NCBI GenBank assembly: GCA_018266355.1 | Contig: JAFEAP010000023.1 | Location: 151,758 to 183,757 of the forward strand | Length of the DNA stretch: 32,000 nucleotides | Direction of reading: 5' to 3' | From: Bdellovibrionales bacterium | Lineage (GTDB): Bacteria > Bdellovibrionota > UBA1018 | Part shown: positions 1 to 32,000 of the stretch, piece by piece | How positions within the stretch are numbered: the stretch's first letter is position 1 | Layout of the letters: each line of letters begins with the position of its first letter | Program-made: the position numbers and the translations under genes | The notes under the pieces: generated by a model | Seen by the model: only the letters and a program-made list of their open reading frames with translations | Database searches by the model: none | What the model was told of the DNA's origin: nothing

Positions 1-1242
1 CTTCGAGTTCGCAAACGTCGGCTTCCCGGCTTCGACGATCTCCGGGAACTTCTTCGCGAGCCGCTTCGATTCGGCGCCGTTCTTCGAATAGAGATTCGCG
101 AACTTCACGATCCAAGCCGTGCAAAGCTCCGTTTTCTTCTTCAAGCAAAGGTCGCCGTAAGCCTCGAGGTGCCGCGGGCGGAGGAGGTAGGTCGCGTTTT
201 CGGCGGTCGCCCGCTGGAACGCCTTTTCGAAAAGCCGCGTCGCTTCGCCGTTCGCTTTCCGTCCGACCTTCGCGAGCGCTTCCGCGAGCTCGGCTTTCGC
301 GATTTCCTTCGGGGCTCCCGACCACCAGGGCGAGTAAAGGTAGAGGTCCTCGATCTTCGTCCAAGCCGAGAGCGCACGGAGCGAGTCGGCCTCGATTTTT
401 TTCCAATCGGCCTTCTTCTTCGCGTCTTCGTCGTCGGTCGCCGCGATCGCCGATTCGGCGGCGCGGATCGAAGCTTGGCCGCGGATCGCGAGCGCGTGGT
501 CGGCGAACTCGCCGTCGCGTTCGACCGGGGCGGCGAGCTTCACGGCTTCGTCGAACTTCTCCGCGTCGAGCGCGGCCGAAGCGGCCGCGAGCGCTTTCGC
601 GGACTTCGTCGCCTTCGTTTTTTTACCGACGATCTTCGCCCGAAGTGCCGAGCGGCGGGCTTCGTAGCTCGCGACGGGATCGATCGCGGCCGGAGTCGCC
701 GTCGCGGTCGGCGTCGGGGCCTGAGTAGGCGACGGCGCGGCGCGGGCGACGGTCGGCGCGGAGAAGAGCGCCGAGGCGAGCAGGCCCGCGGCGAGGAATC
801 CCACTCCGGCAAGGGAGGCGACCGAAGATCCTTCGGACTTCAGTTTCGTGAGCGCGCGTTCGCACATCCCGGCCTTCAGCCACGCGCACGGCGCGCAGAT
901 CGTGCGCATCGTCTCGACGGTGATCCGCTCGCGGATCTTCGCCTTCGCCTCGCCCCAGCTGAGACGGTCGCCCGGGCGGATCCCGAGCGCGGCGGCGTGG
1001 GCGTCGTCGAGGGAGCGAATCTTCGCCTCGGTTTCGCAGAGGTTGCCCCGGCGGTTCGGGCACGGCTCGCAGATCGAGTCCGTCCGGGCGGTCACTTCGA
1101 TTTCGAGCGCGTCGCCGCCTTTCGACTCGCGGAGTTCGCGCGCGAGACGCGCGTAATTCTCGACGAAGGCTTCGCTATAGCCCTTGCCCTCGAAACCGAT
1201 CGTGCAAAGGAAATGATGCGGACGAAAACGAATGTCGGACAT
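1..1242 (-). CDS. Partial fusion protein (C-terminal end lies off the window): N-terminal DUF1284-like Cys-rich domain, one hydrophobic helix, then a periplasmic-looking alpha-helical region
   Basis: Absent from the ORF track because it runs off the left edge. Hand translation from ATG at 1242..1240 gives MSDIRFRPHHFLCTIGFEGKGYSEAFVENY...DSICEPCPNRRGNLCE...ICAPCAWLKAGMCE, then VASLAGVGFLAAGLLASALF. The frame stays open for 414 codons down to base 1. Third-position GC bias matches the neighbours. It sits 15 nt downstream of the HAMP gene on the same strand. Confidence 0.6.
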   Translation of the reverse strand, partial: MSDIRFRPHHFLCTIGFEGKGYSEAFVENYARLARELRESKGGDALEIEVTARTDSICEPCPNRRGNLCETEAKIRSLDDAHAAALGIRPGDRLSWGEAKAKIRERITVETMRTICAPCAWLKAGMCERALTKLKSEGSSVASLAGVGFLAAGLLASALFSAPTVARAAPSPTQAPTPTATATPAAIDPVASYEARRSALRAKIVGKKTKATKSAKALAAASAALDAEKFDEAVKLAAPVERDGEFADHALAIRGQASIRAAESAIAATDDEDAKKKADWKKIEADSLRALSAWTKIEDLYLYSPWWSGAPKEIAKAELAEALAKVGRKANGEATRLFEKAFQRATAENATYLLRPRHLEAYGDLCLKKKTELCTAWIVKFANLYSKNGAESKRLAKKFPEIVEAGKPTFANSK

Positions 1243-1257
1243 GGGCCCTCTAGCGGT

Positions 1258-1794
1258 TCAGGGCTGTTGGAAGAAGGAGAGGGCCTTGATCGCCCCTTCG
1301 ATTTCCTTCCGCGCGGCCTCGTCCTTCGTCGCGGCGAGCGCGCGGTCGAGGTGGGTCTTCGAAGCGGAGATTTGGTCGGCGACCGACTCGACCATGAAGT
1401 TGTAGTCCTCGGCCAGTTCTTGGAAATGGTCGTTCTTCCGGAAGCCGACCTTCGCGAGCGATCCGTTCCGAAGGCCGTTCATCGTCTTCGAAAGCTTGAA
1501 GAGCGGGCCGGCGATCCGGTGGCTCATGAAGAGGCTCATGAGGAAGGTCATCAGCATGAAGCAGACCTGCATCAGCGCGAGCCAGAAGAGCATGTCGTGC
1601 CGGGACTTCTGGAGGAACGGGATCATCGGGCCGTTCGGATCGGCGGAGATGTACTTGAAGAACCAATCGTAGAGCTGCGAGACGAGCATCGGATAAATGA
1701 CGCTCAGCACGAAAAGCCACGAGCACACGTAAATCGCGAAACGGACCTGGAAGGGCCGGTTGATCAGCAGGATGCGGCGGCGAAATTGGCTCAT
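1258..1794 (-). CDS. Small two-TM membrane protein with a HAMP-like linker and no output domain
   Basis: 178 aa. Two hydrophobic helices (FAIYVCSWLFVLSVIYPMLV, MLFWLALMQVCFMLMTFLMSLFM) are followed by a HAMP-like SHRIAGPLFKLSKTMNGLRNGSL...RKNDHFQELAEDYNFMVESV and a short helical tail. True ATG start. Confidence 0.75.
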   Translation of the reverse strand: MSQFRRRILLINRPFQVRFAIYVCSWLFVLSVIYPMLVSQLYDWFFKYISADPNGPMIPFLQKSRHDMLFWLALMQVCFMLMTFLMSLFMSHRIAGPLFKLSKTMNGLRNGSLAKVGFRKNDHFQELAEDYNFMVESVADQISASKTHLDRALAATKDEAARKEIEGAIKALSFFQQP

Positions 1795-1868
1795 GACTTC
1801 TCGATTTTAGGGGGCTCACCGCGTAAAGGAAAGTCGAAAAGCCCCCGGAAAGCGGATAAGAGGAGGGC

Positions 1869-2354
1869 ATGAATTCCGACGCGATCACCATCCGTCCGGC
1901 GCGGGTTTCCGACCTCGACGCCCTCCATCGCCTCGAAGTCGAGTGCGTCGGCGGCCAAGCCCTACCGCCCGCCCAGTTCCGATGGCTCCTCGAGAGCCAA
2001 GGCCCGGATCCGTCGTTCATCGTCCGCGTCGCGGTCGACGCCGATCGGCCCGACGAGCCGATGGGATTCATCTGCTGGAAGCGGAAACCCGATGCGGCCG
2101 CGCCCGCTTATGAAATCCTCGACCTCTCCGTCGGGAAGCTCTACCGCGAAGAGCGGGTCGAGCACGCGCTCCTCGCCGACGCGATCGAGCGAGCCACCGC
2201 CGACGAGATGTTCGGGATCGCCGTGAACGTCGCGCGCGCGAACCTCGCGGCGGCGGCGTTCTACCTCAGCCACGGTTTCAACGTCGGGCACACCGTCGAG
2301 AATTACTACGCCGACGGGACCGCGATGGAAGTTTTCCTGAAGCGGATTCGTTAG
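1869..2354 (+). CDS. GNAT-family N-acetyltransferase
   Basis: 161 aa. IRPARVSDLDALHRLE at the N-terminus and a C-terminal core AVNVARANLAAAAFYLSHGFNV...YYADG fit the GNAT fold. GAGGAGGG lies just upstream of the ATG. Confidence 0.85.
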   Translation: MNSDAITIRPARVSDLDALHRLEVECVGGQALPPAQFRWLLESQGPDPSFIVRVAVDADRPDEPMGFICWKRKPDAAAPAYEILDLSVGKLYREERVEHALLADAIERATADEMFGIAVNVARANLAAAAFYLSHGFNVGHTVENYYADGTAMEVFLKRIR

Positions 2355-2362
2355 CGGATTCG

Positions 2363-3235
2363 TTAGTCGTTCTTTGCGGGCAGGCGCCAGATCCCGTACC
2401 CGTCGGCATCGAACTCGAAAGGTTCGAGTTCGTCGTTGCCGTACTTTTCGTGGATCTTGAGAAGCGCGTCCACGCGGCCGACGGAAAGCTTCCACTCGTC
2501 GTCCCCGTCGAGGAGCATCTTCCGGCGCGCTTCGAGGAACGCTTTCATCCACGTGAATTCGTCCGCGCCGCGCGCGGGCGTGGCGCCGCCTAAGCCCTCC
2601 TTCGTCCGCTTCACGAGTTCCGCGATGCCCTCACCGTAACCTTCGCCGTGCTGGACGAAGGAGTCGTAGATGACGAGCCAAGACCAGACGTGCTTCAGGC
2701 CGAGTTTTTTCGCGAGTCGGGCGGAGGGTTTGAAGTAGCGCCGCTCGGCGACGGCGTCCTGGGCTCCGCGGAAGTCCGCATCGTGTTCGAGAGCCTTCAC
2801 CGCGGCCGCGAACCCCCGCGCTTCGAGGCGGCGCACGTTCTCGGGACAGCCGATTTTCTCGTCGAACGCGTCTTCCATCACGGCGCGAAAATCGTGAAGG
2901 GGATTTCCCGGATGGATGCGGTCGTACTCGGCGAGGAGCTCCCCGCCGTCCTGGCAGGTCGTGAAACCGATCTTTCCGAAGGTGATCCCGCGTTTATCGG
3001 AATCGCGGAGCCGCTCGACGTAGGCGTACTGGGGCAGCGGCGTCGAGTTCTCGAAGAGGGTGGTGATCTGCTCGATGATCGCGCGTTTCTCCTCCGGATC
3101 GGTGATCGCGGCGGGCTCCCGATCGGCGACGTGCGCGCAGCCGGAGAGGAGGGAGACGAAGGCGATCGAGAGCGGCCCGAGGCCGCGGGGAAATCTCACC
3201 TTCCCAGGATAAGGTGCTGGCGACTCCCCCTGCAA
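2363..3235 (-). CDS. GH46 chitosanase-like lipoprotein
   Basis: LFENSTPLPQYAYVERLRDSDKRGITFGKIGFTTCQDGGELL matches the GH46 catalytic-core pattern (ENS Glu, downstream Asp, RG.T.G..GFT). Lipobox is VSLLSGC. The track start at 3235 is a TTG. A GTG at 3199 would give a cleaner lipoprotein leader (VRFPRGLGPLSIAFVSLLSGC). Confidence 0.8.
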   Translation of the reverse strand: MQGESPAPYPGKVRFPRGLGPLSIAFVSLLSGCAHVADREPAAITDPEEKRAIIEQITTLFENSTPLPQYAYVERLRDSDKRGITFGKIGFTTCQDGGELLAEYDRIHPGNPLHDFRAVMEDAFDEKIGCPENVRRLEARGFAAAVKALEHDADFRGAQDAVAERRYFKPSARLAKKLGLKHVWSWLVIYDSFVQHGEGYGEGIAELVKRTKEGLGGATPARGADEFTWMKAFLEARRKMLLDGDDEWKLSVGRVDALLKIHEKYGNDELEPFEFDADGYGIWRLPAKND

Positions 3236-3309
3236 GTCGGGCTCGCGGTCGTCAAACCACCGTCAGTGTGTTTCGAGGATCGAAATGCGTTGGGAATCTA
3301 CCTTGTTCC

Positions 3310-3768
3310 TCAGATGGTATCGCTACGAGGAGGAGGATCGACCGGCGGGGTTCCGGTATTGTCCCAATGCTGCTCCTGATTTCCTTTTGCCTTCGTTTTT
3401 TCGGTTAAGAAATAGCCATGCGAACCCGTTACGCGATAGGTCTTTCCGTTGGATTTGTATTCCAGGGGAGTCTTCCAGCCGTCGACATAATACATTTGTG
3501 ACTGGCAAAGTACTTTACCCATTTGGCAGTCTTCTTTCGCGACGTTTTTTCGAAACGCCTTAATTTCTTTCAGGCTAGTCGGATACTTTCCGTTTTCTGA
3601 CTTCATGATTTCCAGAAAATAATGCCACGTATTCAGCGTGTCTTTGGTTGTGTCGCTCGGACCGGCAAACATGTCTCCGAATGTTGGTGACAGATAAAGG
3701 AATACGCCAGCAAAGGCTACGCTTCGAATTGCAATTCTCCAGACCGATTTTATTGATTTCTTACGCAT
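3310..3768 (-). CDS. GspG/pseudopilin-fold protein with an uncleaved-looking membrane anchor and no prepilin leader
   Basis: 152 aa. TLNTWHYFLEIMKSENGKYPTSLKEI and YYVDGWKTPLEYKSNGKTYRVTGSHG parallel the T2SS GspG globular-domain pattern (..Y..dnG.YPt.., DPWG.pY.Y.s.G..y.l.S.G.DG). The N-terminus MRKKSIKSVWRIAIRSVAFAGVFLYL lacks the G/FTLIE prepilin motif. It sits 24 nt downstream of the metzincin gene. Confidence 0.55.
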   Translation of the reverse strand: MRKKSIKSVWRIAIRSVAFAGVFLYLSPTFGDMFAGPSDTTKDTLNTWHYFLEIMKSENGKYPTSLKEIKAFRKNVAKEDCQMGKVLCQSQMYYVDGWKTPLEYKSNGKTYRVTGSHGYFLTEKTKAKGNQEQHWDNTGTPPVDPPPRSDTI

Positions 3769-3792
3769 AAAATTTCGGATCGCAGTGCGTGA

Positions 3793-6162
3793 TTATCGTA
3801 CGATCGTGATCGTTTTCGTAGAAATATCTCCTTCTAGATCTTGAAGAGTGACGCTGAAACGATCAGTCATCATGTTGTTTGAAGTTGGCTGGTAGGTCAA
3901 AGTGCCATCGTGATTTTGAACAACTAGCCCGTACTGTCCTTGTGTAAAGGTTTTAATTGAGACGACGGTATTTGATTTTTTTCGACAAAAATCGGGCACG
4001 GGATCAATAGTCACAGATTTTCGCCGCCAGTGAACTGCTTGGTCTGGAATGGTTTTGAGAAGATCCAAGTCAACAACGCGAAGCAGCTCTGCCTTTGTGA
4101 TTTCAAGTTCGTTTGTTTTCTCAGTCGAATCTTTCAACAATCTGGTGATCGTGGCTCGAAGATTAAACAACTCCAAGACAGCTAATATCTTTTGCTTTTC
4201 GTCGGAGCTATTTGGTCGACGTCTCATGCACGCCCGGCCTTTAAGAGTGGCTTCAATTAACTTCGCCTCTATGAGGAGAATATCGCGGCCTACCCGGGGT
4301 TTTGCTTTATAACTAGTTTCAGCAACGGCTTTAATGGCATCGATAAGTAGCTTAGAGGATGGATTGAAAGTCTCAAGAACTTGATTATTTCTGACTACCT
4401 GAACGTTATTTGGAATATCCATTATAGGGATTTGGACTAAAAAGAAGCTCTTCGAAACAGGCCGGATGTCGCCGTTATCCGTAATGAGACCGAAGCTTGG
4501 CGCGAAACTAGCCTGACCCACAACTTCACCCTCAGAATCGACCAGTTGAATCTTTCCCTCGGCGCTGGCTTCATACGGAGTGGTAGTTCCAGCAGGAAGA
4601 AAATAGGCAGAAAGTAGTTGAACTGTGTTGGTTTCCGAGACGAATCCGGAAATTACCATCACCATTGGATCAGATGGGGAAATTAAAAGCCTTTGAAACA
4701 GCGAAGAATACTCACTTGAGGAGATCCATCTGCCAGTGAGATTTTCTCGGAACCTAAGGCTTCCTTGCCCCATGAGATCAGCCGCATCCAAGATGGGCTG
4801 ATTTTGGTCGACCCAAAACGAGTTTACAGTTGCCGCGTTGTACGCGTGGCCTATGCCAAATAGGTGTGCTACCTCATGTGCCGTTGCCGACCAAAAATTA
4901 GTTCGAACAAGGGCAGAATGAGGTTGGAAGAGTGATTGGCCCGGGATCGGGGCGGGCGCCATCCCCGCTGCGTCGAGTGCATGATCGTCGAAATATTGGT
5001 CGGAAACCAATCCAATCGCGACATTGGCGTTTGTGGAATTTCTCTGGCTCATTACAGCTCGAAGTTCCAGTTGTCCTAGATCTTCTTCGATGGCGTCGTT
5101 TCCAAGAAGGTTGTCCGAGTCTAATTTAGTCGATGCCGCGACTGAAGATCCTACTGAACTGAAGACGCTTCCTTTCGCAACTGGATACATTCCTTCGAGT
5201 AATGGCGTAGCCATCGCCACATGAGTTTGAACATCGTTTAAATCCGGACCATTTCCTGTTCCCACGATGGGAAAATAGCTTAGATCGATTGAGGAAGTTC
5301 TTTTTACTCGGATTGTCTTTTCGATCGATGCATCGCTAATGCCCTCGCTAAAGGTCTTGATTGACAACCTAGTTGCCGTGATGTCGGCCACTGACACCGG
5401 GGAAAAGGTGACGTATTTCCCCGAATAATCTTGAGCCGAACTTAGGGTTAGTGATCGAAGTGTCGACGTGGTTTCACCGAGGGAGAGACTAACGTTTATG
5501 TTGATGGGCCGCGCGATGGCGGGTCCGTTTATGAGCGACACCTTCGCGGTGATTGCTGCCGCTTTGTCTAGAACTAAATCGTAGTCGGCGGTACTGCCAG
5601 GCAGCTTCGCGTTTGGGACTGCTTGAGTCACCGTAACGTCGGAAATTGTTATTTCCGGATCGGAGCTCGGGGTCGGAGATGGAGTAGGGCTAGGGATAGG
5701 CGAAGGTTGCGGGCCAGGACCTTGAACGAAAATGCTTCTAAAATTTAACCAGATGTCTTTAGCGGAGTTGGTCGGAAGGAGACCATTAGTGCAGGAGAGC
5801 CGATTTGCGAATCCGGTGATGTGATTCGTCCCCGGCACGAGATTCAGTGGAGTTACTTCGCTATTCGCGGATTGAAGAACGCAATACAAATTTCCAATTT
5901 CCGTAAGGTCGAGCGTGATGTCTATGTACGTGTCGACGAGCTCGCCATTTAGTGGCGACATTTCGAAATATGTACTCGCGAAACTTTGGCCGCCCGGCCA
6001 ATAGGGATTGGCGACGGAGGATAAGAAAATCAGGGCGCCATCAAAGAAATAAGGCGCGTCTACCGAATCTATCAGGAGGCTGTAAGTGGTGGGTGGATTC
6101 GACGGAACGGTCGCGAAATAGCGTCTCCGGAAAATGCCCTGGCTGGTCGTGACCGCTGACAT
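3793..6162 (-). CDS. Large multidomain zinc metalloprotease (metzincin motif HEVAHLFGIGH) with a Pro/Ser/Thr linker and a C-terminal cadherin/Big_9-like domain; possibly a pseudogene (see leader ORF)
   Basis: 789 aa. Carries an HExxHxxGxxH motif (TAHEVAHLFGIGHAY), a PSPIPSPTPSPTPS linker, and a C-terminal GLVVQNHDGTLTYQPTSNNMMTDRFSVTLQDLEGDISTKTITI typical of Ig/cadherin-like repeats. The annotated Met has no signal peptide. Confidence 0.75.
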   Translation of the reverse strand: MSAVTTSQGIFRRRYFATVPSNPPTTYSLLIDSVDAPYFFDGALIFLSSVANPYWPGGQSFASTYFEMSPLNGELVDTYIDITLDLTEIGNLYCVLQSANSEVTPLNLVPGTNHITGFANRLSCTNGLLPTNSAKDIWLNFRSIFVQGPGPQPSPIPSPTPSPTPSSDPEITISDVTVTQAVPNAKLPGSTADYDLVLDKAAAITAKVSLINGPAIARPININVSLSLGETTSTLRSLTLSSAQDYSGKYVTFSPVSVADITATRLSIKTFSEGISDASIEKTIRVKRTSSIDLSYFPIVGTGNGPDLNDVQTHVAMATPLLEGMYPVAKGSVFSSVGSSVAASTKLDSDNLLGNDAIEEDLGQLELRAVMSQRNSTNANVAIGLVSDQYFDDHALDAAGMAPAPIPGQSLFQPHSALVRTNFWSATAHEVAHLFGIGHAYNAATVNSFWVDQNQPILDAADLMGQGSLRFRENLTGRWISSSEYSSLFQRLLISPSDPMVMVISGFVSETNTVQLLSAYFLPAGTTTPYEASAEGKIQLVDSEGEVVGQASFAPSFGLITDNGDIRPVSKSFFLVQIPIMDIPNNVQVVRNNQVLETFNPSSKLLIDAIKAVAETSYKAKPRVGRDILLIEAKLIEATLKGRACMRRRPNSSDEKQKILAVLELFNLRATITRLLKDSTEKTNELEITKAELLRVVDLDLLKTIPDQAVHWRRKSVTIDPVPDFCRKKSNTVVSIKTFTQGQYGLVVQNHDGTLTYQPTSNNMMTDRFSVTLQDLEGDISTKTITIVR

Positions 6163-6180
6163 TCCACTAAACTGTGAGTA

Positions 6181-6294
6181 TTAAAATATCCATTGGGACG
6201 AAAGAATTTCGTAGCCTTCCGCTTCGGCGGTCGCGGTGAAAGTGAAAAGACTTGCGAGACCAAGAAGTGCGAAAAGGAAGGAGCGATTCAGCAT
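6181..6294 (-). pseudogene. 37-codon ORF encoding a textbook Sec signal peptide, in the same frame as the metzincin ORF and separated from it by a single TAA
   Basis: Hand translation gives MLNRSFLFALLGLASLFTFTATAEAEGYEILSSQWIF, then TAA at 6183..6181, then YSQFSG followed by the Met at 6162. Positions 6294 and 6162 are both divisible by 3, so the frame is identical. Confidence 0.6.
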
Positions 6295-6489
6295 ACGTGC
6301 CTCGGGTAATGGGTGTATCGAAGAGTGTTGCCTGGAAATCGCCACCGAATAATGAGTCCTTCACGACACCGAGTGGGCCTTTTGGGTGACAAGACGGAAT
6401 CTTGATAGGGTGAGGCCACTTACCTCGCTTTTAGTTTTTGATAAGCTCTTCGCTACTGAGTCGGAAACGCCCGATTCGATTTTTAGCGT

Positions 6490-7407
6490 CTATCTACGCG
6501 ATTCGATCGAAAGCTGCGTGATCGAGAAGAGGAGCACGAGCGCGGCCGCCGCCTGAACCCCGGCGAGCGGGGCGTTCAGGAAGACCGTGTTCAAGGTCAC
6601 CGCCGTGACCGGGAAGAGGAGCTCCATGAACGTCGTCTTCGACGCCGTCGTACGCAGCATGCCCTGGTAGTAAAGGATGAGCGCGAGCATTCCCGGCACG
6701 AGCGCGACGTAGAGAAGAGAGCGGAGGATCGTGAAATCGCCGAGCTTAGCGAACGAGGCGGCCGCGCCGCCGTCGGAAAACGAGCCCGCGAAGGCGAGCA
6801 TTCCCGCGAGCGTGACGAGGCCGAAGACGAAGCGCCAATACGTCACGACCATCGGCGGGAGCTTACCGACGACGCCTTTTCCGACGACCGTCGCGAGGGC
6901 CCAAAGTCCGGCCGCCGAGAGGGCGTAGAGCGAACCGCGCGATTCGGCCGCGCCACTTCCCAAACTACCGAGGAAACCGAATTCCCACGTCGGAAAACTG
7001 ATCGTGAGCCCCGCGAGGAGCGCGAGCGGCGCCCAGATATAGAACGTCTTCTTCGGGCGCTCGCCGAGGAAAATCGAGGCGAGCAGGACGACGAAAACGG
7101 GCTGGAGTTTCTGGAGCAGGATCGAGACGGACGGGTTCACGTACTTGAAACTCGCCGTGAAGAGGACCGTCGCCAGCGCCGAGGCCCCGCCGCCGAGGAG
7201 GAAGAGGCCTGCCCACTGGGGCGCGGAGACTTTCGTGAGCTGCTTCCGGTGCTTCACGAACATGAACGGGGTCAGGAGCGCGACCGCGAGCGCGTGATCG
7301 AAAAAGACGACGAACGTCGGGTCGAGTCCGTGCTGGATCAGCGGGTAGCGCACGAGCGCGTCGGTCGCCCAGAGGATCGCGGCGAGTGCGACGAGCAGCG
7401 GGCCCAT
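6490..7407 (-). CDS. EamA/DMT-family transporter
   Basis: 305 aa, about 10 hydrophobic helices, two EamA-like halves (ILWATDALVRYP..., ALSAAGLWALATVVGK...). One nucleotide separates the trmFO stop from this start. Confidence 0.85.
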   Translation of the reverse strand: MGPLLVALAAILWATDALVRYPLIQHGLDPTFVVFFDHALAVALLTPFMFVKHRKQLTKVSAPQWAGLFLLGGGASALATVLFTASFKYVNPSVSILLQKLQPVFVVLLASIFLGERPKKTFYIWAPLALLAGLTISFPTWEFGFLGSLGSGAAESRGSLYALSAAGLWALATVVGKGVVGKLPPMVVTYWRFVFGLVTLAGMLAFAGSFSDGGAAASFAKLGDFTILRSLLYVALVPGMLALILYYQGMLRTTASKTTFMELLFPVTAVTLNTVFLNAPLAGVQAAAALVLLFSITQLSIESRR

Positions 7408-7408
7408 G

Positions 7409-8743
7409 TTACGCGCGATCTCCGTACCAGGTGAGGAAGTTCGGCAGCGCTTGGGAGGCCATGTGCTTCCGGAGGTCGTCCTTGCGGAGGCCTTCGGCGC
7501 CCGGGAACACGGCCGGATCGTAGATCGCGAAGCAGGCGTTGATCGGTTGGTAGTGCTTCGGGTCCGAGCCGGTGACGTAGCGGAGGAGCGCGCCCATCGC
7601 GGTATTCACCGGCGGGACGTCGAGCGGTTTACCGCGGACGCGATCGAGGATGAAGTTCGCGGCGAGCAGTCCGCACGCCGCGCTCTCGAGGTAGCCCTCG
7701 ACGCCGGTGACTTGGCCGGCGAGGTAAACCCGCGGATGACCCTTGAGCGAGAGATCGGCCCGAAGGACGCGCGGGCCGTTCACGTAGGTGTTCCGGTGGA
7801 TCGAACCGAGGCGGATGAATTCGGCGCGGGCGAGCGCCGGGATCATGCGGAAGATCTTCGATTGCTCGCCGTACTTCAGTTTCGTCTGGAAGCCGACGAG
7901 GTTGTACGCGGTCTTCGATACGTTCTCGGCGCGAAGCTGCACGCACGCGTAGGGGCGCTTGCCCGTGCGCGGGTCGGTAAGACCGACCGGCTTCATCGGG
8001 CCGAAGCGGAGCGTGTCGCGTCCGGTGGCGGCGATCGATTCGATCGGCTGGCAGCCTTGGAATAGGATCTCCTTCTCGAAGTTCTTCGGCGGGACTTTTT
8101 CGCCGGCGAGGAGCGCGTCGAGGAAGGCGTTGTATTCCGGCTCGGAGAGCGGGCAATTCAAGTAGGCGGCTTCCTCGCCCTTATCGTAGCGATTCGCGAG
8201 GAACGCGTGCTCGCGATCGATCGTCGCGGCGTCGACGATCGGGGCGATCGCATCGTAGAAGTAAAGGTCGTCGCCGGTCTGGGCGCCGATCCACGCCGCG
8301 AGGGCTTCCGAAGTGAGTGGTCCGGTCGCAAGCAGCGTGATGCCGTCCTCGAACGGGCGCGTGACTTCGCCCGCGTGGCGGGTGATCGCGGGATGGGCGG
8401 AGAGTTTCTTCGTCACGTACTCCGCGAAGACGTCGCGGTCGACGGCGAGCGCGGCGCCCGCGGGAACGCGCGCGACGTCGGAGGCCTCGAGGGCGAGCGA
8501 TCCCATCGCGCGCATCTCGGCCTTCATCATGCCCGGCGCGGACACGGGATCGGTCGTCTTGAACGAGTTCGAGCAGACGAGCTCGGCGCAGCGATCGGTC
8601 TTGTGCGCTTCGGTCATCTTCGTCGGGCGCATCTCGTGGAGGTGGATTTCGAGGCCGGCGCTCTCGGCGTGCCGGCCGAGGAACCACGCCGCTTCCGAGC
8701 CCGCGAGTCCGCTGCCGACGATGTGGACTTTCTGCTTCTGCAT
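7409..8743 (-). CDS. trmFO: Methylenetetrahydrofolate--tRNA-(uracil-5-)-methyltransferase TrmFO (Gid)
   Basis: 444 aa. N-terminal FAD dinucleotide fold VHIVGSGLAGSEAAW. TrmFO-typical blocks include LVCSNSFK, LNCPL...EYNAF, FAGQVTGVEGYLESAA-like (YLAGQVTGVEGYLESAACG) and NINFGL-like (PINACFAIY). Confidence 0.93.
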   Translation of the reverse strand: MQKQKVHIVGSGLAGSEAAWFLGRHAESAGLEIHLHEMRPTKMTEAHKTDRCAELVCSNSFKTTDPVSAPGMMKAEMRAMGSLALEASDVARVPAGAALAVDRDVFAEYVTKKLSAHPAITRHAGEVTRPFEDGITLLATGPLTSEALAAWIGAQTGDDLYFYDAIAPIVDAATIDREHAFLANRYDKGEEAAYLNCPLSEPEYNAFLDALLAGEKVPPKNFEKEILFQGCQPIESIAATGRDTLRFGPMKPVGLTDPRTGKRPYACVQLRAENVSKTAYNLVGFQTKLKYGEQSKIFRMIPALARAEFIRLGSIHRNTYVNGPRVLRADLSLKGHPRVYLAGQVTGVEGYLESAACGLLAANFILDRVRGKPLDVPPVNTAMGALLRYVTGSDPKHYQPINACFAIYDPAVFPGAEGLRKDDLRKHMASQALPNFLTWYGDRA

Positions 8744-8797
8744 TCGACGCGGGTTATAACATGTTACTCTCTATATAGAAGAGGAACCCCTCCCGAA

Positions 8798-9727
8798 ATG
8801 AAGCCCGCCCGGCTCGTCGACGCCATCGCGAAGTTTCTGGAAGTGCTTGAAATCCAAAGGAAAGTTTCGAGCCACACCCTTCGGGCGTACGCCTCCGACC
8901 TCGCCGAATGGGTCGGGGCGATGGCCGAGCAGGGATTCGCGGATCTCGCGGCGCTCGACCGGGGTTTGAAACCGCTTCACCTCCGCACGTACCTCGCGAA
9001 GAAAGTGGAAACCCACGAGAAGTCGAGCCTTTGCCGGAAGCTCTCGGCGATCCGGAGTTTCCTGAAACATGCGCGCGCGGAGGGATGGCTCACGCGCGAC
9101 GTCGGTTCGCTCGTACCTTCGCCGAAACTCGAGCGGCACCTGCCGAAATTCCTGCGCATCGACGAAGCGGAAGAACTGATCGAAGCGCCGGATACGGCGA
9201 CCGTGCTCGGACGCCGCGATCGCGCGATTTTCGAGCTGATTTACGGCTCCGGACTGCGCGTGAGCGAAGCGGTCGGGCTCGACCGCGGCGCCGTCGATCT
9301 CGGCGAGGGGTGGGTCCGCGTGCTCGGGAAGGGCTCGAAAGAGCGCACGATTCCGGTTTCGCCGGCCGCCGTCGCGGCGATCGATTCGATGCTCGGCGAT
9401 GCCCCGCAGGGCGATCCGGCCGAGGCGCGGCGGGCGCCGCTGTTCACGAATTTCCGCGGGGGAAGGCTCACCTCCCGGAGCGTCGCGCGCATCCTCGCGA
9501 AGCACCTCGTGCGCATCGCCGCGAGCCGGGCGATTTCGCCGCACGGACTTCGTCATTCTTTCGCCACGCACTTGCTCGCGGCGGGCGCGGATTTACGGGG
9601 AATTCAGGAACTTCTCGGCCACGCCCAGCTCTCCACGACCCAGCGCTACACTCACGTCGATTTGGGCGGCCTCGTCGATGAATATCGCGCGGCGCATCCC
9701 CTGGAAAAGGCGCGCAAGCTAAGGTAG
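8798..9727 (+). CDS. Tyrosine recombinase, XerC/XerD family
   Basis: Real start taken as ATG 8798 (MKPARLVDAIAKFLEVLE...). The longer track ORF from 8207 is antisense to trmFO. The catalytic set is visible: GLRVSE (Arg), HGLRHSFATH (His-x-x-Arg), LLGH, RYTHV (Tyr). Confidence 0.9.
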   Translation: MKPARLVDAIAKFLEVLEIQRKVSSHTLRAYASDLAEWVGAMAEQGFADLAALDRGLKPLHLRTYLAKKVETHEKSSLCRKLSAIRSFLKHARAEGWLTRDVGSLVPSPKLERHLPKFLRIDEAEELIEAPDTATVLGRRDRAIFELIYGSGLRVSEAVGLDRGAVDLGEGWVRVLGKGSKERTIPVSPAAVAAIDSMLGDAPQGDPAEARRAPLFTNFRGGRLTSRSVARILAKHLVRIAASRAISPHGLRHSFATHLLAAGADLRGIQELLGHAQLSTTQRYTHVDLGGLVDEYRAAHPLEKARKLR

Positions 9728-9744
9728 CCTTTTCACCGCACCGC

Positions 9745-10368
9745 ATGGATTGGCTCGTCGATTTCCTCCTTAATTTTTACGGTCCCTGGCCGTACCTGCT
9801 GATTTTCGGAATTCTGCTCCTCTGCGGGTTTGGGCTGCCGGTTCCCGAGGACGTCACGCTCTTCGCGGGGGGGCTGCTCGCGTACTACGGCGTCTGCGAC
9901 CTCTGGCTGATGATCCTCGTTTGCTTCCTCGGCGTGATGCTCGGCGATTCGGCGATGTGGTTCGTCGGCCGCCACTACGGTCGGAAAATCCTGAAGAAGC
10001 CTTTCTTCCATCGCCTCCTACCCGACGAGCGGATCGCGCTCGCGTCCCGAAAACTGAACAGCAAGGGCTCGAAGCGCATGCTCTTCTTCGGGCGATTCAT
10101 GCCGGGGCTTCGCGCCCCGATTTATTTCACGTCGGGACTCCTGCACGTTCCGTACATCCGATTCTTCTCGATGGACGGACTCGCGGCGGCGATCAGCGTC
10201 CCGCTCTTCGTCGGCTCCGTCTATTACTTCGGCGATTCGCTCGATTCCGTCATCCGGTGGATCAAACGCTTCGAGCACGGGATCGTCTTCATCGTGATCG
10301 GCGCGGGACTTTTTCTCGCGTTCCGCTGGTGGCGTTCGCGCCGGACCACGCCCGAGGGGGTCGCGTGA
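9745..10368 (+). CDS. DedA-family (SNARE-associated/VTT) membrane protein
   Basis: 207 aa. YLLIFGILLLCGFGLPVPEDVTLFAGG and FFGRFMPGLRAPIYFTSG are DedA hallmarks. Confidence 0.88.
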   Translation: MDWLVDFLLNFYGPWPYLLIFGILLLCGFGLPVPEDVTLFAGGLLAYYGVCDLWLMILVCFLGVMLGDSAMWFVGRHYGRKILKKPFFHRLLPDERIALASRKLNSKGSKRMLFFGRFMPGLRAPIYFTSGLLHVPYIRFFSMDGLAAAISVPLFVGSVYYFGDSLDSVIRWIKRFEHGIVFIVIGAGLFLAFRWWRSRRTTPEGVA

Positions 10369-11357
10369 GAGCGCGCCTCGCTTTCGTTTTGCCCGCGATC
10401 GGACTCGGGCTCGCGTTCGCGTTCGGCGGGTGTACTTCCCGTTCGACGCCCGAGCCCGCGAATCCGACGGCCGAAGCGGTGGCGGTCGCGCCCGCCGATG
10501 ACGCGAAGACGAAGCAGGCGATCTTCGATCTCTGCCGGAAGATGGACGAGTCGATCGCGCCGTTCAGGTGGGACCTGAAAACCTGCGCGGACATCCCGTG
10601 GCGCACGGACCGGAATTCCGAGGAGGGCCGCCCGCTCATCTACGCCGAGTTCGGCGAACCGACGAGCGCGAACAAGACGCTCATCCTCGCGATGGTCCAC
10701 CCCGACGAGATCACGCCGCTCTACCTCGGCTTCCAGCTCGCGCAGTACTTCCGCGCGCACGAGTCCGAACTGAAGGACGCGCACGTCGTCGTCGCGCCGT
10801 TCGTGAATCCGGACGGGTTCTTCCGCAAACCGCGGACGCGGATGAACGCCCGGGGCGTCGACGTGAACCGGAATTTCGATACTCCGCTCTGGCGGGAGAA
10901 GGCCGTGAAGGAGTGGAACACGAAGCTCGGGAAGAACCCGCGCCGTTTCCCCGGCAACGCGCCGAACTCCGAAGCCGAGACGAAGTTCCAAGTCGACCTG
11001 ATCGAGCGCTTCAAACCGGCGAAAATCCTTTCGATCCACGCGCCGCTGAACGTGATGGACTACGACGGCCCGACGAGCCTCACCCTCGATCGCTTCGCGA
11101 AAGAGTACGTGCACGAGTGCTACCAGCTCCGGAACCGCATCCGCGCGAAAATGACCGGATATTTCCCGGGTTCGCTCGGGAATTATTCGGGCGTCGAACG
11201 GGGTATCCCGACGGTCACCCTCGAACTCCCGTCCGCGAATCCGAAGCTCGCGGAAGCGTATTGGAAGAAGTTCCAGCCCGGGATCCACTCGATGGTCGAC
11301 TTCAAGTTCGAGAACGACGATCGGAAGATCGTGACGAATCCGCCCCGTCGTAAATAG
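10365..11357 (+). CDS. M14-family zinc carboxypeptidase lipoprotein (MpaA/gamma-D-Glu-DAP peptidase-like)
   Basis: Start taken as GTG 10365, overlapping the DedA stop (GTGA). Lipobox LAFAFGGC. Zinc and catalytic blocks are MVHPDEITP, PFVNPDG, GVDVNRNF, SEAET and ILSIHAPL. The track ORF from 9921 is an out-of-gene N-terminal extension. Confidence 0.8.
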   Translation: MRARLAFVLPAIGLGLAFAFGGCTSRSTPEPANPTAEAVAVAPADDAKTKQAIFDLCRKMDESIAPFRWDLKTCADIPWRTDRNSEEGRPLIYAEFGEPTSANKTLILAMVHPDEITPLYLGFQLAQYFRAHESELKDAHVVVAPFVNPDGFFRKPRTRMNARGVDVNRNFDTPLWREKAVKEWNTKLGKNPRRFPGNAPNSEAETKFQVDLIERFKPAKILSIHAPLNVMDYDGPTSLTLDRFAKEYVHECYQLRNRIRAKMTGYFPGSLGNYSGVERGIPTVTLELPSANPKLAEAYWKKFQPGIHSMVDFKFENDDRKIVTNPPRRK

Positions 11358-11387
11358 GCTCGCCCGACCGTAGCGAGGCGGGCTGTT

Positions 11388-12560
11388 CTAGTTCGGAAGC
11401 TTCGTGACGAGATCCGCGCGGACCCAAGCCGTGCGATCGGAAGAACCGATGCGCGGGCTTTCGATCTTCATCCATCCGTCCTTCTCTTCGACGAGATTCG
11501 CGACGGCGGAGCGGTCGAGCGTCTGGACGGCGGTTCCCTGCATTCCGGGCGAGGCGCGGAGCACGGCGCGCGGCACGCGGACGATCACCGTCGTCCGGAC
11601 GTTCTCGGCGCGGACGGCGGAGTTCGCCTTCGACCGGATCGAATCGGCTTCGGTCGGGGCGGACGGAGCGGAGGGCGCGATCACCGGCGAAAGCGCTTGT
11701 TTGCCCTCGTGATAGAGGTAGATGCCCGAACCGATCGCGAGGACGATCGCGACCCAAAGCGCGATCATCGGACGCAGGCTCGCGCGGTATTCGGAGACGG
11801 CCTTCTCGGAAGCGAGCGTCGACTCGATGATCGGGTCGACGGACGAGCTCGTGTCGATCACTTCGACGGCTTCCGGCGGCGGGTTCATCACGGTCACGTC
11901 GACTTCCATGTCGTCGATCGCTCCTTCGGCCGAGATCGCGTTCACGGTCGGGATTTCGTCGATCGCGTCGTCGTCGAGCTCGGACGGGAACGCGCGCTCG
12001 ATCAGGTCGATCGGGGTGACCGTCGGCTTCAGCAGGAACGCGGGCGGCTTCGCGTAGGCGAAGACCGGGGGCGCGGCGGCGACGTCGTCTTCGATCGCGT
12101 TCGCGTCGGCGATCGCGATGGATTCGAAAGAGGGCACGAACGGCGGCGGAGCGCTCGGGCGGGTCACGATCGCATCCATCGCCATGTTCATCGTCATCAT
12201 CGCCGCGTTCGGCGGCGGCGGCGTCGCGGATCGGGCGGACGGAGACGGCGCGGGCGCGATCGCGTCGATCTTCGCCGCGATCTTCGTCGCGTTCGAGAGT
12301 TTGTCAGTCAGATCGCGGATCTGCGATTCCATCGATTGGATCTTCGTCGTCGCGTTCGCGGTCTGGGTGAGCCGGAGTTCGACTTCGAGCTGGGCTTCTT
12401 CCTCGAGGCGGCGCGCCTTCACATAATCGGCGAGAACCGCGCTCCGATGGACGAGCGCCATACCTTTGCACTTCGCGCAGCGGACGTAGGCCTTCTTCGT
12501 GTTCTCGAAGTCGATGCCGGCGGTGACCAGTTCTTCGCAGTGAGGGCAGTTCCAACGCAT
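11388..12560 (-). CDS. MJ0042-type zinc-ribbon protein with coiled coil, one TM helix and a C-terminal SH3-like domain
   Basis: Start taken as ATG 12560 (MRWNCPHCEELV...VRCAKCKG), with GGAG about 8 nt upstream. Coiled coil EEEAQLEVELRL...IRDLTDKL. TM helix MIALWVAIVLAIGSGIYLY. C-terminal tail is SH3b-like (...EEKDGWMKIE...AWVRADLV). Confidence 0.7.
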   Translation of the reverse strand: MRWNCPHCEELVTAGIDFENTKKAYVRCAKCKGMALVHRSAVLADYVKARRLEEEAQLEVELRLTQTANATTKIQSMESQIRDLTDKLSNATKIAAKIDAIAPAPSPSARSATPPPPNAAMMTMNMAMDAIVTRPSAPPPFVPSFESIAIADANAIEDDVAAAPPVFAYAKPPAFLLKPTVTPIDLIERAFPSELDDDAIDEIPTVNAISAEGAIDDMEVDVTVMNPPPEAVEVIDTSSSVDPIIESTLASEKAVSEYRASLRPMIALWVAIVLAIGSGIYLYHEGKQALSPVIAPSAPSAPTEADSIRSKANSAVRAENVRTTVIVRVPRAVLRASPGMQGTAVQTLDRSAVANLVEEKDGWMKIESPRIGSSDRTAWVRADLVTKLPN

Positions 12561-12783
12561 GGTTCTTCTCCAGTTCCTATCTTCTAGGATCGAAGAAGGA
12601 GGGGATCGGAACAATCGGTAGAATCTGCCTCTATATAATGAGGACGACGGGGCAATTTCTGCCGAGCGGGAGTCCGCGTTTTCTCCGTACTGGACTCCGG
12701 TGAGGTCGAATATAACGCGATAAGTCAAATCTCTGACCCCGAACCCCCGATGGGGCTCGTTTACCGCTTATCCCGGAGTTTTT

Positions 12784-13107
12784 ATGAAAATCGCGTTCGT
12801 CCTCGCCGCCCTCGTCGTTTCGTCCGTCCCGAACTTCGCTTTCGCCGCCACCGAAGTCGTGTGCGAAGCGGCCACGATCGTCACGAACCCGGGCGGAGAC
12901 GGCTCGACCCAAACCCAGGGCGACGATGACGGCGAAAAGATCAACAAGCGGATCGCCGAGCTCCAAGCCCAAGGCAAGAAGGTCCAAATCAAGGCCCTCA
13001 CGTCCTCCGCGGCCGCGCTTTCGCCAGCGGCGGCGCTGAACCAAAGCCGTCAAATCGTGACGAAGGGATTCATGTACTCGAAGAACTGCGCGGCGCTCGA
13101 ATACTGA
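12784..13107 (+). CDS. Small secreted protein, unknown function
   Basis: 107 aa. Clear Sec leader MKIAFVLAALVVSSVPNFAFA/A. Two Cys in the mature part. No recognisable domain. Confidence 0.6.
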   Translation: MKIAFVLAALVVSSVPNFAFAATEVVCEAATIVTNPGGDGSTQTQGDDDGEKINKRIAELQAQGKKVQIKALTSSAAALSPAAALNQSRQIVTKGFMYSKNCAALEY

Positions 13108-13122
13108 GCGCGCGTAGATGGC

Positions 13123-13914
13123 TTACGTGCCCGTAGGAGATTCGACCGACGGCGGTAACGCCGTGGCCGACGGGCCCGCGGGCCCGGCCGTTTCGTCGAA
13201 GATCCGAATGACGACGCGGCGATTGCGATCGTTCGCGGTCGTCTCGTCGACGGCGGCCGGATCGCGTGCGGGCTCGACTTCCGGCCGCGTGTCCGCATAA
13301 CCGATCGCCACCAGGCGCTTCGGATCGAAACCGTGGTCGATGAACGCGCGCACGACGCGCGCGGCGCGGGCGCTCGAGAGTTCCCAGTTCGAAGGATACG
13401 GACCGGAGAGGATCTTCCGCGAGTCGGTGTGCCCTTCGACGGCGACCTTGAACTGCTTGTGTTCGGCGGTTTGGATACGGGAAATCTCGGCGAAGAACGG
13501 TTCGAGGGTCTTCGCGCCTTCGGGCGAAATCTCCGACGAGAGCGTGTCGAAGAAGGTCGTCGATTGGAAGACGAGCGAGACGCCGTCGGCGCCGAAGCGC
13601 ACGGCGGCTTCCTTCTCGAGGCCGTTTTTCTCGATCACTTGGTGGAGGAAACGCGCGTACTCGGCGTTCGCCGACTTGAAATCGCCGCCGAACTGCTTCG
13701 CGACCGACTCGCGCACCTTCTCGTACTTCGTCGCATCGAGCTTCGCGAACGAGAAGAGCATGATGAAGAAGCCGCAGAGGAGCGTCATGATGTCCGCGTA
13801 GGACATCAGCCAGTTCGACTCGTCGTGGCCGGCGGCGTGGAGATACGGATCGATCTCCGGGTGCCGGCTCTGCTCGACGACTTCGGGTTGCTTCTTTCTA
13901 TCCAGCCAGCCCAT
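13123..13914 (-). CDS. motB: Flagellar-type stator protein MotB (OmpA-like peptidoglycan-binding C-terminus)
   Basis: 263 aa. NWLMSYADIMTLLCGFFIMLF carries the conserved channel Asp. The C-terminus VEGHTDSRKI...SNWELSSARAARVVRAF...GYADTRP is an OmpA/MotB PG-binding motif. Confidence 0.9.
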   Translation of the reverse strand: MGWLDRKKQPEVVEQSRHPEIDPYLHAAGHDESNWLMSYADIMTLLCGFFIMLFSFAKLDATKYEKVRESVAKQFGGDFKSANAEYARFLHQVIEKNGLEKEAAVRFGADGVSLVFQSTTFFDTLSSEISPEGAKTLEPFFAEISRIQTAEHKQFKVAVEGHTDSRKILSGPYPSNWELSSARAARVVRAFIDHGFDPKRLVAIGYADTRPEVEPARDPAAVDETTANDRNRRVVIRIFDETAGPAGPSATALPPSVESPTGT

Positions 13915-13921
13915 ATCGGAT

Positions 13922-14704
13922 TTACGCCGCCTTCTTCAGGACGCGTTCGCCCGGGAGGAGGAACGAGTTCAGCCCTTCGCGCATCGCGACCGGGTTCACT
14001 TGGGACTTCAGCATGACCGCGCCTTCCATCATGATCCGGCGGAGGTTCATCTCCTCGCGCGTGCGCTCGGTCAGGTTCTCCGCGATCGGGAGGAAGACGA
14101 GGTTCGCGAGCGCGATCCCGTAAAGGGTGCCGATGAGGCCGACGGACATCGCCGGGCCGATCAGCGACTGGGAATTCGGTTGGCCGATCTTCTGGAGGAC
14201 GCCGATCATCCCGAGCGTCGTCGCGAGGAGGCCGAACGCCGGCGGGAAACGCCCGATCGTGCGGAACATGTTCGCCTCGAGCAGGTAACGGCCCTCGATC
14301 GTCTTGATCCGCTGTTCGAGCGTCGAACGGATCTCCTTGTCGGTGAGGACGCCGCCGGCGACGAGCGTGACGGCTTCCTTCAGGAACGGGTGCGAGATCG
14401 CGTTCGCGGCTTCCTTCAGCGTCGGCAGGCCCATCGCGGCCTTGCGATTCAATTCGAGGAGCTGCGAGATCGCGCCCTGGTAGTCGACGGCGTTCCGGCC
14501 GAGCACCCGGTTCACGAAGACTTTCGTGAGGGCGAAAATCTTGGAAAGCGGGAAACTGATCGACGTCGCGGCGAACGTCCCGCCGATGACGATCAGGATG
14601 CCGTGAAAATCGAGGAAGAACCCGAGATTGTCCGTCGTGGCGGTCATCGCGCCGTACATCACGCCGAGTCCGACGAGGAGCCCGAAGAGGGAAGAGGGAT
14701 TCAT
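13922..14704 (-). CDS. motA: Flagellar-type stator protein MotA/PomA (MotA/TolQ/ExbB channel family)
   Basis: Start taken as ATG 14704 (MNPSSLFGLLVGLGV...), forming an ATGA overlap with the upstream gene's stop. Four TM helices. Conserved prolines occur in PPAFGLLATTLGMIG and LVFLPIAENL. A charged cytoplasmic loop lies between TM2 and TM3. Confidence 0.9.
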   Translation of the reverse strand: MNPSSLFGLLVGLGVMYGAMTATTDNLGFFLDFHGILIVIGGTFAATSISFPLSKIFALTKVFVNRVLGRNAVDYQGAISQLLELNRKAAMGLPTLKEAANAISHPFLKEAVTLVAGGVLTDKEIRSTLEQRIKTIEGRYLLEANMFRTIGRFPPAFGLLATTLGMIGVLQKIGQPNSQSLIGPAMSVGLIGTLYGIALANLVFLPIAENLTERTREEMNLRRIMMEGAVMLKSQVNPVAMREGLNSFLLPGERVLKKAA

Positions 14705-15201
14705 GCGGCCTTCTTTCCGTCGCCCTTCAAGGCGACCTTCCAAAGCTGGTACTGGGTATCGACGTAGTTATCGTCGAGGCTGCGCAGGCGCTTCGCGAGC
14801 TCCTGGGTGCAGCGGCGGTAGAACTCGCACTTAGCGGTTTCGTTCTGGGCGAGGAAGCGCTGGAACACTTCCGCGGGAAGATGGAACGCCTTCACGGCGG
14901 TCAGCGCCTGGACGGTGGCCGAACGGGGAGCATCGTCGACGAGGGACATCTCGCCGAACGAATGGCCCGCCCGAAGCTGGGCGATCTCGACGAGGTCGCC
15001 CGAGGCGCGGTTCGTCTTGAAGATTCCGACCTGGCCTTCCATGACGAAGAAGAGCCCGCCCGAAGGCTCCCCTTCGATCACCATGAGGGTGAGCGCGTCG
15101 TAGGTGAGGATCTCGCCGCTCTTCAGGAACGTCTCGAGGTCCGCGTCCGAAAACGCGGCGAGGAGCTTCACTTCGCGGAGGTGGGCTGCGGTCATGTTCA
15201 T
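14701..15201 (-). CDS. Stand-alone cyclic-nucleotide-binding (CAP_ED) protein without a DNA-binding domain
   Basis: 166 aa. Beta-roll with an intact phosphate-binding cassette (FGEMSLVDDAPRSATVQA) and a C-terminal helical tail with no HTH. ATGA overlaps occur at both ends (15198-15201 and 14701-14704). Confidence 0.85.
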   Translation of the reverse strand: MNMTAAHLREVKLLAAFSDADLETFLKSGEILTYDALTLMVIEGEPSGGLFFVMEGQVGIFKTNRASGDLVEIAQLRAGHSFGEMSLVDDAPRSATVQALTAVKAFHLPAEVFQRFLAQNETAKCEFYRRCTQELAKRLRSLDDNYVDTQYQLWKVALKGDGKKAA

Positions 15202-17570
15202 GAGGCCTTCCGGATCGAAGCGACGTTATTCGAGGCGTAAGCCGCGAAGAGGCGGTCGTTCACGTCGGCGAGGTTCACGAGCGTGTCCTGGGCCATCATC
15301 TTCACGCGGTTCAGCACCTTGCGTTCGAGCGCACCGTAGATGTCGCGGCTCGGGTTCTGCATGACCGCGAGTTCCTCCTCGAGGTCGCTCACGAGGTCGC
15401 GCGGACACTTCGCGAAGACGGAACCGCGGATGTCGTCGCGGCAACCCTTCAGGAAGTTCAGCAGCTCGTCGTGGCGCAGGCTCAGGATCACCTCGAGCAG
15501 CTGGCCGTCCGGGAGGAAGGCGAGCGTGTCGACGGATACGAGCTTGTGCTTAACGACCCGGGCGCTCTCCGGGTTGTTCATCTCGAGGTTGCGGACGACC
15601 GATTGCTGCACGGTCGGTTCGCTGCGCTCGAGCAGGTTCACGAGCACCTCGCTGCCCGGCAGGGCTTCGGTGTTCAGCCGCGGGTTTTCCATCCGCTTCC
15701 GCTTGAGGGCGTTCGCGACGTTCTGGATGTAGTCGCGCGGGAGGTAGTCGATCCGCGAAAGCTCGGCGAGGAGTTTCAAGCGGGTCGCCTCGTCGATCGC
15801 GCCGAAGATCGCCGCCCGCTTCTGGTTATCGCACTGGGTGAGCACGATCGCCTTCACGGTGAGGGACTCGTTCCGCACGAGTTCCATGATCTGCATGCCG
15901 TCCATCTCCGCGAGGTAGTCGAACTGGGCGGAGGAGCGGGAAGCGACGACGGCCATCTTGCCGGCGACCGTCCGATGATGGAGCTTCTTCAGGAGTTCGA
16001 GTTTCTCGGCGTCGTCGAGTTCGATCGGCGTGCGCGCGTAGAATTCCATCAGCTCGTTCAAGTCGTGCTGGAGCGAGGGATCGCGAAGGAGATCGAGGAC
16101 TACGCTTTCGCCGAAGATCGAGAGGTAAGCCGACGTCGTCTCGATGCCTTCCTCGGTGAGGATCCGGCCGAAGACGTATTTAGCCACGCGCGGTTGCTCG
16201 GCGAAAATGCCCATGAGTTCGTCGCGGAGGCGATCGATCTCATAGCGGCGCCCGATCGAGGATCCGCCGTTCGACGGCGGGGCTCCTTCGGGCGGGGCGA
16301 GGTTCGCGAGCGTCGCCTCGCCGCCGGAAGCCGGCAGCGCCGGCATCGGAGCGGCGGCCATCGGCATGTTCTTCGTCTCGATCGTCGTCTTCGATCGAAG
16401 CGTCGAGAAGGCGATGAAGCCGAGGAGGCCGAGGATGATCGCGGCGAAAATCGAGGCGTAGGTGCGCATCGTCTTGAATTCGGTGGTGAGCGCGTCTCCG
16501 TTTTCGATGCGTTCGATCTTCTCGAAGTGCTGGAAGTTCTCGGTTCGCTGGTCCTTCGTCACGTTCGATTCGCGGTCGGTGCGGTTCGTCGAGTCCGAGC
16601 TCGTCGTCCGGTTGTTCGCTTCGGAGGTCGACGCCGTGCGGTTATCCGTGGTGTTGTGGTTCTGTTGGTTGTAGTTTTCCGTGCGTTTCGATTCGAGGGA
16701 TTCCTTCGAATCCCGGCTCTGGGTCTTCGCGTAGGTCTTTCCGTCGGCGCCGACGTAAGTCGGCATACCGGCGAACTCGGATCCTTCGTTCGCGATGCGC
16801 GGAAATTTCATCGCCTTTGCGCGGAGGTCGGAATTCTTGAAGTCGCCGACTTTCAGCTGGGCCATCTCGAGGATGTTCGCACGGTCGCCGTCCGGAATCG
16901 CCTCCTCCATGAGGAGGGTCGCGCCGATCGATTTCACCCGCACGGCGACGCCGGCGGTCTCGAAGTACTCGCCCGCGGTGCCGTAGCCGGCTTCCTCGGC
17001 GTTCACGAGTTCGGTCTGGAGCTCGTAGTCGGAAAGCATGCAGTCCTTCGGGCAAACCTTCGCGATGACTTCCTCGATCGCCCCCTTGTACTGCTTCGTG
17101 ATCCGGTCGCGGAGTTCGGTGACTTTCGCCGCGCTTTCGGCGGGCGACGGGAAGCGCGCGGTTTTCGTCGCGACTTTCACCGGGTAGTCGAGGGTCTCGA
17201 GGTAGCGGTTCACGAGGTCGAGGACCCGCGTGCGGGTGTTCGGGCCGATTTTCTCGTCGATGAGGACTTTCACTTCGGCCGAGGCCGGTTCGAGCTCGCC
17301 GCGCGCGCCGGCGTCGACTTCGTCGAATCCCGGGGCGATCGTGTCGGCGGAGGCGACGTCGACGTCGACGTCGATCGAGAGGAGTTTGCACTCGTCGGAG
17401 CAGTACTTCATGAAAACGGGATCGACGATCGCGTGGATCGCGGTGCGCGCGGTCTTCTTCACTGATTCGATCGCGGCGGTCGTGCCGGAATCCTTGGCGT
17501 GGGCCGGGGCGGCAAAGACCGCCGCCGAGGCGAGGAGGGATAAATAGAGGATCGACGACTTCGTTTTCAT
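15198..17570 (-). CDS. Membrane-anchored FliG-like protein: Sec leader, two exported Cys-pair modules, low-complexity linker, one TM helix, cytoplasmic FliG-like N/M/C domains
   Basis: 790 aa. Leader MKTKSSILYLSLLASAAVFAAPAHA/K. TM helix at residues 369-391 (YASIFAAIILGLLGFIAFSTL). The C-terminal ~330 aa align by eye to the FliG middle and C-terminal domains, including an LKG...R....EE torque-helix pattern. Confidence 0.85.
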   Translation of the reverse strand: MKTKSSILYLSLLASAAVFAAPAHAKDSGTTAAIESVKKTARTAIHAIVDPVFMKYCSDECKLLSIDVDVDVASADTIAPGFDEVDAGARGELEPASAEVKVLIDEKIGPNTRTRVLDLVNRYLETLDYPVKVATKTARFPSPAESAAKVTELRDRITKQYKGAIEEVIAKVCPKDCMLSDYELQTELVNAEEAGYGTAGEYFETAGVAVRVKSIGATLLMEEAIPDGDRANILEMAQLKVGDFKNSDLRAKAMKFPRIANEGSEFAGMPTYVGADGKTYAKTQSRDSKESLESKRTENYNQQNHNTTDNRTASTSEANNRTTSSDSTNRTDRESNVTKDQRTENFQHFEKIERIENGDALTTEFKTMRTYASIFAAIILGLLGFIAFSTLRSKTTIETKNMPMAAAPMPALPASGGEATLANLAPPEGAPPSNGGSSIGRRYEIDRLRDELMGIFAEQPRVAKYVFGRILTEEGIETTSAYLSIFGESVVLDLLRDPSLQHDLNELMEFYARTPIELDDAEKLELLKKLHHRTVAGKMAVVASRSSAQFDYLAEMDGMQIMELVRNESLTVKAIVLTQCDNQKRAAIFGAIDEATRLKLLAELSRIDYLPRDYIQNVANALKRKRMENPRLNTEALPGSEVLVNLLERSEPTVQQSVVRNLEMNNPESARVVKHKLVSVDTLAFLPDGQLLEVILSLRHDELLNFLKGCRDDIRGSVFAKCPRDLVSDLEEELAVMQNPSRDIYGALERKVLNRVKMMAQDTLVNLADVNDRLFAAYASNNVASIRKAS

Positions 17571-18334
17571 TATTTCCCCTCGCTTTCGGAGGCGAGACCC
17601 CGGGTCGCGCGTTTGCGATCGAGGTATTTCTTCAGGGCCAAGTTCTGCGGATTCAGCCGGAGCGACTGCTGCCAGGACCGGACGGCGAGCTCGTAGCGGC
17701 CGAGGCGGTCGAGAAGCGTGCCGCGCATCTCATAGAGTTTAGGGGCGGTCGGGAAGTCGACGAGGAGGTCCTCGACCTCGAGGAGCGAGGCTTCGTAACG
17801 GCCTTCACGGTAGAGACGTTTGATGCGGTCGAGACCGGCGAGGTAGCTCTTATCCGCGTGCGGCGTCGAATCGGCGGAAGGCATCACGCCGAGGGTCTGT
17901 TCGATGTCGTTCCGTTCGCCCTCGAACTCGCCGCCGTTTTTCGGGAACGATTCGGTGATTTCGCGGTCGGCGATGACCGGCTTCTTGTTCCGGTAGGGAT
18001 CGTCGAGGTCGGCCGTGGTTTCGTCCGCGCCGGCCGCACGGGTCGGCAGCGAGACTTCGTCGAGCTTCGTCGACTGGTCGGGGAAGGTGACTTCGAAACT
18101 GCGGTCGCCCTTACGCGTGCGGAAAACGGTTCCGGTCTCGGCGGTCGCGGCCGCGCCGCCGCCGGCTTGGTACCCTTCGAAAGGATTCGTGATCGGACCG
18201 TCGGATTTTTTCTCGTTCGTGGCGAAGACCGTGCTCATCGTGGAACAAGCGGGGACGGCGGCGAGCACGACGAGCGTCGTCGTGAAGGCTCGGGTCATCT
18301 CGGCTAGGTTTTTCTCGGGTTTGCGGTTCGCCAT
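17570..18334 (-). CDS. TPR-repeat lipoprotein
   Basis: 254 aa. Leader with a lipobox-like LAAVPAC. C-terminal TPR-like repeats (YREGRYEASLLEVEDLL, LYEMRGTLLDRLGRYELAVRSWQQSLRLNP). The stop shares one nucleotide with the next gene's ATG (TAATG at 17570). Confidence 0.75.
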   Translation of the reverse strand: MANRKPEKNLAEMTRAFTTTLVVLAAVPACSTMSTVFATNEKKSDGPITNPFEGYQAGGGAAATAETGTVFRTRKGDRSFEVTFPDQSTKLDEVSLPTRAAGADETTADLDDPYRNKKPVIADREITESFPKNGGEFEGERNDIEQTLGVMPSADSTPHADKSYLAGLDRIKRLYREGRYEASLLEVEDLLVDFPTAPKLYEMRGTLLDRLGRYELAVRSWQQSLRLNPQNLALKKYLDRKRATRGLASESEGK

Positions 18335-18353
18335 AAAATCCCTTTAAATCCTT

Positions 18354-19475
18354 TTAAAACAGGGCACTGATGCCCAATCCATATTCGATCCCGGAAACGC
18401 TTTTCTCGGTCCCGGTGATGAGCGTCGTCGCCTTCGGCCGGTAACCGAGCGTCGTGCTCACGGCCCAGTGCTTCGCGAGCCGCCATTCGTAGCCCGCGCG
18501 GAAGACTCCGCCGAGGTAGCCCGACGCGTACGTGCCGCCGACCCCGGTGACGATCGTACCGCGCACCTGGTTGTAGTTCTCTTCCGCGCCGATCAGGTTC
18601 CACGCGTGGACGAAGAGCATCGTCATGTTGAAGGAACCGTAGATGCGGGCGCCGGTATCCGTCGTGGTCGACTCGACCGGCGATCCGGAGAGCGTACGGA
18701 CGTCGGTGATGTAGTCGAGTTCGAACCCGACTTCCTTTTTCCGGTTGTCGTAGCGTTCGACGAGGCGGAAACCGAGGCTCAGGCAACTCGAGCGCTCCCC
18801 CGCGTCCGGTTCGTTCAGGTAAGAGATCGTCCCGCGGTATTGGAGCGTCGGGATGTATTCGTTTTGTTTCACGGAAGCTTCCATCTGGGAGAAATCGACG
18901 CCTCGACGGTACGCGGAAGCGCGGGAGGTCTCCGAATTGTAACTGCGCGACCAGACGACGCTTCCCGTAGCGGCGTCGGCCGTCGTCATCGAGAGCACCA
19001 TTCCGGTGGGTTGGAACGAGAACGCGAGATCCATGAAGTTTTCGATGCCCTGGGCCTTCGCGATGCGCGCGAGTTCGTTCGGATTCAACTCCGCGGAAGT
19101 CACGAGGATCTGGTCTTGGTTCAGCGTCGCCTTGCGTGCGCGGCACGGAAGACACTGCACGACGCGCGTCTTCGTCGTGGCGAGGATCTTTTCGGTGACG
19201 ACGAGTTCGAGGTGGTTCCGGAACGACGGCGGGATGTTCTCGCTCATCGCGATGTTCCGGATCGCGAGATCCTTCAATCCGCTCACGCTTCCGTTTTTCA
19301 GGTCGTATTCGAAATCGGAGAGGAGGTCGCCGAGGACATCGTAGAAATTCCGCGTCTCGGTTTGGGAAGCCGCGTGCGCGCGCGCCGGCATCGCCGACGT
19401 GAGTACAGCGAGGGTGGTAGCGAGTGCAGTGATGAAGCGGCGATTCTGAAGATTCATAGAGGGTCTTTCGGACAC
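18354..19475 (-). CDS. Probable outer-membrane beta-barrel protein with an N-terminal periplasmic alpha/beta domain
   Basis: 373 aa. Sec leader ...LAVLTSAMPARAHA/A. The C-terminal half has alternating-polarity strands and ends in GLGISALF (terminal aromatic, OMP-like). GTG start at 19475 with GAGGA upstream. An ATG at 19457 is an alternative start. Confidence 0.7.
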   Translation of the reverse strand: MSERPSMNLQNRRFITALATTLAVLTSAMPARAHAASQTETRNFYDVLGDLLSDFEYDLKNGSVSGLKDLAIRNIAMSENIPPSFRNHLELVVTEKILATTKTRVVQCLPCRARKATLNQDQILVTSAELNPNELARIAKAQGIENFMDLAFSFQPTGMVLSMTTADAATGSVVWSRSYNSETSRASAYRRGVDFSQMEASVKQNEYIPTLQYRGTISYLNEPDAGERSSCLSLGFRLVERYDNRKKEVGFELDYITDVRTLSGSPVESTTTDTGARIYGSFNMTMLFVHAWNLIGAEENYNQVRGTIVTGVGGTYASGYLGGVFRAGYEWRLAKHWAVSTTLGYRPKATTLITGTEKSVSGIEYGLGISALF

Positions 19476-19602
19476 TCCTTCCTCACTCCCGTTTCGGGTC
19501 GGGACGAAAACTTCTTTAAGTTTTCGGGGCTTAGGCAGAGATTTCCGGGTTCGGCGACGAGAGTGATGAAAACATGACTCAGGAAATCAGTCGGGTATTC
19601 CG

Positions 19603-20607
19603 ATGAGGACGGGTGAAGGACTCCGGAATCGCATGGGAAACCGTCTTCTCCGCCCGACATCGACGAAATTCGTCAGCGCCAGCTTCCTGGCGGCGCTCGT
19701 CGGCGGCCTTTCCTCGTGCGCGGTCCTCCAACCGAACGTGATCGAACCGACGGCCGACGCGCCCGCGCCGCCCGCCGCCGTGGAGGCGCCCGGTTACGCC
19801 GGCGTTCCGCATCCGCTCGGACTCCAAATCGGCGACGTCGCCGCGCTCTTCGCGACGCCCGGTGCGCCGAAGCGCGGAAGCGACGAGATGAAGACCTGCG
19901 CGGCCGACTACGATGCGCTCGCGAAGGCCACTAAGGCCAAGGACGAACTCAAACAAGGACTCCTCGAACTCGTCCGTAAGGAGCCGATCCGTTATCACTG
20001 GTGCTTTTACTCGAAGATCCTCGACCTCGAGGAGAAACTCCGCGGGGCCCAGATGCTCGACGATCGCCAGCGTGCGGTCGTCGAAGCGTATCGATTCCTC
20101 GCGCCGCTTTCGCGCGTTTTCTACCGCGAATTCCACGACTCCCGGTACCTGCGGTGGGCGGTCTCGTACTACCGCCGCGCGAGCGAACTCGCGTTCTATC
20201 GGCGGGTCGAGACTTCGCCGGGATTGACCCAGGAACTCGTCGGCGCGGGCGGCGACGAGACCACGCGAGGAATCACCGAGAAGGCGACGAGCGTGCTCGA
20301 AAAGTACGGGATCATCGTCCCGGAACGCCTCCAGCCCGGGCAGAGTCCCGACGAGATTCCGAAGGGTGACGCCCTTCCGAGCGACGCTTACGTGAATACC
20401 GGTTCAGGCGTGCTCGATAGCACGGCGACCGGCAGCGAAGCCAAGCCCGGCGCAGGAGCTGAAGATCCGACGGCGTCCACCGCCGCCTCTAATCCTCCTG
20501 CGGCAGCTCCGGACTCCGTCGTTCCGGACGCTCCCGCCGAAACGTCGCGCGCGCCCGCGGCTGAGAGTTCGTTTCCGGCGCTGACGAACCCGCTGCAAGG
20601 CGAATAG
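19603..20607 (+). CDS. Lipoprotein of unknown function with a Pro/Ala/Ser-rich C-terminal tail
   Basis: 334 aa. Lipobox LVGGLSSC. No recognisable domain. An alternative ATG at 19633 has a better Shine-Dalgarno (GAAGGA). Confidence 0.65.
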   Translation: MRTGEGLRNRMGNRLLRPTSTKFVSASFLAALVGGLSSCAVLQPNVIEPTADAPAPPAAVEAPGYAGVPHPLGLQIGDVAALFATPGAPKRGSDEMKTCAADYDALAKATKAKDELKQGLLELVRKEPIRYHWCFYSKILDLEEKLRGAQMLDDRQRAVVEAYRFLAPLSRVFYREFHDSRYLRWAVSYYRRASELAFYRRVETSPGLTQELVGAGGDETTRGITEKATSVLEKYGIIVPERLQPGQSPDEIPKGDALPSDAYVNTGSGVLDSTATGSEAKPGAGAEDPTASTAASNPPAAAPDSVVPDAPAETSRAPAAESSFPALTNPLQGE

Positions 20608-20643
20608 CCGTTTGCCAGTCCGCGCGCCATGGGCCGGTCCCGC

Positions 20644-20743
20644 GTAGCCAATTGTGCGTTTTGGATCGGCAATCGCTCACGAACGGACCGGAACCCTTCA
20701 GCTTTTCGGAGAACGCCGAAAACCAAAACGCACAAATGGCTAC
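20644..20743. repeat. 21-bp near-perfect inverted repeat (20/21) with a 58-nt spacer containing a nested 7-bp hairpin
   Basis: GTAGCCAATTGTGCGTTTTGG (20644-20664) pairs with CCAAAACGCACAAATGGCTAC (20723-20743). The nested hairpin is TTTTCGG (20703-20709) / CCGAAAA (20716-20722). The element lies in the convergent intergenic gap between the lipoprotein and M48 genes. Confidence 0.6.
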
Positions 20744-20785
20744 GGAGCCCGGGTTCGTCGAAGCGGGCCGCCTCGATCGACGCTT

Positions 20786-21661
20786 CTAGGCCGCGATCGA
20801 TCCGGTATCGGACTCCGCGGCGATTTCGGCGGTCTTTTCGCTGGAAATCCGCGCTCGCGCGACGGACATGCGTTCGGCGACGAGCGGATGGGGTTCGCCG
20901 CCGATCGCGCGTTGGAGCGTTTCGAGGGCCTCGAGCAACCGGCCCGGCGAGACGCCGAGGCGATCCATCGCGTGGGCGTCGGCCTCGAATTCCTGATCCC
21001 AGAGGAGGCGGCGGACGGTCATCCAGGTGAGCGCGGCCGGGATCACGCCGCTCAGGAGCGAGAGGAAACCGCCGAATTCCGTATAGCCGCTCCAATGAAG
21101 TCCGATGAGCGCGATCGAGGTGAAGAAGGAAGCCGCGACGAAAGTCGTGATGCCCGCGAACACGCGTTTCCCGAGGTGACGGCAGGCGAGGTGGGAATAC
21201 TCGTGGGCGAGCACGGCTTCGAGCGCCGGACGCGGGAGGATCCGCGCGGCGCCTTCGGCGACGAAGATCGCCGGCCGGAACGGACCGAAACCGAAGGAGA
21301 AACCGGAGACGAAGACGTTCGGGGCTCCGCCGGGCAGATCGGCATCGGCGGCGGCGAAAAGACGGATTCCGTTCCACTCGCCGATCGGGCGCGCGAAGAA
21401 CGCGTGACGAAGGACGAGGGGGCTCGCGAAGAGGCTCGCGGAAGCGCCGGCCGCGAAGCCGGCGACCGTCGAAAGGACGACGACGAGGAGCTGGAGGACC
21501 GGTGACCCTTCGTGGAGGGCGGTGCGACCGACGAGGAGCACGCCGCCGACGCATCCGGCGAAGAGGCCGATCGCGGTGATTCCGATCACGCTTCCGAAAA
21601 GAAGAACGTTCGAGAGTTGGTTCCGAAGGCGGTGATGGAAATGATCGCGAATCGCATCCAT
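20786..21661 (-). CDS. M48-family (HtpX/Ste24-like) integral-membrane zinc metalloprotease
   Basis: 291 aa, several TM helices. HExxH motif in VLAHEYSHLACRH, with a downstream third-ligand block QEFEADAHA. Confidence 0.8.
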   Translation of the reverse strand: MDAIRDHFHHRLRNQLSNVLLFGSVIGITAIGLFAGCVGGVLLVGRTALHEGSPVLQLLVVVLSTVAGFAAGASASLFASPLVLRHAFFARPIGEWNGIRLFAAADADLPGGAPNVFVSGFSFGFGPFRPAIFVAEGAARILPRPALEAVLAHEYSHLACRHLGKRVFAGITTFVAASFFTSIALIGLHWSGYTEFGGFLSLLSGVIPAALTWMTVRRLLWDQEFEADAHAMDRLGVSPGRLLEALETLQRAIGGEPHPLVAERMSVARARISSEKTAEIAAESDTGSIAA

Positions 21662-21718
21662 TCCTTTACCGGATCGGGTCGGTGGACGCGCGCCTGAACG
21701 GGCAGAGACTGCCTACCC

Positions 21719-22831
21719 CTACTCCGGGATCAGCCCGCGGGCCCAGTCTTGCGGGCGTCGGATCCGCCAGATGAACCCGTCGAGGACGTAGTGGGTCGCT
21801 TGGGGGAGCGTCAGCAGGGCGACGAGGATCGCGGTCAGCGCCGGTCCGGGCCGGAAGTCGCCGAGGAATCGGTGAAATTCGGGAAAGAGCGCGACGTGAT
21901 CGCGCCAGATCCAAACGTCCCAGAACCCCTCCTCGAGGTAGGCGAGGAGGAAGAGTACCCCGAGGTAGACGGGGACGAGGGAGAGCGTGAAGAAACGTCC
22001 GCTTCGGATTCGATACGCGCCGACGGAAAGCACGCGACGCGGGTCTCGCTCGGAGCCGGTTCGCCCGGTGATCCACACGAGTGCGAGGTAAGGCACGCCG
22101 TGGGCGACGACGTTCGTCAGCGTGAAAAGGAGATCGCTGTTGAAGACGACGATCCCGACGTTCCACGCGAGCGCCGTTCCGACGATCCAAAGCACCTTCG
22201 TCGCCGAGAATCGGCCGATGCGTCGACGGACGGAGAACTGCTCGAGGATCCAAGCCGCGCCGATCGCGAGCGCCGCGATCCGGGCGAGGAGCTCGACTGC
22301 GGGCGGAAGTCCGGTCGCGAAATCTCCTGCGATGAACCAAACGAAGTCGCGCGGGAGATGCGCATGCCAGTACACGAGGGGATAGAGGGTCGCCGCGTAG
22401 ACCGCCGCGCGGTCGAGGGGGGTGACGCCGCTTCCGTCCTTCGCTCCGTAGAGCGCGAGAAATCCGTACTGCTGCCTTACGAAGTGGAAGACCGCGACGT
22501 AAGTGAGCACGCGCCAAAAGAGCGCGGGATCGACCGAGTGGATGAGCGCGCCGACCGCCCATGCCGCGATCGGGATCCACAGGAGCGCTCCGCGGTGCTC
22601 CGCGCGTTCCTTCGGATCGAGGTAAGTCCGAAAGAGCGTCGAGTAGACGTGGGCGACGTCGACGAGCAAGACGAGGGCGAGCCATCCGTACGGGCCGAGG
22701 CTAGGGATCTCGAGCTCTCGCGCGCGCGCGTAGACTCCGACGGCGATCGCGGCGGCGGCTGTGAACCACGCGGGCCCGATGAAGAACGCGAGATCGAATC
22801 CGGGGCCGCGGATCCACCTAGACTTTTCCAC
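21719..22831 (-). CDS. Polytopic (about 9-10 TM) His-rich membrane protein, family not recognised
   Basis: 370 aa. Hydrophobic helices throughout. His residues recur near helix ends (VDVAHVYS, FHFVRQQYG, YWHAHLP, NVVAHGVPY, ATHYVLDGF). The start overlaps the upstream oxidase stop by 14 nt. Confidence 0.7.
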   Translation of the reverse strand: MEKSRWIRGPGFDLAFFIGPAWFTAAAAIAVGVYARARELEIPSLGPYGWLALVLLVDVAHVYSTLFRTYLDPKERAEHRGALLWIPIAAWAVGALIHSVDPALFWRVLTYVAVFHFVRQQYGFLALYGAKDGSGVTPLDRAAVYAATLYPLVYWHAHLPRDFVWFIAGDFATGLPPAVELLARIAALAIGAAWILEQFSVRRRIGRFSATKVLWIVGTALAWNVGIVVFNSDLLFTLTNVVAHGVPYLALVWITGRTGSERDPRRVLSVGAYRIRSGRFFTLSLVPVYLGVLFLLAYLEEGFWDVWIWRDHVALFPEFHRFLGDFRPGPALTAILVALLTLPQATHYVLDGFIWRIRRPQDWARGLIPE

Positions 22832-24524
22832 GGCGCTCCGTCCGTCCGAGATCGGAGAGCACCCGCTTCGCGGCGAGGACCCCCCGGTACTGGGCCTCCT
22901 CGAAAAGCGACATCCCCGAGATATCCGAATGCGCGAAATGCACGCGGCCGAACGAGCGCTCGAGGCCCGCGCGCTCGTCGCCCGAGAGGTATCCGGGCGC
23001 GGGCGAGATCATCCCGTGACCCCAAACCCGGTAATCGATTCGTGTCACGCGGCTTCGGATATCGGGATGCATCCCCTCGAGGTCGGCGAGGATCCGTTCG
23101 CGCCATTCGGCGGGCGTCGTCCGCGCGGCACGGAGGCGGGCCTCCTTCGCCGGCCGATCGGAAAGCGGCCAGTAATGAGTGAGGACGCTCCCTCGCGCGA
23201 TCGACTCGGTCTGGTGAGTCGCGACGACGTAGCCGAGCGAGTCCGAGTAATAACTCACGTTATCCCACGCGGTGAGCGGAGCGTGACCTTCCTCGGTCGT
23301 CCCTGGGAGATCCTCGACGGTCAAGTTCGCGACCAGCCAGGGGGCGTAAACGGCCGAGTCGATCGGCGCGCGGGCCGCTTCGGGCAGGATCCGATTCGCG
23401 ACGAACCGTGGAGTCGCGACGACGACGCTCTTCGCGCGGATCCGGGAGCGGGCCCCGTCGTTCGCGCGCAACGTATCGACGAGTACCGCGTCGCCCTCGA
23501 CCGAGATCCGGGTCGCGGCCTCGCCGGCGCGGATTTTTCCCGCACCGAGGGCCCGCAGTTTCCCGGCGAGGAATCCGTTCCCCTCCGGCCAGGCGAGAAT
23601 CGCCTGGGAATCGGCGTTTGCGGCGACGCCGCGCCGGGCGGCATGGTAATGGATGCCGGCCCAAGCCGACGTGCGCTCGAGCGGGCTGCCGAAATCGTCG
23701 CGACACGCGTAGTTCAAGTACCACCGCAGCGGCCGCGACCGATATCCCTCGCGGTCGAGCCATTCCGCCATCGACATCCGATCGAGCTCCGCGAGGTCCT
23801 TCGCGCGGAAACGGTCGCGCGACCCTTCCGCGATCGGGATCGCGAAGATCGGCCGTCCGTCGGAACCTTTCCGGTCGCCGAAGCGGCGCATTTCGTCGAA
23901 GAACCGCCGCATCTCAGCGCGTTCGTCGCCGGTGAGTCCCGCTTGGGGCACGATGCCTTCCTGGAATTTTCCCTCGATCCAGAGCCGTTCGACGGCGTCG
24001 TGGCAGATCATCGTCTCGTCGAACGTCGGGCGTCCCTTTCCGTCCCGACCGGTGATCGCGCCGATTTCCTCGAGGAATTCGTGGACGAAGCGCGATTCCG
24101 CGTTCGGGATCGGAAGATAGTGGGCCCCCCACGGATAGGCGGAAACGGCGTTCTCGCCCGACATCGAGTTTCCGCCGGTGCGGTCCTCGAGTTCGAGGAG
24201 GAGGTAATCGGAAAATCCGTTCCGGGAGAGCCACCACGCGGCGGAGAGCCCCGCGATTCCGCCGCCGAGGACGAGGACCGGGACGTCTTCGATCGCTCCG
24301 GCGGGTGCCTCGGCGGGAATCGTCCCGTCGCGCAGCCGGTGGCCGAGGGCCGCGTTCGGCGAGTGCTCCTCGATCGGGATGGCGGTGAAGCGGAGGTCGC
24401 GCAGCCAACGGTGCCAGGGAAACGCGGCGGCGGCGAGAAAGCCGCCGGCCGCGATCAGGAAGTGCCGACGGTCGAAGGATCCGGCGCGCCTCGCGCGGTC
24501 AGTGGAGGTACGCGTCCCACTCAT
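22818..24524 (-). CDS. Tat-exported FAD-dependent oxidoreductase, flavin amine-oxidase-like
   Basis: 568 aa. Twin-arginine leader SFDRRHFLIAAGGFLAAAAF. Dinucleotide fold VLVLGGGIAGLSAAWWL...ELEDRTGG. C-terminal amine-oxidase-like FAHSD...EEAQYRG. Confidence 0.85.
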   Translation of the reverse strand: MSGTRTSTDRARRAGSFDRRHFLIAAGGFLAAAAFPWHRWLRDLRFTAIPIEEHSPNAALGHRLRDGTIPAEAPAGAIEDVPVLVLGGGIAGLSAAWWLSRNGFSDYLLLELEDRTGGNSMSGENAVSAYPWGAHYLPIPNAESRFVHEFLEEIGAITGRDGKGRPTFDETMICHDAVERLWIEGKFQEGIVPQAGLTGDERAEMRRFFDEMRRFGDRKGSDGRPIFAIPIAEGSRDRFRAKDLAELDRMSMAEWLDREGYRSRPLRWYLNYACRDDFGSPLERTSAWAGIHYHAARRGVAANADSQAILAWPEGNGFLAGKLRALGAGKIRAGEAATRISVEGDAVLVDTLRANDGARSRIRAKSVVVATPRFVANRILPEAARAPIDSAVYAPWLVANLTVEDLPGTTEEGHAPLTAWDNVSYYSDSLGYVVATHQTESIARGSVLTHYWPLSDRPAKEARLRAARTTPAEWRERILADLEGMHPDIRSRVTRIDYRVWGHGMISPAPGYLSGDERAGLERSFGRVHFAHSDISGMSLFEEAQYRGVLAAKRVLSDLGRTERRGKV

Positions 24525-26064
24525 TTTCGAAGGTCCGGACGAGGATTTGATTGTTCAACCGATTTACCGAGTGCAGGACGGCGGGATCCGTCGCGCGCAT
24601 GTCGGCGGGAAACGCGAGGAGGAGCGGCGTGACCGCCGTCGAAAGGTACTGGAGTCCTTCCGGGTACTTCGTCGGGATTTTCCATCCGCCGAAATCGCCG
24701 AGGACGTATCCCCATTCCCCGAAGGACGGCACGTTCGTGTGGTACGGGTGCGTGCGGAACCCGGCCGAGGCGAGGGTGTTGTCGACGATTTGGAACGCGT
24801 TTTTCGCGACGTAAGGGGAGGTGCTCTGGATCACGACCGCGCCGCCGGGCGCGACGGCGCGCTTCAGCTCGCGGTAGAACGCGTCCGAATAGAGTTTTCC
24901 GATCGAGAAGTTCGAGGGGTCGGGAAAGTCGACGATCACGAAATCGAAGGTGTCCCGATTCGCACGCAACCAGACGAAAGCGTCGGCGTTCGTGATCGCG
25001 AGCTTCGGATTCCGGAGAGAGTCGCGGTTCAAACCCCGCAGGACGTCGTTGTTCGAAAAGAGCCGGGTCATCTCCGGATCGAGGTCGACGAGCCGGATCG
25101 ATTCGATCGAGGGGTAGCGGAAAACCTCGCGCGCGGCGAGCCCGTCGCCGCCGCCGAGGATGAGAACGCGTTTCGGATTTTCGATCCCGGCGAGTCCGAC
25201 GTGCACGAGCGCCTCGTGGTACCGGTACTCGTCGCGCGAGCTGAACTGGAGGTTCCCGTTCAGGAAGAGGCGGAGATCGTGCGGCGCCTGGGTCAGGACG
25301 ATCCGCTGGTAATGGGTCGCCTTCGAGTAGACGACCCGGTCCGGGAACGACGACGCGTCGGCGAGGCCCATGATCTGCTCGCCGAACGCGAAACCGACGA
25401 CGAGCGCGAGGAGAGCGAGGATTCCGCCGAACTGGAGCGCCGAGATCGAATGGAGCTGGCGGCGGAAGAGGTGAAGCGTCCAAAGCGCGACGACGACGTT
25501 CAAGATCCCGAAGAGGAACGCCGAGCGCACGAGGCCGAGGTGCGGGACGAGGACGAGGGGGAAGATGAGCGAGGCGAGCAGGGCGCCGATGTAGTCGACG
25601 GTGAAGACCTTCGAGACGAGGTCCCGGAACGCGTACTCCTTCCGGAGGATCCGCATGAGGAGGGGGATCTCGAGGCCGACGAGCGTGCCCGTGAGCATGA
25701 CGAGCGCGTAGAGGAGCACTCGGAAGGATCCGACGTGTTCGAACGCCGCGAAGAGGATCGCGGCCGAGAATCCTCCGACGAGTCCGACGAGGATCTCGAC
25801 GCGGATAAAGACCCGGGAAAGGTCCCGGGTGAAGAACTTCGAGGCGTACGAACCGATGCCCATCGAGAAGAGGTAGCACCCGATGATCGTCGAGAACTGG
25901 GTCACCGAATCTCCGAGGAGGTAACTCGCGAGCGCGCCCGCGATCAGTTCGTAGACGAGCCCGCACGTCGCGATCACGAAGACCGAGAGGAGCAGGACGA
26001 ACGCCGGCGAGAGTAACGTGCGTTCGGGGGCGTCGCCGTGAGCGGCGGCGCGCGCGTTAGCCAT
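24499..26064 (-). CDS. Spermidine-synthase-like aminopropyltransferase fused to an N-terminal ~7-TM domain
   Basis: 521 aa. Seven hydrophobic helices in the first ~210 aa. A SpeE core follows: VLILGGGDGLAAREVFRYPSIESIRLVDLDPEM, then FDFVIVDFPDPSNFSIGKLYSDAFY...GGAVVIQSTSP. Confidence 0.88.
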   Translation of the reverse strand: MANARAAAHGDAPERTLLSPAFVLLLSVFVIATCGLVYELIAGALASYLLGDSVTQFSTIIGCYLFSMGIGSYASKFFTRDLSRVFIRVEILVGLVGGFSAAILFAAFEHVGSFRVLLYALVMLTGTLVGLEIPLLMRILRKEYAFRDLVSKVFTVDYIGALLASLIFPLVLVPHLGLVRSAFLFGILNVVVALWTLHLFRRQLHSISALQFGGILALLALVVGFAFGEQIMGLADASSFPDRVVYSKATHYQRIVLTQAPHDLRLFLNGNLQFSSRDEYRYHEALVHVGLAGIENPKRVLILGGGDGLAAREVFRYPSIESIRLVDLDPEMTRLFSNNDVLRGLNRDSLRNPKLAITNADAFVWLRANRDTFDFVIVDFPDPSNFSIGKLYSDAFYRELKRAVAPGGAVVIQSTSPYVAKNAFQIVDNTLASAGFRTHPYHTNVPSFGEWGYVLGDFGGWKIPTKYPEGLQYLSTAVTPLLLAFPADMRATDPAVLHSVNRLNNQILVRTFENEWDAYLH

Positions 26065-26278
26065 GGACGGCGCTCGCGATGATCTGGGCGATGGCCATCG
26101 CCATCGATCCGACGACGATCGCGACCGCGATGTTCTTCTCCTGGCGGATCTCGTGCCAGAGGCTACCGGGGGTGATCTTGTCGAAGACGTAGAATCCGAC
26201 TCCGAGGGCGACGAGCCCGACGACGGAATAGACGAGGGCGGCGATGAGACTTTTCAATCCGAGGGCTTCCATGGGCAT
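26057..26278 (-). CDS. DUF350 (YjfL-like) small membrane protein
   Basis: 73 aa, two TM helices. Pattern VYSVVGLVALGVGFYVFDKITPGSLWHEI..KNIAVAIVVG is typical of DUF350. AGGAG lies about 5 nt upstream of the ATG. There is an 8-nt overlap with the next gene. Confidence 0.8.
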   Translation of the reverse strand: MPMEALGLKSLIAALVYSVVGLVALGVGFYVFDKITPGSLWHEIRQEKNIAVAIVVGSMAMAIAQIIASAVHG

Positions 26279-26283
26279 TTCTC

Positions 26284-26421
26284 CTATTTATGGTAGGCGC
26301 GGGGTCCCGTGGGACTGAACCGGCCGGTCGTGACCGAACTCCAAAGGCTGTAGCCGCGCGACGAGGCGACGGCGGCGAGGAAAATCAAAAGGGTTCCGAA
26401 GTAGAGGTAAAATTTTTGCAT
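26284..26421 (-). CDS. Possible 45-aa single-TM peptide
   Basis: Below the track's length cutoff. Hand translation gives MQKFYLYFGTLLIFLAAVASSRGYSLWSSVTTGRFSPTGPRAYHK. AAGGA lies upstream. It fits exactly into the gap between the two flanking operon genes. Confidence 0.35.
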   Translation of the reverse strand: MQKFYLYFGTLLIFLAAVASSRGYSLWSSVTTGRFSPTGPRAYHK

Positions 26422-26453
26422 AAAATCCTTAAAGCGCTCTTCGCGTTTTCCTT

Positions 26454-27833
26454 TCAGTCATCGCTACTCCAGTCGTCGCCGTCCCCGCTGTCGGACGGAG
26501 CGTAATCGCTGTTCGACCACCGCTCCGATTCGAAAGCGGACGAACGGAAAAAGGTGAAGAGCGGATAGACGCTCAGGATGAGCCAGGCGAGGAAGAAATT
26601 CGAACCGACCGAAACCCCGCGCACGCCTTTCAACCGGTAGCTCACCGGTGTCGGCGTGTTCGCCCCGTTCGCGGCGCTCGGCGTGATCACGAGGTGGTAG
26701 GTGCCGGGACCGATGCCGGTCTCGAGGTCGTCTCCGCTCGTCGATCCTTCCGACCAGCTCCCGTCCGAGTCGTATCCCGACCAGTACTCCGCGCCGACCT
26801 GCATGTCGTGGGCTTCGCCGGTGGAGTCGTTCACGAGGTCGACGTCGGCGTCGAAGTAGGAGTTGTTCAAGTCGGCGTGCAGGTCGAGTTCGAAGTTCCC
26901 GTTTCCGGTGATTTCATATGGTCCGAGACGGACGACCTTTTCCGCCGCCGTCGCGGTCGGTTCGTAATGGAGGGACTCCTCGAAGAGTTCCTGATGCGGG
27001 CTGCGGATCTTATGCAGGACGAAGAGGACGAGAATCGCGATCGTGAAGAGGAACCACGTGTCCCGTAGTCCCCGCCAGCGTTCGAGGTAGGGATTCGGTT
27101 GGTTCGGCGCGACGCCGATCGCGTAGGGAAGCGGGTTCGGCAGGCGGAACGCGGCTCCGACCGCTTCGGGAGTGAGGTAAGTGCATCTCGTCCAGATTCG
27201 TTCGGACTCGTTCGTCTCGCACGAGAGCAGATCCGGGGGATCGACGTAATCGGCGAGCTTCGACTTATCGCCCTTTCGCACCCGCCAGTAAAATTCGCCG
27301 ATGACGAAATCGACGATGCCGACGCTGTTTTGGAAATGGACGAAGGTGCGACCGCCGAGTTCGGCCCGCGGCTTCATGCCCGTCTTGAAGCTGATGCTGT
27401 CGTCGACTTTCGGGACGCCTTTCAGCGGGCTCACGTAGCTCCACTGACCGCCGGCCTCGGAGAGCCACCGGAAACCCTGGTAAGGATTGAAAAGGAGGTA
27501 TTCCTTCCAAGCGTATCCCGAGGCTTCGTCGTGTCGGCCCATCACGCCGAGGATTTCGAAAACGGATCCCTCGAATTGGCCGCGCGTTCCGATCGGGAGA
27601 TCGATCCGGCGTTTCAGGACTTGGCCTTTTTCGACGAGCTGCACGTCTTCGCGCGAAGTATCGAGGGTCGCGCCGCACGAGCCGCAGCCGACGGTGATCG
27701 TCTGGCCGACGGCCTTGATGTTCAGGGTCGCGCCGCAGCCTGGGCACTGGAAGACCCGGACGCTCGGCTTGCTCGCGGGGGGCGGCGCCGAGGCCGGAGG
27801 CGCGCCGCTTTCGGGAGGGAGATCACCAGCCAT
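26454..27833 (-). CDS. Zinc-ribbon + DUF4178 protein with two TM helices, an exported middle domain and an acidic C-terminal tail
   Basis: 459 aa. CPGCGATL...CGSCGATL ribbon. DUF4178-like block GTRGQFEGSVFEILGVMGR...YAWKEYLLFNPYQGFRWLSEAGGQW. TM helices WFLFTIAILVLFVLHKI and FFLAWLILSVYPLFTFF. Tail SDSGDGDDWSSDD. Confidence 0.8.
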   Translation of the reverse strand: MAGDLPPESGAPPASAPPPASKPSVRVFQCPGCGATLNIKAVGQTITVGCGSCGATLDTSREDVQLVEKGQVLKRRIDLPIGTRGQFEGSVFEILGVMGRHDEASGYAWKEYLLFNPYQGFRWLSEAGGQWSYVSPLKGVPKVDDSISFKTGMKPRAELGGRTFVHFQNSVGIVDFVIGEFYWRVRKGDKSKLADYVDPPDLLSCETNESERIWTRCTYLTPEAVGAAFRLPNPLPYAIGVAPNQPNPYLERWRGLRDTWFLFTIAILVLFVLHKIRSPHQELFEESLHYEPTATAAEKVVRLGPYEITGNGNFELDLHADLNNSYFDADVDLVNDSTGEAHDMQVGAEYWSGYDSDGSWSEGSTSGDDLETGIGPGTYHLVITPSAANGANTPTPVSYRLKGVRGVSVGSNFFLAWLILSVYPLFTFFRSSAFESERWSNSDYAPSDSGDGDDWSSDD

Positions 27834-28467
27834 CGAGCACCCTCAGACCGGCGAAATGAAATTCGGGGAAGTCGACCCATTCGCCGACGTAGACTTCCGG
27901 GCCGGTGTCCGGAAACCCGATCGACGCCGTGGCGACGCCGCCTTCGCCGGCGGGAACCGTGAGGTCGACGCTGAAATATTTCTTTCCGGGTCGCACGACC
28001 TTCGGGAGTTCGCCCTGGATGCCCGCGACCCAAGCCTCGCGCGCGTCTTCGACTTCGAACGTGTATTTACCGATCGCGATCGAAGTTCCCGGTCGCAGGG
28101 CTTTCGGATCGAGCTTCGGCGCCGAGGACGAGGGCACTTCCTTCAGCATCGCCCAGTTTCCCTGGGACTCCGCGAGCCAACCCGTTTCTCCGGAGTCGAA
28201 GGCGACGAACCACTCGTTCCACGTCCCCTCCGCCCAGTCGACGCGCGAACGGCCGACGACGGTGAATCCGGAGCCGCGATACTTTCCGACGGCGCCGATC
28301 TGCAGCGGAGTCAGGTCGTCGGCGAGCGTCGCGACCTTACCGAGCGATTCGAGGGTGAGGTCCTTGCGGATGAGCAGGTTCCCGCACGACCCGCACGTGG
28401 TCGTGACCCCGTCGGCCGTGCGAAACGGAACTTCTGCGCCGCAAGCCGGGCAGAGGAACCGCGCCAT
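27823..28467 (-). CDS. Soluble zinc-ribbon + DUF4178 protein
   Basis: 214 aa. CPACGAEV...CGSCGNLL ribbon, then IGAVGKYRGSGFTVVGRSRVDW..GTWNEWFVAFDSGETGWLAESQGNW. The start shares one nucleotide with the SPFH stop (TGATG). Confidence 0.8.
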   Translation of the reverse strand: MARFLCPACGAEVPFRTADGVTTTCGSCGNLLIRKDLTLESLGKVATLADDLTPLQIGAVGKYRGSGFTVVGRSRVDWAEGTWNEWFVAFDSGETGWLAESQGNWAMLKEVPSSSAPKLDPKALRPGTSIAIGKYTFEVEDAREAWVAGIQGELPKVVRPGKKYFSVDLTVPAGEGGVATASIGFPDTGPEVYVGEWVDFPEFHFAGLRVLDGW

Positions 28468-29465
28468 CAGGTGATCTTTTTCAGGAGTTCGGCTTTTTTA
28501 GCGTCGAACTCGGCTTGGGTCAGTACTCCGTTCTTCATCAGATCGTGGAGTTTCTGGATCGACGCCATCACGTCGTCCTTCGCTCCTCCTCCGGCGCCGG
28601 CGCCGAAGGATCCGCTCATCGCGGCCGCCATTTGGCTTCCCATCGCCATGCCGGCGCCGAGGCCCGCACCGACGCTCGCGTTCCCGTTCGGATTCGCCGC
28701 CGCCGTCGCGATCGAGTCCGCGGTTTGGAACTGGGTGTAGCGGCCGAGGTCGCCCACCATCCGCATGCTCGCGGCCTTGTCGAAGTAGGTCTGGAGTTCC
28801 TCGGGCAGCGTGATGCTCTGGACGAAGAACGTCTGGAGCGCGAGACCGTAATCCGCGAACGCCGGCGTGATCGCGCCGCGGAGGGTATCCGAAAACTTCT
28901 GCTGGTTCGCGGCCATGTCGATGAAGCCGACCTCGGCACCGCCGAAGTGCGAGGCCATCTGGGTCAGGATGATCGAGCGGAGCTGGCCCTCGAGTTCGGT
29001 CGCGGTGTAGGTCGGTCGCGTGCCGCCGACTTTTTGGTAGAACTTCTTCGGCTCGGCGATCTTGTACGAGAAGGCGCCGTTCGCGCGGACGCGGATCGGG
29101 CCCATCTCCTTGTCGCGGATCGTGATCGGATTCGTCGTGCCCCACTTCTGGTCGAGCTGTTCGCGGGTCGAGAAGAAGTAGACGTCGGATTTGAACGGGT
29201 TCGCGAACGCCTTGTCCCAATTCATCAGGTTCGTGAGGAGCGGGAGGGTGCGGGTGTTCAGCGTATGGAGGCCGGGGCCGAAGACGTCCGCGATCTTTCC
29301 TTCGTTCACGAAGAGGGCGAACTGAGTGTCGCGGACGGTGAGCTGGGCGCCCGTCTGGATCTCGCGATCCTGCATCGGATACTGGTTTACGAGCACGCCT
29401 TCGGGCGACTCGGGCCATTCGATGACGTCGATGAACTGCTTTTTCAGAAAATTGAAGATGCCCAT
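28467..29465 (-). CDS. SPFH/band-7 superfamily protein of the YdjI/COG4260 type with a Gly/Ala-rich linker and a C-terminal SHOCT-like helix
   Basis: 332 aa. N-terminus MGIFNFLKKQFIDVIEW...GAQLTVRDTQFALFVNEGKIADVFGPG is typical of COG4260 SPFH proteins. The tail IQKLHDLMKNGVLTQAEFDAKKAELLKKI has the SHOCT pattern. Confidence 0.88.
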   Translation of the reverse strand: MGIFNFLKKQFIDVIEWPESPEGVLVNQYPMQDREIQTGAQLTVRDTQFALFVNEGKIADVFGPGLHTLNTRTLPLLTNLMNWDKAFANPFKSDVYFFSTREQLDQKWGTTNPITIRDKEMGPIRVRANGAFSYKIAEPKKFYQKVGGTRPTYTATELEGQLRSIILTQMASHFGGAEVGFIDMAANQQKFSDTLRGAITPAFADYGLALQTFFVQSITLPEELQTYFDKAASMRMVGDLGRYTQFQTADSIATAAANPNGNASVGAGLGAGMAMGSQMAAAMSGSFGAGAGGGAKDDVMASIQKLHDLMKNGVLTQAEFDAKKAELLKKIT

Positions 29466-29489
29466 GACTCGGTTTTCCTCTCGGGGTGA

Positions 29490-30584
29490 ATGTTCCTAAG
29501 AATAGTGAGGGGGTTCTCGGCATTTCCAGCGAAATCGCGTTCCGGCGAACGGTTCTATGCGGCGCGGCGCGGGCCTTCTTTGTGGTACACCGGAGGCGTG
29601 GCGAAAACCCCCCGAAAGTTAGACGGTGCGAAGGGCGAGATCCCCGAACGCATCGCGCGGCTGATCTCCGACATGCGGTCGGGAAAGCGGCTCGCGCTCG
29701 CACGTCTCATCTCGAAAGTGGAGAATCGCGACGAGGACTTGCACGAAGTGATGCGCGGGATTTACGCGCTCTCGGGCAAGGCCGAAGTCTGGGGCATCAC
29801 CGGCCCGCCGGGGGCGGGTAAATCGACGATGGTCGATCGCCTCGCCGTGCATCTCCGTGAGCGCGGAAAACGCGTCGCGATCGTCGCCGTCGATCCGTCT
29901 TCGCCGTTTTCCGGCGGCGCGATCCTCGGCGACCGGATCCGGATGCAGCGGCACACGAGCGACGACGGCGTCTTCATCCGCTCGCTCGGTACGCGCGGCA
30001 AGCACGGCGGGCTTTCGCACGCGACGAAGGAAGTCGTGCTCGTCCTCGACGCCGCGGGATTCGACGTGATTCTCGTGGAAACCGCGGGCGTCGGTCAGAC
30101 CGAACTCGACGTGTTGAAGCTCGCCCAAACCGTGATCGTCACGCTCGTTCCCGAGAGCGGCGATTCCATCCAGGTGATGAAGGCCGGGCTGATGGAGATC
30201 GCCGACGTTTTCGCGGTAAACAAGGCGGATCGCCCCGAAGCGGATAAGCTCGTGAAAGAACTCGTCACGATGGTCGGCATGAACGATCACGACGAGAATT
30301 CGTGGATCATTCCCGTGCTCAAGACCGAGGCCGTGCGCGACGTCGGCGTGAAGGAACTGACCGACGCGATCGCTTCCCACCAGGCGTGGCTCACGAAGAG
30401 CGGACATCGCGAGGAAAAGGGACGTCGGTTCCTGAAGGAAGAAGTGCTCGACATCCTCGCCGAGCGACTCGAGCGCACGCTCGCCGGCGCGTTCGAGACC
30501 CGGTCGGGTCAGGAACTGCTCGAACAACTCCTTCGACGGGAGATCGATCCCTATTCCGCGGCTGACGTGATCTCCAGAGTTTGA
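29490..30584 (+). CDS. meaB: MeaB/ArgK-type G3E GTPase (methylmalonyl-CoA mutase chaperone family)
   Basis: P-loop GITGPPGAGKST. Further blocks are VAVDPSSPFSGGAILGDRIRM, ILVETAGVGQTE and NKADR. The start is uncertain. ATG 29490 lies only 24 nt from the divergent SPFH start. An in-frame GTG at 29598 (VAKTPRKLDG...) gives a more typical N-terminal length. Confidence 0.88.
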   Translation: MFLRIVRGFSAFPAKSRSGERFYAARRGPSLWYTGGVAKTPRKLDGAKGEIPERIARLISDMRSGKRLALARLISKVENRDEDLHEVMRGIYALSGKAEVWGITGPPGAGKSTMVDRLAVHLRERGKRVAIVAVDPSSPFSGGAILGDRIRMQRHTSDDGVFIRSLGTRGKHGGLSHATKEVVLVLDAAGFDVILVETAGVGQTELDVLKLAQTVIVTLVPESGDSIQVMKAGLMEIADVFAVNKADRPEADKLVKELVTMVGMNDHDENSWIIPVLKTEAVRDVGVKELTDAIASHQAWLTKSGHREEKGRRFLKEEVLDILAERLERTLAGAFETRSGQELLEQLLRREIDPYSAADVISRV

Positions 30585-30761
30585 CTCGGAGCGCATTAGT
30601 CCGAGCTATGCAGTTGCGTTATCGAAATTATTAAGGCGTGTTTCGGCTTGAATTCGTCTCTTTTCTCAGTGGGTCTGGTGTATAAAAATAAGTCAATTCA
30701 AGTAACTAATGCATCGCGTCATAAACGCATGAATACCTGACTGTTTTGCATTAAAAACGTC

Positions 30762-30788
30762 TAAAGTCCCGACAGTACCTGACCGAAA
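30762..30788 (+). promoter_or_regulatory. Possible sigma-28 (FliA)-type promoter for fliC
   Basis: TAAAGT at 30762-30767 and ACCGAAAT at 30782-30789, compared with the consensus TAAAGTTT-N11-GCCGATAA. The CCGA core is conserved at about the right spacing. It sits about 210 nt upstream of the fliC ATG. Confidence 0.3.
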
Positions 30789-30807
30789 TGCTCTTTGATC
30801 GAATGGA

Positions 30808-30830
30808 CTCTGTGAAATGGTTTCACGGAG
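30808..30830 (+). promoter_or_regulatory. 10-bp stem / 3-nt loop hairpin in the putative fliC 5' leader
   Basis: CTCTGTGAAA-TGG-TTTCACGGAG (nine Watson-Crick pairs plus one G-U). It begins about 20 nt downstream of the putative -10 element. Confidence 0.3.
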
Positions 30831-30998
30831 GCCCATCTCGGTTTCGCAGGGGTACAGCAAATTCCTGCAAAAACAGCAATGGCCGTACGCCGTCCGAGAG
30901 GTGTCTCCCGGGGGGGATGGAGAAGTCCGTCCGCTTCCCGAGAAAAGACTCCGGTGGGCGCACGTCCTCGTCAGTGGTCCGTATGGAGGTAGGTAGGT

Positions 30999-31832
30999 AT
31001 GGGTCTTCGAATTAATACGAACGTGCAGTCTCTCGCAGCTCAACGTTCCTTGAGCGTGAACGGCAACAACCAGAAGCTGAATCTTGAACACTTGTCTTCG
31101 GGTTCGCGGATCGTCCGCGCGGCGGACGACGCCGCCGGCCTCGCGATTTCCGAAAAGATGAAGTCGCACATCCGGTCCCTCGGCCAGGATATGCGCAACG
31201 CCAACGACGGGATCTCGATGATCCAAACGGCTGAAGGCGCGATGAACGAGACGGGGAACATCCTCACTCGTTTCCGCGAGCTTTCGATCCAAGCCGCTTC
31301 GGACACCATCGGCGATACCGAACGCGGTTTCATCGATAAGGAAGTCCAACAGCTCGGCGCGGAAATCGACCGCATCGCGAAATCGACCGAATACAACGGT
31401 CGCAAACTTCTCTCCGGAGAAGGCGATATGCTCGAAATCCAAGTCGGTCTGAAGAACGACAAGGTTCTCGACCGTTTCCAATACGACGTGGCGAAGGTGA
31501 ATTCGACCGCGGAAGCCCTCGGCGTGGCCGGTATGACCGTCGCGACGAAGGAAGAAGCGCAGAACAACCTCGACAAGATCGACAAGGCGATCACGACGCT
31601 TTCCGGAAACCGCGCCGAAATGGGCGCTCTCCAGAATCGTCTCCAGTCTTCGATCAACAACATGCAGATCTATAACGAGAACCTCTCGGCTGGTAACAGC
31701 CGGATTCGCGATATCGATGTTGCGTCGGAAACTGCGGAACTCACGAAGAACAACATCCTCACCCAAGCAACGACGTCGGTCCTCGGTCAAGCGAACCAGA
31801 ACTCGATGCTCGCCCTGAAGCTCCTCGGATAA
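30999..31832 (+). CDS. fliC: Flagellin (short form, D0/D1 only)
   Basis: 277 aa. N-terminus MGLRINTNVQSLAAQRSLS...LSSGSRIVRAADDAAGLAISEKM...NANDGISMIQTAEGAM. C-terminus RAEMGALQNRLQSSINNM...IRDIDVASETAELTKNNILTQATTSVLGQANQNSMLALKLLG. GGAGG Shine-Dalgarno upstream. Confidence 0.93.
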   Translation: MGLRINTNVQSLAAQRSLSVNGNNQKLNLEHLSSGSRIVRAADDAAGLAISEKMKSHIRSLGQDMRNANDGISMIQTAEGAMNETGNILTRFRELSIQAASDTIGDTERGFIDKEVQQLGAEIDRIAKSTEYNGRKLLSGEGDMLEIQVGLKNDKVLDRFQYDVAKVNSTAEALGVAGMTVATKEEAQNNLDKIDKAITTLSGNRAEMGALQNRLQSSINNMQIYNENLSAGNSRIRDIDVASETAELTKNNILTQATTSVLGQANQNSMLALKLLG

Positions 31833-31882
31833 TCTCCGGGTAGTTAAGGATCACGAGATCGAGTTGCCGAAGTCCGTTGTAA

Positions 31883-31909
31883 GGGAGTCGGGCCGTTCGT
31901 CCGGCTCCC
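31883..31909 (+). terminator. Possible fliC terminator hairpin (no U-tract)
   Basis: GGGAGTCGG-GCCGTTCGT-CCGGCTCCC: 9-bp stem including one G-U pair, about 50 nt after the fliC stop. A second 7-bp hairpin, CCCGCGA...TCGCGGG, lies at 31921-31946. Neither is followed by a T-run. Confidence 0.25.
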
Positions 31910-32000
31910 TGGGCAACCGACCCGCGAATCGAAAGTCCCTCGCGGGTCGATAAGAGGCTCTTCAGTATCCACCAGGGAGGGGGATCCGGTTGTTTTCCCG

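What the first reader, a model, noticed from the sequence alone, without database searches (positions are those of the whole stretch)
13123..19475. Six-gene coupled operon joining an OM barrel, a TPR lipoprotein, a membrane-anchored FliF/FliG-like protein, a cNMP sensor and a MotA/MotB stator: candidate flagellum-independent stator-driven trans-envelope machine
All six ORFs are on the minus strand, and their junctions indicate co-translation. The junctions are a 19-nt gap (18354/18334), a one-base TAATG overlap at 17570, an ATGA overlap at 15198-15201, an ATGA overlap at 14701-14704, and a 7-nt gap (13922/13914). The predicted locations cover every envelope layer. These are an outer-membrane barrel, a periplasmic lipoprotein with TPR repeats, an inner-membrane protein with exported modules and a cytoplasmic FliG-like domain, a cytoplasmic cNMP-binding protein, an ion-channel stator and a peptidoglycan anchor. 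No fliF, fliM/N, flg, flh or fli export genes flank the cluster. The only other flagellar gene in the window is fliC, 11.5 kb away on the other strand behind an unrelated operon. The non-flagellar 5:2 motors I know of (ExbBD, TolQR, AglRQS, GldLM, ZorAB) couple to TonB, TolA, Glt proteins, GldM or the ZorA tail, not to a FliG-type interface. A dedicated FliG-like partner, OM/periplasmic components and a second-messenger sensor encoded with their own MotAB is therefore an architecture I cannot assign to any described system.
Basis: partly seen in the sequence, partly recalled or inferred. Interest (0 to 1): 0.85.

Follow-up and report, generated by a model that had tools for sequence, protein, structure and literature searches.

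The report
Flagellum-less FliG–MotAB envelope motor cassette
An uncultured predatory-type bacterium carries a conserved gene cluster that pairs a flagellar-type ion-driven stator with its own membrane-anchored rotor-like protein and two outer-membrane partners, but has no other flagellar parts, so it may be a previously undescribed rotary machine of the cell envelope.

Summary
Six tightly coupled minus-strand genes (13123-19475) encode the following:
- an outer-membrane 8-stranded barrel with a TolB-N/LpoB-like periplasmic domain;
- a TPR lipoprotein;
- a 790-aa exported, single-TM protein. Its periplasmic half has two ring-building-motif-like modules, with fold hits to FliF. Its cytoplasmic half is FliG-like, with all torque-helix charges but no EHPQ FliM-binding motif;
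- a cNMP-binding protein;
- a PomAB/MotAB-type stator.

The five non-cNMP genes are colinear in 61 of 62 informative loci. These loci come from about 80 species of uncultured Bdellovibrionota. The same five genes recur in a different order around ~600-aa one-module variants in metagenomes.

A cassette-bearing relative, MAG FG-1, also has a canonical flgB-fliE-fliF-fliG-fliH operon and at least 5 MotA genes. The cassette is therefore not an odd basal-body locus. I found no paper, Pfam/NCBIfam family or defence model that describes it.

Best reading (about 0.55): a self-contained FliG/MotAB rotor-stator motor with no export apparatus or axial parts. It would be coupled to the outer membrane and modulated by cNMP in most lineages. 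The rivals are a flagellar-motor accessory and a Ton/Tol-like non-rotary energiser. The function and its independence from the flagellum are inferred, not shown.

The parts
18354..19475 (-). O1: outer-membrane protein of 373 aa from the GTG start, or 367 aa from the ATG at 19457 as annotated by NCBI (JST04_11140). It has a Sec signal peptide, a periplasmic alpha/beta domain with a conserved CxxC, and a C-terminal 8-stranded beta-barrel ending in Phe.
   Evidence: The AF2 model has pLDDT 78.5 and 8 strands over residues 205-366. Foldseek matches OmpW, NspA, OmpX, OmpA and Ail barrels at E 4e-6 to 1e-4 with TMt 0.55-0.58. The N-domain matches the TolB N-domain (E 1e-6) and the LpoB C-domain (TMt 0.63-0.65). 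There is no Pfam or NCBIfam family. The search returned 335 relatives; the 120 listed carry no Pfam domain and, where named, are 'hypothetical'. The C-terminal F and C108/C111 are invariant.
17570..18334 (-). O2: 254-aa lipoprotein with a lipobox-like AVPAC|S. A conserved PIxNPF motif and a long low-complexity region are followed by a C-terminal TPR domain (aa ~165-240).
   Evidence: Pfam finds TPR_2 at E 4e-6 and other TPR models over aa 168-235. Nearly all of the 69 orthologues have a hydrophobic segment plus [GAS]-C; 45 of 69 match a strict lipobox pattern. O2 is present in 75 of 80 loci and in the distant variant.
15198..17570 (-). O3: 790-aa rotor-like fusion protein. Its parts, in order, are a signal peptide, two RBM-like modules, a disordered Ser/Asn/Thr-rich linker, a conserved juxtamembrane helix with one TM, a disordered cytoplasmic linker and a FliG-like domain.
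   Evidence: Supported by the AF2 model (pLDDT 71), Pfam FliG_M and FliG_C, Foldseek hits to FliG and FliF and the family alignment A1.
16809..17486 (-). O3 aa 29-254: two periplasmic alpha-beta-beta-alpha-beta (ring-building-motif-like) modules, each with an invariant CX3C pair (C57/C61 and C173/C177).
   Evidence: The DSSP elements of the model are H29-56 E61-71 E94-105 H110-124 E131-138, then H144-172 E177-189 E208-222 H227-243 E247-254. Foldseek matches FliF MS-ring chains 8zds_B (5.5e-4), 8t8p (1.3e-3), 7bk0 (1.8e-3) and 6scn (2.2e-3). There is no sequence-level match to FliF: no Pfam hit and hhalign E 0.21.
16398..16544 (-). O3 aa 343-391: a periplasmic juxtamembrane helix (EKIERVENGDA, the most conserved stretch of the protein) running into the single transmembrane helix.
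   Evidence: E350, I352, E353, R354, E356, G358, D359 and A360 are invariant. The model shows helix 340-391. The peptide IERVE[NS]GDA was specific enough to serve as a genome-scan pattern.
15234..16268 (-). O3 aa 435-779: cytoplasmic all-helical FliG-like domain. The torque-helix charges K708, R724, E732/E733 and R742 are conserved. The EHPQ motif is replaced by ESLT.
   Evidence: phmmer against the PDB matches T. maritima FliG-MC at E 1.9e-9, with an alignment. The alignment to E. coli FliG shows K264, R281, D288/D289 and R297 matched. TIGR00207 gives 47.7 bits against a cut-off of 226.7. Identity to the canonical FliG of FG-1 is 16%.
14701..15201 (-). O4: 166-aa cytoplasmic single-domain cNMP-binding protein with no DNA-binding domain. 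It is translationally coupled on both sides. It is accessory, being absent in 12 related loci.
   Evidence: Pfam cNMP_binding, E 8e-18. The phosphate-binding cassette FGEMSL..D..PRSATV is at least 95% conserved. O4 is absent in L040, L043, L048, L050, L051, L053, L054, L058, L060, L061, L068 and L079.
13922..14704 (-). O5: 260-aa MotA/PomA-type stator A subunit. It is the most conserved gene of the cassette.
   Evidence: Pfam MotA_ExbB, E 4.8e-20. The best solved relatives are C. sporogenes MotA (4e-34) and V. alginolyticus PomA (4e-31). NCBIfam MotP/PomA/MotA hits reach 1e-41 to 1e-35 but fall below the equivalog cut-offs. K/R87-K/R88, E/D98, P155 and P206 are conserved in 67-70 of 70 sequences. 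Median identity is 69%.
13123..13914 (-). O6: 263-aa MotB-type stator B subunit, with a TM carrying the conserved Asp (SYADIMTLL), a plug and an OmpA-like peptidoglycan-binding domain.
   Evidence: Pfam MotB_plug 9.7e-15 and OmpA 4.7e-14. PDB hits are C. sporogenes MotB (1e-23), MotS and PomB. Conservation of the TM, plug and OmpA core is shown.
19603..20607 (+). Possible associate: a divergently transcribed 334-aa lipoprotein (lipobox LSSC) of unknown family.
   Evidence: A homologue lies about 240 nt upstream of O1 on the opposite strand in 55-58 of 80 loci. It has no Pfam hit. It was not found in the distant variant loci.
11388..12560 (-). Possible associate: a downstream same-strand protein with an N-terminal zinc ribbon (CPHC...CAKC), one TM and a C-terminal bacterial SH3 domain.
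   Evidence: A homologue lies about 140 nt downstream of O6 on the same strand in 47 loci. Pfam SH3_3 scores E 4.7e-5, below the cut-off. It was not found in the distant variant loci.

Best explanation
The cluster most likely encodes a self-contained, flagellum-independent rotor-stator motor that spans the cell envelope.

Shown or directly predicted:
- O5/O6 form a flagellar-type (PomAB/MotAB-class) ion-driven stator. It is anchored to peptidoglycan through the OmpA-like domain of O6.
- O3 is exported by a signal peptide and held in the inner membrane by one helix.
- On the cytoplasmic side O3 presents a FliG-like domain. This domain keeps every charged residue of the FliG torque helix that meets MotA.
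- The O3 FliG-like domain has lost the EHPQ surface that binds FliM.
- On the periplasmic side O3 presents two ring-building-motif-like modules.

Inferred mechanism:
- O3 oligomerises into a ring, acting as a natural FliF-FliG fusion.
- The stators turn this ring in one direction using ion flow.
- With no export gate, rod, hook or switch proteins, the torque does not go to a filament. It goes to the periplasmic ring, which hangs on an ~80-residue flexible linker.
- From there the torque passes through the TPR lipoprotein O2 and the periplasmic TolB-N/LpoB-like domain of the outer-membrane anchor O1 to the outer membrane.
- The result is mechanical work on, or movement of, outer-membrane or surface components.
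- In most lineages the small cNMP-binding protein O4 is made in fixed proportion with rotor and stator. It gates or brakes the motor in response to cAMP or cGMP, by analogy with YcgR-type brakes.

The physiological output is unknown.
For: Stator:
- Pfam and PDB matches identify a MotA/MotB-type stator.
- The conserved basic pair K/R87-K/R88, the acidic E/D98 and the prolines P155 and P206 are kept in 67-70 of 70 orthologues.
- The plug, the channel Asp and the OmpA core are conserved.

Rotor-like O3:
- Pfam finds FliG_M and FliG_C.
- The T. maritima and E. coli FliG alignments show K264, R281, D288/D289 and R297 equivalents conserved.
- The model shows two alpha-beta-beta-alpha-beta modules plus a TM plus a helical domain.
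- Foldseek hits both FliG (3e-6) and FliF MS-ring chains (5e-4 to 2e-3).
- Engineered FliF-FliG fusions do form rings (PMC10941966, PMC11481574, listed).

Dedicated pairing of rotor and stator:
- All 61 loci with the five core genes are colinear, with median gaps of -7 to +8 nt.
- A distant ~600-aa one-module variant keeps the same five components in another order, O1-O2-MotA-MotB-O3like, in 6 metagenome loci.

Not the flagellar locus:
- FG-1, which carries the cassette, also has a canonical fliF-fliG operon. Its FliG has NEHPQT.
- FG-1 has at least 5 MotA genes.
- O3 is only 16% identical to the FG-1 FliG.
- No fli, flg or flh motor genes occur in the window or in the 8-kb flanks of 80 loci.

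Outer-membrane coupling:
- O1 is an 8-stranded anchor barrel with a TolB-N/LpoB-like interaction domain.
- O2 is a lipoprotein with TPR repeats.

cNMP control:
- The phosphate-binding cassette of O4 is conserved.
- ATGA overlaps couple O4 translationally to O3 and O5.
Against: - No experiment, no structure of a complex and no multimer prediction supports ring formation or an O3-O5 contact.
- The FliF likeness is fold-level only, with low TM-scores. There is no Pfam YscJ_FliF hit and hhalign gives E 0.21.
- The periplasmic modules are joined to the membrane helix by a long disordered linker, which is a poor torque shaft.
- The hosts are flagellated. fliC is in the window, FG cells have a polar flagellum, and flagellin genes lie within 8 kb in 22 of 80 loci. 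A physical link to the flagellar motor is therefore not excluded.
- The copy-number census was possible for one relative only, from a KO table. Which FG-1 MotAB pairs belong to the cassette is inferred.
- One locus (L014) has O3 without motAB next to it.
Confidence: 0.55

Rival explanations
1. Flagellar-motor accessory. The cassette supplies an extra stator set plus periplasmic and outer-membrane scaffold proteins for the high-torque, sheathed polar flagellum of these bacteria. O1 and O2 would play roles like FlgO/FlgP/PflA/PflB. O3 would form an additional ring around the MS/C ring that recruits, parks or is co-driven by stators.
For: - The hosts are flagellated, and FG cells have an unusually thick polar flagellum.
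- fliC is in the window, and flagellin genes lie near the cassette in 22 of 80 loci.
- O5/O6 are of the flagellar (plug + OmpA, PomA/MotP-like) stator class, not the Exb/Tol class (framework of PMC12505986).
- TPR proteins and outer-membrane or lipoprotein rings are known stator scaffolds in Campylobacterota and Vibrio (titles; otherwise my own knowledge).
Against: - O1 and O2 match no known flagellar accessory family.
- A scaffold has no obvious need for a complete, conserved FliG torque helix.
- Rotor-like and stator genes are co-inherited even when the gene order is rearranged.
- No cultured Bdellovibrio or Bacteriovorax, which also have sheathed fast flagella, appears among the listed homologues.
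- The flanking genes are housekeeping genes, not flagellar operons.
Confidence: 0.2
2. Non-rotary Ton/Tol-like energiser. O3 does not form a continuously rotating ring. Its FliG-like domain serves only as the adaptor that docks onto the rotating MotA pentamer. Ion flow would then pull or twist individual O3 molecules. Force would pass through the flexible periplasmic part to O2/O1, to remodel, tether or energise a process at the outer membrane, as TolA/TonB do for TolQR/ExbBD.
For: - O3 has a single TM plus a long disordered periplasmic linker reminiscent of TolA/TonB.
- The O1 periplasmic domain has the TolB-N/LpoB fold, and its barrel is an OmpA/OmpW-type anchor rather than a channel.
- The stator is peptidoglycan-anchored.
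- No bushing or axle proteins are present.
Against: - The stator is not of the TolQ/ExbB class. TolQ scores only E 0.009, against 1e-41 for MotP/PomA.
- The periplasmic modules have the ring-building-motif topology and hit FliF ring chains.
- FliG-type torque helices are so far known only in ring rotors (my own knowledge).
Confidence: 0.17
3. Degenerate leftover of a duplicated flagellar locus with no current function.
For: The FliG-like and MotAB genes are paralogous to flagellar genes. O3 lacks the FliM-binding motif.
Against: - All six ORFs are intact and translationally coupled.
- Orthologues are full length in about 80 species, with invariant functional residues. O5 has 69% median identity.
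- The non-flagellar partners O1 and O2 are conserved, including in a rearranged distant variant.
Confidence: 0.02

Closest known systems
Bacterial flagellar motor core (FliF MS ring + FliG + MotAB/PomAB stator)
   Same: The stator is of the flagellar class: a four-TM A subunit with a large cytoplasmic loop carrying conserved charges, and a B subunit with plug, channel Asp and OmpA-like domain. The rotor-like protein has FliG middle and C-terminal domains with the five charged torque-helix residues. Its periplasmic modules have the ring-building-motif topology of FliF.
   Different: - Rotor and membrane ring are one polypeptide of 790 aa.
- There are only two RBM-like modules, with no RBM3 or beta-collar.
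- There is no sequence match to FliF.
- The EHPQ FliM-binding motif is lost.
- The cluster has no FliM/FliN, export gate, rod, hook, or L or P ring genes.
- The partners are an OmpA/OmpW-type barrel with a TolB-N-like domain, a TPR lipoprotein and a cNMP-binding protein.
Engineered FliF-FliG fusion proteins of Salmonella and Vibrio (PMC10941966, PMC11481574; PDB 8z4d/8z4g)
   Same: A single chain joins an MS-ring protein to FliG. Such fusions assemble into rings, which shows that a covalent FliF-FliG rotor is physically viable. PDB 8z4d was a sequence hit of O3.
   Different: Those are laboratory constructs of full-length FliF and FliG that work inside a complete flagellum. O3 is a natural, much shorter, deeply diverged protein in a non-flagellar operon.
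Tol-Pal and Ton systems (TolQRA-TolB-Pal, ExbBD-TonB)
   Same: An inner-membrane 5:2 ion motor is linked through a periplasm-spanning protein to outer-membrane partners. The O1 N-domain has the TolB N-domain fold. O6 has a Pal/OmpA-type peptidoglycan-binding domain.
   Different: The stator class is MotAB/PomAB, not TolQR/ExbBD. The coupling protein has a FliG-type interface instead of a TolA/TonB transmembrane helix bound inside the stator. No TolB beta-propeller or TonB-dependent receptor is present.
YcgR/PilZ-type second-messenger brakes and the EpsE clutch of flagellar motors
   Same: A small cytoplasmic nucleotide-sensing or regulatory protein is encoded with, and presumed to act on, the FliG-MotA interface.
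   Different: O4 has a CAP-type cNMP-binding domain (FGE...RSAT cassette), not a PilZ domain. Its action on the motor is purely inferred, and it is missing in one subclade.
Other non-flagellar 5:2 motors (AglRQS-Glt gliding machinery, GldLM of the type 9 secretion system, ZorAB)
   Same: An ion-driven stator-like motor is re-used for a non-swimming, envelope-spanning task.
   Different: All of these use Exb/Tol-like or specialised A/B subunits and partners other than FliG. PADLOC finds no ZorA, ZorC or ZorD. No Glt or Gld homologues are in the cluster.

Membership tests
Flagellar-class stator MotAB/PomAB ('FIT' class of PMC12505986) | A subunit with a MotA_ExbB domain whose closest relatives are flagellar MotA/PomA/MotP | tested here: met
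   Pfam E 4.8e-20. PDB: C. sporogenes MotA 4e-34 and PomA 4e-31. NCBIfam: MotP 3e-41 and PomA 5e-39, against TolQ 0.009.
Flagellar-class stator MotAB/PomAB ('FIT' class of PMC12505986) | Conserved charged residues in the cytoplasmic loop (E. coli R90/E98 equivalents) and the two conserved prolines (P173/P222 equivalents) | tested here: met
   K/R87-K/R88 in 69-70 of 70 sequences, E/D98 in 67 of 70, and P155 and P206 in 70 of 70. The C. sporogenes alignment shows the same RK...E pattern.
Flagellar-class stator MotAB/PomAB ('FIT' class of PMC12505986) | B subunit with plug, channel Asp in the TM and an OmpA-like peptidoglycan-binding domain | tested here: met
   MotB_plug 9.7e-15 and OmpA 4.7e-14. 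SYADIMTLL is conserved.
Flagellar-class stator MotAB/PomAB ('FIT' class of PMC12505986) | Orthology to a named flagellar stator (NCBIfam equivalog cut-off) | tested here: not met
   The best O5 score is 141 bits against a cut-off of 394. The best O6 score is 133 bits against 264.
Flagellar-class stator MotAB/PomAB ('FIT' class of PMC12505986) | Drives a flagellar basal body | not testable with these tools
   This needs genetics or cryo-ET. The genomic context argues against it.
FliG (flagellar rotor/switch protein) | FliG middle and C-terminal domains | tested here: met
   FliG_M 1.2e-9 and FliG_C 3.6e-11, both above the Pfam cut-offs. Foldseek matches FliG at E 3e-6.
FliG (flagellar rotor/switch protein) | Charged torque-helix residues (E. 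coli K264, R281, D288, D289, R297) | tested here: met
   The aligned residues are K708, R724, E732, E733 and R742. E733 and R742 are nearly invariant in the family.
FliG (flagellar rotor/switch protein) | EHPQR motif that binds FliM | tested here: not met
   O3 has N-E-S-L-T where T. maritima and FG-1 FliG have (S/N)-E-H-P-Q-T. Only the Glu and the distal Arg (R606) are kept.
FliG (flagellar rotor/switch protein) | Soluble ~330-aa protein with a FliG_N domain that binds the FliF C-terminus, encoded next to fliF/fliH | tested here: not met
   O3 is 790 aa with a signal peptide and a TM. There is no Pfam FliG_N hit. TIGR00207 gives 47.7 bits against 226.7. The neighbours are non-flagellar.
FliF / SctJ (YscJ_FliF) ring proteins | Sequence membership (Pfam YscJ_FliF) | tested here: not met
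   There is no hit at E <= 0.1. hhalign against E. coli FliF gives E 0.21.
FliF / SctJ (YscJ_FliF) ring proteins | Periplasmic ring-building motifs (alpha-beta-beta-alpha-beta) | tested here: inconclusive
FliF / SctJ (YscJ_FliF) ring proteins | RBM3/beta-collar that houses a type III export gate | tested here: not met
   Only two short modules precede the linker. There are no export-gate genes in the window or in related loci.
Tol-Pal / Ton energy-transducing systems | TolQR/ExbBD-class stator with a TolA/TonB partner | tested here: not met
   TolQ scores E 0.009 only. No TolA/TonB-like gene is present. Only the O1 N-domain resembles the TolB N-domain in fold.
Zorya anti-phage system | ZorA with a long tail plus ZorC/ZorD or other effector genes | tested here: not met
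   PADLOC gives no ZorA, ZorC or ZorD hit. The ZorB models hit O6 only through general MotB homology.
CAP/CRP-type cNMP-binding proteins | Cyclic-nucleotide-binding beta-barrel with phosphate-binding cassette (GE...R[ST]A) | tested here: met
   Pfam E 8e-18. FGEMSL..D..PRSATV is at least 95% conserved.
CAP/CRP-type cNMP-binding proteins | C-terminal helix-turn-helix (transcription factor) | tested here: not met
   The protein ends about 45 residues after the binding domain. The CRP models match only positions 11-132.

The most novel reading that the evidence does not exclude
This would be the first natural example of the FliG-MotA torque interface working outside a flagellum. It would be a minimal, free-standing rotary motor made of a one-polypeptide FliF/FliG-like rotor and its own PomAB-like stator. 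It would transmit ion-driven rotation across the periplasm to an outer-membrane anchor complex. It is widespread in uncultured Bdellovibrionota, with shorter one-module relatives elsewhere. It could be either a stripped-down derivative of the flagellar motor or a surviving cousin of the pre-flagellar rotor.
Probability: 0.5. Interest if true: 0.92.

Novelty: new variant of a known kind. Interest (0 to 1): 0.8.

Why it matters
FliG-type rotors are regarded as unique to flagella. A recent survey of MotAB evolution (PMC12505986) treats plug-bearing, OmpA-anchored stators as flagellum-specific.

A conserved operon that pairs such a stator with its own membrane-anchored FliG-like protein and outer-membrane partners, with no export apparatus or axial structure, would matter in three ways:
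- It would show that the flagellar torque-generating module can be redeployed, or once existed, as a stand-alone machine.
- It would give evolutionary biologists a minimal rotor-stator pair to compare with the flagellar motor.
- It would give structural biologists a two-component system (O3 ring plus O5/O6) that may be far easier to reconstitute than a flagellar basal body.

It also defines three protein families with no annotation: O1, O2 and the O3 N-terminal half. These are conserved across a phylum of mostly predatory bacteria.

If the cassette turns out to be a flagellar accessory instead, it would still be a new kind of motor ring for high-torque sheathed flagella.

Tried and rejected
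- **Defence system (Zorya-like).** PADLOC gave only generic MotB and cNMP-domain hits. Rejected.
- **FliF membership by sequence.** There is no Pfam YscJ_FliF hit and hhalign against E. coli FliF gives E 0.21. Only fold-level similarity remains.
- **Link to the three characterised motAB pairs of B. bacteriovorus.** No named cultured Bdellovibrio or Bacteriovorax protein appeared among 120 + 120 listed homologues or among 80 genome loci. The literature search gave no neighbourhood information. No link was found, but absence is not proven.
- **Promoter and terminator scan of 12400-19800.** It found 0 promoter-like sites and 10 terminator-like sites, against 8.4 +/- 3.3 in shuffles. Uninformative.
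- **Walking along the contig from fliC.** This gave only a second flagellin and unrelated genes.
- **Structure prediction of O1 with locus-derived orthologues.** I redid it with database proteins.
- **First metagenome scan with a 10-sequence alignment.** It failed for lack of a conserved stretch. A 4-sequence alignment worked.
- **Taxonomy of the ~600-aa variant hosts.** It could not be established. Cluster look-ups gave only 'Deltaproteobacteria bacterium TL4' for one relative and Silvanigrellales for a 968-aa variant.
- **Direct census of fliG and motAB in the window's own MAG.** I substituted the published KO table of relative FG-1.

Full report
**1. Observation.**

The six minus-strand ORFs are present at the coordinates given:
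- O1: 18354-19475.
- O2: 17570-18334.
- O3: 15198-17570.
- O4: 14701-15201.
- O5: 13922-14704. I use the ATG at 14704, which overlaps the O4 stop, not the upstream TTG.
- O6: 13123-13914.

Reading the junctions directly confirms all five:
- a 19-nt O1/O2 gap;
- TAATG at O2/O3;
- ATGA at O3/O4;
- ATGA at O4/O5;
- a 7-nt O5/O6 gap.

O3 is the NCBI protein 'MAG: hypothetical protein JST04_11130 [Bdellovibrionales bacterium]' on a 313-kb contig. O1 is JST04_11140.

**2. What each gene is.**

*Pfam results.*
- O2: TPR (E 4e-6).
- O3: FliG_M (1.2e-9) and FliG_C (3.6e-11).
- O4: cNMP_binding (8e-18).
- O5: MotA_ExbB (4.8e-20).
- O6: MotB_plug (9.7e-15) and OmpA (4.7e-14).
- O1: no family.

*NCBIfam.* O5 and O6 sit nearest flagellar MotP/PomA/MotA and MotS/MotD/MotB, with E down to 1e-41. 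All scores are far below the equivalog cut-offs. TolQ scores only E 0.009.

*The stator, O5/O6.*
- The closest solved structures of O5 are C. sporogenes MotA (4e-34) and V. alginolyticus PomA (4e-31). For O6 they are the matching MotB, MotS and PomB.
- Across 70 family members, the basic pair K/R87-K/R88, the acidic E/D98 and the two channel prolines P155 and P206 are conserved.
- The O6 TM motif SYADIMTLL, the plug and the OmpA core are conserved.
- In the vocabulary of PMC12505986, this is a flagellar-class stator, not an Exb/Tol-class one.

*The rotor-like protein, O3.* The AlphaFold2 model of O3 was built on a 20-sequence family alignment and has pLDDT 71. It shows, in order:
- a signal peptide;
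- two alpha-beta-beta-alpha-beta modules (aa 29-138 and 144-254), each with an invariant CX3C pair;
- an ~80-residue disordered Ser/Asn/Thr-rich linker;
- a long helix (340-391). Its periplasmic start, EKIERVENGDA, is the most conserved stretch of the protein, and its end is the single TM;
- a disordered cytoplasmic linker;
- an all-helical domain (435-779).

Foldseek against the PDB returns FliG first (E 3e-6 to 6e-6, with 310-324 aligned columns for full-length FliG). FliF MS-ring chains follow: 8zds_B at 5.5e-4, 8t8p at 1.3e-3, 7bk0 at 1.8e-3 and 6scn at 2.2e-3.

At sequence level, the alignments to T. maritima and E. coli FliG match five residue pairs:

| E. coli FliG | O3 |
|---|---|
| K264 | K708 |
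| R281 | R724 |
| D288 | E732 |
| D289 | E733 |
| R297 | R742 |

These are the residues known to face the stator. The FliM-binding EHPQ motif, in contrast, reads ESLT.

No sequence-level similarity to FliF exists: there is no Pfam hit, and hhalign gives E 0.21. 'FliF-like' therefore stands only as a predicted ring-building-motif fold.

*The outer-membrane protein, O1.*
- The model was built on a 30-sequence alignment and has pLDDT 78.5. It is an N-terminal alpha/beta domain plus an 8-stranded barrel ending in an invariant Phe.
- Foldseek matches the barrel to OmpW, NspA, OmpX, OmpA and Ail.
- It matches the N-domain to the TolB N-terminal domain and the LpoB C-terminal domain.
- O1 is therefore an outer-membrane anchor that presents a protein-interaction domain to the periplasm. 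It is not a secretion pore.

*The other two proteins.*
- O2 orthologues almost all carry a lipoprotein signature and a PIxNPF motif.
- O4 keeps the phosphate-binding cassette FGEMSL..D..PRSATV at 95% conservation or more. It has no DNA-binding domain.

**3. Conservation.**

*Genome scan.* A scan with the O3 family alignment found 91 loci, of which 80 were kept. All come from uncultured Bdellovibrionota/Oligoflexia-labelled MAGs, including the magnetotactic MAGs FG-1 and FG-2. PMC13200544 places those two in GTDB class UBA1018, sister to the Bacteriovoracia.

*Synteny.* I ran tblastn of the six window proteins against these loci.
- All five core genes (O1, O2, O3, O5, O6) occur in 61 loci, always colinear and on one strand.
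- Eighteen of the other 19 loci are cut by a contig end.
- One locus, L014, has O3 followed directly by the downstream gene, without motAB.
- O4 is missing in 12 loci, where O5 follows O3 directly.
- Median intergenic gaps are -7 to +8 nt.
- O5 is the most conserved gene (median 69% identity) and O2 the least (40%).

*Further recurrent neighbours.* There are two:
- a divergent upstream lipoprotein (window 19603-20607), in 55-58 loci;
- a downstream zinc-ribbon/TM/SH3 protein (window 11388-12560), in 47 loci.

The remaining flanks hold housekeeping genes and, in 22 loci, flagellin genes. They never hold fli, flg or flh motor genes.

*Wider family.* An exhaustive profile search of 1.84 billion representatives found 1271 relatives at E < 1e-3 and 104 at E < 1e-30. 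They include:
- further full-length clusters;
- 910-990-aa variants, one of them from Silvanigrellales;
- ~600-aa proteins with one N-terminal CPGRC module, a proline-rich linker, a TM and a FliG-like C-terminus.

*The distant variant.* A metagenome scan for the ~600-aa group gave nine loci.
- In the six that are long enough, the neighbours are O1-like, TPR, MotA (Pfam 2.6e-22) and MotB (plug 3.7e-15 and OmpA 9e-14).
- The order there is O1-O2-MotA-MotB-O3like.
- The same five components kept together through a rearrangement is the strongest genomic argument that they work together.

**4. Is it just the flagellar locus?**

I could not scan the window's own genome. The published KO table of cassette-bearing FG-1 (supplement of PMC13200544) gives the following:
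- A canonical operon: flgB-flgC-fliE-fliF (499 bits)-fliG (310 bits)-fliH-fliI-fliJ-fliK-flgD-flgE-fliL.
- An extra weak FliG hit (115 bits), which I interpret as an O3 fragment.
- MotA hits at five or more positions, two with an adjacent MotB.
- One pair, 02691/02692, follows an RsbU-type gene rather than a cNMP or FliG-like gene. By inference it is not the cassette pair.

The FG-1 canonical FliG has NEHPQT and is only 16% identical to O3 over the aligned region.

The window itself has fliC, with a second flagellin just beyond it. The hosts are therefore flagellated, and the cassette is an additional FliG/MotAB set.

**5. Mechanism.**

*Shown or directly predicted:*
- a peptidoglycan-anchored, ion-conducting flagellar-class stator;
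- a membrane protein whose cytoplasmic domain keeps the stator-facing FliG surface but not the FliM-facing one;
- periplasmic RBM-like modules;
- an outer-membrane anchor and a TPR lipoprotein;
- a cNMP-binding protein made in translational coupling with rotor and stator.

*Inferred:*
- O3 forms a ring, as engineered FliF-FliG fusions do (PMC10941966, PMC11481574).
- The stators turn that ring in one direction.
- The periplasmic ring engages O2 and O1, so that work is delivered to the outer membrane.
- O4 gates the motor.

I put 0.55 on this reading. I put 0.2 on a flagellar-accessory reading, because the hosts are flagellated, flagellin genes lie nearby and the stator is of the flagellar class. 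I put 0.17 on a Ton/Tol-like non-rotary reading, because of the long flexible linker, the TolB-N-like partner and the anchor barrel. I put 0.02 on a non-functional remnant.

**6. Comparison and novelty.**

The cassette is not a member of FliG, FliF or any named stator equivalog by their own cut-offs or defining motifs (see the membership table). It works most like the flagellar rotor-stator pair.

Seven literature searches, NCBIfam and PADLOC turned up no description of it. Database names for O3 are 'hypothetical', 'FliG C-terminal domain-containing protein' or an automatic 'FliG'.

I rate it a new variant of a known kind: a flagellar-type rotor-stator module in a new, non-flagellar architecture. 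There is an even chance that it is a categorically new stand-alone rotary machine.

**7. Limits.**
- Everything rests on sequence, predicted structure and gene neighbourhood.
- The FliF likeness is weak.
- The copy-number census covers one relative only.
- The taxonomy of the ~600-aa variant hosts is unknown.

Noticed in passing
window 3000-6200: A low-GC island (47-50% against ~63% elsewhere). It holds a GH46 chitosanase-like gene (2363-3235, -) and a 789-aa protein with Big_9/cadherin-like repeats (3793-6162, -). It may be horizontally acquired.
   Followed up: no
window 30999-31832 (+); L081 7797-9876: fliC is followed just beyond the window by a second tandem flagellin gene. An identical FliC is encoded on a different assembly (GCA_039810405.1). 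Flagellin genes lie within 8 kb upstream of the cassette in 22 of 80 related loci.
   Followed up: partly
L067 and L069 (MAG FG-1): FG-1 carries two cassette copies. Both are cut by a contig end at about O3 residue 602. Their O3 parts are 86% identical in DNA, while the only aligned stretch in the O1 region is ~64%. This suggests either a real duplication or two co-binned strains that broke the assembly.
   Followed up: partly
L014 325-2875: This is the one related locus in which O3 is followed directly by the zinc-ribbon gene. It has no O4, O5 or O6, although 3 kb of contig follow. It could be a natural deletion or a misassembly.
   Followed up: no
window 19603-20607 (+) and 11388-12560 (-): Two unannotated neighbours are conserved with the cassette. 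One is a divergent lipoprotein with no known domain (55-58 loci). The other is a downstream zinc-ribbon/TM/SH3 protein (47 loci). Neither was detected next to the distant ~600-aa variant.
   Followed up: partly
window 16511-16543 (O3 aa 349-360); O3 C57/C61, C173/C177; O1 C108/C111: The most conserved stretch of O3 is not in the FliG part. It is the periplasmic juxtamembrane peptide EKIERVENGDA. Each RBM-like module has an invariant CX3C pair, and O1 has an invariant CxxC in a low-confidence loop. These are candidate disulfides or an interaction site.
   Followed up: no
L082-L088 (e.g. L083 738-9472): In the distant variant, the rearranged cluster O1-O2-MotA-MotB-O3like is flanked by further tightly packed genes with no Pfam hit. 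These are 400 aa upstream, and 380 aa and 207 aa downstream. They may be lineage-specific components.
   Followed up: no
window 18362-18375 (-): A terminator-like hairpin followed by TGTTTT lies at the very 3' end of O1, before the 19-nt gap to O2. It could set a different expression level for O1. However, terminator-like hits in the region are no more frequent than in shuffles.
   Followed up: no
window 12784-13107 (+): A small ORF of 107 aa with a signal-peptide-like start sits on the opposite strand between O6 and the zinc-ribbon gene. It has no tblastn match in any of the 80 related loci, where the zinc-ribbon gene usually follows O6 within about 140 nt.
   Followed up: no
window 26454-29465 (-); L081 1297-6263: A cluster of two DUF4178 proteins, a Band_7/SHOCT protein, DUF350 and a spermine-synthase-domain membrane protein lies between the cassette region and fliC. 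It appears unrelated to the finding.
   Followed up: no

What the first reader, a model, noticed from the sequence alone, without database searches (positions are those of the whole stretch)
15198..17570. Natural FliF-like/FliG-like chimera: Sec-exported duplicated Cys-pair modules, one TM helix, then a full FliG-like domain with a conserved torque-helix charge pattern
The order read from the sequence is leader peptide (residues 1-25, AHA/K), an exported region, one TM helix (residues 369-391) and a ~390-aa cytoplasmic region. I aligned the C-terminus by hand against FliG as I remember it (T. maritima). FLKGCRDDIRGSVFAKCPRDLVSDLEEELAVMQNPSRDIYGALERKVLNRVKMMAQ pairs with ALKGASDELKEKIFKNMSKRAAALLKDELEYMGPVRLKDVEEAQQKIINIIRRLEE. 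The LKG, the Arg and the acidic pair that contact MotA all line up. Upstream, KLVSVDTLAFLPDGQLLEVILSLRHDELLNFLKG parallels the MFVFEDI..LDDR.IQ.VLREVD...LA.ALKG block. LVRNESLTVKAIVLTQCDNQKRAAIFGAIDEATRLKLLAELSRI parallels the ARM-M EHPQTIALIL...AA.IL..LPE.L..EV..RIA block. The exported part holds two ~100-aa modules (about residues 41-141 and 150-257). Each has a C-x3-C pair (CSDEC 57-61, CPKDC 173-177) and each ends in (A/K)(R/M)(F/K)FP-like KTARFP / KAMKFP. Their helix/strand alternation is compatible with the alpha-beta-beta-alpha-beta ring-building motif of FliF/SctJ (inference). Engineered FliF-FliG fusions are known to work in Salmonella. A natural single-pass version with a cleavable leader, encoded beside its own stator, would be new as far as I know.
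Basis: partly seen in the sequence, partly recalled or inferred. Interest (0 to 1): 0.8.

Follow-up and report, generated by a model that had tools for sequence, protein, structure and literature searches.

The report
Natural FliF–FliG fusion beside its stator
One 790-residue membrane protein joins the two flagellar rotor proteins FliF and FliG in reduced form, and it sits in a conserved operon with its own MotA/MotB ion motor and two outer-envelope proteins but no other flagellar gene, so it is probably an undescribed flagellar-type rotor-stator machine.

Summary
ORF 15198..17570 (-) encodes a signal peptide, two homologous exported modules with conserved Cys pairs, a disordered linker, one TM helix and a cytoplasmic FliG-like region.

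- **FliG part:** FliG_M and FliG_C pass Pfam's cut-offs. The AlphaFold model aligns with whole FliG chains.
- **Exported part:** each module folds alpha-beta-beta-alpha-beta. The best PDB matches are all FliF MS-ring chains, but TM-scores are low. Weak profile alignments point to FliF RBM3 and FliF's FliG-binding tail.
- **Context:** 75 species-level genomes (Bdellovibrionota-type MAGs, including the namesake of GTDB class UBA1018) keep the order exported beta-barrel-like protein, TPR lipoprotein, fusion protein, cNMP-binding protein, MotA, MotB. The last four junctions are translationally coupled. Two distant relatives keep the same five core genes in another order.
- **Corrections:** the basic residue sits one position before FliG's Arg column, which is acidic here. 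The FliM-binding motif is lost. No flagellar structural gene lies within 10 kb.

Best reading: a rotor with a dedicated stator, coupled to the outer envelope. Ring formation is untested. A relative also has a full flagellar gene set, so an accessory role stays open. I found no prior description.

The parts
18354..19475 (-). First gene of the operon (373 aa). It has a signal peptide, an N-terminal periplasmic domain with an invariant CxxC (C108, C111) and a C-terminal half that looks like an outer-membrane beta-barrel.
   Evidence: Present directly upstream in nearly every locus with enough flank. The C-terminal residue is Phe in 56 of 61 relatives. Matches to OM beta-barrel families (DUF3575, OMP_b-brl, Autotransporter) are weak and below cut-off. 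Homologues also lie in the two distant loci L077 and L080. The beta-barrel assignment is an inference.
17570..18334 (-). TPR protein (254 aa), probably a lipoprotein. Its stop codon overlaps the start of the fusion gene (TAATG).
   Evidence: TPR_2 scores 26.9 bits, just under its cut-off of 27, and other TPR models match weakly. The family consensus around the conserved Cys is ...LSGCS, a lipobox-like motif. The gene is conserved upstream of the fusion gene and in L077 and L080. Junction sequence.
15198..17570 (-). The finding itself: a 790-aa FliF-like/FliG-like fusion protein.
17496..17570 (-). Residues 1-25: Sec-type signal peptide (K2, K4, hydrophobic core, AHA|K).
   Evidence: Family heuristics: core median 16 residues, small-x-small motif in 106 of 112. 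No SignalP run was possible.
17148..17489 (-). Residues 28-141: exported module 1, alpha-beta-beta-alpha-beta. It carries C57-x3-C61, an invariant PGF in the beta1-beta2 loop, and ends in ...RFP.
   Evidence: AlphaFold secondary structure. hhalign to module 2. The best profile alignment is to the start of Salmonella FliF RBM3 (about FliF 230-303), P 0.004, and 0 of 60 column shuffles reach its score.
16791..17147 (-). Residues 142-260: exported module 2, same fold. It carries C173-x3-C177, a conserved EEAQYG loop, and ends in ...KFP.
   Evidence: It aligns to FliF 233-438 (all of RBM3, with the beta-collar as a gap), P 0.04; 1 of 60 shuffles reaches its score.
16515..16790 (-). Residues 261-352: low-complexity, length-variable linker rich in S/T/N/E/R, predicted disordered.
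   Evidence: pLDDT is below 50 for 263-274 and 278-352. The columns are variable and gapped in the family alignment.
16395..16514 (-). Residues 353-392: conserved periplasmic juxtamembrane helix (EKIERVENGDA...; the motif begins at residue 350) running into the single TM helix (370-392).
   Evidence: Helix 355-392 in the model. E350, E353, R354 and E356 are invariant. Hydropathy.
15906..16268 (-). Residues 435-555: helical region covered by the fold alignment to the FliG N domain. Residues 446-474 resemble FliF's C-terminal FliG-binding helix.
   Evidence: Foldseek aligns 309-321 columns of 310-331-residue FliG chains. HMMER to full-length FliG 3hjl covers query 489-767. hhalign places 445-474 on FliF 529-558 with P 0.012; the re-cut segment aligns 446-474 to 530-558 and 4 of 100 shuffles reach its score. 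Pfam FliG_N does not match.
15591..15905 (-). Residues 556-660: FliG middle domain plus the conserved M-C linker (NPRLNTEALPGSEVL).
   Evidence: PF14841 at E 1.2e-9. The EHPQR motif is reduced to E568...R606, with a conserved S569-L-T571 in place of HPQ.
15222..15590 (-). Residues 661-783: FliG C-terminal domain with the LKG motif and the torque helix K721-S-P-[K/R]724-[D/E]725-L-V-x-E729-L-E731-E732-E733-L.
   Evidence: PF01706 at E 3.6e-11. Column frequencies. Alignment to T. maritima FliG.
14701..15201 (-). 166-aa cyclic-nucleotide-binding protein with an intact phosphate-binding cassette (FGEMSL..D.PRSAT). ATGA overlaps join it to both neighbours.
   Evidence: PF00027 at E 8e-18. Family conservation. 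Junctions. The gene is absent in one subclade of 8 loci.
13922..14704 (-). MotA (260 aa from the ATG at 14704), flagellar-stator type.
   Evidence: PF01618. Best NCBIfam models are MotP, PomA and MotA, all below the equivalog cut-offs. C. sporogenes MotA E 4e-34, PomA E 4e-31. It is the most conserved gene of the cluster, at 59-93% identity.
13123..13914 (-). MotB (263 aa): TM helix with the conserved Asp41 (SYADIMT), plug region, and an OmpA-like peptidoglycan-binding domain.
   Evidence: MotB_plug and OmpA domains. PDB MotB alignment. Family conservation.
19603..20607 (+). Divergently transcribed 334-aa protein with a lipoprotein-type signal (GLSSC). It is a conserved neighbour and only a possible member.
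   Evidence: Matched in most loci that have upstream flank, usually adjacent and on the opposite strand. A Cys following the N-terminal hydrophobic stretch is conserved in the family alignment. No homologue was found in L077 or L080.

Best explanation
**What it is.** The gene encodes an inner-membrane protein that combines, in one chain, a reduced FliF and a whole FliG. Its parts in order are:
1. a cleavable leader;
2. two disulfide-stapled RBM3-like ring-building modules;
3. a long flexible linker;
4. one TM helix;
5. a FliF-C-like helix;
6. FliG N-, M- and C-like domains.

**How it most likely works.** The MotA/MotB pair encoded two genes downstream is its private stator.
- *Shown by homology:* MotB carries a plug, the channel Asp and a peptidoglycan-binding domain, so the stator is fixed to the wall and driven by ions.
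- *Inferred:* the MotA cytoplasmic domain pushes on the acidic torque helix of the FliG_C-like domain, as in the flagellar motor.
- *Inferred:* the protein oligomerises into a membrane ring, through its RBM-like modules and through FliG-type stacking. That ring turns, or is driven stepwise.
- *Inferred:* its periplasmic modules couple the movement to the co-conserved TPR lipoprotein and beta-barrel-like protein of the outer envelope.
- *Inferred:* the small cNMP-binding protein modulates the motor.

**What it is not.** The system has no type III export gate, rod, or FliM/FliN-binding motif, so it is not a flagellum. It most likely arose from a duplicated fliF-fliG gene pair by fusion and reduction.
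For: **Identity**
- FliG_M and FliG_C are above Pfam's cut-offs, and PDB FliG proteins match.
- Foldseek on the full model puts FliG first (E 6.6e-7, 317 columns of a 328-residue chain), then FliF.
- The periplasmic model has two alpha-beta-beta-alpha-beta units, and its top five PDB matches are all FliF.
- The internal duplication is significant.
- Weak profile matches run in the same order as FliF: both modules to RBM3, and residues 446-474 to the C-terminal FliG-binding helix.

**Link to MotAB**
- The gene order is the same in 75 species-level genomes.
- The start and stop codons overlap at the TPR/fusion, fusion/cNMP and cNMP/MotA junctions.
- Two distant relatives, a 611-aa one-module form and a 986-aa form, keep the beta-barrel-like protein, TPR protein, MotA, MotB and the fusion protein in a different order. 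This argues for selection on co-occurrence rather than inherited synteny.
- The periplasmic module is rare, with about 150 clusters among 1.84 billion representatives. All ten relatives scanned carry FliG_C, FliG_M or (below cut-off) MgtE_N matches in their C-terminal part.

**Stator type**
- MotA is closest to C. sporogenes MotA and to PomA. MotB has the plug, Asp41 and an OmpA domain.
- The charged residues are conserved on both presumed faces but deviate from the canonical positions on both. MotA has K/R87-K/R88 and E/D98. The torque helix has K/R724, D/E725 and E731-E733. That fits a private interface.

**Separate from the flagellar core**
- No FliF or canonical FliG ORF lies within about 10 kb in any of 76 loci, and the 32-kb window has no flagellar gene.
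- FG-1, a MAG of class UBA1018, encodes a full canonical set (FliF, FliG, FliM, FliN) and at least six K02556 MotA-type genes (PMC13200544 Table S5). Whether FG-1 itself carries the cluster was not shown.
Against: - Ring formation was not tested, because no multimer prediction was available.
- The Foldseek TM-scores to FliF are only 0.3-0.45, and the alpha/beta sandwich also matches OsmC-like and ribosomal proteins at E around 1e-3.
- Pfam YscJ_FliF and FliG_N do not match, even at E 10.
- The roughly 90-residue disordered linker between the modules and the membrane cannot transmit torque.
- The canonical Arg of the torque helix and the Arg (R90-type) of MotA are both displaced. In the two distant lineages the charge patterns differ again.
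- Relatives of the hosts are flagellated, so a role within the flagellar motor is not excluded.
- No experiment exists for any member.
Confidence: 0.5

Rival explanations
1. **Flagellar accessory.** The five or six proteins are lineage-specific parts of the host's own flagellar motor, which is thick and probably sheathed. They would form an extra membrane-anchored FliG-like ring plus an outer-envelope scaffold that recruits or positions one of several stator types. This would parallel PflA/PflB/FlgP in Campylobacterota and MotX/MotY/FlgT/FlgO/FlgP in Vibrio.
For: - Cells of class UBA1018, to which FG-2 (locus L037) belongs, carry one unusually thick polar flagellum (PMC13200544).
- The one-module relatives include a MAG protein labelled Persicimonas sp., and the cultured species Persicimonas caeni is described as flagellated.
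- Known stator scaffolds also combine TPR-type proteins, lipoproteins and outer-membrane proteins (my own knowledge of those systems).
- MotA here is of the flagellar type.
Against: - No known flagellar scaffold contains a FliG or RBM domain.
- The FliM-binding EHPQR motif is lost.
- The cluster is never next to fliF or fliG in 76 loci.
- FG-1, a MAG of the same class, has at least six MotA paralogues, so a dedicated stator is plausible.
- A second FliG ring at the flagellar base has no obvious geometric place.
Confidence: 0.2
2. **Ton/Tol-like force transducer, not a ring.** One or a few copies of the protein are gripped by the rotating MotA pentamer through the FliG-like domain. The long flexible periplasmic linker is put under tension or wound up. 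That pulls on the distal Cys-stapled modules bound to the TPR lipoprotein and the beta-barrel-like protein. The energy would serve an outer-membrane process such as transport, envelope remodelling or adhesin movement.
For: - The architecture resembles TonB and TolA: a single TM helix, a roughly 90-residue disordered and length-variable linker, and a distal folded domain.
- Obligatory co-occurrence with an OM-type beta-barrel-like protein and a TPR lipoprotein, in three lineages.
- A flexible tether can carry tension but not torque (inference).
Against: - Both domain families in the protein are ring formers in every known case.
- Coupling through a cytoplasmic FliG-MotA contact is transient and gear-like in flagella, not a grip.
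- MotB has the plug and peptidoglycan-binding domain typical of stators that dock around a rotor.
Confidence: 0.2
3. **Stator decoy or parking site.** A membrane-anchored FliG mimic binds and holds MotAB units, perhaps under cAMP/cGMP control, to regulate how many stators reach the flagellum.
For: - A cNMP-binding protein is encoded between the fusion gene and motA.
- The torque-helix charges are kept.
- The hosts' relatives are flagellated.
Against: - This does not explain the two conserved exported modules, the outer-envelope partners, or the strict pairing with one particular MotAB paralogue.
- A subclade lacks the cNMP gene but keeps everything else.
Confidence: 0.07
4. **Decaying remnant.** The gene is a leftover of a duplicated fliF-fliG pair with no present function.
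For: It is highly diverged from FliG: TIGR00207 scores 47.7 bits against a cut-off of 226.7.
Against: - The ORF is intact at 750-830 aa in more than 100 relatives at 43-82% identity, with 56 invariant columns.
- The operon and its translational coupling are conserved.
Confidence: 0.03

Closest known systems
Flagellar MS-ring/C-ring pair FliF + FliG, and the engineered FliF-FliG fusions of Salmonella and Vibrio (PDB 8z4d; bioRxiv 10.1101/2023.02.06.527414; PMC11481574)
   Same: - The domain order is the same as an end-to-end fliF-fliG fusion: periplasmic ring-building modules, a TM helix, a FliF-C-like helix, then FliG N, M and C.
- A flagellar-type MotAB acts as partner.
- An acidic torque helix follows an LKG motif.
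   Different: - This fusion is natural.
- A cleavable leader replaces FliF's first TM helix.
- It has two RBM3-like modules without the beta-collar, and nothing recognisable as RBM1 or RBM2.
- A 90-residue disordered linker separates the modules from the membrane.
- There is no export gate, rod, FliM/FliN or EHPQR motif.
- It is encoded away from flagellar genes, together with outer-envelope proteins.
SctJ (PrgK/EscJ/YscJ), inner-membrane ring of the injectisome
   Same: The overall plan of the exported half is the same: signal peptide, two tandem RBM-type modules, a linker, and one C-terminal TM helix. Weak Foldseek matches to needle-complex and CdsD chains were seen.
   Different: - SctJ is a lipoprotein with a short cytoplasmic tail and no FliG.
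- It surrounds an export gate and is not driven by a stator.
- Pfam YscJ_FliF does not match here.
Other 5:2 ion motors that energise the outer envelope: ExbBD-TonB, TolQR-TolA-Pal-CpoB, AglRQS-Glt, GldLM/T9SS
   Same: An inner-membrane ion-driven motor is encoded together with a periplasm-spanning protein, a TPR protein and outer-membrane beta-barrel or lipoprotein partners.
   Different: - Those motors belong to the non-flagellar ('GIT') branch, which typically lacks the plug, and they couple through TM or periplasmic contacts (PMC12505986).
- Here the stator is of the flagellar branch, with a plug.
- The presumed coupling is through a cytoplasmic FliG domain.
High-torque flagellar scaffolds (Vibrio MotX/MotY/FlgT/FlgO/FlgP; Campylobacterota PflA/PflB/FlgP)
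   Same: TPR-type, lipoprotein and outer-membrane components are associated with stators in bacteria with thick or sheathed flagella.
   Different: None of those scaffolds contains a FliG or RBM domain or is fused to a rotor protein. No sequence similarity to them was detected here.
MgtE N-terminal domain (PF03448), the known non-flagellar use of the FliG fold
   Same: The helical repeat fold is the same. Weak MgtE_N matches occur in several relatives.
   Different: The scores are below cut-off. FliG_M and FliG_C fit better. There is no Mg2+ channel, and the partner is MotAB.

Membership tests
FliG (flagellar rotor/switch protein) | FliG C-terminal domain (PF01706) | tested here: met
   E 3.6e-11, 43.7 bits against a cut-off of 23.3, residues 661-762. 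All 8 further two-module relatives scanned match it, 7 of them above the cut-off.
FliG (flagellar rotor/switch protein) | FliG middle domain (PF14841) | tested here: met
   E 1.2e-9, 38.7 bits against a cut-off of 25, residues 560-629.
FliG (flagellar rotor/switch protein) | FliG N-terminal domain (PF14842), which binds the FliF C-terminus | tested here: inconclusive
   There is no Pfam match for residues 430-560, even at E 10. However, Foldseek aligns 309-321 columns of full-length FliG chains, and HMMER to 3hjl starts at FliG residue 46.
FliG (flagellar rotor/switch protein) | Equivalog-level score (TIGR00207) | tested here: not met
   47.7 bits against a cut-off of 226.7. It is a distant relative, not an orthologue.
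FliG (flagellar rotor/switch protein) | EHPQR motif (FliM binding) and MFXF hinge | tested here: not met
   Only E568 and R606 are kept. HPQ is replaced by a conserved S-L-T, and MFVF by a conserved L-V-S-x.
FliG (flagellar rotor/switch protein) | Torque-helix charges (E. coli R281, D288, D289) | tested here: inconclusive
   The acidic pair is kept (E/D732 in 114 of 115, E733 in 112 of 115). The R281 column is D/E in 114 of 115, with K/R one residue earlier in 109 of 115.
FliG (flagellar rotor/switch protein) | Soluble protein of about 330 aa, encoded next to fliF/fliH in a flagellar cluster | tested here: not met
   The protein is 790 aa and membrane-anchored. No flagellar structural gene lies in the window or within about 10 kb in 76 loci.
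FliF / SctJ ring-building-motif proteins (PF01514 YscJ_FliF) | Sequence match to PF01514 | tested here: not met
   No match for the periplasmic domain, even at E 10. A family profile against PDB sequences finds no FliF or SctJ.
FliF / SctJ ring-building-motif proteins (PF01514 YscJ_FliF) | alpha-beta-beta-alpha-beta RBM fold | tested here: met
   It is present twice in the AlphaFold models, with pLDDT mostly above 90.
FliF / SctJ ring-building-motif proteins (PF01514 YscJ_FliF) | Structural similarity to solved RBM rings | tested here: inconclusive
FliF / SctJ ring-building-motif proteins (PF01514 YscJ_FliF) | Assembly into a ring of 24-34 subunits | not testable with these tools
   No multimer prediction and no experiment were possible.
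FliF / SctJ ring-building-motif proteins (PF01514 YscJ_FliF) | FliF-specific features: two flanking TM helices and a beta-collar insertion in RBM3 | tested here: not met
   The protein has a signal-peptide-like N-terminus plus one TM helix. The beta1-beta2 loops are only about 20 residues long.
Flagellar-type MotA/MotB stator (neighbouring genes) | MotA_ExbB domain with closest similarity to flagellar MotA/PomA; MotB with TM Asp, plug and OmpA-like domain | tested here: met
   PF01618, PF13677 and PF00691 match. PDB MotA matches at E 4e-34 and PomA at 4e-31. Asp41 aligns with the channel Asp. The NCBIfam equivalog cut-offs are not reached.
Flagellar-type MotA/MotB stator (neighbouring genes) | Canonical MotA charges (E. 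coli R90/E98; PomA R88/E96) | tested here: not met
   The PomA R88 column is S/A/G, with K/R-K/R two and three residues earlier. The E96 column is variable (N/Q/K), and the next residue is E/D in 67 of 68.

The most novel reading that the evidence does not exclude
This is a stand-alone rotary machine that is independent of the flagellum. It would be a minimal rotor (an MS-ring-like and C-ring-like body made of one polypeptide) turned by a dedicated flagellar-type MotAB. It has no type III export apparatus, rod or filament, and it is wired to outer-envelope proteins. That would be the first non-flagellar use of the FliG-MotA torque interface. It would be either a living analogue of a pre-flagellar 'rotor + stator' stage or a radical reduction of a flagellum.
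Probability: 0.35. Interest if true: 0.95.

Novelty: new variant of a known kind. Interest (0 to 1): 0.8.

Why it matters
**Why it would be new.** As far as I know, the FliG-MotA torque interface is known only inside flagella, and flagellar-type ('FIT') stators are treated as markers of flagellar motility (PMC12505986). A natural single-chain FliF-FliG protein would show that this rotor-stator module can be re-used as a unit. Here it has its own stator and outer-envelope partners, it is conserved in 75 species, and it recurs in a second phylum-level lineage.

**What it could give.**
- The smallest known flagellar-type rotor, convenient for structural and single-molecule work.
- A test case for ideas on how the flagellar motor arose.
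- A candidate for an unknown envelope function in uncultured predatory-type bacteria. One lineage can be enriched magnetically and another has cultured relatives.

**If it is a flagellar accessory instead.** It would then be a new kind of accessory, a second FliG ring.

Tried and rejected
- **Charge-swap idea.** The window MotA has Lys97 at the E. coli E98 / PomA E96 column, and the fusion protein has Asp725 at the R281 column, which looked like a compensating swap. I rejected it because Lys occupies that column in only 9 of 68 relatives (N/Q predominate).
- **Co-variation across lineages.** With only three lineages of MotA and torque helix, the patterns differ and cannot be interpreted.
- **Apparent fusion in L077.** A beta-barrel-like/TPR fusion ORF looked like evidence of physical interaction. 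I rejected it because the ORF contains an internal lipoprotein signal peptide and a garbled stretch, so it is probably two genes joined by a frameshift in a long-read assembly.
- **Pfam searches.** YscJ_FliF and FliG_N give nothing, even at E 10.
- **PDB sequence search.** A family profile finds only FliG.
- **The 373-aa protein.** A profile search against PDB and Pfam gives only sub-threshold beta-barrel hints.
- **Promoter/terminator scan** of the operon: at chance level.
- **Rfam** on the window: no match.
- **Literature.** Six searches for a natural FliF-FliG fusion, a membrane-anchored FliG or a non-flagellar FliG-MotAB system found only engineered fusions.
- **FG-1 proteome.** I looked for family motifs in the FG-1 proteome supplement. 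The stored file is truncated and nothing was found.
- **Second K02410 hit.** The second FliG-type KO hit in FG-1 and FG-2 is not flanked by MotAB KOs and may be the MotAB-less paralogue. This is unresolved.

Full report
**1.

The minus-strand ORF 15198..17570 is real and 790 aa long. It is identical to a protein deposited for a 'Bdellovibrionales bacterium' MAG.

Hydropathy shows two hydrophobic segments:
- residues 5-25, ending in AHA|K;
- residues 370-392.

Cysteines lie at 57, 61, 173, 177, 580, 710 and 722.

Across the homologue alignments (120 sequences, 115):
- The four N-terminal Cys are present in at least 97.5% of sequences. C173 and C177 are invariant.
- Every one of 112 members checked has exactly one TM-like segment after residue 60.
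- Their N-terminal uncharged core has a median of 16 residues, follows about two basic residues, and ends in a small-x-small motif in 106 of 112.

This is heuristic evidence for a cleaved Sec leader; SignalP could not be run. Three relatives have C-x8-C instead of C-x3-C in module 1. That fits a disulfide-closed loop better than a metal site, and it agrees with an exported location.

**2. The two exported modules are true repeats with a ring-building-motif topology**

Profile-profile alignment of residues 28-141 against 142-260 gives probability 96% and E 1.7e-9 over 101 columns. The CxxxC motifs and the terminal FP residues align.

The AlphaFold model built on 115 sequences has mean pLDDT 79, and the exported domain is mostly above 90. 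It shows:

| Unit | Helix | Strand | Strand | Helix | Strand |
|---|---|---|---|---|---|
| Module 1 | H29-56 | E61-72 | E93-105 | H110-124 | E131-138 |
| Module 2 | H143-172 | E177-189 | E202-222 | H227-243 | E247-254 |

After the modules come a disordered stretch (263-352), one long helix (355-392) that includes the TM segment, a second disordered stretch (392-433), and an all-helical region (435-783).

A separate model of residues 26-262 (pLDDT 85) has the same topology.

**3. Fold comparison**

*Full model.* Foldseek against the PDB returns whole FliG chains first:
- 8umx_B at E 6.6e-7, 317 columns of a 328-residue chain;
- 3hjl, 8wiw and 8vib next;
- then Salmonella FliF MS-ring chains (7bk0_B at 3.9e-4, 6scn_A at 7e-4).

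*Periplasmic model alone.* The five best matches are all FliF (8zds_B at 2.1e-6, then 7bk0_B, two 8t8p chains, 6scn_A), each with probability 1.0. Weaker matches to needle-complex and CdsD chains follow.

*Caveats.*
- TM-scores are low: 0.23-0.31 for the two-domain matches and 0.41-0.45 for single RBM3 chains.
- Generic alpha/beta sandwiches (OsmC, ribosomal eS7, CzcD) appear at E around 1e-3.

**4. Sequence-level tests against FliF**

Pfam YscJ_FliF does not match, even at E 10. A family profile finds no FliF in PDB sequences.

I built a profile from nine full-length FliF proteins taken from plasmid and chromid records and ran hhalign against it:

| Query | Aligns to Salmonella FliF | Score | P | Column shuffles reaching the score |
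|---|---|---|---|---|
| Module 1 | about 230-303, the long first helix and first strand of RBM3 | 26.7 | 0.004 | 0 of 60 |
| Module 2 | 233-438, all of RBM3 with the beta-collar as a gap | 20.7 | 0.04 | 1 of 60 |
| Residues 446-474, the first helices after the membrane | 530-558, the C-terminal helix | 17.6-26.4 | 0.012 | 4 of 100 |

. In flagella that C-terminal helix binds FliG_N, which I state from my own knowledge of FliF/FliG structures.

Each hit is weak on its own. Together they run in the same order as FliF and agree with the fold search. I read the exported modules as RBM3-like, without the collar. I treat homology to FliF as probable but not proven.

**5. The FliG part**

- FliG_M (E 1.2e-9) and FliG_C (E 3.6e-11) pass Pfam's gathering scores.
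- T. maritima and Aquifex FliG match at E 1e-9 to 1e-11.
- The equivalog model TIGR00207 scores only 47.7 bits against a cut-off of 226.7. This is therefore a distant paralogue.

- The HMMER alignment puts Arg724 one residue before FliG's conserved Arg. The Arg column itself holds Asp/Glu in 114 of 115 relatives. The acidic pair is conserved as E/D732-E733, and E731 and E729 add further negative charge.
- The FliM-binding EHPQR motif is reduced to E568...R606, with a conserved S-L-T in place of HPQ.
- The MFXF hinge is replaced by a conserved L-V-S-x.

I therefore expect no FliM/FliN C-ring and no CheY-type switching (inference).

**6. The stator**

- The downstream MotA is closest to flagellar MotA of C. 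sporogenes (E 4e-34) and to PomA (4e-31).
- MotB has the channel Asp (D41 in SYADIMT), a plug and an OmpA-like domain.
- In 68 orthologues the PomA R88 column is S/A/G, and a conserved K/R-K/R pair sits two and three residues earlier.
- The E96 column varies, and the next residue is E/D in 67 of 68.

Both presumed contact faces thus keep conserved opposite charges, but in shifted positions. That would fit a private interface (inference).

**7. Context is the strongest evidence for function**

A scan of one genome per species found the family in 75 species. All are Bdellovibrionota-type MAGs. They include the genome UBA1018, which names a GTDB class, and FG-2.

In essentially every locus with enough flank the order is:
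1. 373-aa exported protein, C-terminal Phe in 56 of 61, with weak beta-barrel hints;
2. TPR lipoprotein;
3. the fusion protein;
4. cNMP-binding protein;
5. MotA;
6. MotB.

A divergent lipoprotein gene usually lies upstream. Eight loci forming one subclade lack the cNMP gene only.

In the window the TPR/fusion, fusion/cNMP and cNMP/MotA junctions overlap (TAATG, ATGA, ATGA).

A profile of the exported domain finds only about 150 clusters among 1.84 billion representative proteins. These include one-module forms of 540-620 aa and longer forms of about 970-990 aa. All ten that I scanned carry FliG_C, FliG_M or sub-threshold MgtE_N matches in their C-terminal part.

Three of these distant relatives were examined in context:

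| Relative | Genome context | Neighbours |
|---|---|---|
| 611 aa, one module | 7.5-Mb contig, 67% GC over the 22-kb locus; one relative is labelled Persicimonas sp. | homologues of the 373-aa protein and the TPR protein, then MotA, MotB, then the fusion gene |
| 986 aa | genome with 44% GC over the locus | the same five genes in the same order as the 611-aa form |
| 747 aa | not determined | no adjacent MotAB |

. The order in the first two differs from the order in the window. Five genes kept together in different orders across lineages argues for a functional unit.

**8. Relation to the flagellum**

- No FliF or canonical FliG ORF lies within about 10 kb in any of 76 loci. The 32-kb window holds none either.
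- However, cells of class UBA1018 carry a single thick polar flagellum (PMC13200544).
- The KO table for the related MAG FG-1 lists a full flagellar set (FliF, FliG, FliM, FliN, FliP and others), at least six K02556 MotA-type genes, and a second, weaker FliG hit. I could not show that FG-1 itself carries the cluster.
- Persicimonas caeni is reported as flagellated and gliding (PMC7188933).

If the window organism resembles FG-1, the fusion protein adds to the canonical rotor rather than replacing it, and a dedicated MotAB paralogue is plausible. An accessory role at the flagellar base still cannot be excluded.

**9. Mechanism**

*Shown by homology:*
- a wall-anchored, ion-driven flagellar-type stator;
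- a membrane protein whose cytoplasmic end is a FliG with a conserved charged torque helix;
- an exported end made of two RBM-like modules;
- obligatory outer-envelope partners.

*Inferred:*
- MotA drives the FliG_C-like domain.
- The protein forms a ring, because both of its parental families do, and because continuous drive by a fixed stator needs a closed track.
- The motion or force reaches the TPR lipoprotein and the beta-barrel-like protein.
- The cNMP-binding protein modulates the system.

The main difficulty is the roughly 90-residue disordered linker, which cannot carry torque. This keeps a Ton/Tol-like tension model alive.

I put 0.5 on the dedicated rotor-stator reading, 0.2 on a flagellar accessory, 0.2 on a non-ring transducer, and the rest on a decoy or a relic.

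**10. Novelty**

Six full-text searches found only engineered FliF-FliG fusions and no description of this family or cluster. The recent survey of MotAB diversity treats flagellar-type stators as flagellar (PMC12505986).

I class the finding as a new variant of a known kind: a flagellar-type rotor-stator module in a fused, export-free form linked to the outer envelope. I give a 0.35 chance that it is an autonomous, categorically new machine.

Noticed in passing
window 2363-6162: A low-GC stretch (0.47-0.51, against about 0.63 elsewhere) holds a 789-aa ORF (3793..6162, -) with a Big_9/cadherin-like C-terminus. A GH46 chitosanase-like ORF (2363..3235, -) lies beside it. This may be an acquired island.
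   Followed up: no
window 11388-12728 (-): This ORF has a zinc ribbon, a long disordered region, a TM helix and a periplasmic SH3 domain, and it lies just downstream of MotB. A short match to it recurs on the same strand, in most cases shortly after MotB, in 36 of the 76 loci. It may be a seventh member of the system.
   Followed up: partly
window 18354-19475 (-), residues 108-111: The 373-aa first gene of the operon has an invariant CxxC (QCLPCRA) in its N-terminal periplasmic domain. That domain matches no Pfam or PDB family.
   Followed up: partly
loci L040, L043, L048, L050, L051, L053, L063, L071: One subclade lacks the cNMP-binding gene but keeps all other genes. There the fusion gene is followed directly by motA.
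   Followed up: partly
window 16476-16521 (-), residues 350-365: The periplasmic juxtamembrane helix EKIERVENGDAVQAEL is among the most conserved parts of the protein (E350, E353, R354 and E356 are invariant), and no partner has been assigned to it. The distant two-module relatives carry a different conserved motif (DPYGLEKL) at the same place.
   Followed up: no
proteins P0089-P0091: Three family members have C-x8-C instead of C-x3-C in module 1. This favours a disulfide loop over a metal site.
   Followed up: no
window 10365-11357 (+) and 9745-10368 (+); locus L079 12303-13367: M14 carboxypeptidase and VTT/DedA genes recur a few kb downstream of the cluster in most loci. An M14 peptidase also abuts the MotAB-less paralogue P0145.
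   Followed up: no
PMC13200544 Table S5 (FG-1 genes 02087, 02662, 02687, 02691, 02696; FG-1 04250; FG-2 00640): FG-1, a class UBA1018 MAG, carries at least six K02556 MotA-type genes, several without an assigned MotB. FG-1 and FG-2 each have a second, weaker FliG-type KO hit that is not flanked by MotAB KOs.
   Followed up: partly
window 18362-18375 (-): A terminator-like hairpin (GGGCATCAGTGCCC followed by a T-run) overlaps the 3' end of the first gene of the operon. The number of such sites in the region is at chance level.
   Followed up: no
window 15471-17465 (+) and other long antisense ORFs: Long ORFs lie on the opposite strand of the cluster, for example one of 664 aa. Gene calling on the Logan contig that carries the identical gene (L001) does not list them, so they are probably by-products of the high GC content.
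   Followed up: yes
window 24499-28467 (-): This region holds a spermidine-synthase-like gene, an amine oxidase, DUF350 and two DUF4178 genes, next to an SPFH/Band-7 protein. It is unrelated to the finding.
   Followed up: no

Follow-up and report, generated by a model that had tools for sequence, protein, structure and literature searches.

A widespread PspA-independent envelope gene cassette around a membrane aminopropyltransferase, with a lysine-terminated peptide as its candidate substrate

A closely packed run of genes in a Bdellovibrionales bacterium, which combines an SPFH protein and a DUF350 protein with enzymes of the polyamine type, raised the question of whether these genes form one conserved system and what such a system might do at the cell envelope. 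The analyzed window was a stretch of 32,000 nt from a MAG (GCA_018266355.1, contig JAFEAP010000023.1, 151,758–183,757, forward strand). The block under study occupies positions 20786–29465 of the window and consists of nine minus-strand ORFs, each with a coding GC3 signature of 0.80–0.88:

28467..29465, minus strand: SPFH-SHOCT protein, 332 aa (Pfam Band_7_1 and SHOCT)
27823..28467, minus strand: short Zn-ribbon and DUF4178 protein, 214 aa (Pfam DUF4178, CxxC...CxxC)
26454..27833, minus strand: long Zn-ribbon and DUF4178 paralog, 459 aa (Pfam DUF4178)
26284..26421, minus strand: Lys-ending mini-ORF, 45 aa (same-gap ORFs in related loci)
26057..26278, minus strand: DUF350 membrane protein, 73 aa (Pfam PF03994)
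24499..26064, minus strand: 7-TM and SpeE-like aminopropyltransferase, 521 aa (NF002956, Spermine_synth)
22818..24524, minus strand: Tat-type FAD amine oxidase or dehydrogenase, 568 aa (Amino_oxidase, NAD_binding_8)
21719..22831, minus strand: polytopic protein with about 10 TM, 370 aa (homologs without a Pfam family)
20786..21661, minus strand: membrane M48 (HtpX-like) metalloprotease, 291 aa (Pfam Peptidase_M48, HEYSH)

The SPFH and short DUF4178 genes meet at a TGATG junction with a 1-nt stop/start overlap (28467), the two DUF4178 genes overlap by 11 nt (27823–27833), and gaps of 32 nt (26422–26453) and 5 nt (26279–26283) lie before and after the mini-ORF. Overlaps of 8 nt (26057–26064), 26 nt (24499–24524), and 14 nt (22818–22831) join the DUF350, SpeE-like, oxidase, and polytopic protein genes in turn, and 57 nt (21662–21718) separate the last of these from the M48 gene. 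Beyond the ends of the block lie a MeaB gene in divergent orientation (29490, +) and, convergently oriented, an unknown ORF (19603–20607, +). The tight packing and all the junctions described in the earlier note were confirmed by coordinates, and its domain assignments by Pfam and NCBIfam. Its statement that PspA is absent from the locus also held, as queries with the PspA-family protein YjfJ of E. coli had no match among window ORFs of at least 30 aa; AdoMet decarboxylase queries likewise matched none of these ORFs.

Conservation was assessed in 82 loci seeded with the polytopic protein and 80 loci seeded with the SpeE-like enzyme. The same gene order was shared by more than 140 loci in many phyla, including Bdellovibrionota, Obscuribacterales, Leptospiraceae, Bacteroidota, Alpha- and Betaproteobacteria, Myxococcales, Verrucomicrobia, Gemmatimonadota, and others; the arrangement is thus far from chance co-occurrence. 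The core comprises the two Zn-ribbon DUF4178 proteins, the mini-ORF, DUF350, and the 7-TM aminopropyltransferase. AdoMet decarboxylase, the Tat-exported flavoenzyme, and the SPFH-SHOCT protein are frequent additions, joined by the polytopic protein in the sub-variant found in the window. In the polytopic-seeded set, the short DUF4178 gene was present in 56/61 evaluable loci, the long paralog in 62/65, the DUF350 gene in 62/70, and the oxidase gene in 70/74. AdoMet decarboxylase was the commonest extra neighbor, lying within 10 kb in 34 of the 82 polytopic-seeded loci and directly adjoining the cassette in most SpeE-seeded ones. In Ralstonia, the SpeE-oxidase pair was split off from the remaining system, a point against the reading favored below. 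What the window holds is one sub-variant of an envelope cassette that is widespread, independent of PspA, and built around a membrane aminopropyltransferase.

This operon type has already been described computationally (Ravi et al., 2024, mSystems, PMC11237479), which bears out the kinship with the DUF350/polyamine-enzyme neighborhoods of Psp surveys named in the earlier note. The closest relative is a PspA-free variant, described there in one comparative-genomics sentence, in which a protein with Band-7, low-complexity/“2TM” and SHOCT regions replaces the CesT/Tir-PspA dyad and is accompanied by DUF350, DUF4178, a 7-TM spermine/spermidine-synthase-like enzyme, and a “polyamine oxidase.” It differs from the window in the listed AdoMet decarboxylase, and the sentence makes no mention of the polytopic protein, the Lys-terminal mini-ORF, or the M48 gene. 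The Shewanella oneidensis SO_3762-3767-type operon (Ravi et al., 2024, Table S3), with the order lipoprotein (Ctha_1186 and low complexity)-DUF350-7TM-SpeE-CesT/Tir-PspA-DUF4178-RHH, shares DUF4178 and likewise combines a small, exported protein of low complexity with DUF350 and 7TM-SpeE; however, it has PspA and CesT/Tir, a single DUF4178 gene, and no oxidase, SPFH, or polytopic protein. The Lys-ended mini-ORF, the predicted outside-facing aminopropyltransferase, and the Tat/lipoprotein signals of the oxidase are new relative to that work. A literature search found no experimental study of such a cluster, as the earlier note had also supposed.

The most sharply conserved small feature of the cassette was the mini-ORF. 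In the window, it is preceded by a Shine-Dalgarno-like AAGGA and encodes an N-terminal hydrophobic helix, an RGY motif, and a basic, flexible Gly/Ser/Pro tail ending in ...GPRAYHK-stop; it matched no Pfam or NCBIfam family. In the corresponding gap, 63/63 polytopic-seeded loci had an ORF ending in His-Lys-stop, compared with 0.3% of background ORF segments. Lys-terminal mini-ORFs were also found in 61 of 62 SpeE-seeded loci and in all five of the Novosphingobium, Gemmatirosa, Tritonibacter, Burkholderia, and Ralstonia variants. Among 118 distinct sequences, the terminal Lys codon was AAA in 71 and AAG in 47, and all three stop codons were used. Since the Lys-terminal peptide was retained in variants without the oxidase, it tracks the aminopropyltransferase. 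The tail is net basic (K+R+H 5.4 vs. D+E 1.5), which would favor a cytoplasmic tail, although its orientation is ambiguous; a lipobox-like motif was present in only 3/66 peptides. The earlier note had called this ORF a “mini-TM peptide” and had overlooked both its terminal Lys and the AdoMet decarboxylase neighbor of the cassette.

The SpeE-like enzyme matched the NCBIfam polyamine aminopropyltransferase model NF002956 with 657 bits against a cutoff of 472 (2.2e-197) and Pfam Spermine_synth (3.8e-38), while its N-terminal half is formed by seven TM helices. The catalytic motifs DEYRYHE, GGGDG, VDLD, DFPDP, and QSTSP and the acidic TM-domain residues E39, D52, E90, E132, and D157 were invariant in 66 homologs. 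In the same set, the K+R counts of the loops were 1.3, 0, 2.2, 0.08, 3.9, ~0, and 2.3; from this pattern, by the positive-inside rule alone, the enzyme is predicted to be N-in, to cross the membrane with seven TM helices, and to hold its catalytic domain on the outer side. The catalytic fold and the dcAdoMet/amine-binding motifs are those of cytosolic SpeE, which is paired with SpeD just as AdoMet decarboxylase is often adjacent in relatives of the cassette; however, the cassette enzyme differs in its fusion to a 7-TM domain that is strongly conserved and carries invariant acidic residues, its predicted extracytoplasmic catalytic domain, and its place in a fixed set of membrane proteins. We know of no precedent for the dcAdoMet export that a periplasmic catalytic domain would need. 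The adjacent DUF350 protein (PF03994, 6.1e-16, profile positions 3–66 of 133) corresponds to one 2-TM half of a YjfL-type repeat and gave a weak phmmer match to E. coli YjfL.

The oxidase carries Pfam Amino_oxidase and NAD_binding_8 domains and an N-terminal twin-arginine motif, FDRRHFL. In its homologs, a (S/T)RRxFLK-type N-terminus is conserved, a lipobox Cys occurs in many Bacteroidota, and one homolog (P0303) has an annotated TAT_signal (PF10518), so that export via Tat or as a lipoprotein is predicted. The best PDB folds for its AF2 model (pLDDT 86.6) were bacterial MAO, including a putrescine complex, MAO A/B, putrescine oxidase, and SpdH (E 1e-23 to 1e-20). The fold and the FAD-binding motif are shared over the whole chain (TM-score 0.6–0.74); however, identity is 15–20%, and the cassette oxidase has a conserved N-terminal GHxLR extension besides its predicted export signals. 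The label “polyamine oxidase” is not specifically supported over “primary-amine oxidase.”

The polytopic protein has more than 4,000 homologs, which fall into 1,009 clusters at 50% identity. It is encoded always 3' of the oxidase gene and adjoins the remaining cassette in ~95% of its own loci. It was found in only two SpeE-seeded loci and is an accessory of one sub-variant. None of its homologs had a Pfam annotation, a profile search of Pfam and PDB gave no match, and neither did a PDB fold search with its AF2 model (pLDDT 89.6; best E 0.34, TM 0.2). The residues D58, H61, H116, R119, Q120, Q121, H156, D170, N240, H244, E300, E301, H347, and D351 were invariant. The His, Asp, Glu, and Asn among them are predicted to be mostly in the outer half of the membrane, and the protein looks metal-site-like.

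We tentatively favor, with somewhat less than even confidence, an envelope module for aminopropyl transfer and amine oxidation, in which the C-terminal Lys of the peptide is the leading acceptor candidate. Aminopropyl chemistry is suggested by the NF002956 match, the invariant catalytic motifs, and the proximity of AdoMet decarboxylase, and extracytoplasmic action by the positive-inside pattern of the SpeE-like enzyme, the Tat/lipobox signals of the oxidase, and the outer-half polar residues of the polytopic protein. Cytoplasmic dcAdoMet, supplied by AdoMet decarboxylase where present, would reach the catalytic domain by passing through or beside the 7-TM domain with its conserved acidic residues. 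At the outer face of the inner membrane, the aminopropyl group would be transferred to an amine, possibly the epsilon-amine of the Lys, to yield a membrane-tethered polyamine-like tail. The oxidase, once exported, may work with the polytopic protein as its membrane partner to oxidize or turn over the same or a related amine, and the cytoplasmic DUF4178 and SPFH parts may scaffold or regulate the complex. “Aminopropylation of other substrates” was proposed for such operons by Ravi et al. (PMC11237479).

In the E. coli yjfIJKLMC operon, the counterpart of the aminopropyltransferase would be YjfC, which RefSeq names peptide-spermidine ligase on the basis of Pederick et al. 2023 (cited in PMC11762307). 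In both systems, DUF350 (YjfL) neighbors a small protein of the envelope whose C-terminal tail is rich in Gly and Ser (YjfM), and both include an enzyme of a polyamine-conjugating type and a DUF protein rich in beta structure. However, YjfC belongs to the ATP-grasp enzymes rather than to the aminopropyltransferases, the operon also encodes PspA (YjfJ) and YjfI, YjfM has HWGG instead of Lys at the end of its tail, and hhalign detected no similarity between YjfK (DUF2491) and DUF4178. In addition, YjfM appears exported whereas YjfC is necessarily cytoplasmic, which weakens the analogy.

A possible but less probable explanation is that the fused enzyme makes spermidine, norspermidine, or aminopropylcadaverine from a free diamine. 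The product would be released or exported via the 7-TM domain to coat or stabilize the envelope, with trimming or recycling by the oxidase and the Lys-tailed peptide, DUF350, and DUF4178 as structural or regulatory subunits. The above-cutoff match to the NCBIfam equivalog, the adjacency of AdoMet decarboxylase in relatives, and the putrescine oxidase, putrescine-bound bacterial MAO, and spermidine dehydrogenase among the nearest oxidase folds are consistent with it. Both Asp of DxxDP, which bind the free diamine in canonical spermidine synthases, are invariant in the cassette enzymes. Judged by SpeE structures, a lysine at a peptide's C-terminus, which still carries its carboxylate, would imitate the diamine substrate only imperfectly, a point against the Lys as acceptor. 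Work by Johnson from 2012 reportedly linked the SpeD/SpeE-like PA4773-4774 to surface spermidine in P. aeruginosa. Pairs of aminopropyltransferase and polyamine oxidase are able to remodel polyamines (PMC11531321). However, this explanation accounts neither for the invariant C-terminal Lys peptide in ~125/127 loci nor for the obligate DUF4178 pair, and NF002956 was built on the same uncharacterized family. Clusters of AdoMet decarboxylase and membrane SpeE are also said, in work of Li and colleagues from 2019, not to serve polyamine synthesis.

The earlier note had proposed a nine-gene Psp-like stress system of an SPFH microdomain scaffold, local polyamine, and an M48 quality-control protease, which we now consider doubtful. 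The SPFH protein contains PF13421 (Band_7_1, 5.8e-70), a Gly/Ala/Met-rich linker, and a C-terminal SHOCT domain (PF09851), and is cytosolic or peripheral. In B. subtilis, the SPFH protein YdjI is recruited by membrane partners and links PspA to the membrane (PMC8581546; bioRxiv 10.64898/2026.02.06.704340), and related operons carry PspA and a CesT/Tir-like protein (Ravi et al., 2024, PMC11237479). The pspA-ydjGHI (samGHI) operon resembles the cassette in its cytosolic SPFH protein and Zn-ribbon membrane partners (PMC8581546; PMC11237479), and the Zn-ribbon membrane protein that follows the SPFH gene in the window echoes YdjG; however, the B. subtilis system acts together with PspA, its YdjI terminates in a Zn-ribbon rather than SHOCT, and polyamine enzymes, DUF350, and DUF4178 are lacking. 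A single-sequence query of limited sensitivity detected PspA in 0/82 polytopic-seeded loci. The SPFH gene is a facultative first gene, found upstream in 38/58 evaluable polytopic-seeded loci and in many SpeE-seeded ones; a third of the loci, among them every Bacteroidota and Leptospiraceae locus sampled in the polytopic-seeded set, lack it. The M48 protein (Peptidase_M48, 3.5e-12, HEYSH) is probably co-transcribed with the cassette in the window, where no terminator-like site was found in the 57-nt gap; however, its gene was downstream in only 2/82 polytopic-seeded loci, those of the closest relatives (L006 and L007). It is a lineage-specific neighbor outside the conserved cassette, which contradicts the protease part of the proposal and, with the patchy SPFH and polytopic genes, the nine genes as one conserved unit.

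The DUF4178 pair was more constant. The short protein (DUF4178, 5.9e-15) has an N-terminal CxxC...CxxC Zn-ribbon and is soluble, presumably in the cytoplasm. The long paralog (6.5e-18) has two TM helices around a predicted periplasmic domain of ~130 aa, followed by an acidic tail. In alignment A3, its four Zn-ribbon Cys and the motifs W-EYLLFNP-GFR and GEFYW were invariant, and the middle domain carried EYY-G-D-G--WSEGS; a search for a PDB relative found none.

An Lpp-like tether, in which the C-terminal Lys of a membrane-anchored peptide is cross-linked to peptidoglycan while the enzymes serve to modify either the wall or this link, is unlikely. Braun's lipoprotein ends in ...YRK, and the peptides have a Tyr-His-Lys or Gly-Gly-Lys end, a flexible tail, a hydrophobic anchor, and, in a few versions, lipobox-like motifs. 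However, most versions lack a lipobox, the neighborhoods hold no recurrent L,D-transpeptidase, and the strict linkage to the aminopropyltransferase and AdoMet decarboxylase would be left unexplained. Least probable of all is a RiPP-like precursor, tailored at its C-terminus by the aminopropyltransferase, oxidase, and polytopic enzyme and released (by M48 in the window) to act as a signal or antimicrobial. Tailoring-type enzymes do adjoin a small ORF whose C-terminus is conserved, and microcin C is a precedent for an aminopropylated peptide conjugate, but the neighborhoods show no recurrent gene for a dedicated exporter, immunity, or a leader peptidase, M48 is not conserved, the hydrophobic head suggests membrane retention, and fixed synteny in more than 10 phyla is more typical of housekeeping envelope functions.

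In conclusion, the physiological output of the cassette is probably the homeostasis of envelope charge or stability. The cluster is found in many bacterial phyla, and its Lys-tailed peptide offers a concrete candidate substrate for the membrane enzyme.

All nine minus-strand ORFs that an earlier note had claimed between positions 20786 and 29465 were found in their places, with GC3 values of 0.80–0.88, which is the bias of real genes, in a sequence of 64% GC. The junctions described for them also hold: a TGATG at 28467, overlaps of 11, 8, 26, and 14 nt, and gaps of 32, 5, and 57 nt. Searches against Pfam and NCBIfam agreed with the domain assignments proposed earlier, and the cassette comprises the following genes:

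28467-29465, minus strand: SPFH-SHOCT protein (Pfam Band_7_1, 5.8e-70, and SHOCT, 4.8e-07)
minus strand: two Zn-ribbon proteins with DUF4178 (Pfam)
26284-26421, minus strand: mini-ORF for a 45-aa peptide ending in GPRAYHK
minus strand: DUF350 protein, a half-length version with two TM helices (Pfam)
24499-26064, minus strand: fusion of a seven-TM domain and a SpeE-like aminopropyltransferase (PF01564, 3.8e-38; NF002956, 657 bits, an "equivalog" built on the same TM-fused family, which limits its label as evidence for putrescine-to-spermidine conversion)
22818-24524, minus strand: flavin amine oxidase (Pfam Amino_oxidase) with an FDRRHFL twin-arginine N-terminus
21719-22831, minus strand: polytopic protein of 370 aa, matching no family
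minus strand: M48 peptidase (Pfam M48) with an HEYSH motif of the HExxH type

The block is flanked by a divergent MeaB GTPase gene on one side and by a convergent ORF without a family on the other. The start of the SPFH gene and that of the divergent MeaB ORF (29490) are 24 nt apart (29466-29489). The Pfam match of MeaB does not begin until residue 70, so its real start is probably at a later codon than the one annotated, and the sequence annotated as the MeaB N-terminus probably contains the cassette promoter. A promoter and terminator scan found no sigma-70-like sites, and terminator-like sites were no more frequent than the background rate; an Rfam search of the window gave no match. Two ORFs immediately downstream of the cassette, 18354-19475 (minus strand, 373 aa) and 19603-20607 (plus strand, 334 aa), have GC3 of the coding type and belong to no Pfam family.

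Elsewhere in the window, a GH46 (chitosanase family) gene (2363-3235) adjoins a GNAT acetyltransferase gene (1869-2354) near the window start. The low-GC island at 3000-6500 (47–50% vs. approximately 64% elsewhere) may have been horizontally acquired; a 789-aa ORF within it (3793-6162, minus strand) has Pfam matches only to C-terminal Big_9 and cadherin-like domains. A flagellin gene is located at 30999-31832, and the region 13123-18334 contains a run in which a FliG-domain protein of 790 aa stands beside a cyclic-nucleotide sensor, an unusual combination:

13123-13914, minus strand: MotB-like protein
13922-14743, minus strand: MotA/ExbB-like protein
14701-15201, minus strand: cNMP-binding protein
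15198-17570, minus strand: 790-aa protein with C-terminal FliG_M and FliG_C
17570-18334, minus strand: TPR protein

To follow the cassette across genomes, 185,579 species genomes were scanned with an alignment of the polytopic protein, which gave at least 581 confirmed relatives, and the loci of the best 80 of these were examined. They span the Obscuribacterales/Melainabacteria, Bdellovibrionota, Leptospiraceae, Bacteroidota (including the cultured Sabulibacter ruber and Adhaeribacter soli), Alpha- and Betaproteobacteria, Myxococcales, Verrucomicrobia, Acidobacteria, Armatimonadota, and Elusimicrobia. When a partner was scored in the same order and strand among the loci with sufficient upstream sequence, the amine oxidase was present in 70 of 74 loci, the aminopropyltransferase in 65 of 70, DUF350 in 62 of 70, the long DUF4178 protein in 62 of 65, and the short one in 56 of 61. 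The SPFH protein was carried by 38 of 58 loci and is an accessory outside the invariant core. The M48 peptidase proved not to be an integral member, as its gene follows the polytopic gene in only 2/82 loci (L006 and L007, the closest relatives of the window); to a lesser degree, the SPFH protein is not integral either. De novo clustering of flank ORFs revealed a further recurrent neighbor, a class 1 AdoMet decarboxylase recognized by its ESHxxxHTWPE processing site. Because AdoMet decarboxylases, namely class 1 and two class 2 enzymes, occurred in 34 of the 82 related loci, this gene is facultative in the family.

A few loci departed from this pattern. Locus L062 (2504-6522) is a degenerate copy in which a truncated long DUF4178 gene continues directly into an oxidase gene of reduced length; it lacks DUF350 and the aminopropyltransferase and looks like the product of an internal deletion. 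In L043, L056, and L084, the polytopic protein stands alone, with no cassette gene in the 10 kb of upstream sequence and neighbors (peroxiredoxins, a GyrI-like protein, DUF72, and an LRR protein) that share no theme.

Reverse seeding with the aminopropyltransferase combined tblastn on plasmids with a metagenome scan led by a distant variant. The most frequent layout was SPFH, AdoMet decarboxylase, DUF4178, DUF4178, mini-ORF, DUF350, aminopropyltransferase, and oxidase, without the polytopic protein, which was encoded in just two of these loci; variants lacking the oxidase were also found. Taken together, the layouts from both seedings indicate an invariant core of two DUF4178 proteins, the mini-ORF, DUF350, and the seven-TM aminopropyltransferase. 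The oxidase, SPFH protein, AdoMet decarboxylase, and polytopic protein are accessories, and the window holds the sub-variant of the cassette that contains the polytopic protein.

In Burkholderia and on the megaplasmids of Ralstonia solanacearum, the system is divided into two divergent units, and in Ralstonia an ABC transporter precedes the aminopropyltransferase-oxidase pair. The split version of this plant pathogen (locus L092, CP052083.1, 1557256-1569142) encodes DUF350, an SPFH-like protein, a 482-aa DUF4178 protein, a 61-aa peptide ending in GGHK, and speD on one strand, and a five-gene ABC transporter followed by the seven-TM aminopropyltransferase and oxidase on the other. Approximately 120 Ralstonia megaplasmids match it, and the R. 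solanacearum version offers a tractable model for the system.

The earlier statement that the locus has no PspA was borne out: the E. coli YjfJ query had no phmmer match in the window or in the 82 related loci, and none of the flanking ORFs scanned matched the PspA model of Pfam. The window therefore lacks the PspA/IM30 family protein that defines a Psp system. A comparative-genomic survey of PspA-linked operons, the one paper mentioning DUF4178 in the literature searched, described PspA-CesT/Tir operons with a seven-TM SpeE-like enzyme, DUF350, DUF4178, and a small lipoprotein whose tail is of low complexity, as well as PspA-free variants, one of them with Band-7 and SHOCT, AdoMet decarboxylase, and polyamine oxidase (Ravi et al., 2024; PMC11237479). 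The window shares with that variant the Band-7 protein with a C-terminal SHOCT in place of CesT/Tir-PspA; the genes for DUF350, DUF4178, and the seven-TM spermine/spermidine-synthase-like enzyme in one operon, where they overlap or nearly abut; and an amine oxidase gene (Amino_oxidase, with an MAO/PuO/SpdH-like fold). It departs from it in having no homolog of AdoMet decarboxylase in the whole 32 kb. The cassette is thus a PspA-less membrane operon with polyamine enzymes, of a kind already flagged computationally; our literature search found no experimental work on it.

A related system, the E. coli yjfIJKLMC operon, encodes DUF350 (YjfL), YjfM with a Gly/Ser-rich tail, and YjfC, which is annotated in RefSeq as peptide-spermidine ligase. 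According to the text in PMC11762307 that cites Pederick et al. (2023), the physiological substrate of YjfC is not known. No YjfC-like gene was found in the 82 related loci. YjfM (DUF1190; 7388-8026 in locus L086) has a very basic 38-aa N-terminus, a lipobox-like LKGC, and a C-terminal tail rich in Gly, Ser, Arg, and Tyr that ends in ARGHWGG and resembles the mini-peptide tails in composition; its gene is located between those for YjfL and YjfC.

The catalytic motifs of the aminopropyltransferase are intact. DEYRYHE, GGGDG, VDLD, DFPDP, and QSTSP are invariant in 66 homologs and include the marks of the SpeE family (GGGDG, the acidic ribose ligand, DxxDP, and YHE). Five acidic residues in or beside the TM helices (E39, D52, E90, E132, and D157) are likewise invariant in the 66 homologs, which would suit a path for a cationic ligand. 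The mean numbers of K+R per loop, beginning at the N-terminus, were 1.3, 0, 2.2, 0.08, 3.9, approximately 0, and 2.3; by the positive-inside rule, this pattern predicts a cytoplasmic N-terminus, seven TM helices, and a catalytic domain that faces outward.

The N-terminus of the window oxidase, SFDRRHFLIAAGGFLAAAAF, combines a twin arginine and a moderately hydrophobic h-region with a cofactor-containing mature domain, as in Tat substrates. A motif of the RRxFL type occurs in 30/71 oxidase homologs, and the Obscuribacterales carry a degenerate SRxxFLK. Many Bacteroidota homologs have a lipobox Cys after the h-region, and one homolog (P0303) has a precomputed PF10518 TAT_signal match. These export signals indicate that the oxidase is very probably periplasmic. 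Sequence searches against the PDB matched the FAD motif alone. The AlphaFold model (pLDDT 86.6) was closest to bacterial monoamine oxidase (including a putrescine complex), MAO A/B, putrescine oxidase, cyclohexylamine oxidase, and SpdH spermidine dehydrogenase (E 1e-23 to 1e-20, TM-score 0.6–0.74, identity 15–20%). The modeled fold supports the name "amine oxidase," not specifically "polyamine oxidase," as polyamine and primary-amine enzymes are inseparable by fold search.

More than 4,000 homologs of the polytopic protein, all free of Pfam domains, form 1,009 clusters at 50% identity; a Pfam search of 37 members returned noise only. The invariant residues of the protein are D58, H61, H116, R119, Q120, Q121, H156, D170, N240, H244, E300, E301, H347, and D351; for most of them, the model and loop charges predict a position in the outer membrane half. 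The model (pLDDT 89.6, approximately 10 helices) had no Foldseek match in the PDB (best E 0.34), nor did the profile have any. In the window and its relatives, the start of the polytopic gene overlaps the end of the oxidase gene, which suggests that the product is a stoichiometric partner of the oxidase, e.g., a metal-dependent enzyme or an electron acceptor.

In the long DUF4178 protein, a four-Cys ribbon is invariant, the DUF4178 motifs are on the predicted cytoplasmic side, and two TM helices flank a conserved domain of approximately 130 aa. The protein has no relative of known structure; its profile matched only Zn-ribbons in the PDB, and weakly (LysW). An hhalign comparison of DUF4178 with E. 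coli YjfK (DUF2491), made with a single-sequence template, gave no evidence of homology (probability 0.4%).

The most specific comparative result concerns the mini-ORF. Each of the 63 polytopic-seeded loci with genes for both the long DUF4178 protein and the enzyme has an ORF ending in His-Lys-stop in the interval between the two; such ends occur in only 0.3% of all ORF segments of the same loci. In the aminopropyltransferase-seeded set, 61 of 62 loci had an equivalent Lys-ended ORF, usually with HHYTGGK, RGK, GHK, or RVK at the end, and Lys is also terminal in the mini-ORFs of Novosphingobium, Gemmatirosa, Tritonibacter, Burkholderia, and Ralstonia. Among 118 distinct sequences, the terminal Lys codon was AAA in 71 and AAG in 47, all three stop codons were used, and position -2 was His (CAC 45, CAT 21) or Gly (four codons). 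The Lys codon might be a by-product of a downstream Shine-Dalgarno sequence; this was rejected, as the gap to the next gene ranges from 5 to 27 nt, that gene is DUF350 or speD depending on the variant, and the codons vary synonymously. The variation in codons, downstream gene, and spacing indicates that conservation of the Lys acts on the protein and is no side effect of a ribosome-binding site.

All the peptides begin with a hydrophobic head of approximately 18 residues ending in a G-(W/Y) motif, followed by a flexible, basic tail of approximately 25 residues rich in Gly, Ser, Pro, and His; no Pfam or NCBIfam model covers them. Among the aminopropyltransferase-seeded loci L107-L169, the strongly conserved consensus of the sub-variant without the polytopic protein, ...(Y/F)RGWS...NVPKS(V/I)RDNPG(S/A)YRS(V/H)Y..(H)HYTGGK, is unlike the ...TGPxxYHK type of the window, and Lys is terminal in both. 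Since the peptide is kept where the oxidase is missing, it tracks the aminopropyltransferase.

A bold reading, to which we give low confidence, is that the cassette performs peptide-templated aminopropylation, in which dcAdoMet (the aminopropyl donor) passes through the seven-TM domain, a polyamine-like chain is built on the Lys of a tethered peptide, and the oxidase and a metal-site membrane enzyme edit or remove that chain. In the reading that we tentatively favor, dcAdoMet made in the cytoplasm would be delivered through or beside the acidic seven-TM domain, and the outward-facing catalytic domain would aminopropylate an amine. The best candidate acceptor would be the terminal Lys of the co-encoded peptide, and the product an aminopropyl-cadaverine-like tail, a type of product that peptide-spermidine ligase would also make by another route. 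The exported oxidase and the polytopic protein would then oxidize or remove that or a related amine. By analogy with the recruitment of the SPFH protein YdjI by YdjG/H in B. subtilis (PMC8581546; bioRxiv 10.64898/2026.02.06.704340), the cytoplasmic Zn-ribbon/DUF4178 and SPFH-SHOCT proteins may assemble or regulate the complex. The main weaknesses of this mechanism are the ambiguous orientation of the basic tail, the retained DxxDP motif, and the export of dcAdoMet, for which we know of no precedent. Our literature search also found no report of protein-lysine aminopropylation.

In the chief rival, which we consider nearly as likely, the product would be a free polyamine, to be exported and subsequently trimmed in the periplasm, and the peptide would serve as a structural subunit. 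The retained DxxDP diamine-binding motif favors a free diamine here, and the invariance of the terminal Lys is what makes the peptide a candidate acceptor. As regards a Braun-lipoprotein-like peptidoglycan tether, which has a lipobox and a C-terminal Lys cross-linked by an L,D-transpeptidase (Ldt), the Lys is invariant here, a lipobox-like motif was present in only 3/66 peptides, and flank-ORF clustering found no recurrent Ldt gene nearby. A small conserved ORF accompanied by enzymes is also found in RiPP clusters; the same clustering found no recurrent exporter, immunity, or peptidase gene in the related loci. An anti-phage defense system was rejected, as PADLOC gave only a weak FAD-motif match and a generic one of "mad2" (mads_2) to the aminopropyltransferase domain (7e-18), which looks like general class I methyltransferase-fold likeness and not evidence of a defense role.

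The survey of Ravi et al. (2024) suggested, after Li et al. (2019), that such systems monitor polyamines or aminopropylate "other substrates" (PMC11237479). What is new here is that the comparative results provide a specific lysine-acceptor hypothesis and tractable hosts. More than 10 phyla are represented among the well over 500 sampled genomes and metagenome contigs that carry the cassette, with Novosphingobium, Burkholderia, Adhaeribacter, and Sabulibacter as tractable carriers beside the Ralstonia solanacearum megaplasmid. The polytopic protein and the lysine-terminal peptide form two families for which no database has a model. Clusters of AdoMet decarboxylase and membrane SpeE are said, from work by Li and others, to have a polyamine-independent role, and a question raised in the literature is which substrates, other than polyamines, membrane-fused SpeE-like enzymes would aminopropylate together with their dedicated AdoMet decarboxylases. 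The invariant C-terminal Lys is a specific candidate acceptor, accessible to mass spectrometry. With a catalytic domain predicted to face outward and a probably exported oxidase, SAM-derived chemistry would take place in the periplasm, which is a rare arrangement. If peptide-templated aminopropylation is true, the cassette would represent the first bacterial system for protein-lysine aminopropylation. It would also reveal the acceptor that is missing from the "polyamine-independent role of AdoMet decarboxylase," and it would converge in function with YjfC, the peptide-spermidine ligase encoded in the E. coli yjf operon. If the ordinary reading, with a free polyamine, holds, the cassette would still represent an envelope module dedicated to polyamines, with relevance to membrane stress and tolerance to cationic antimicrobials.
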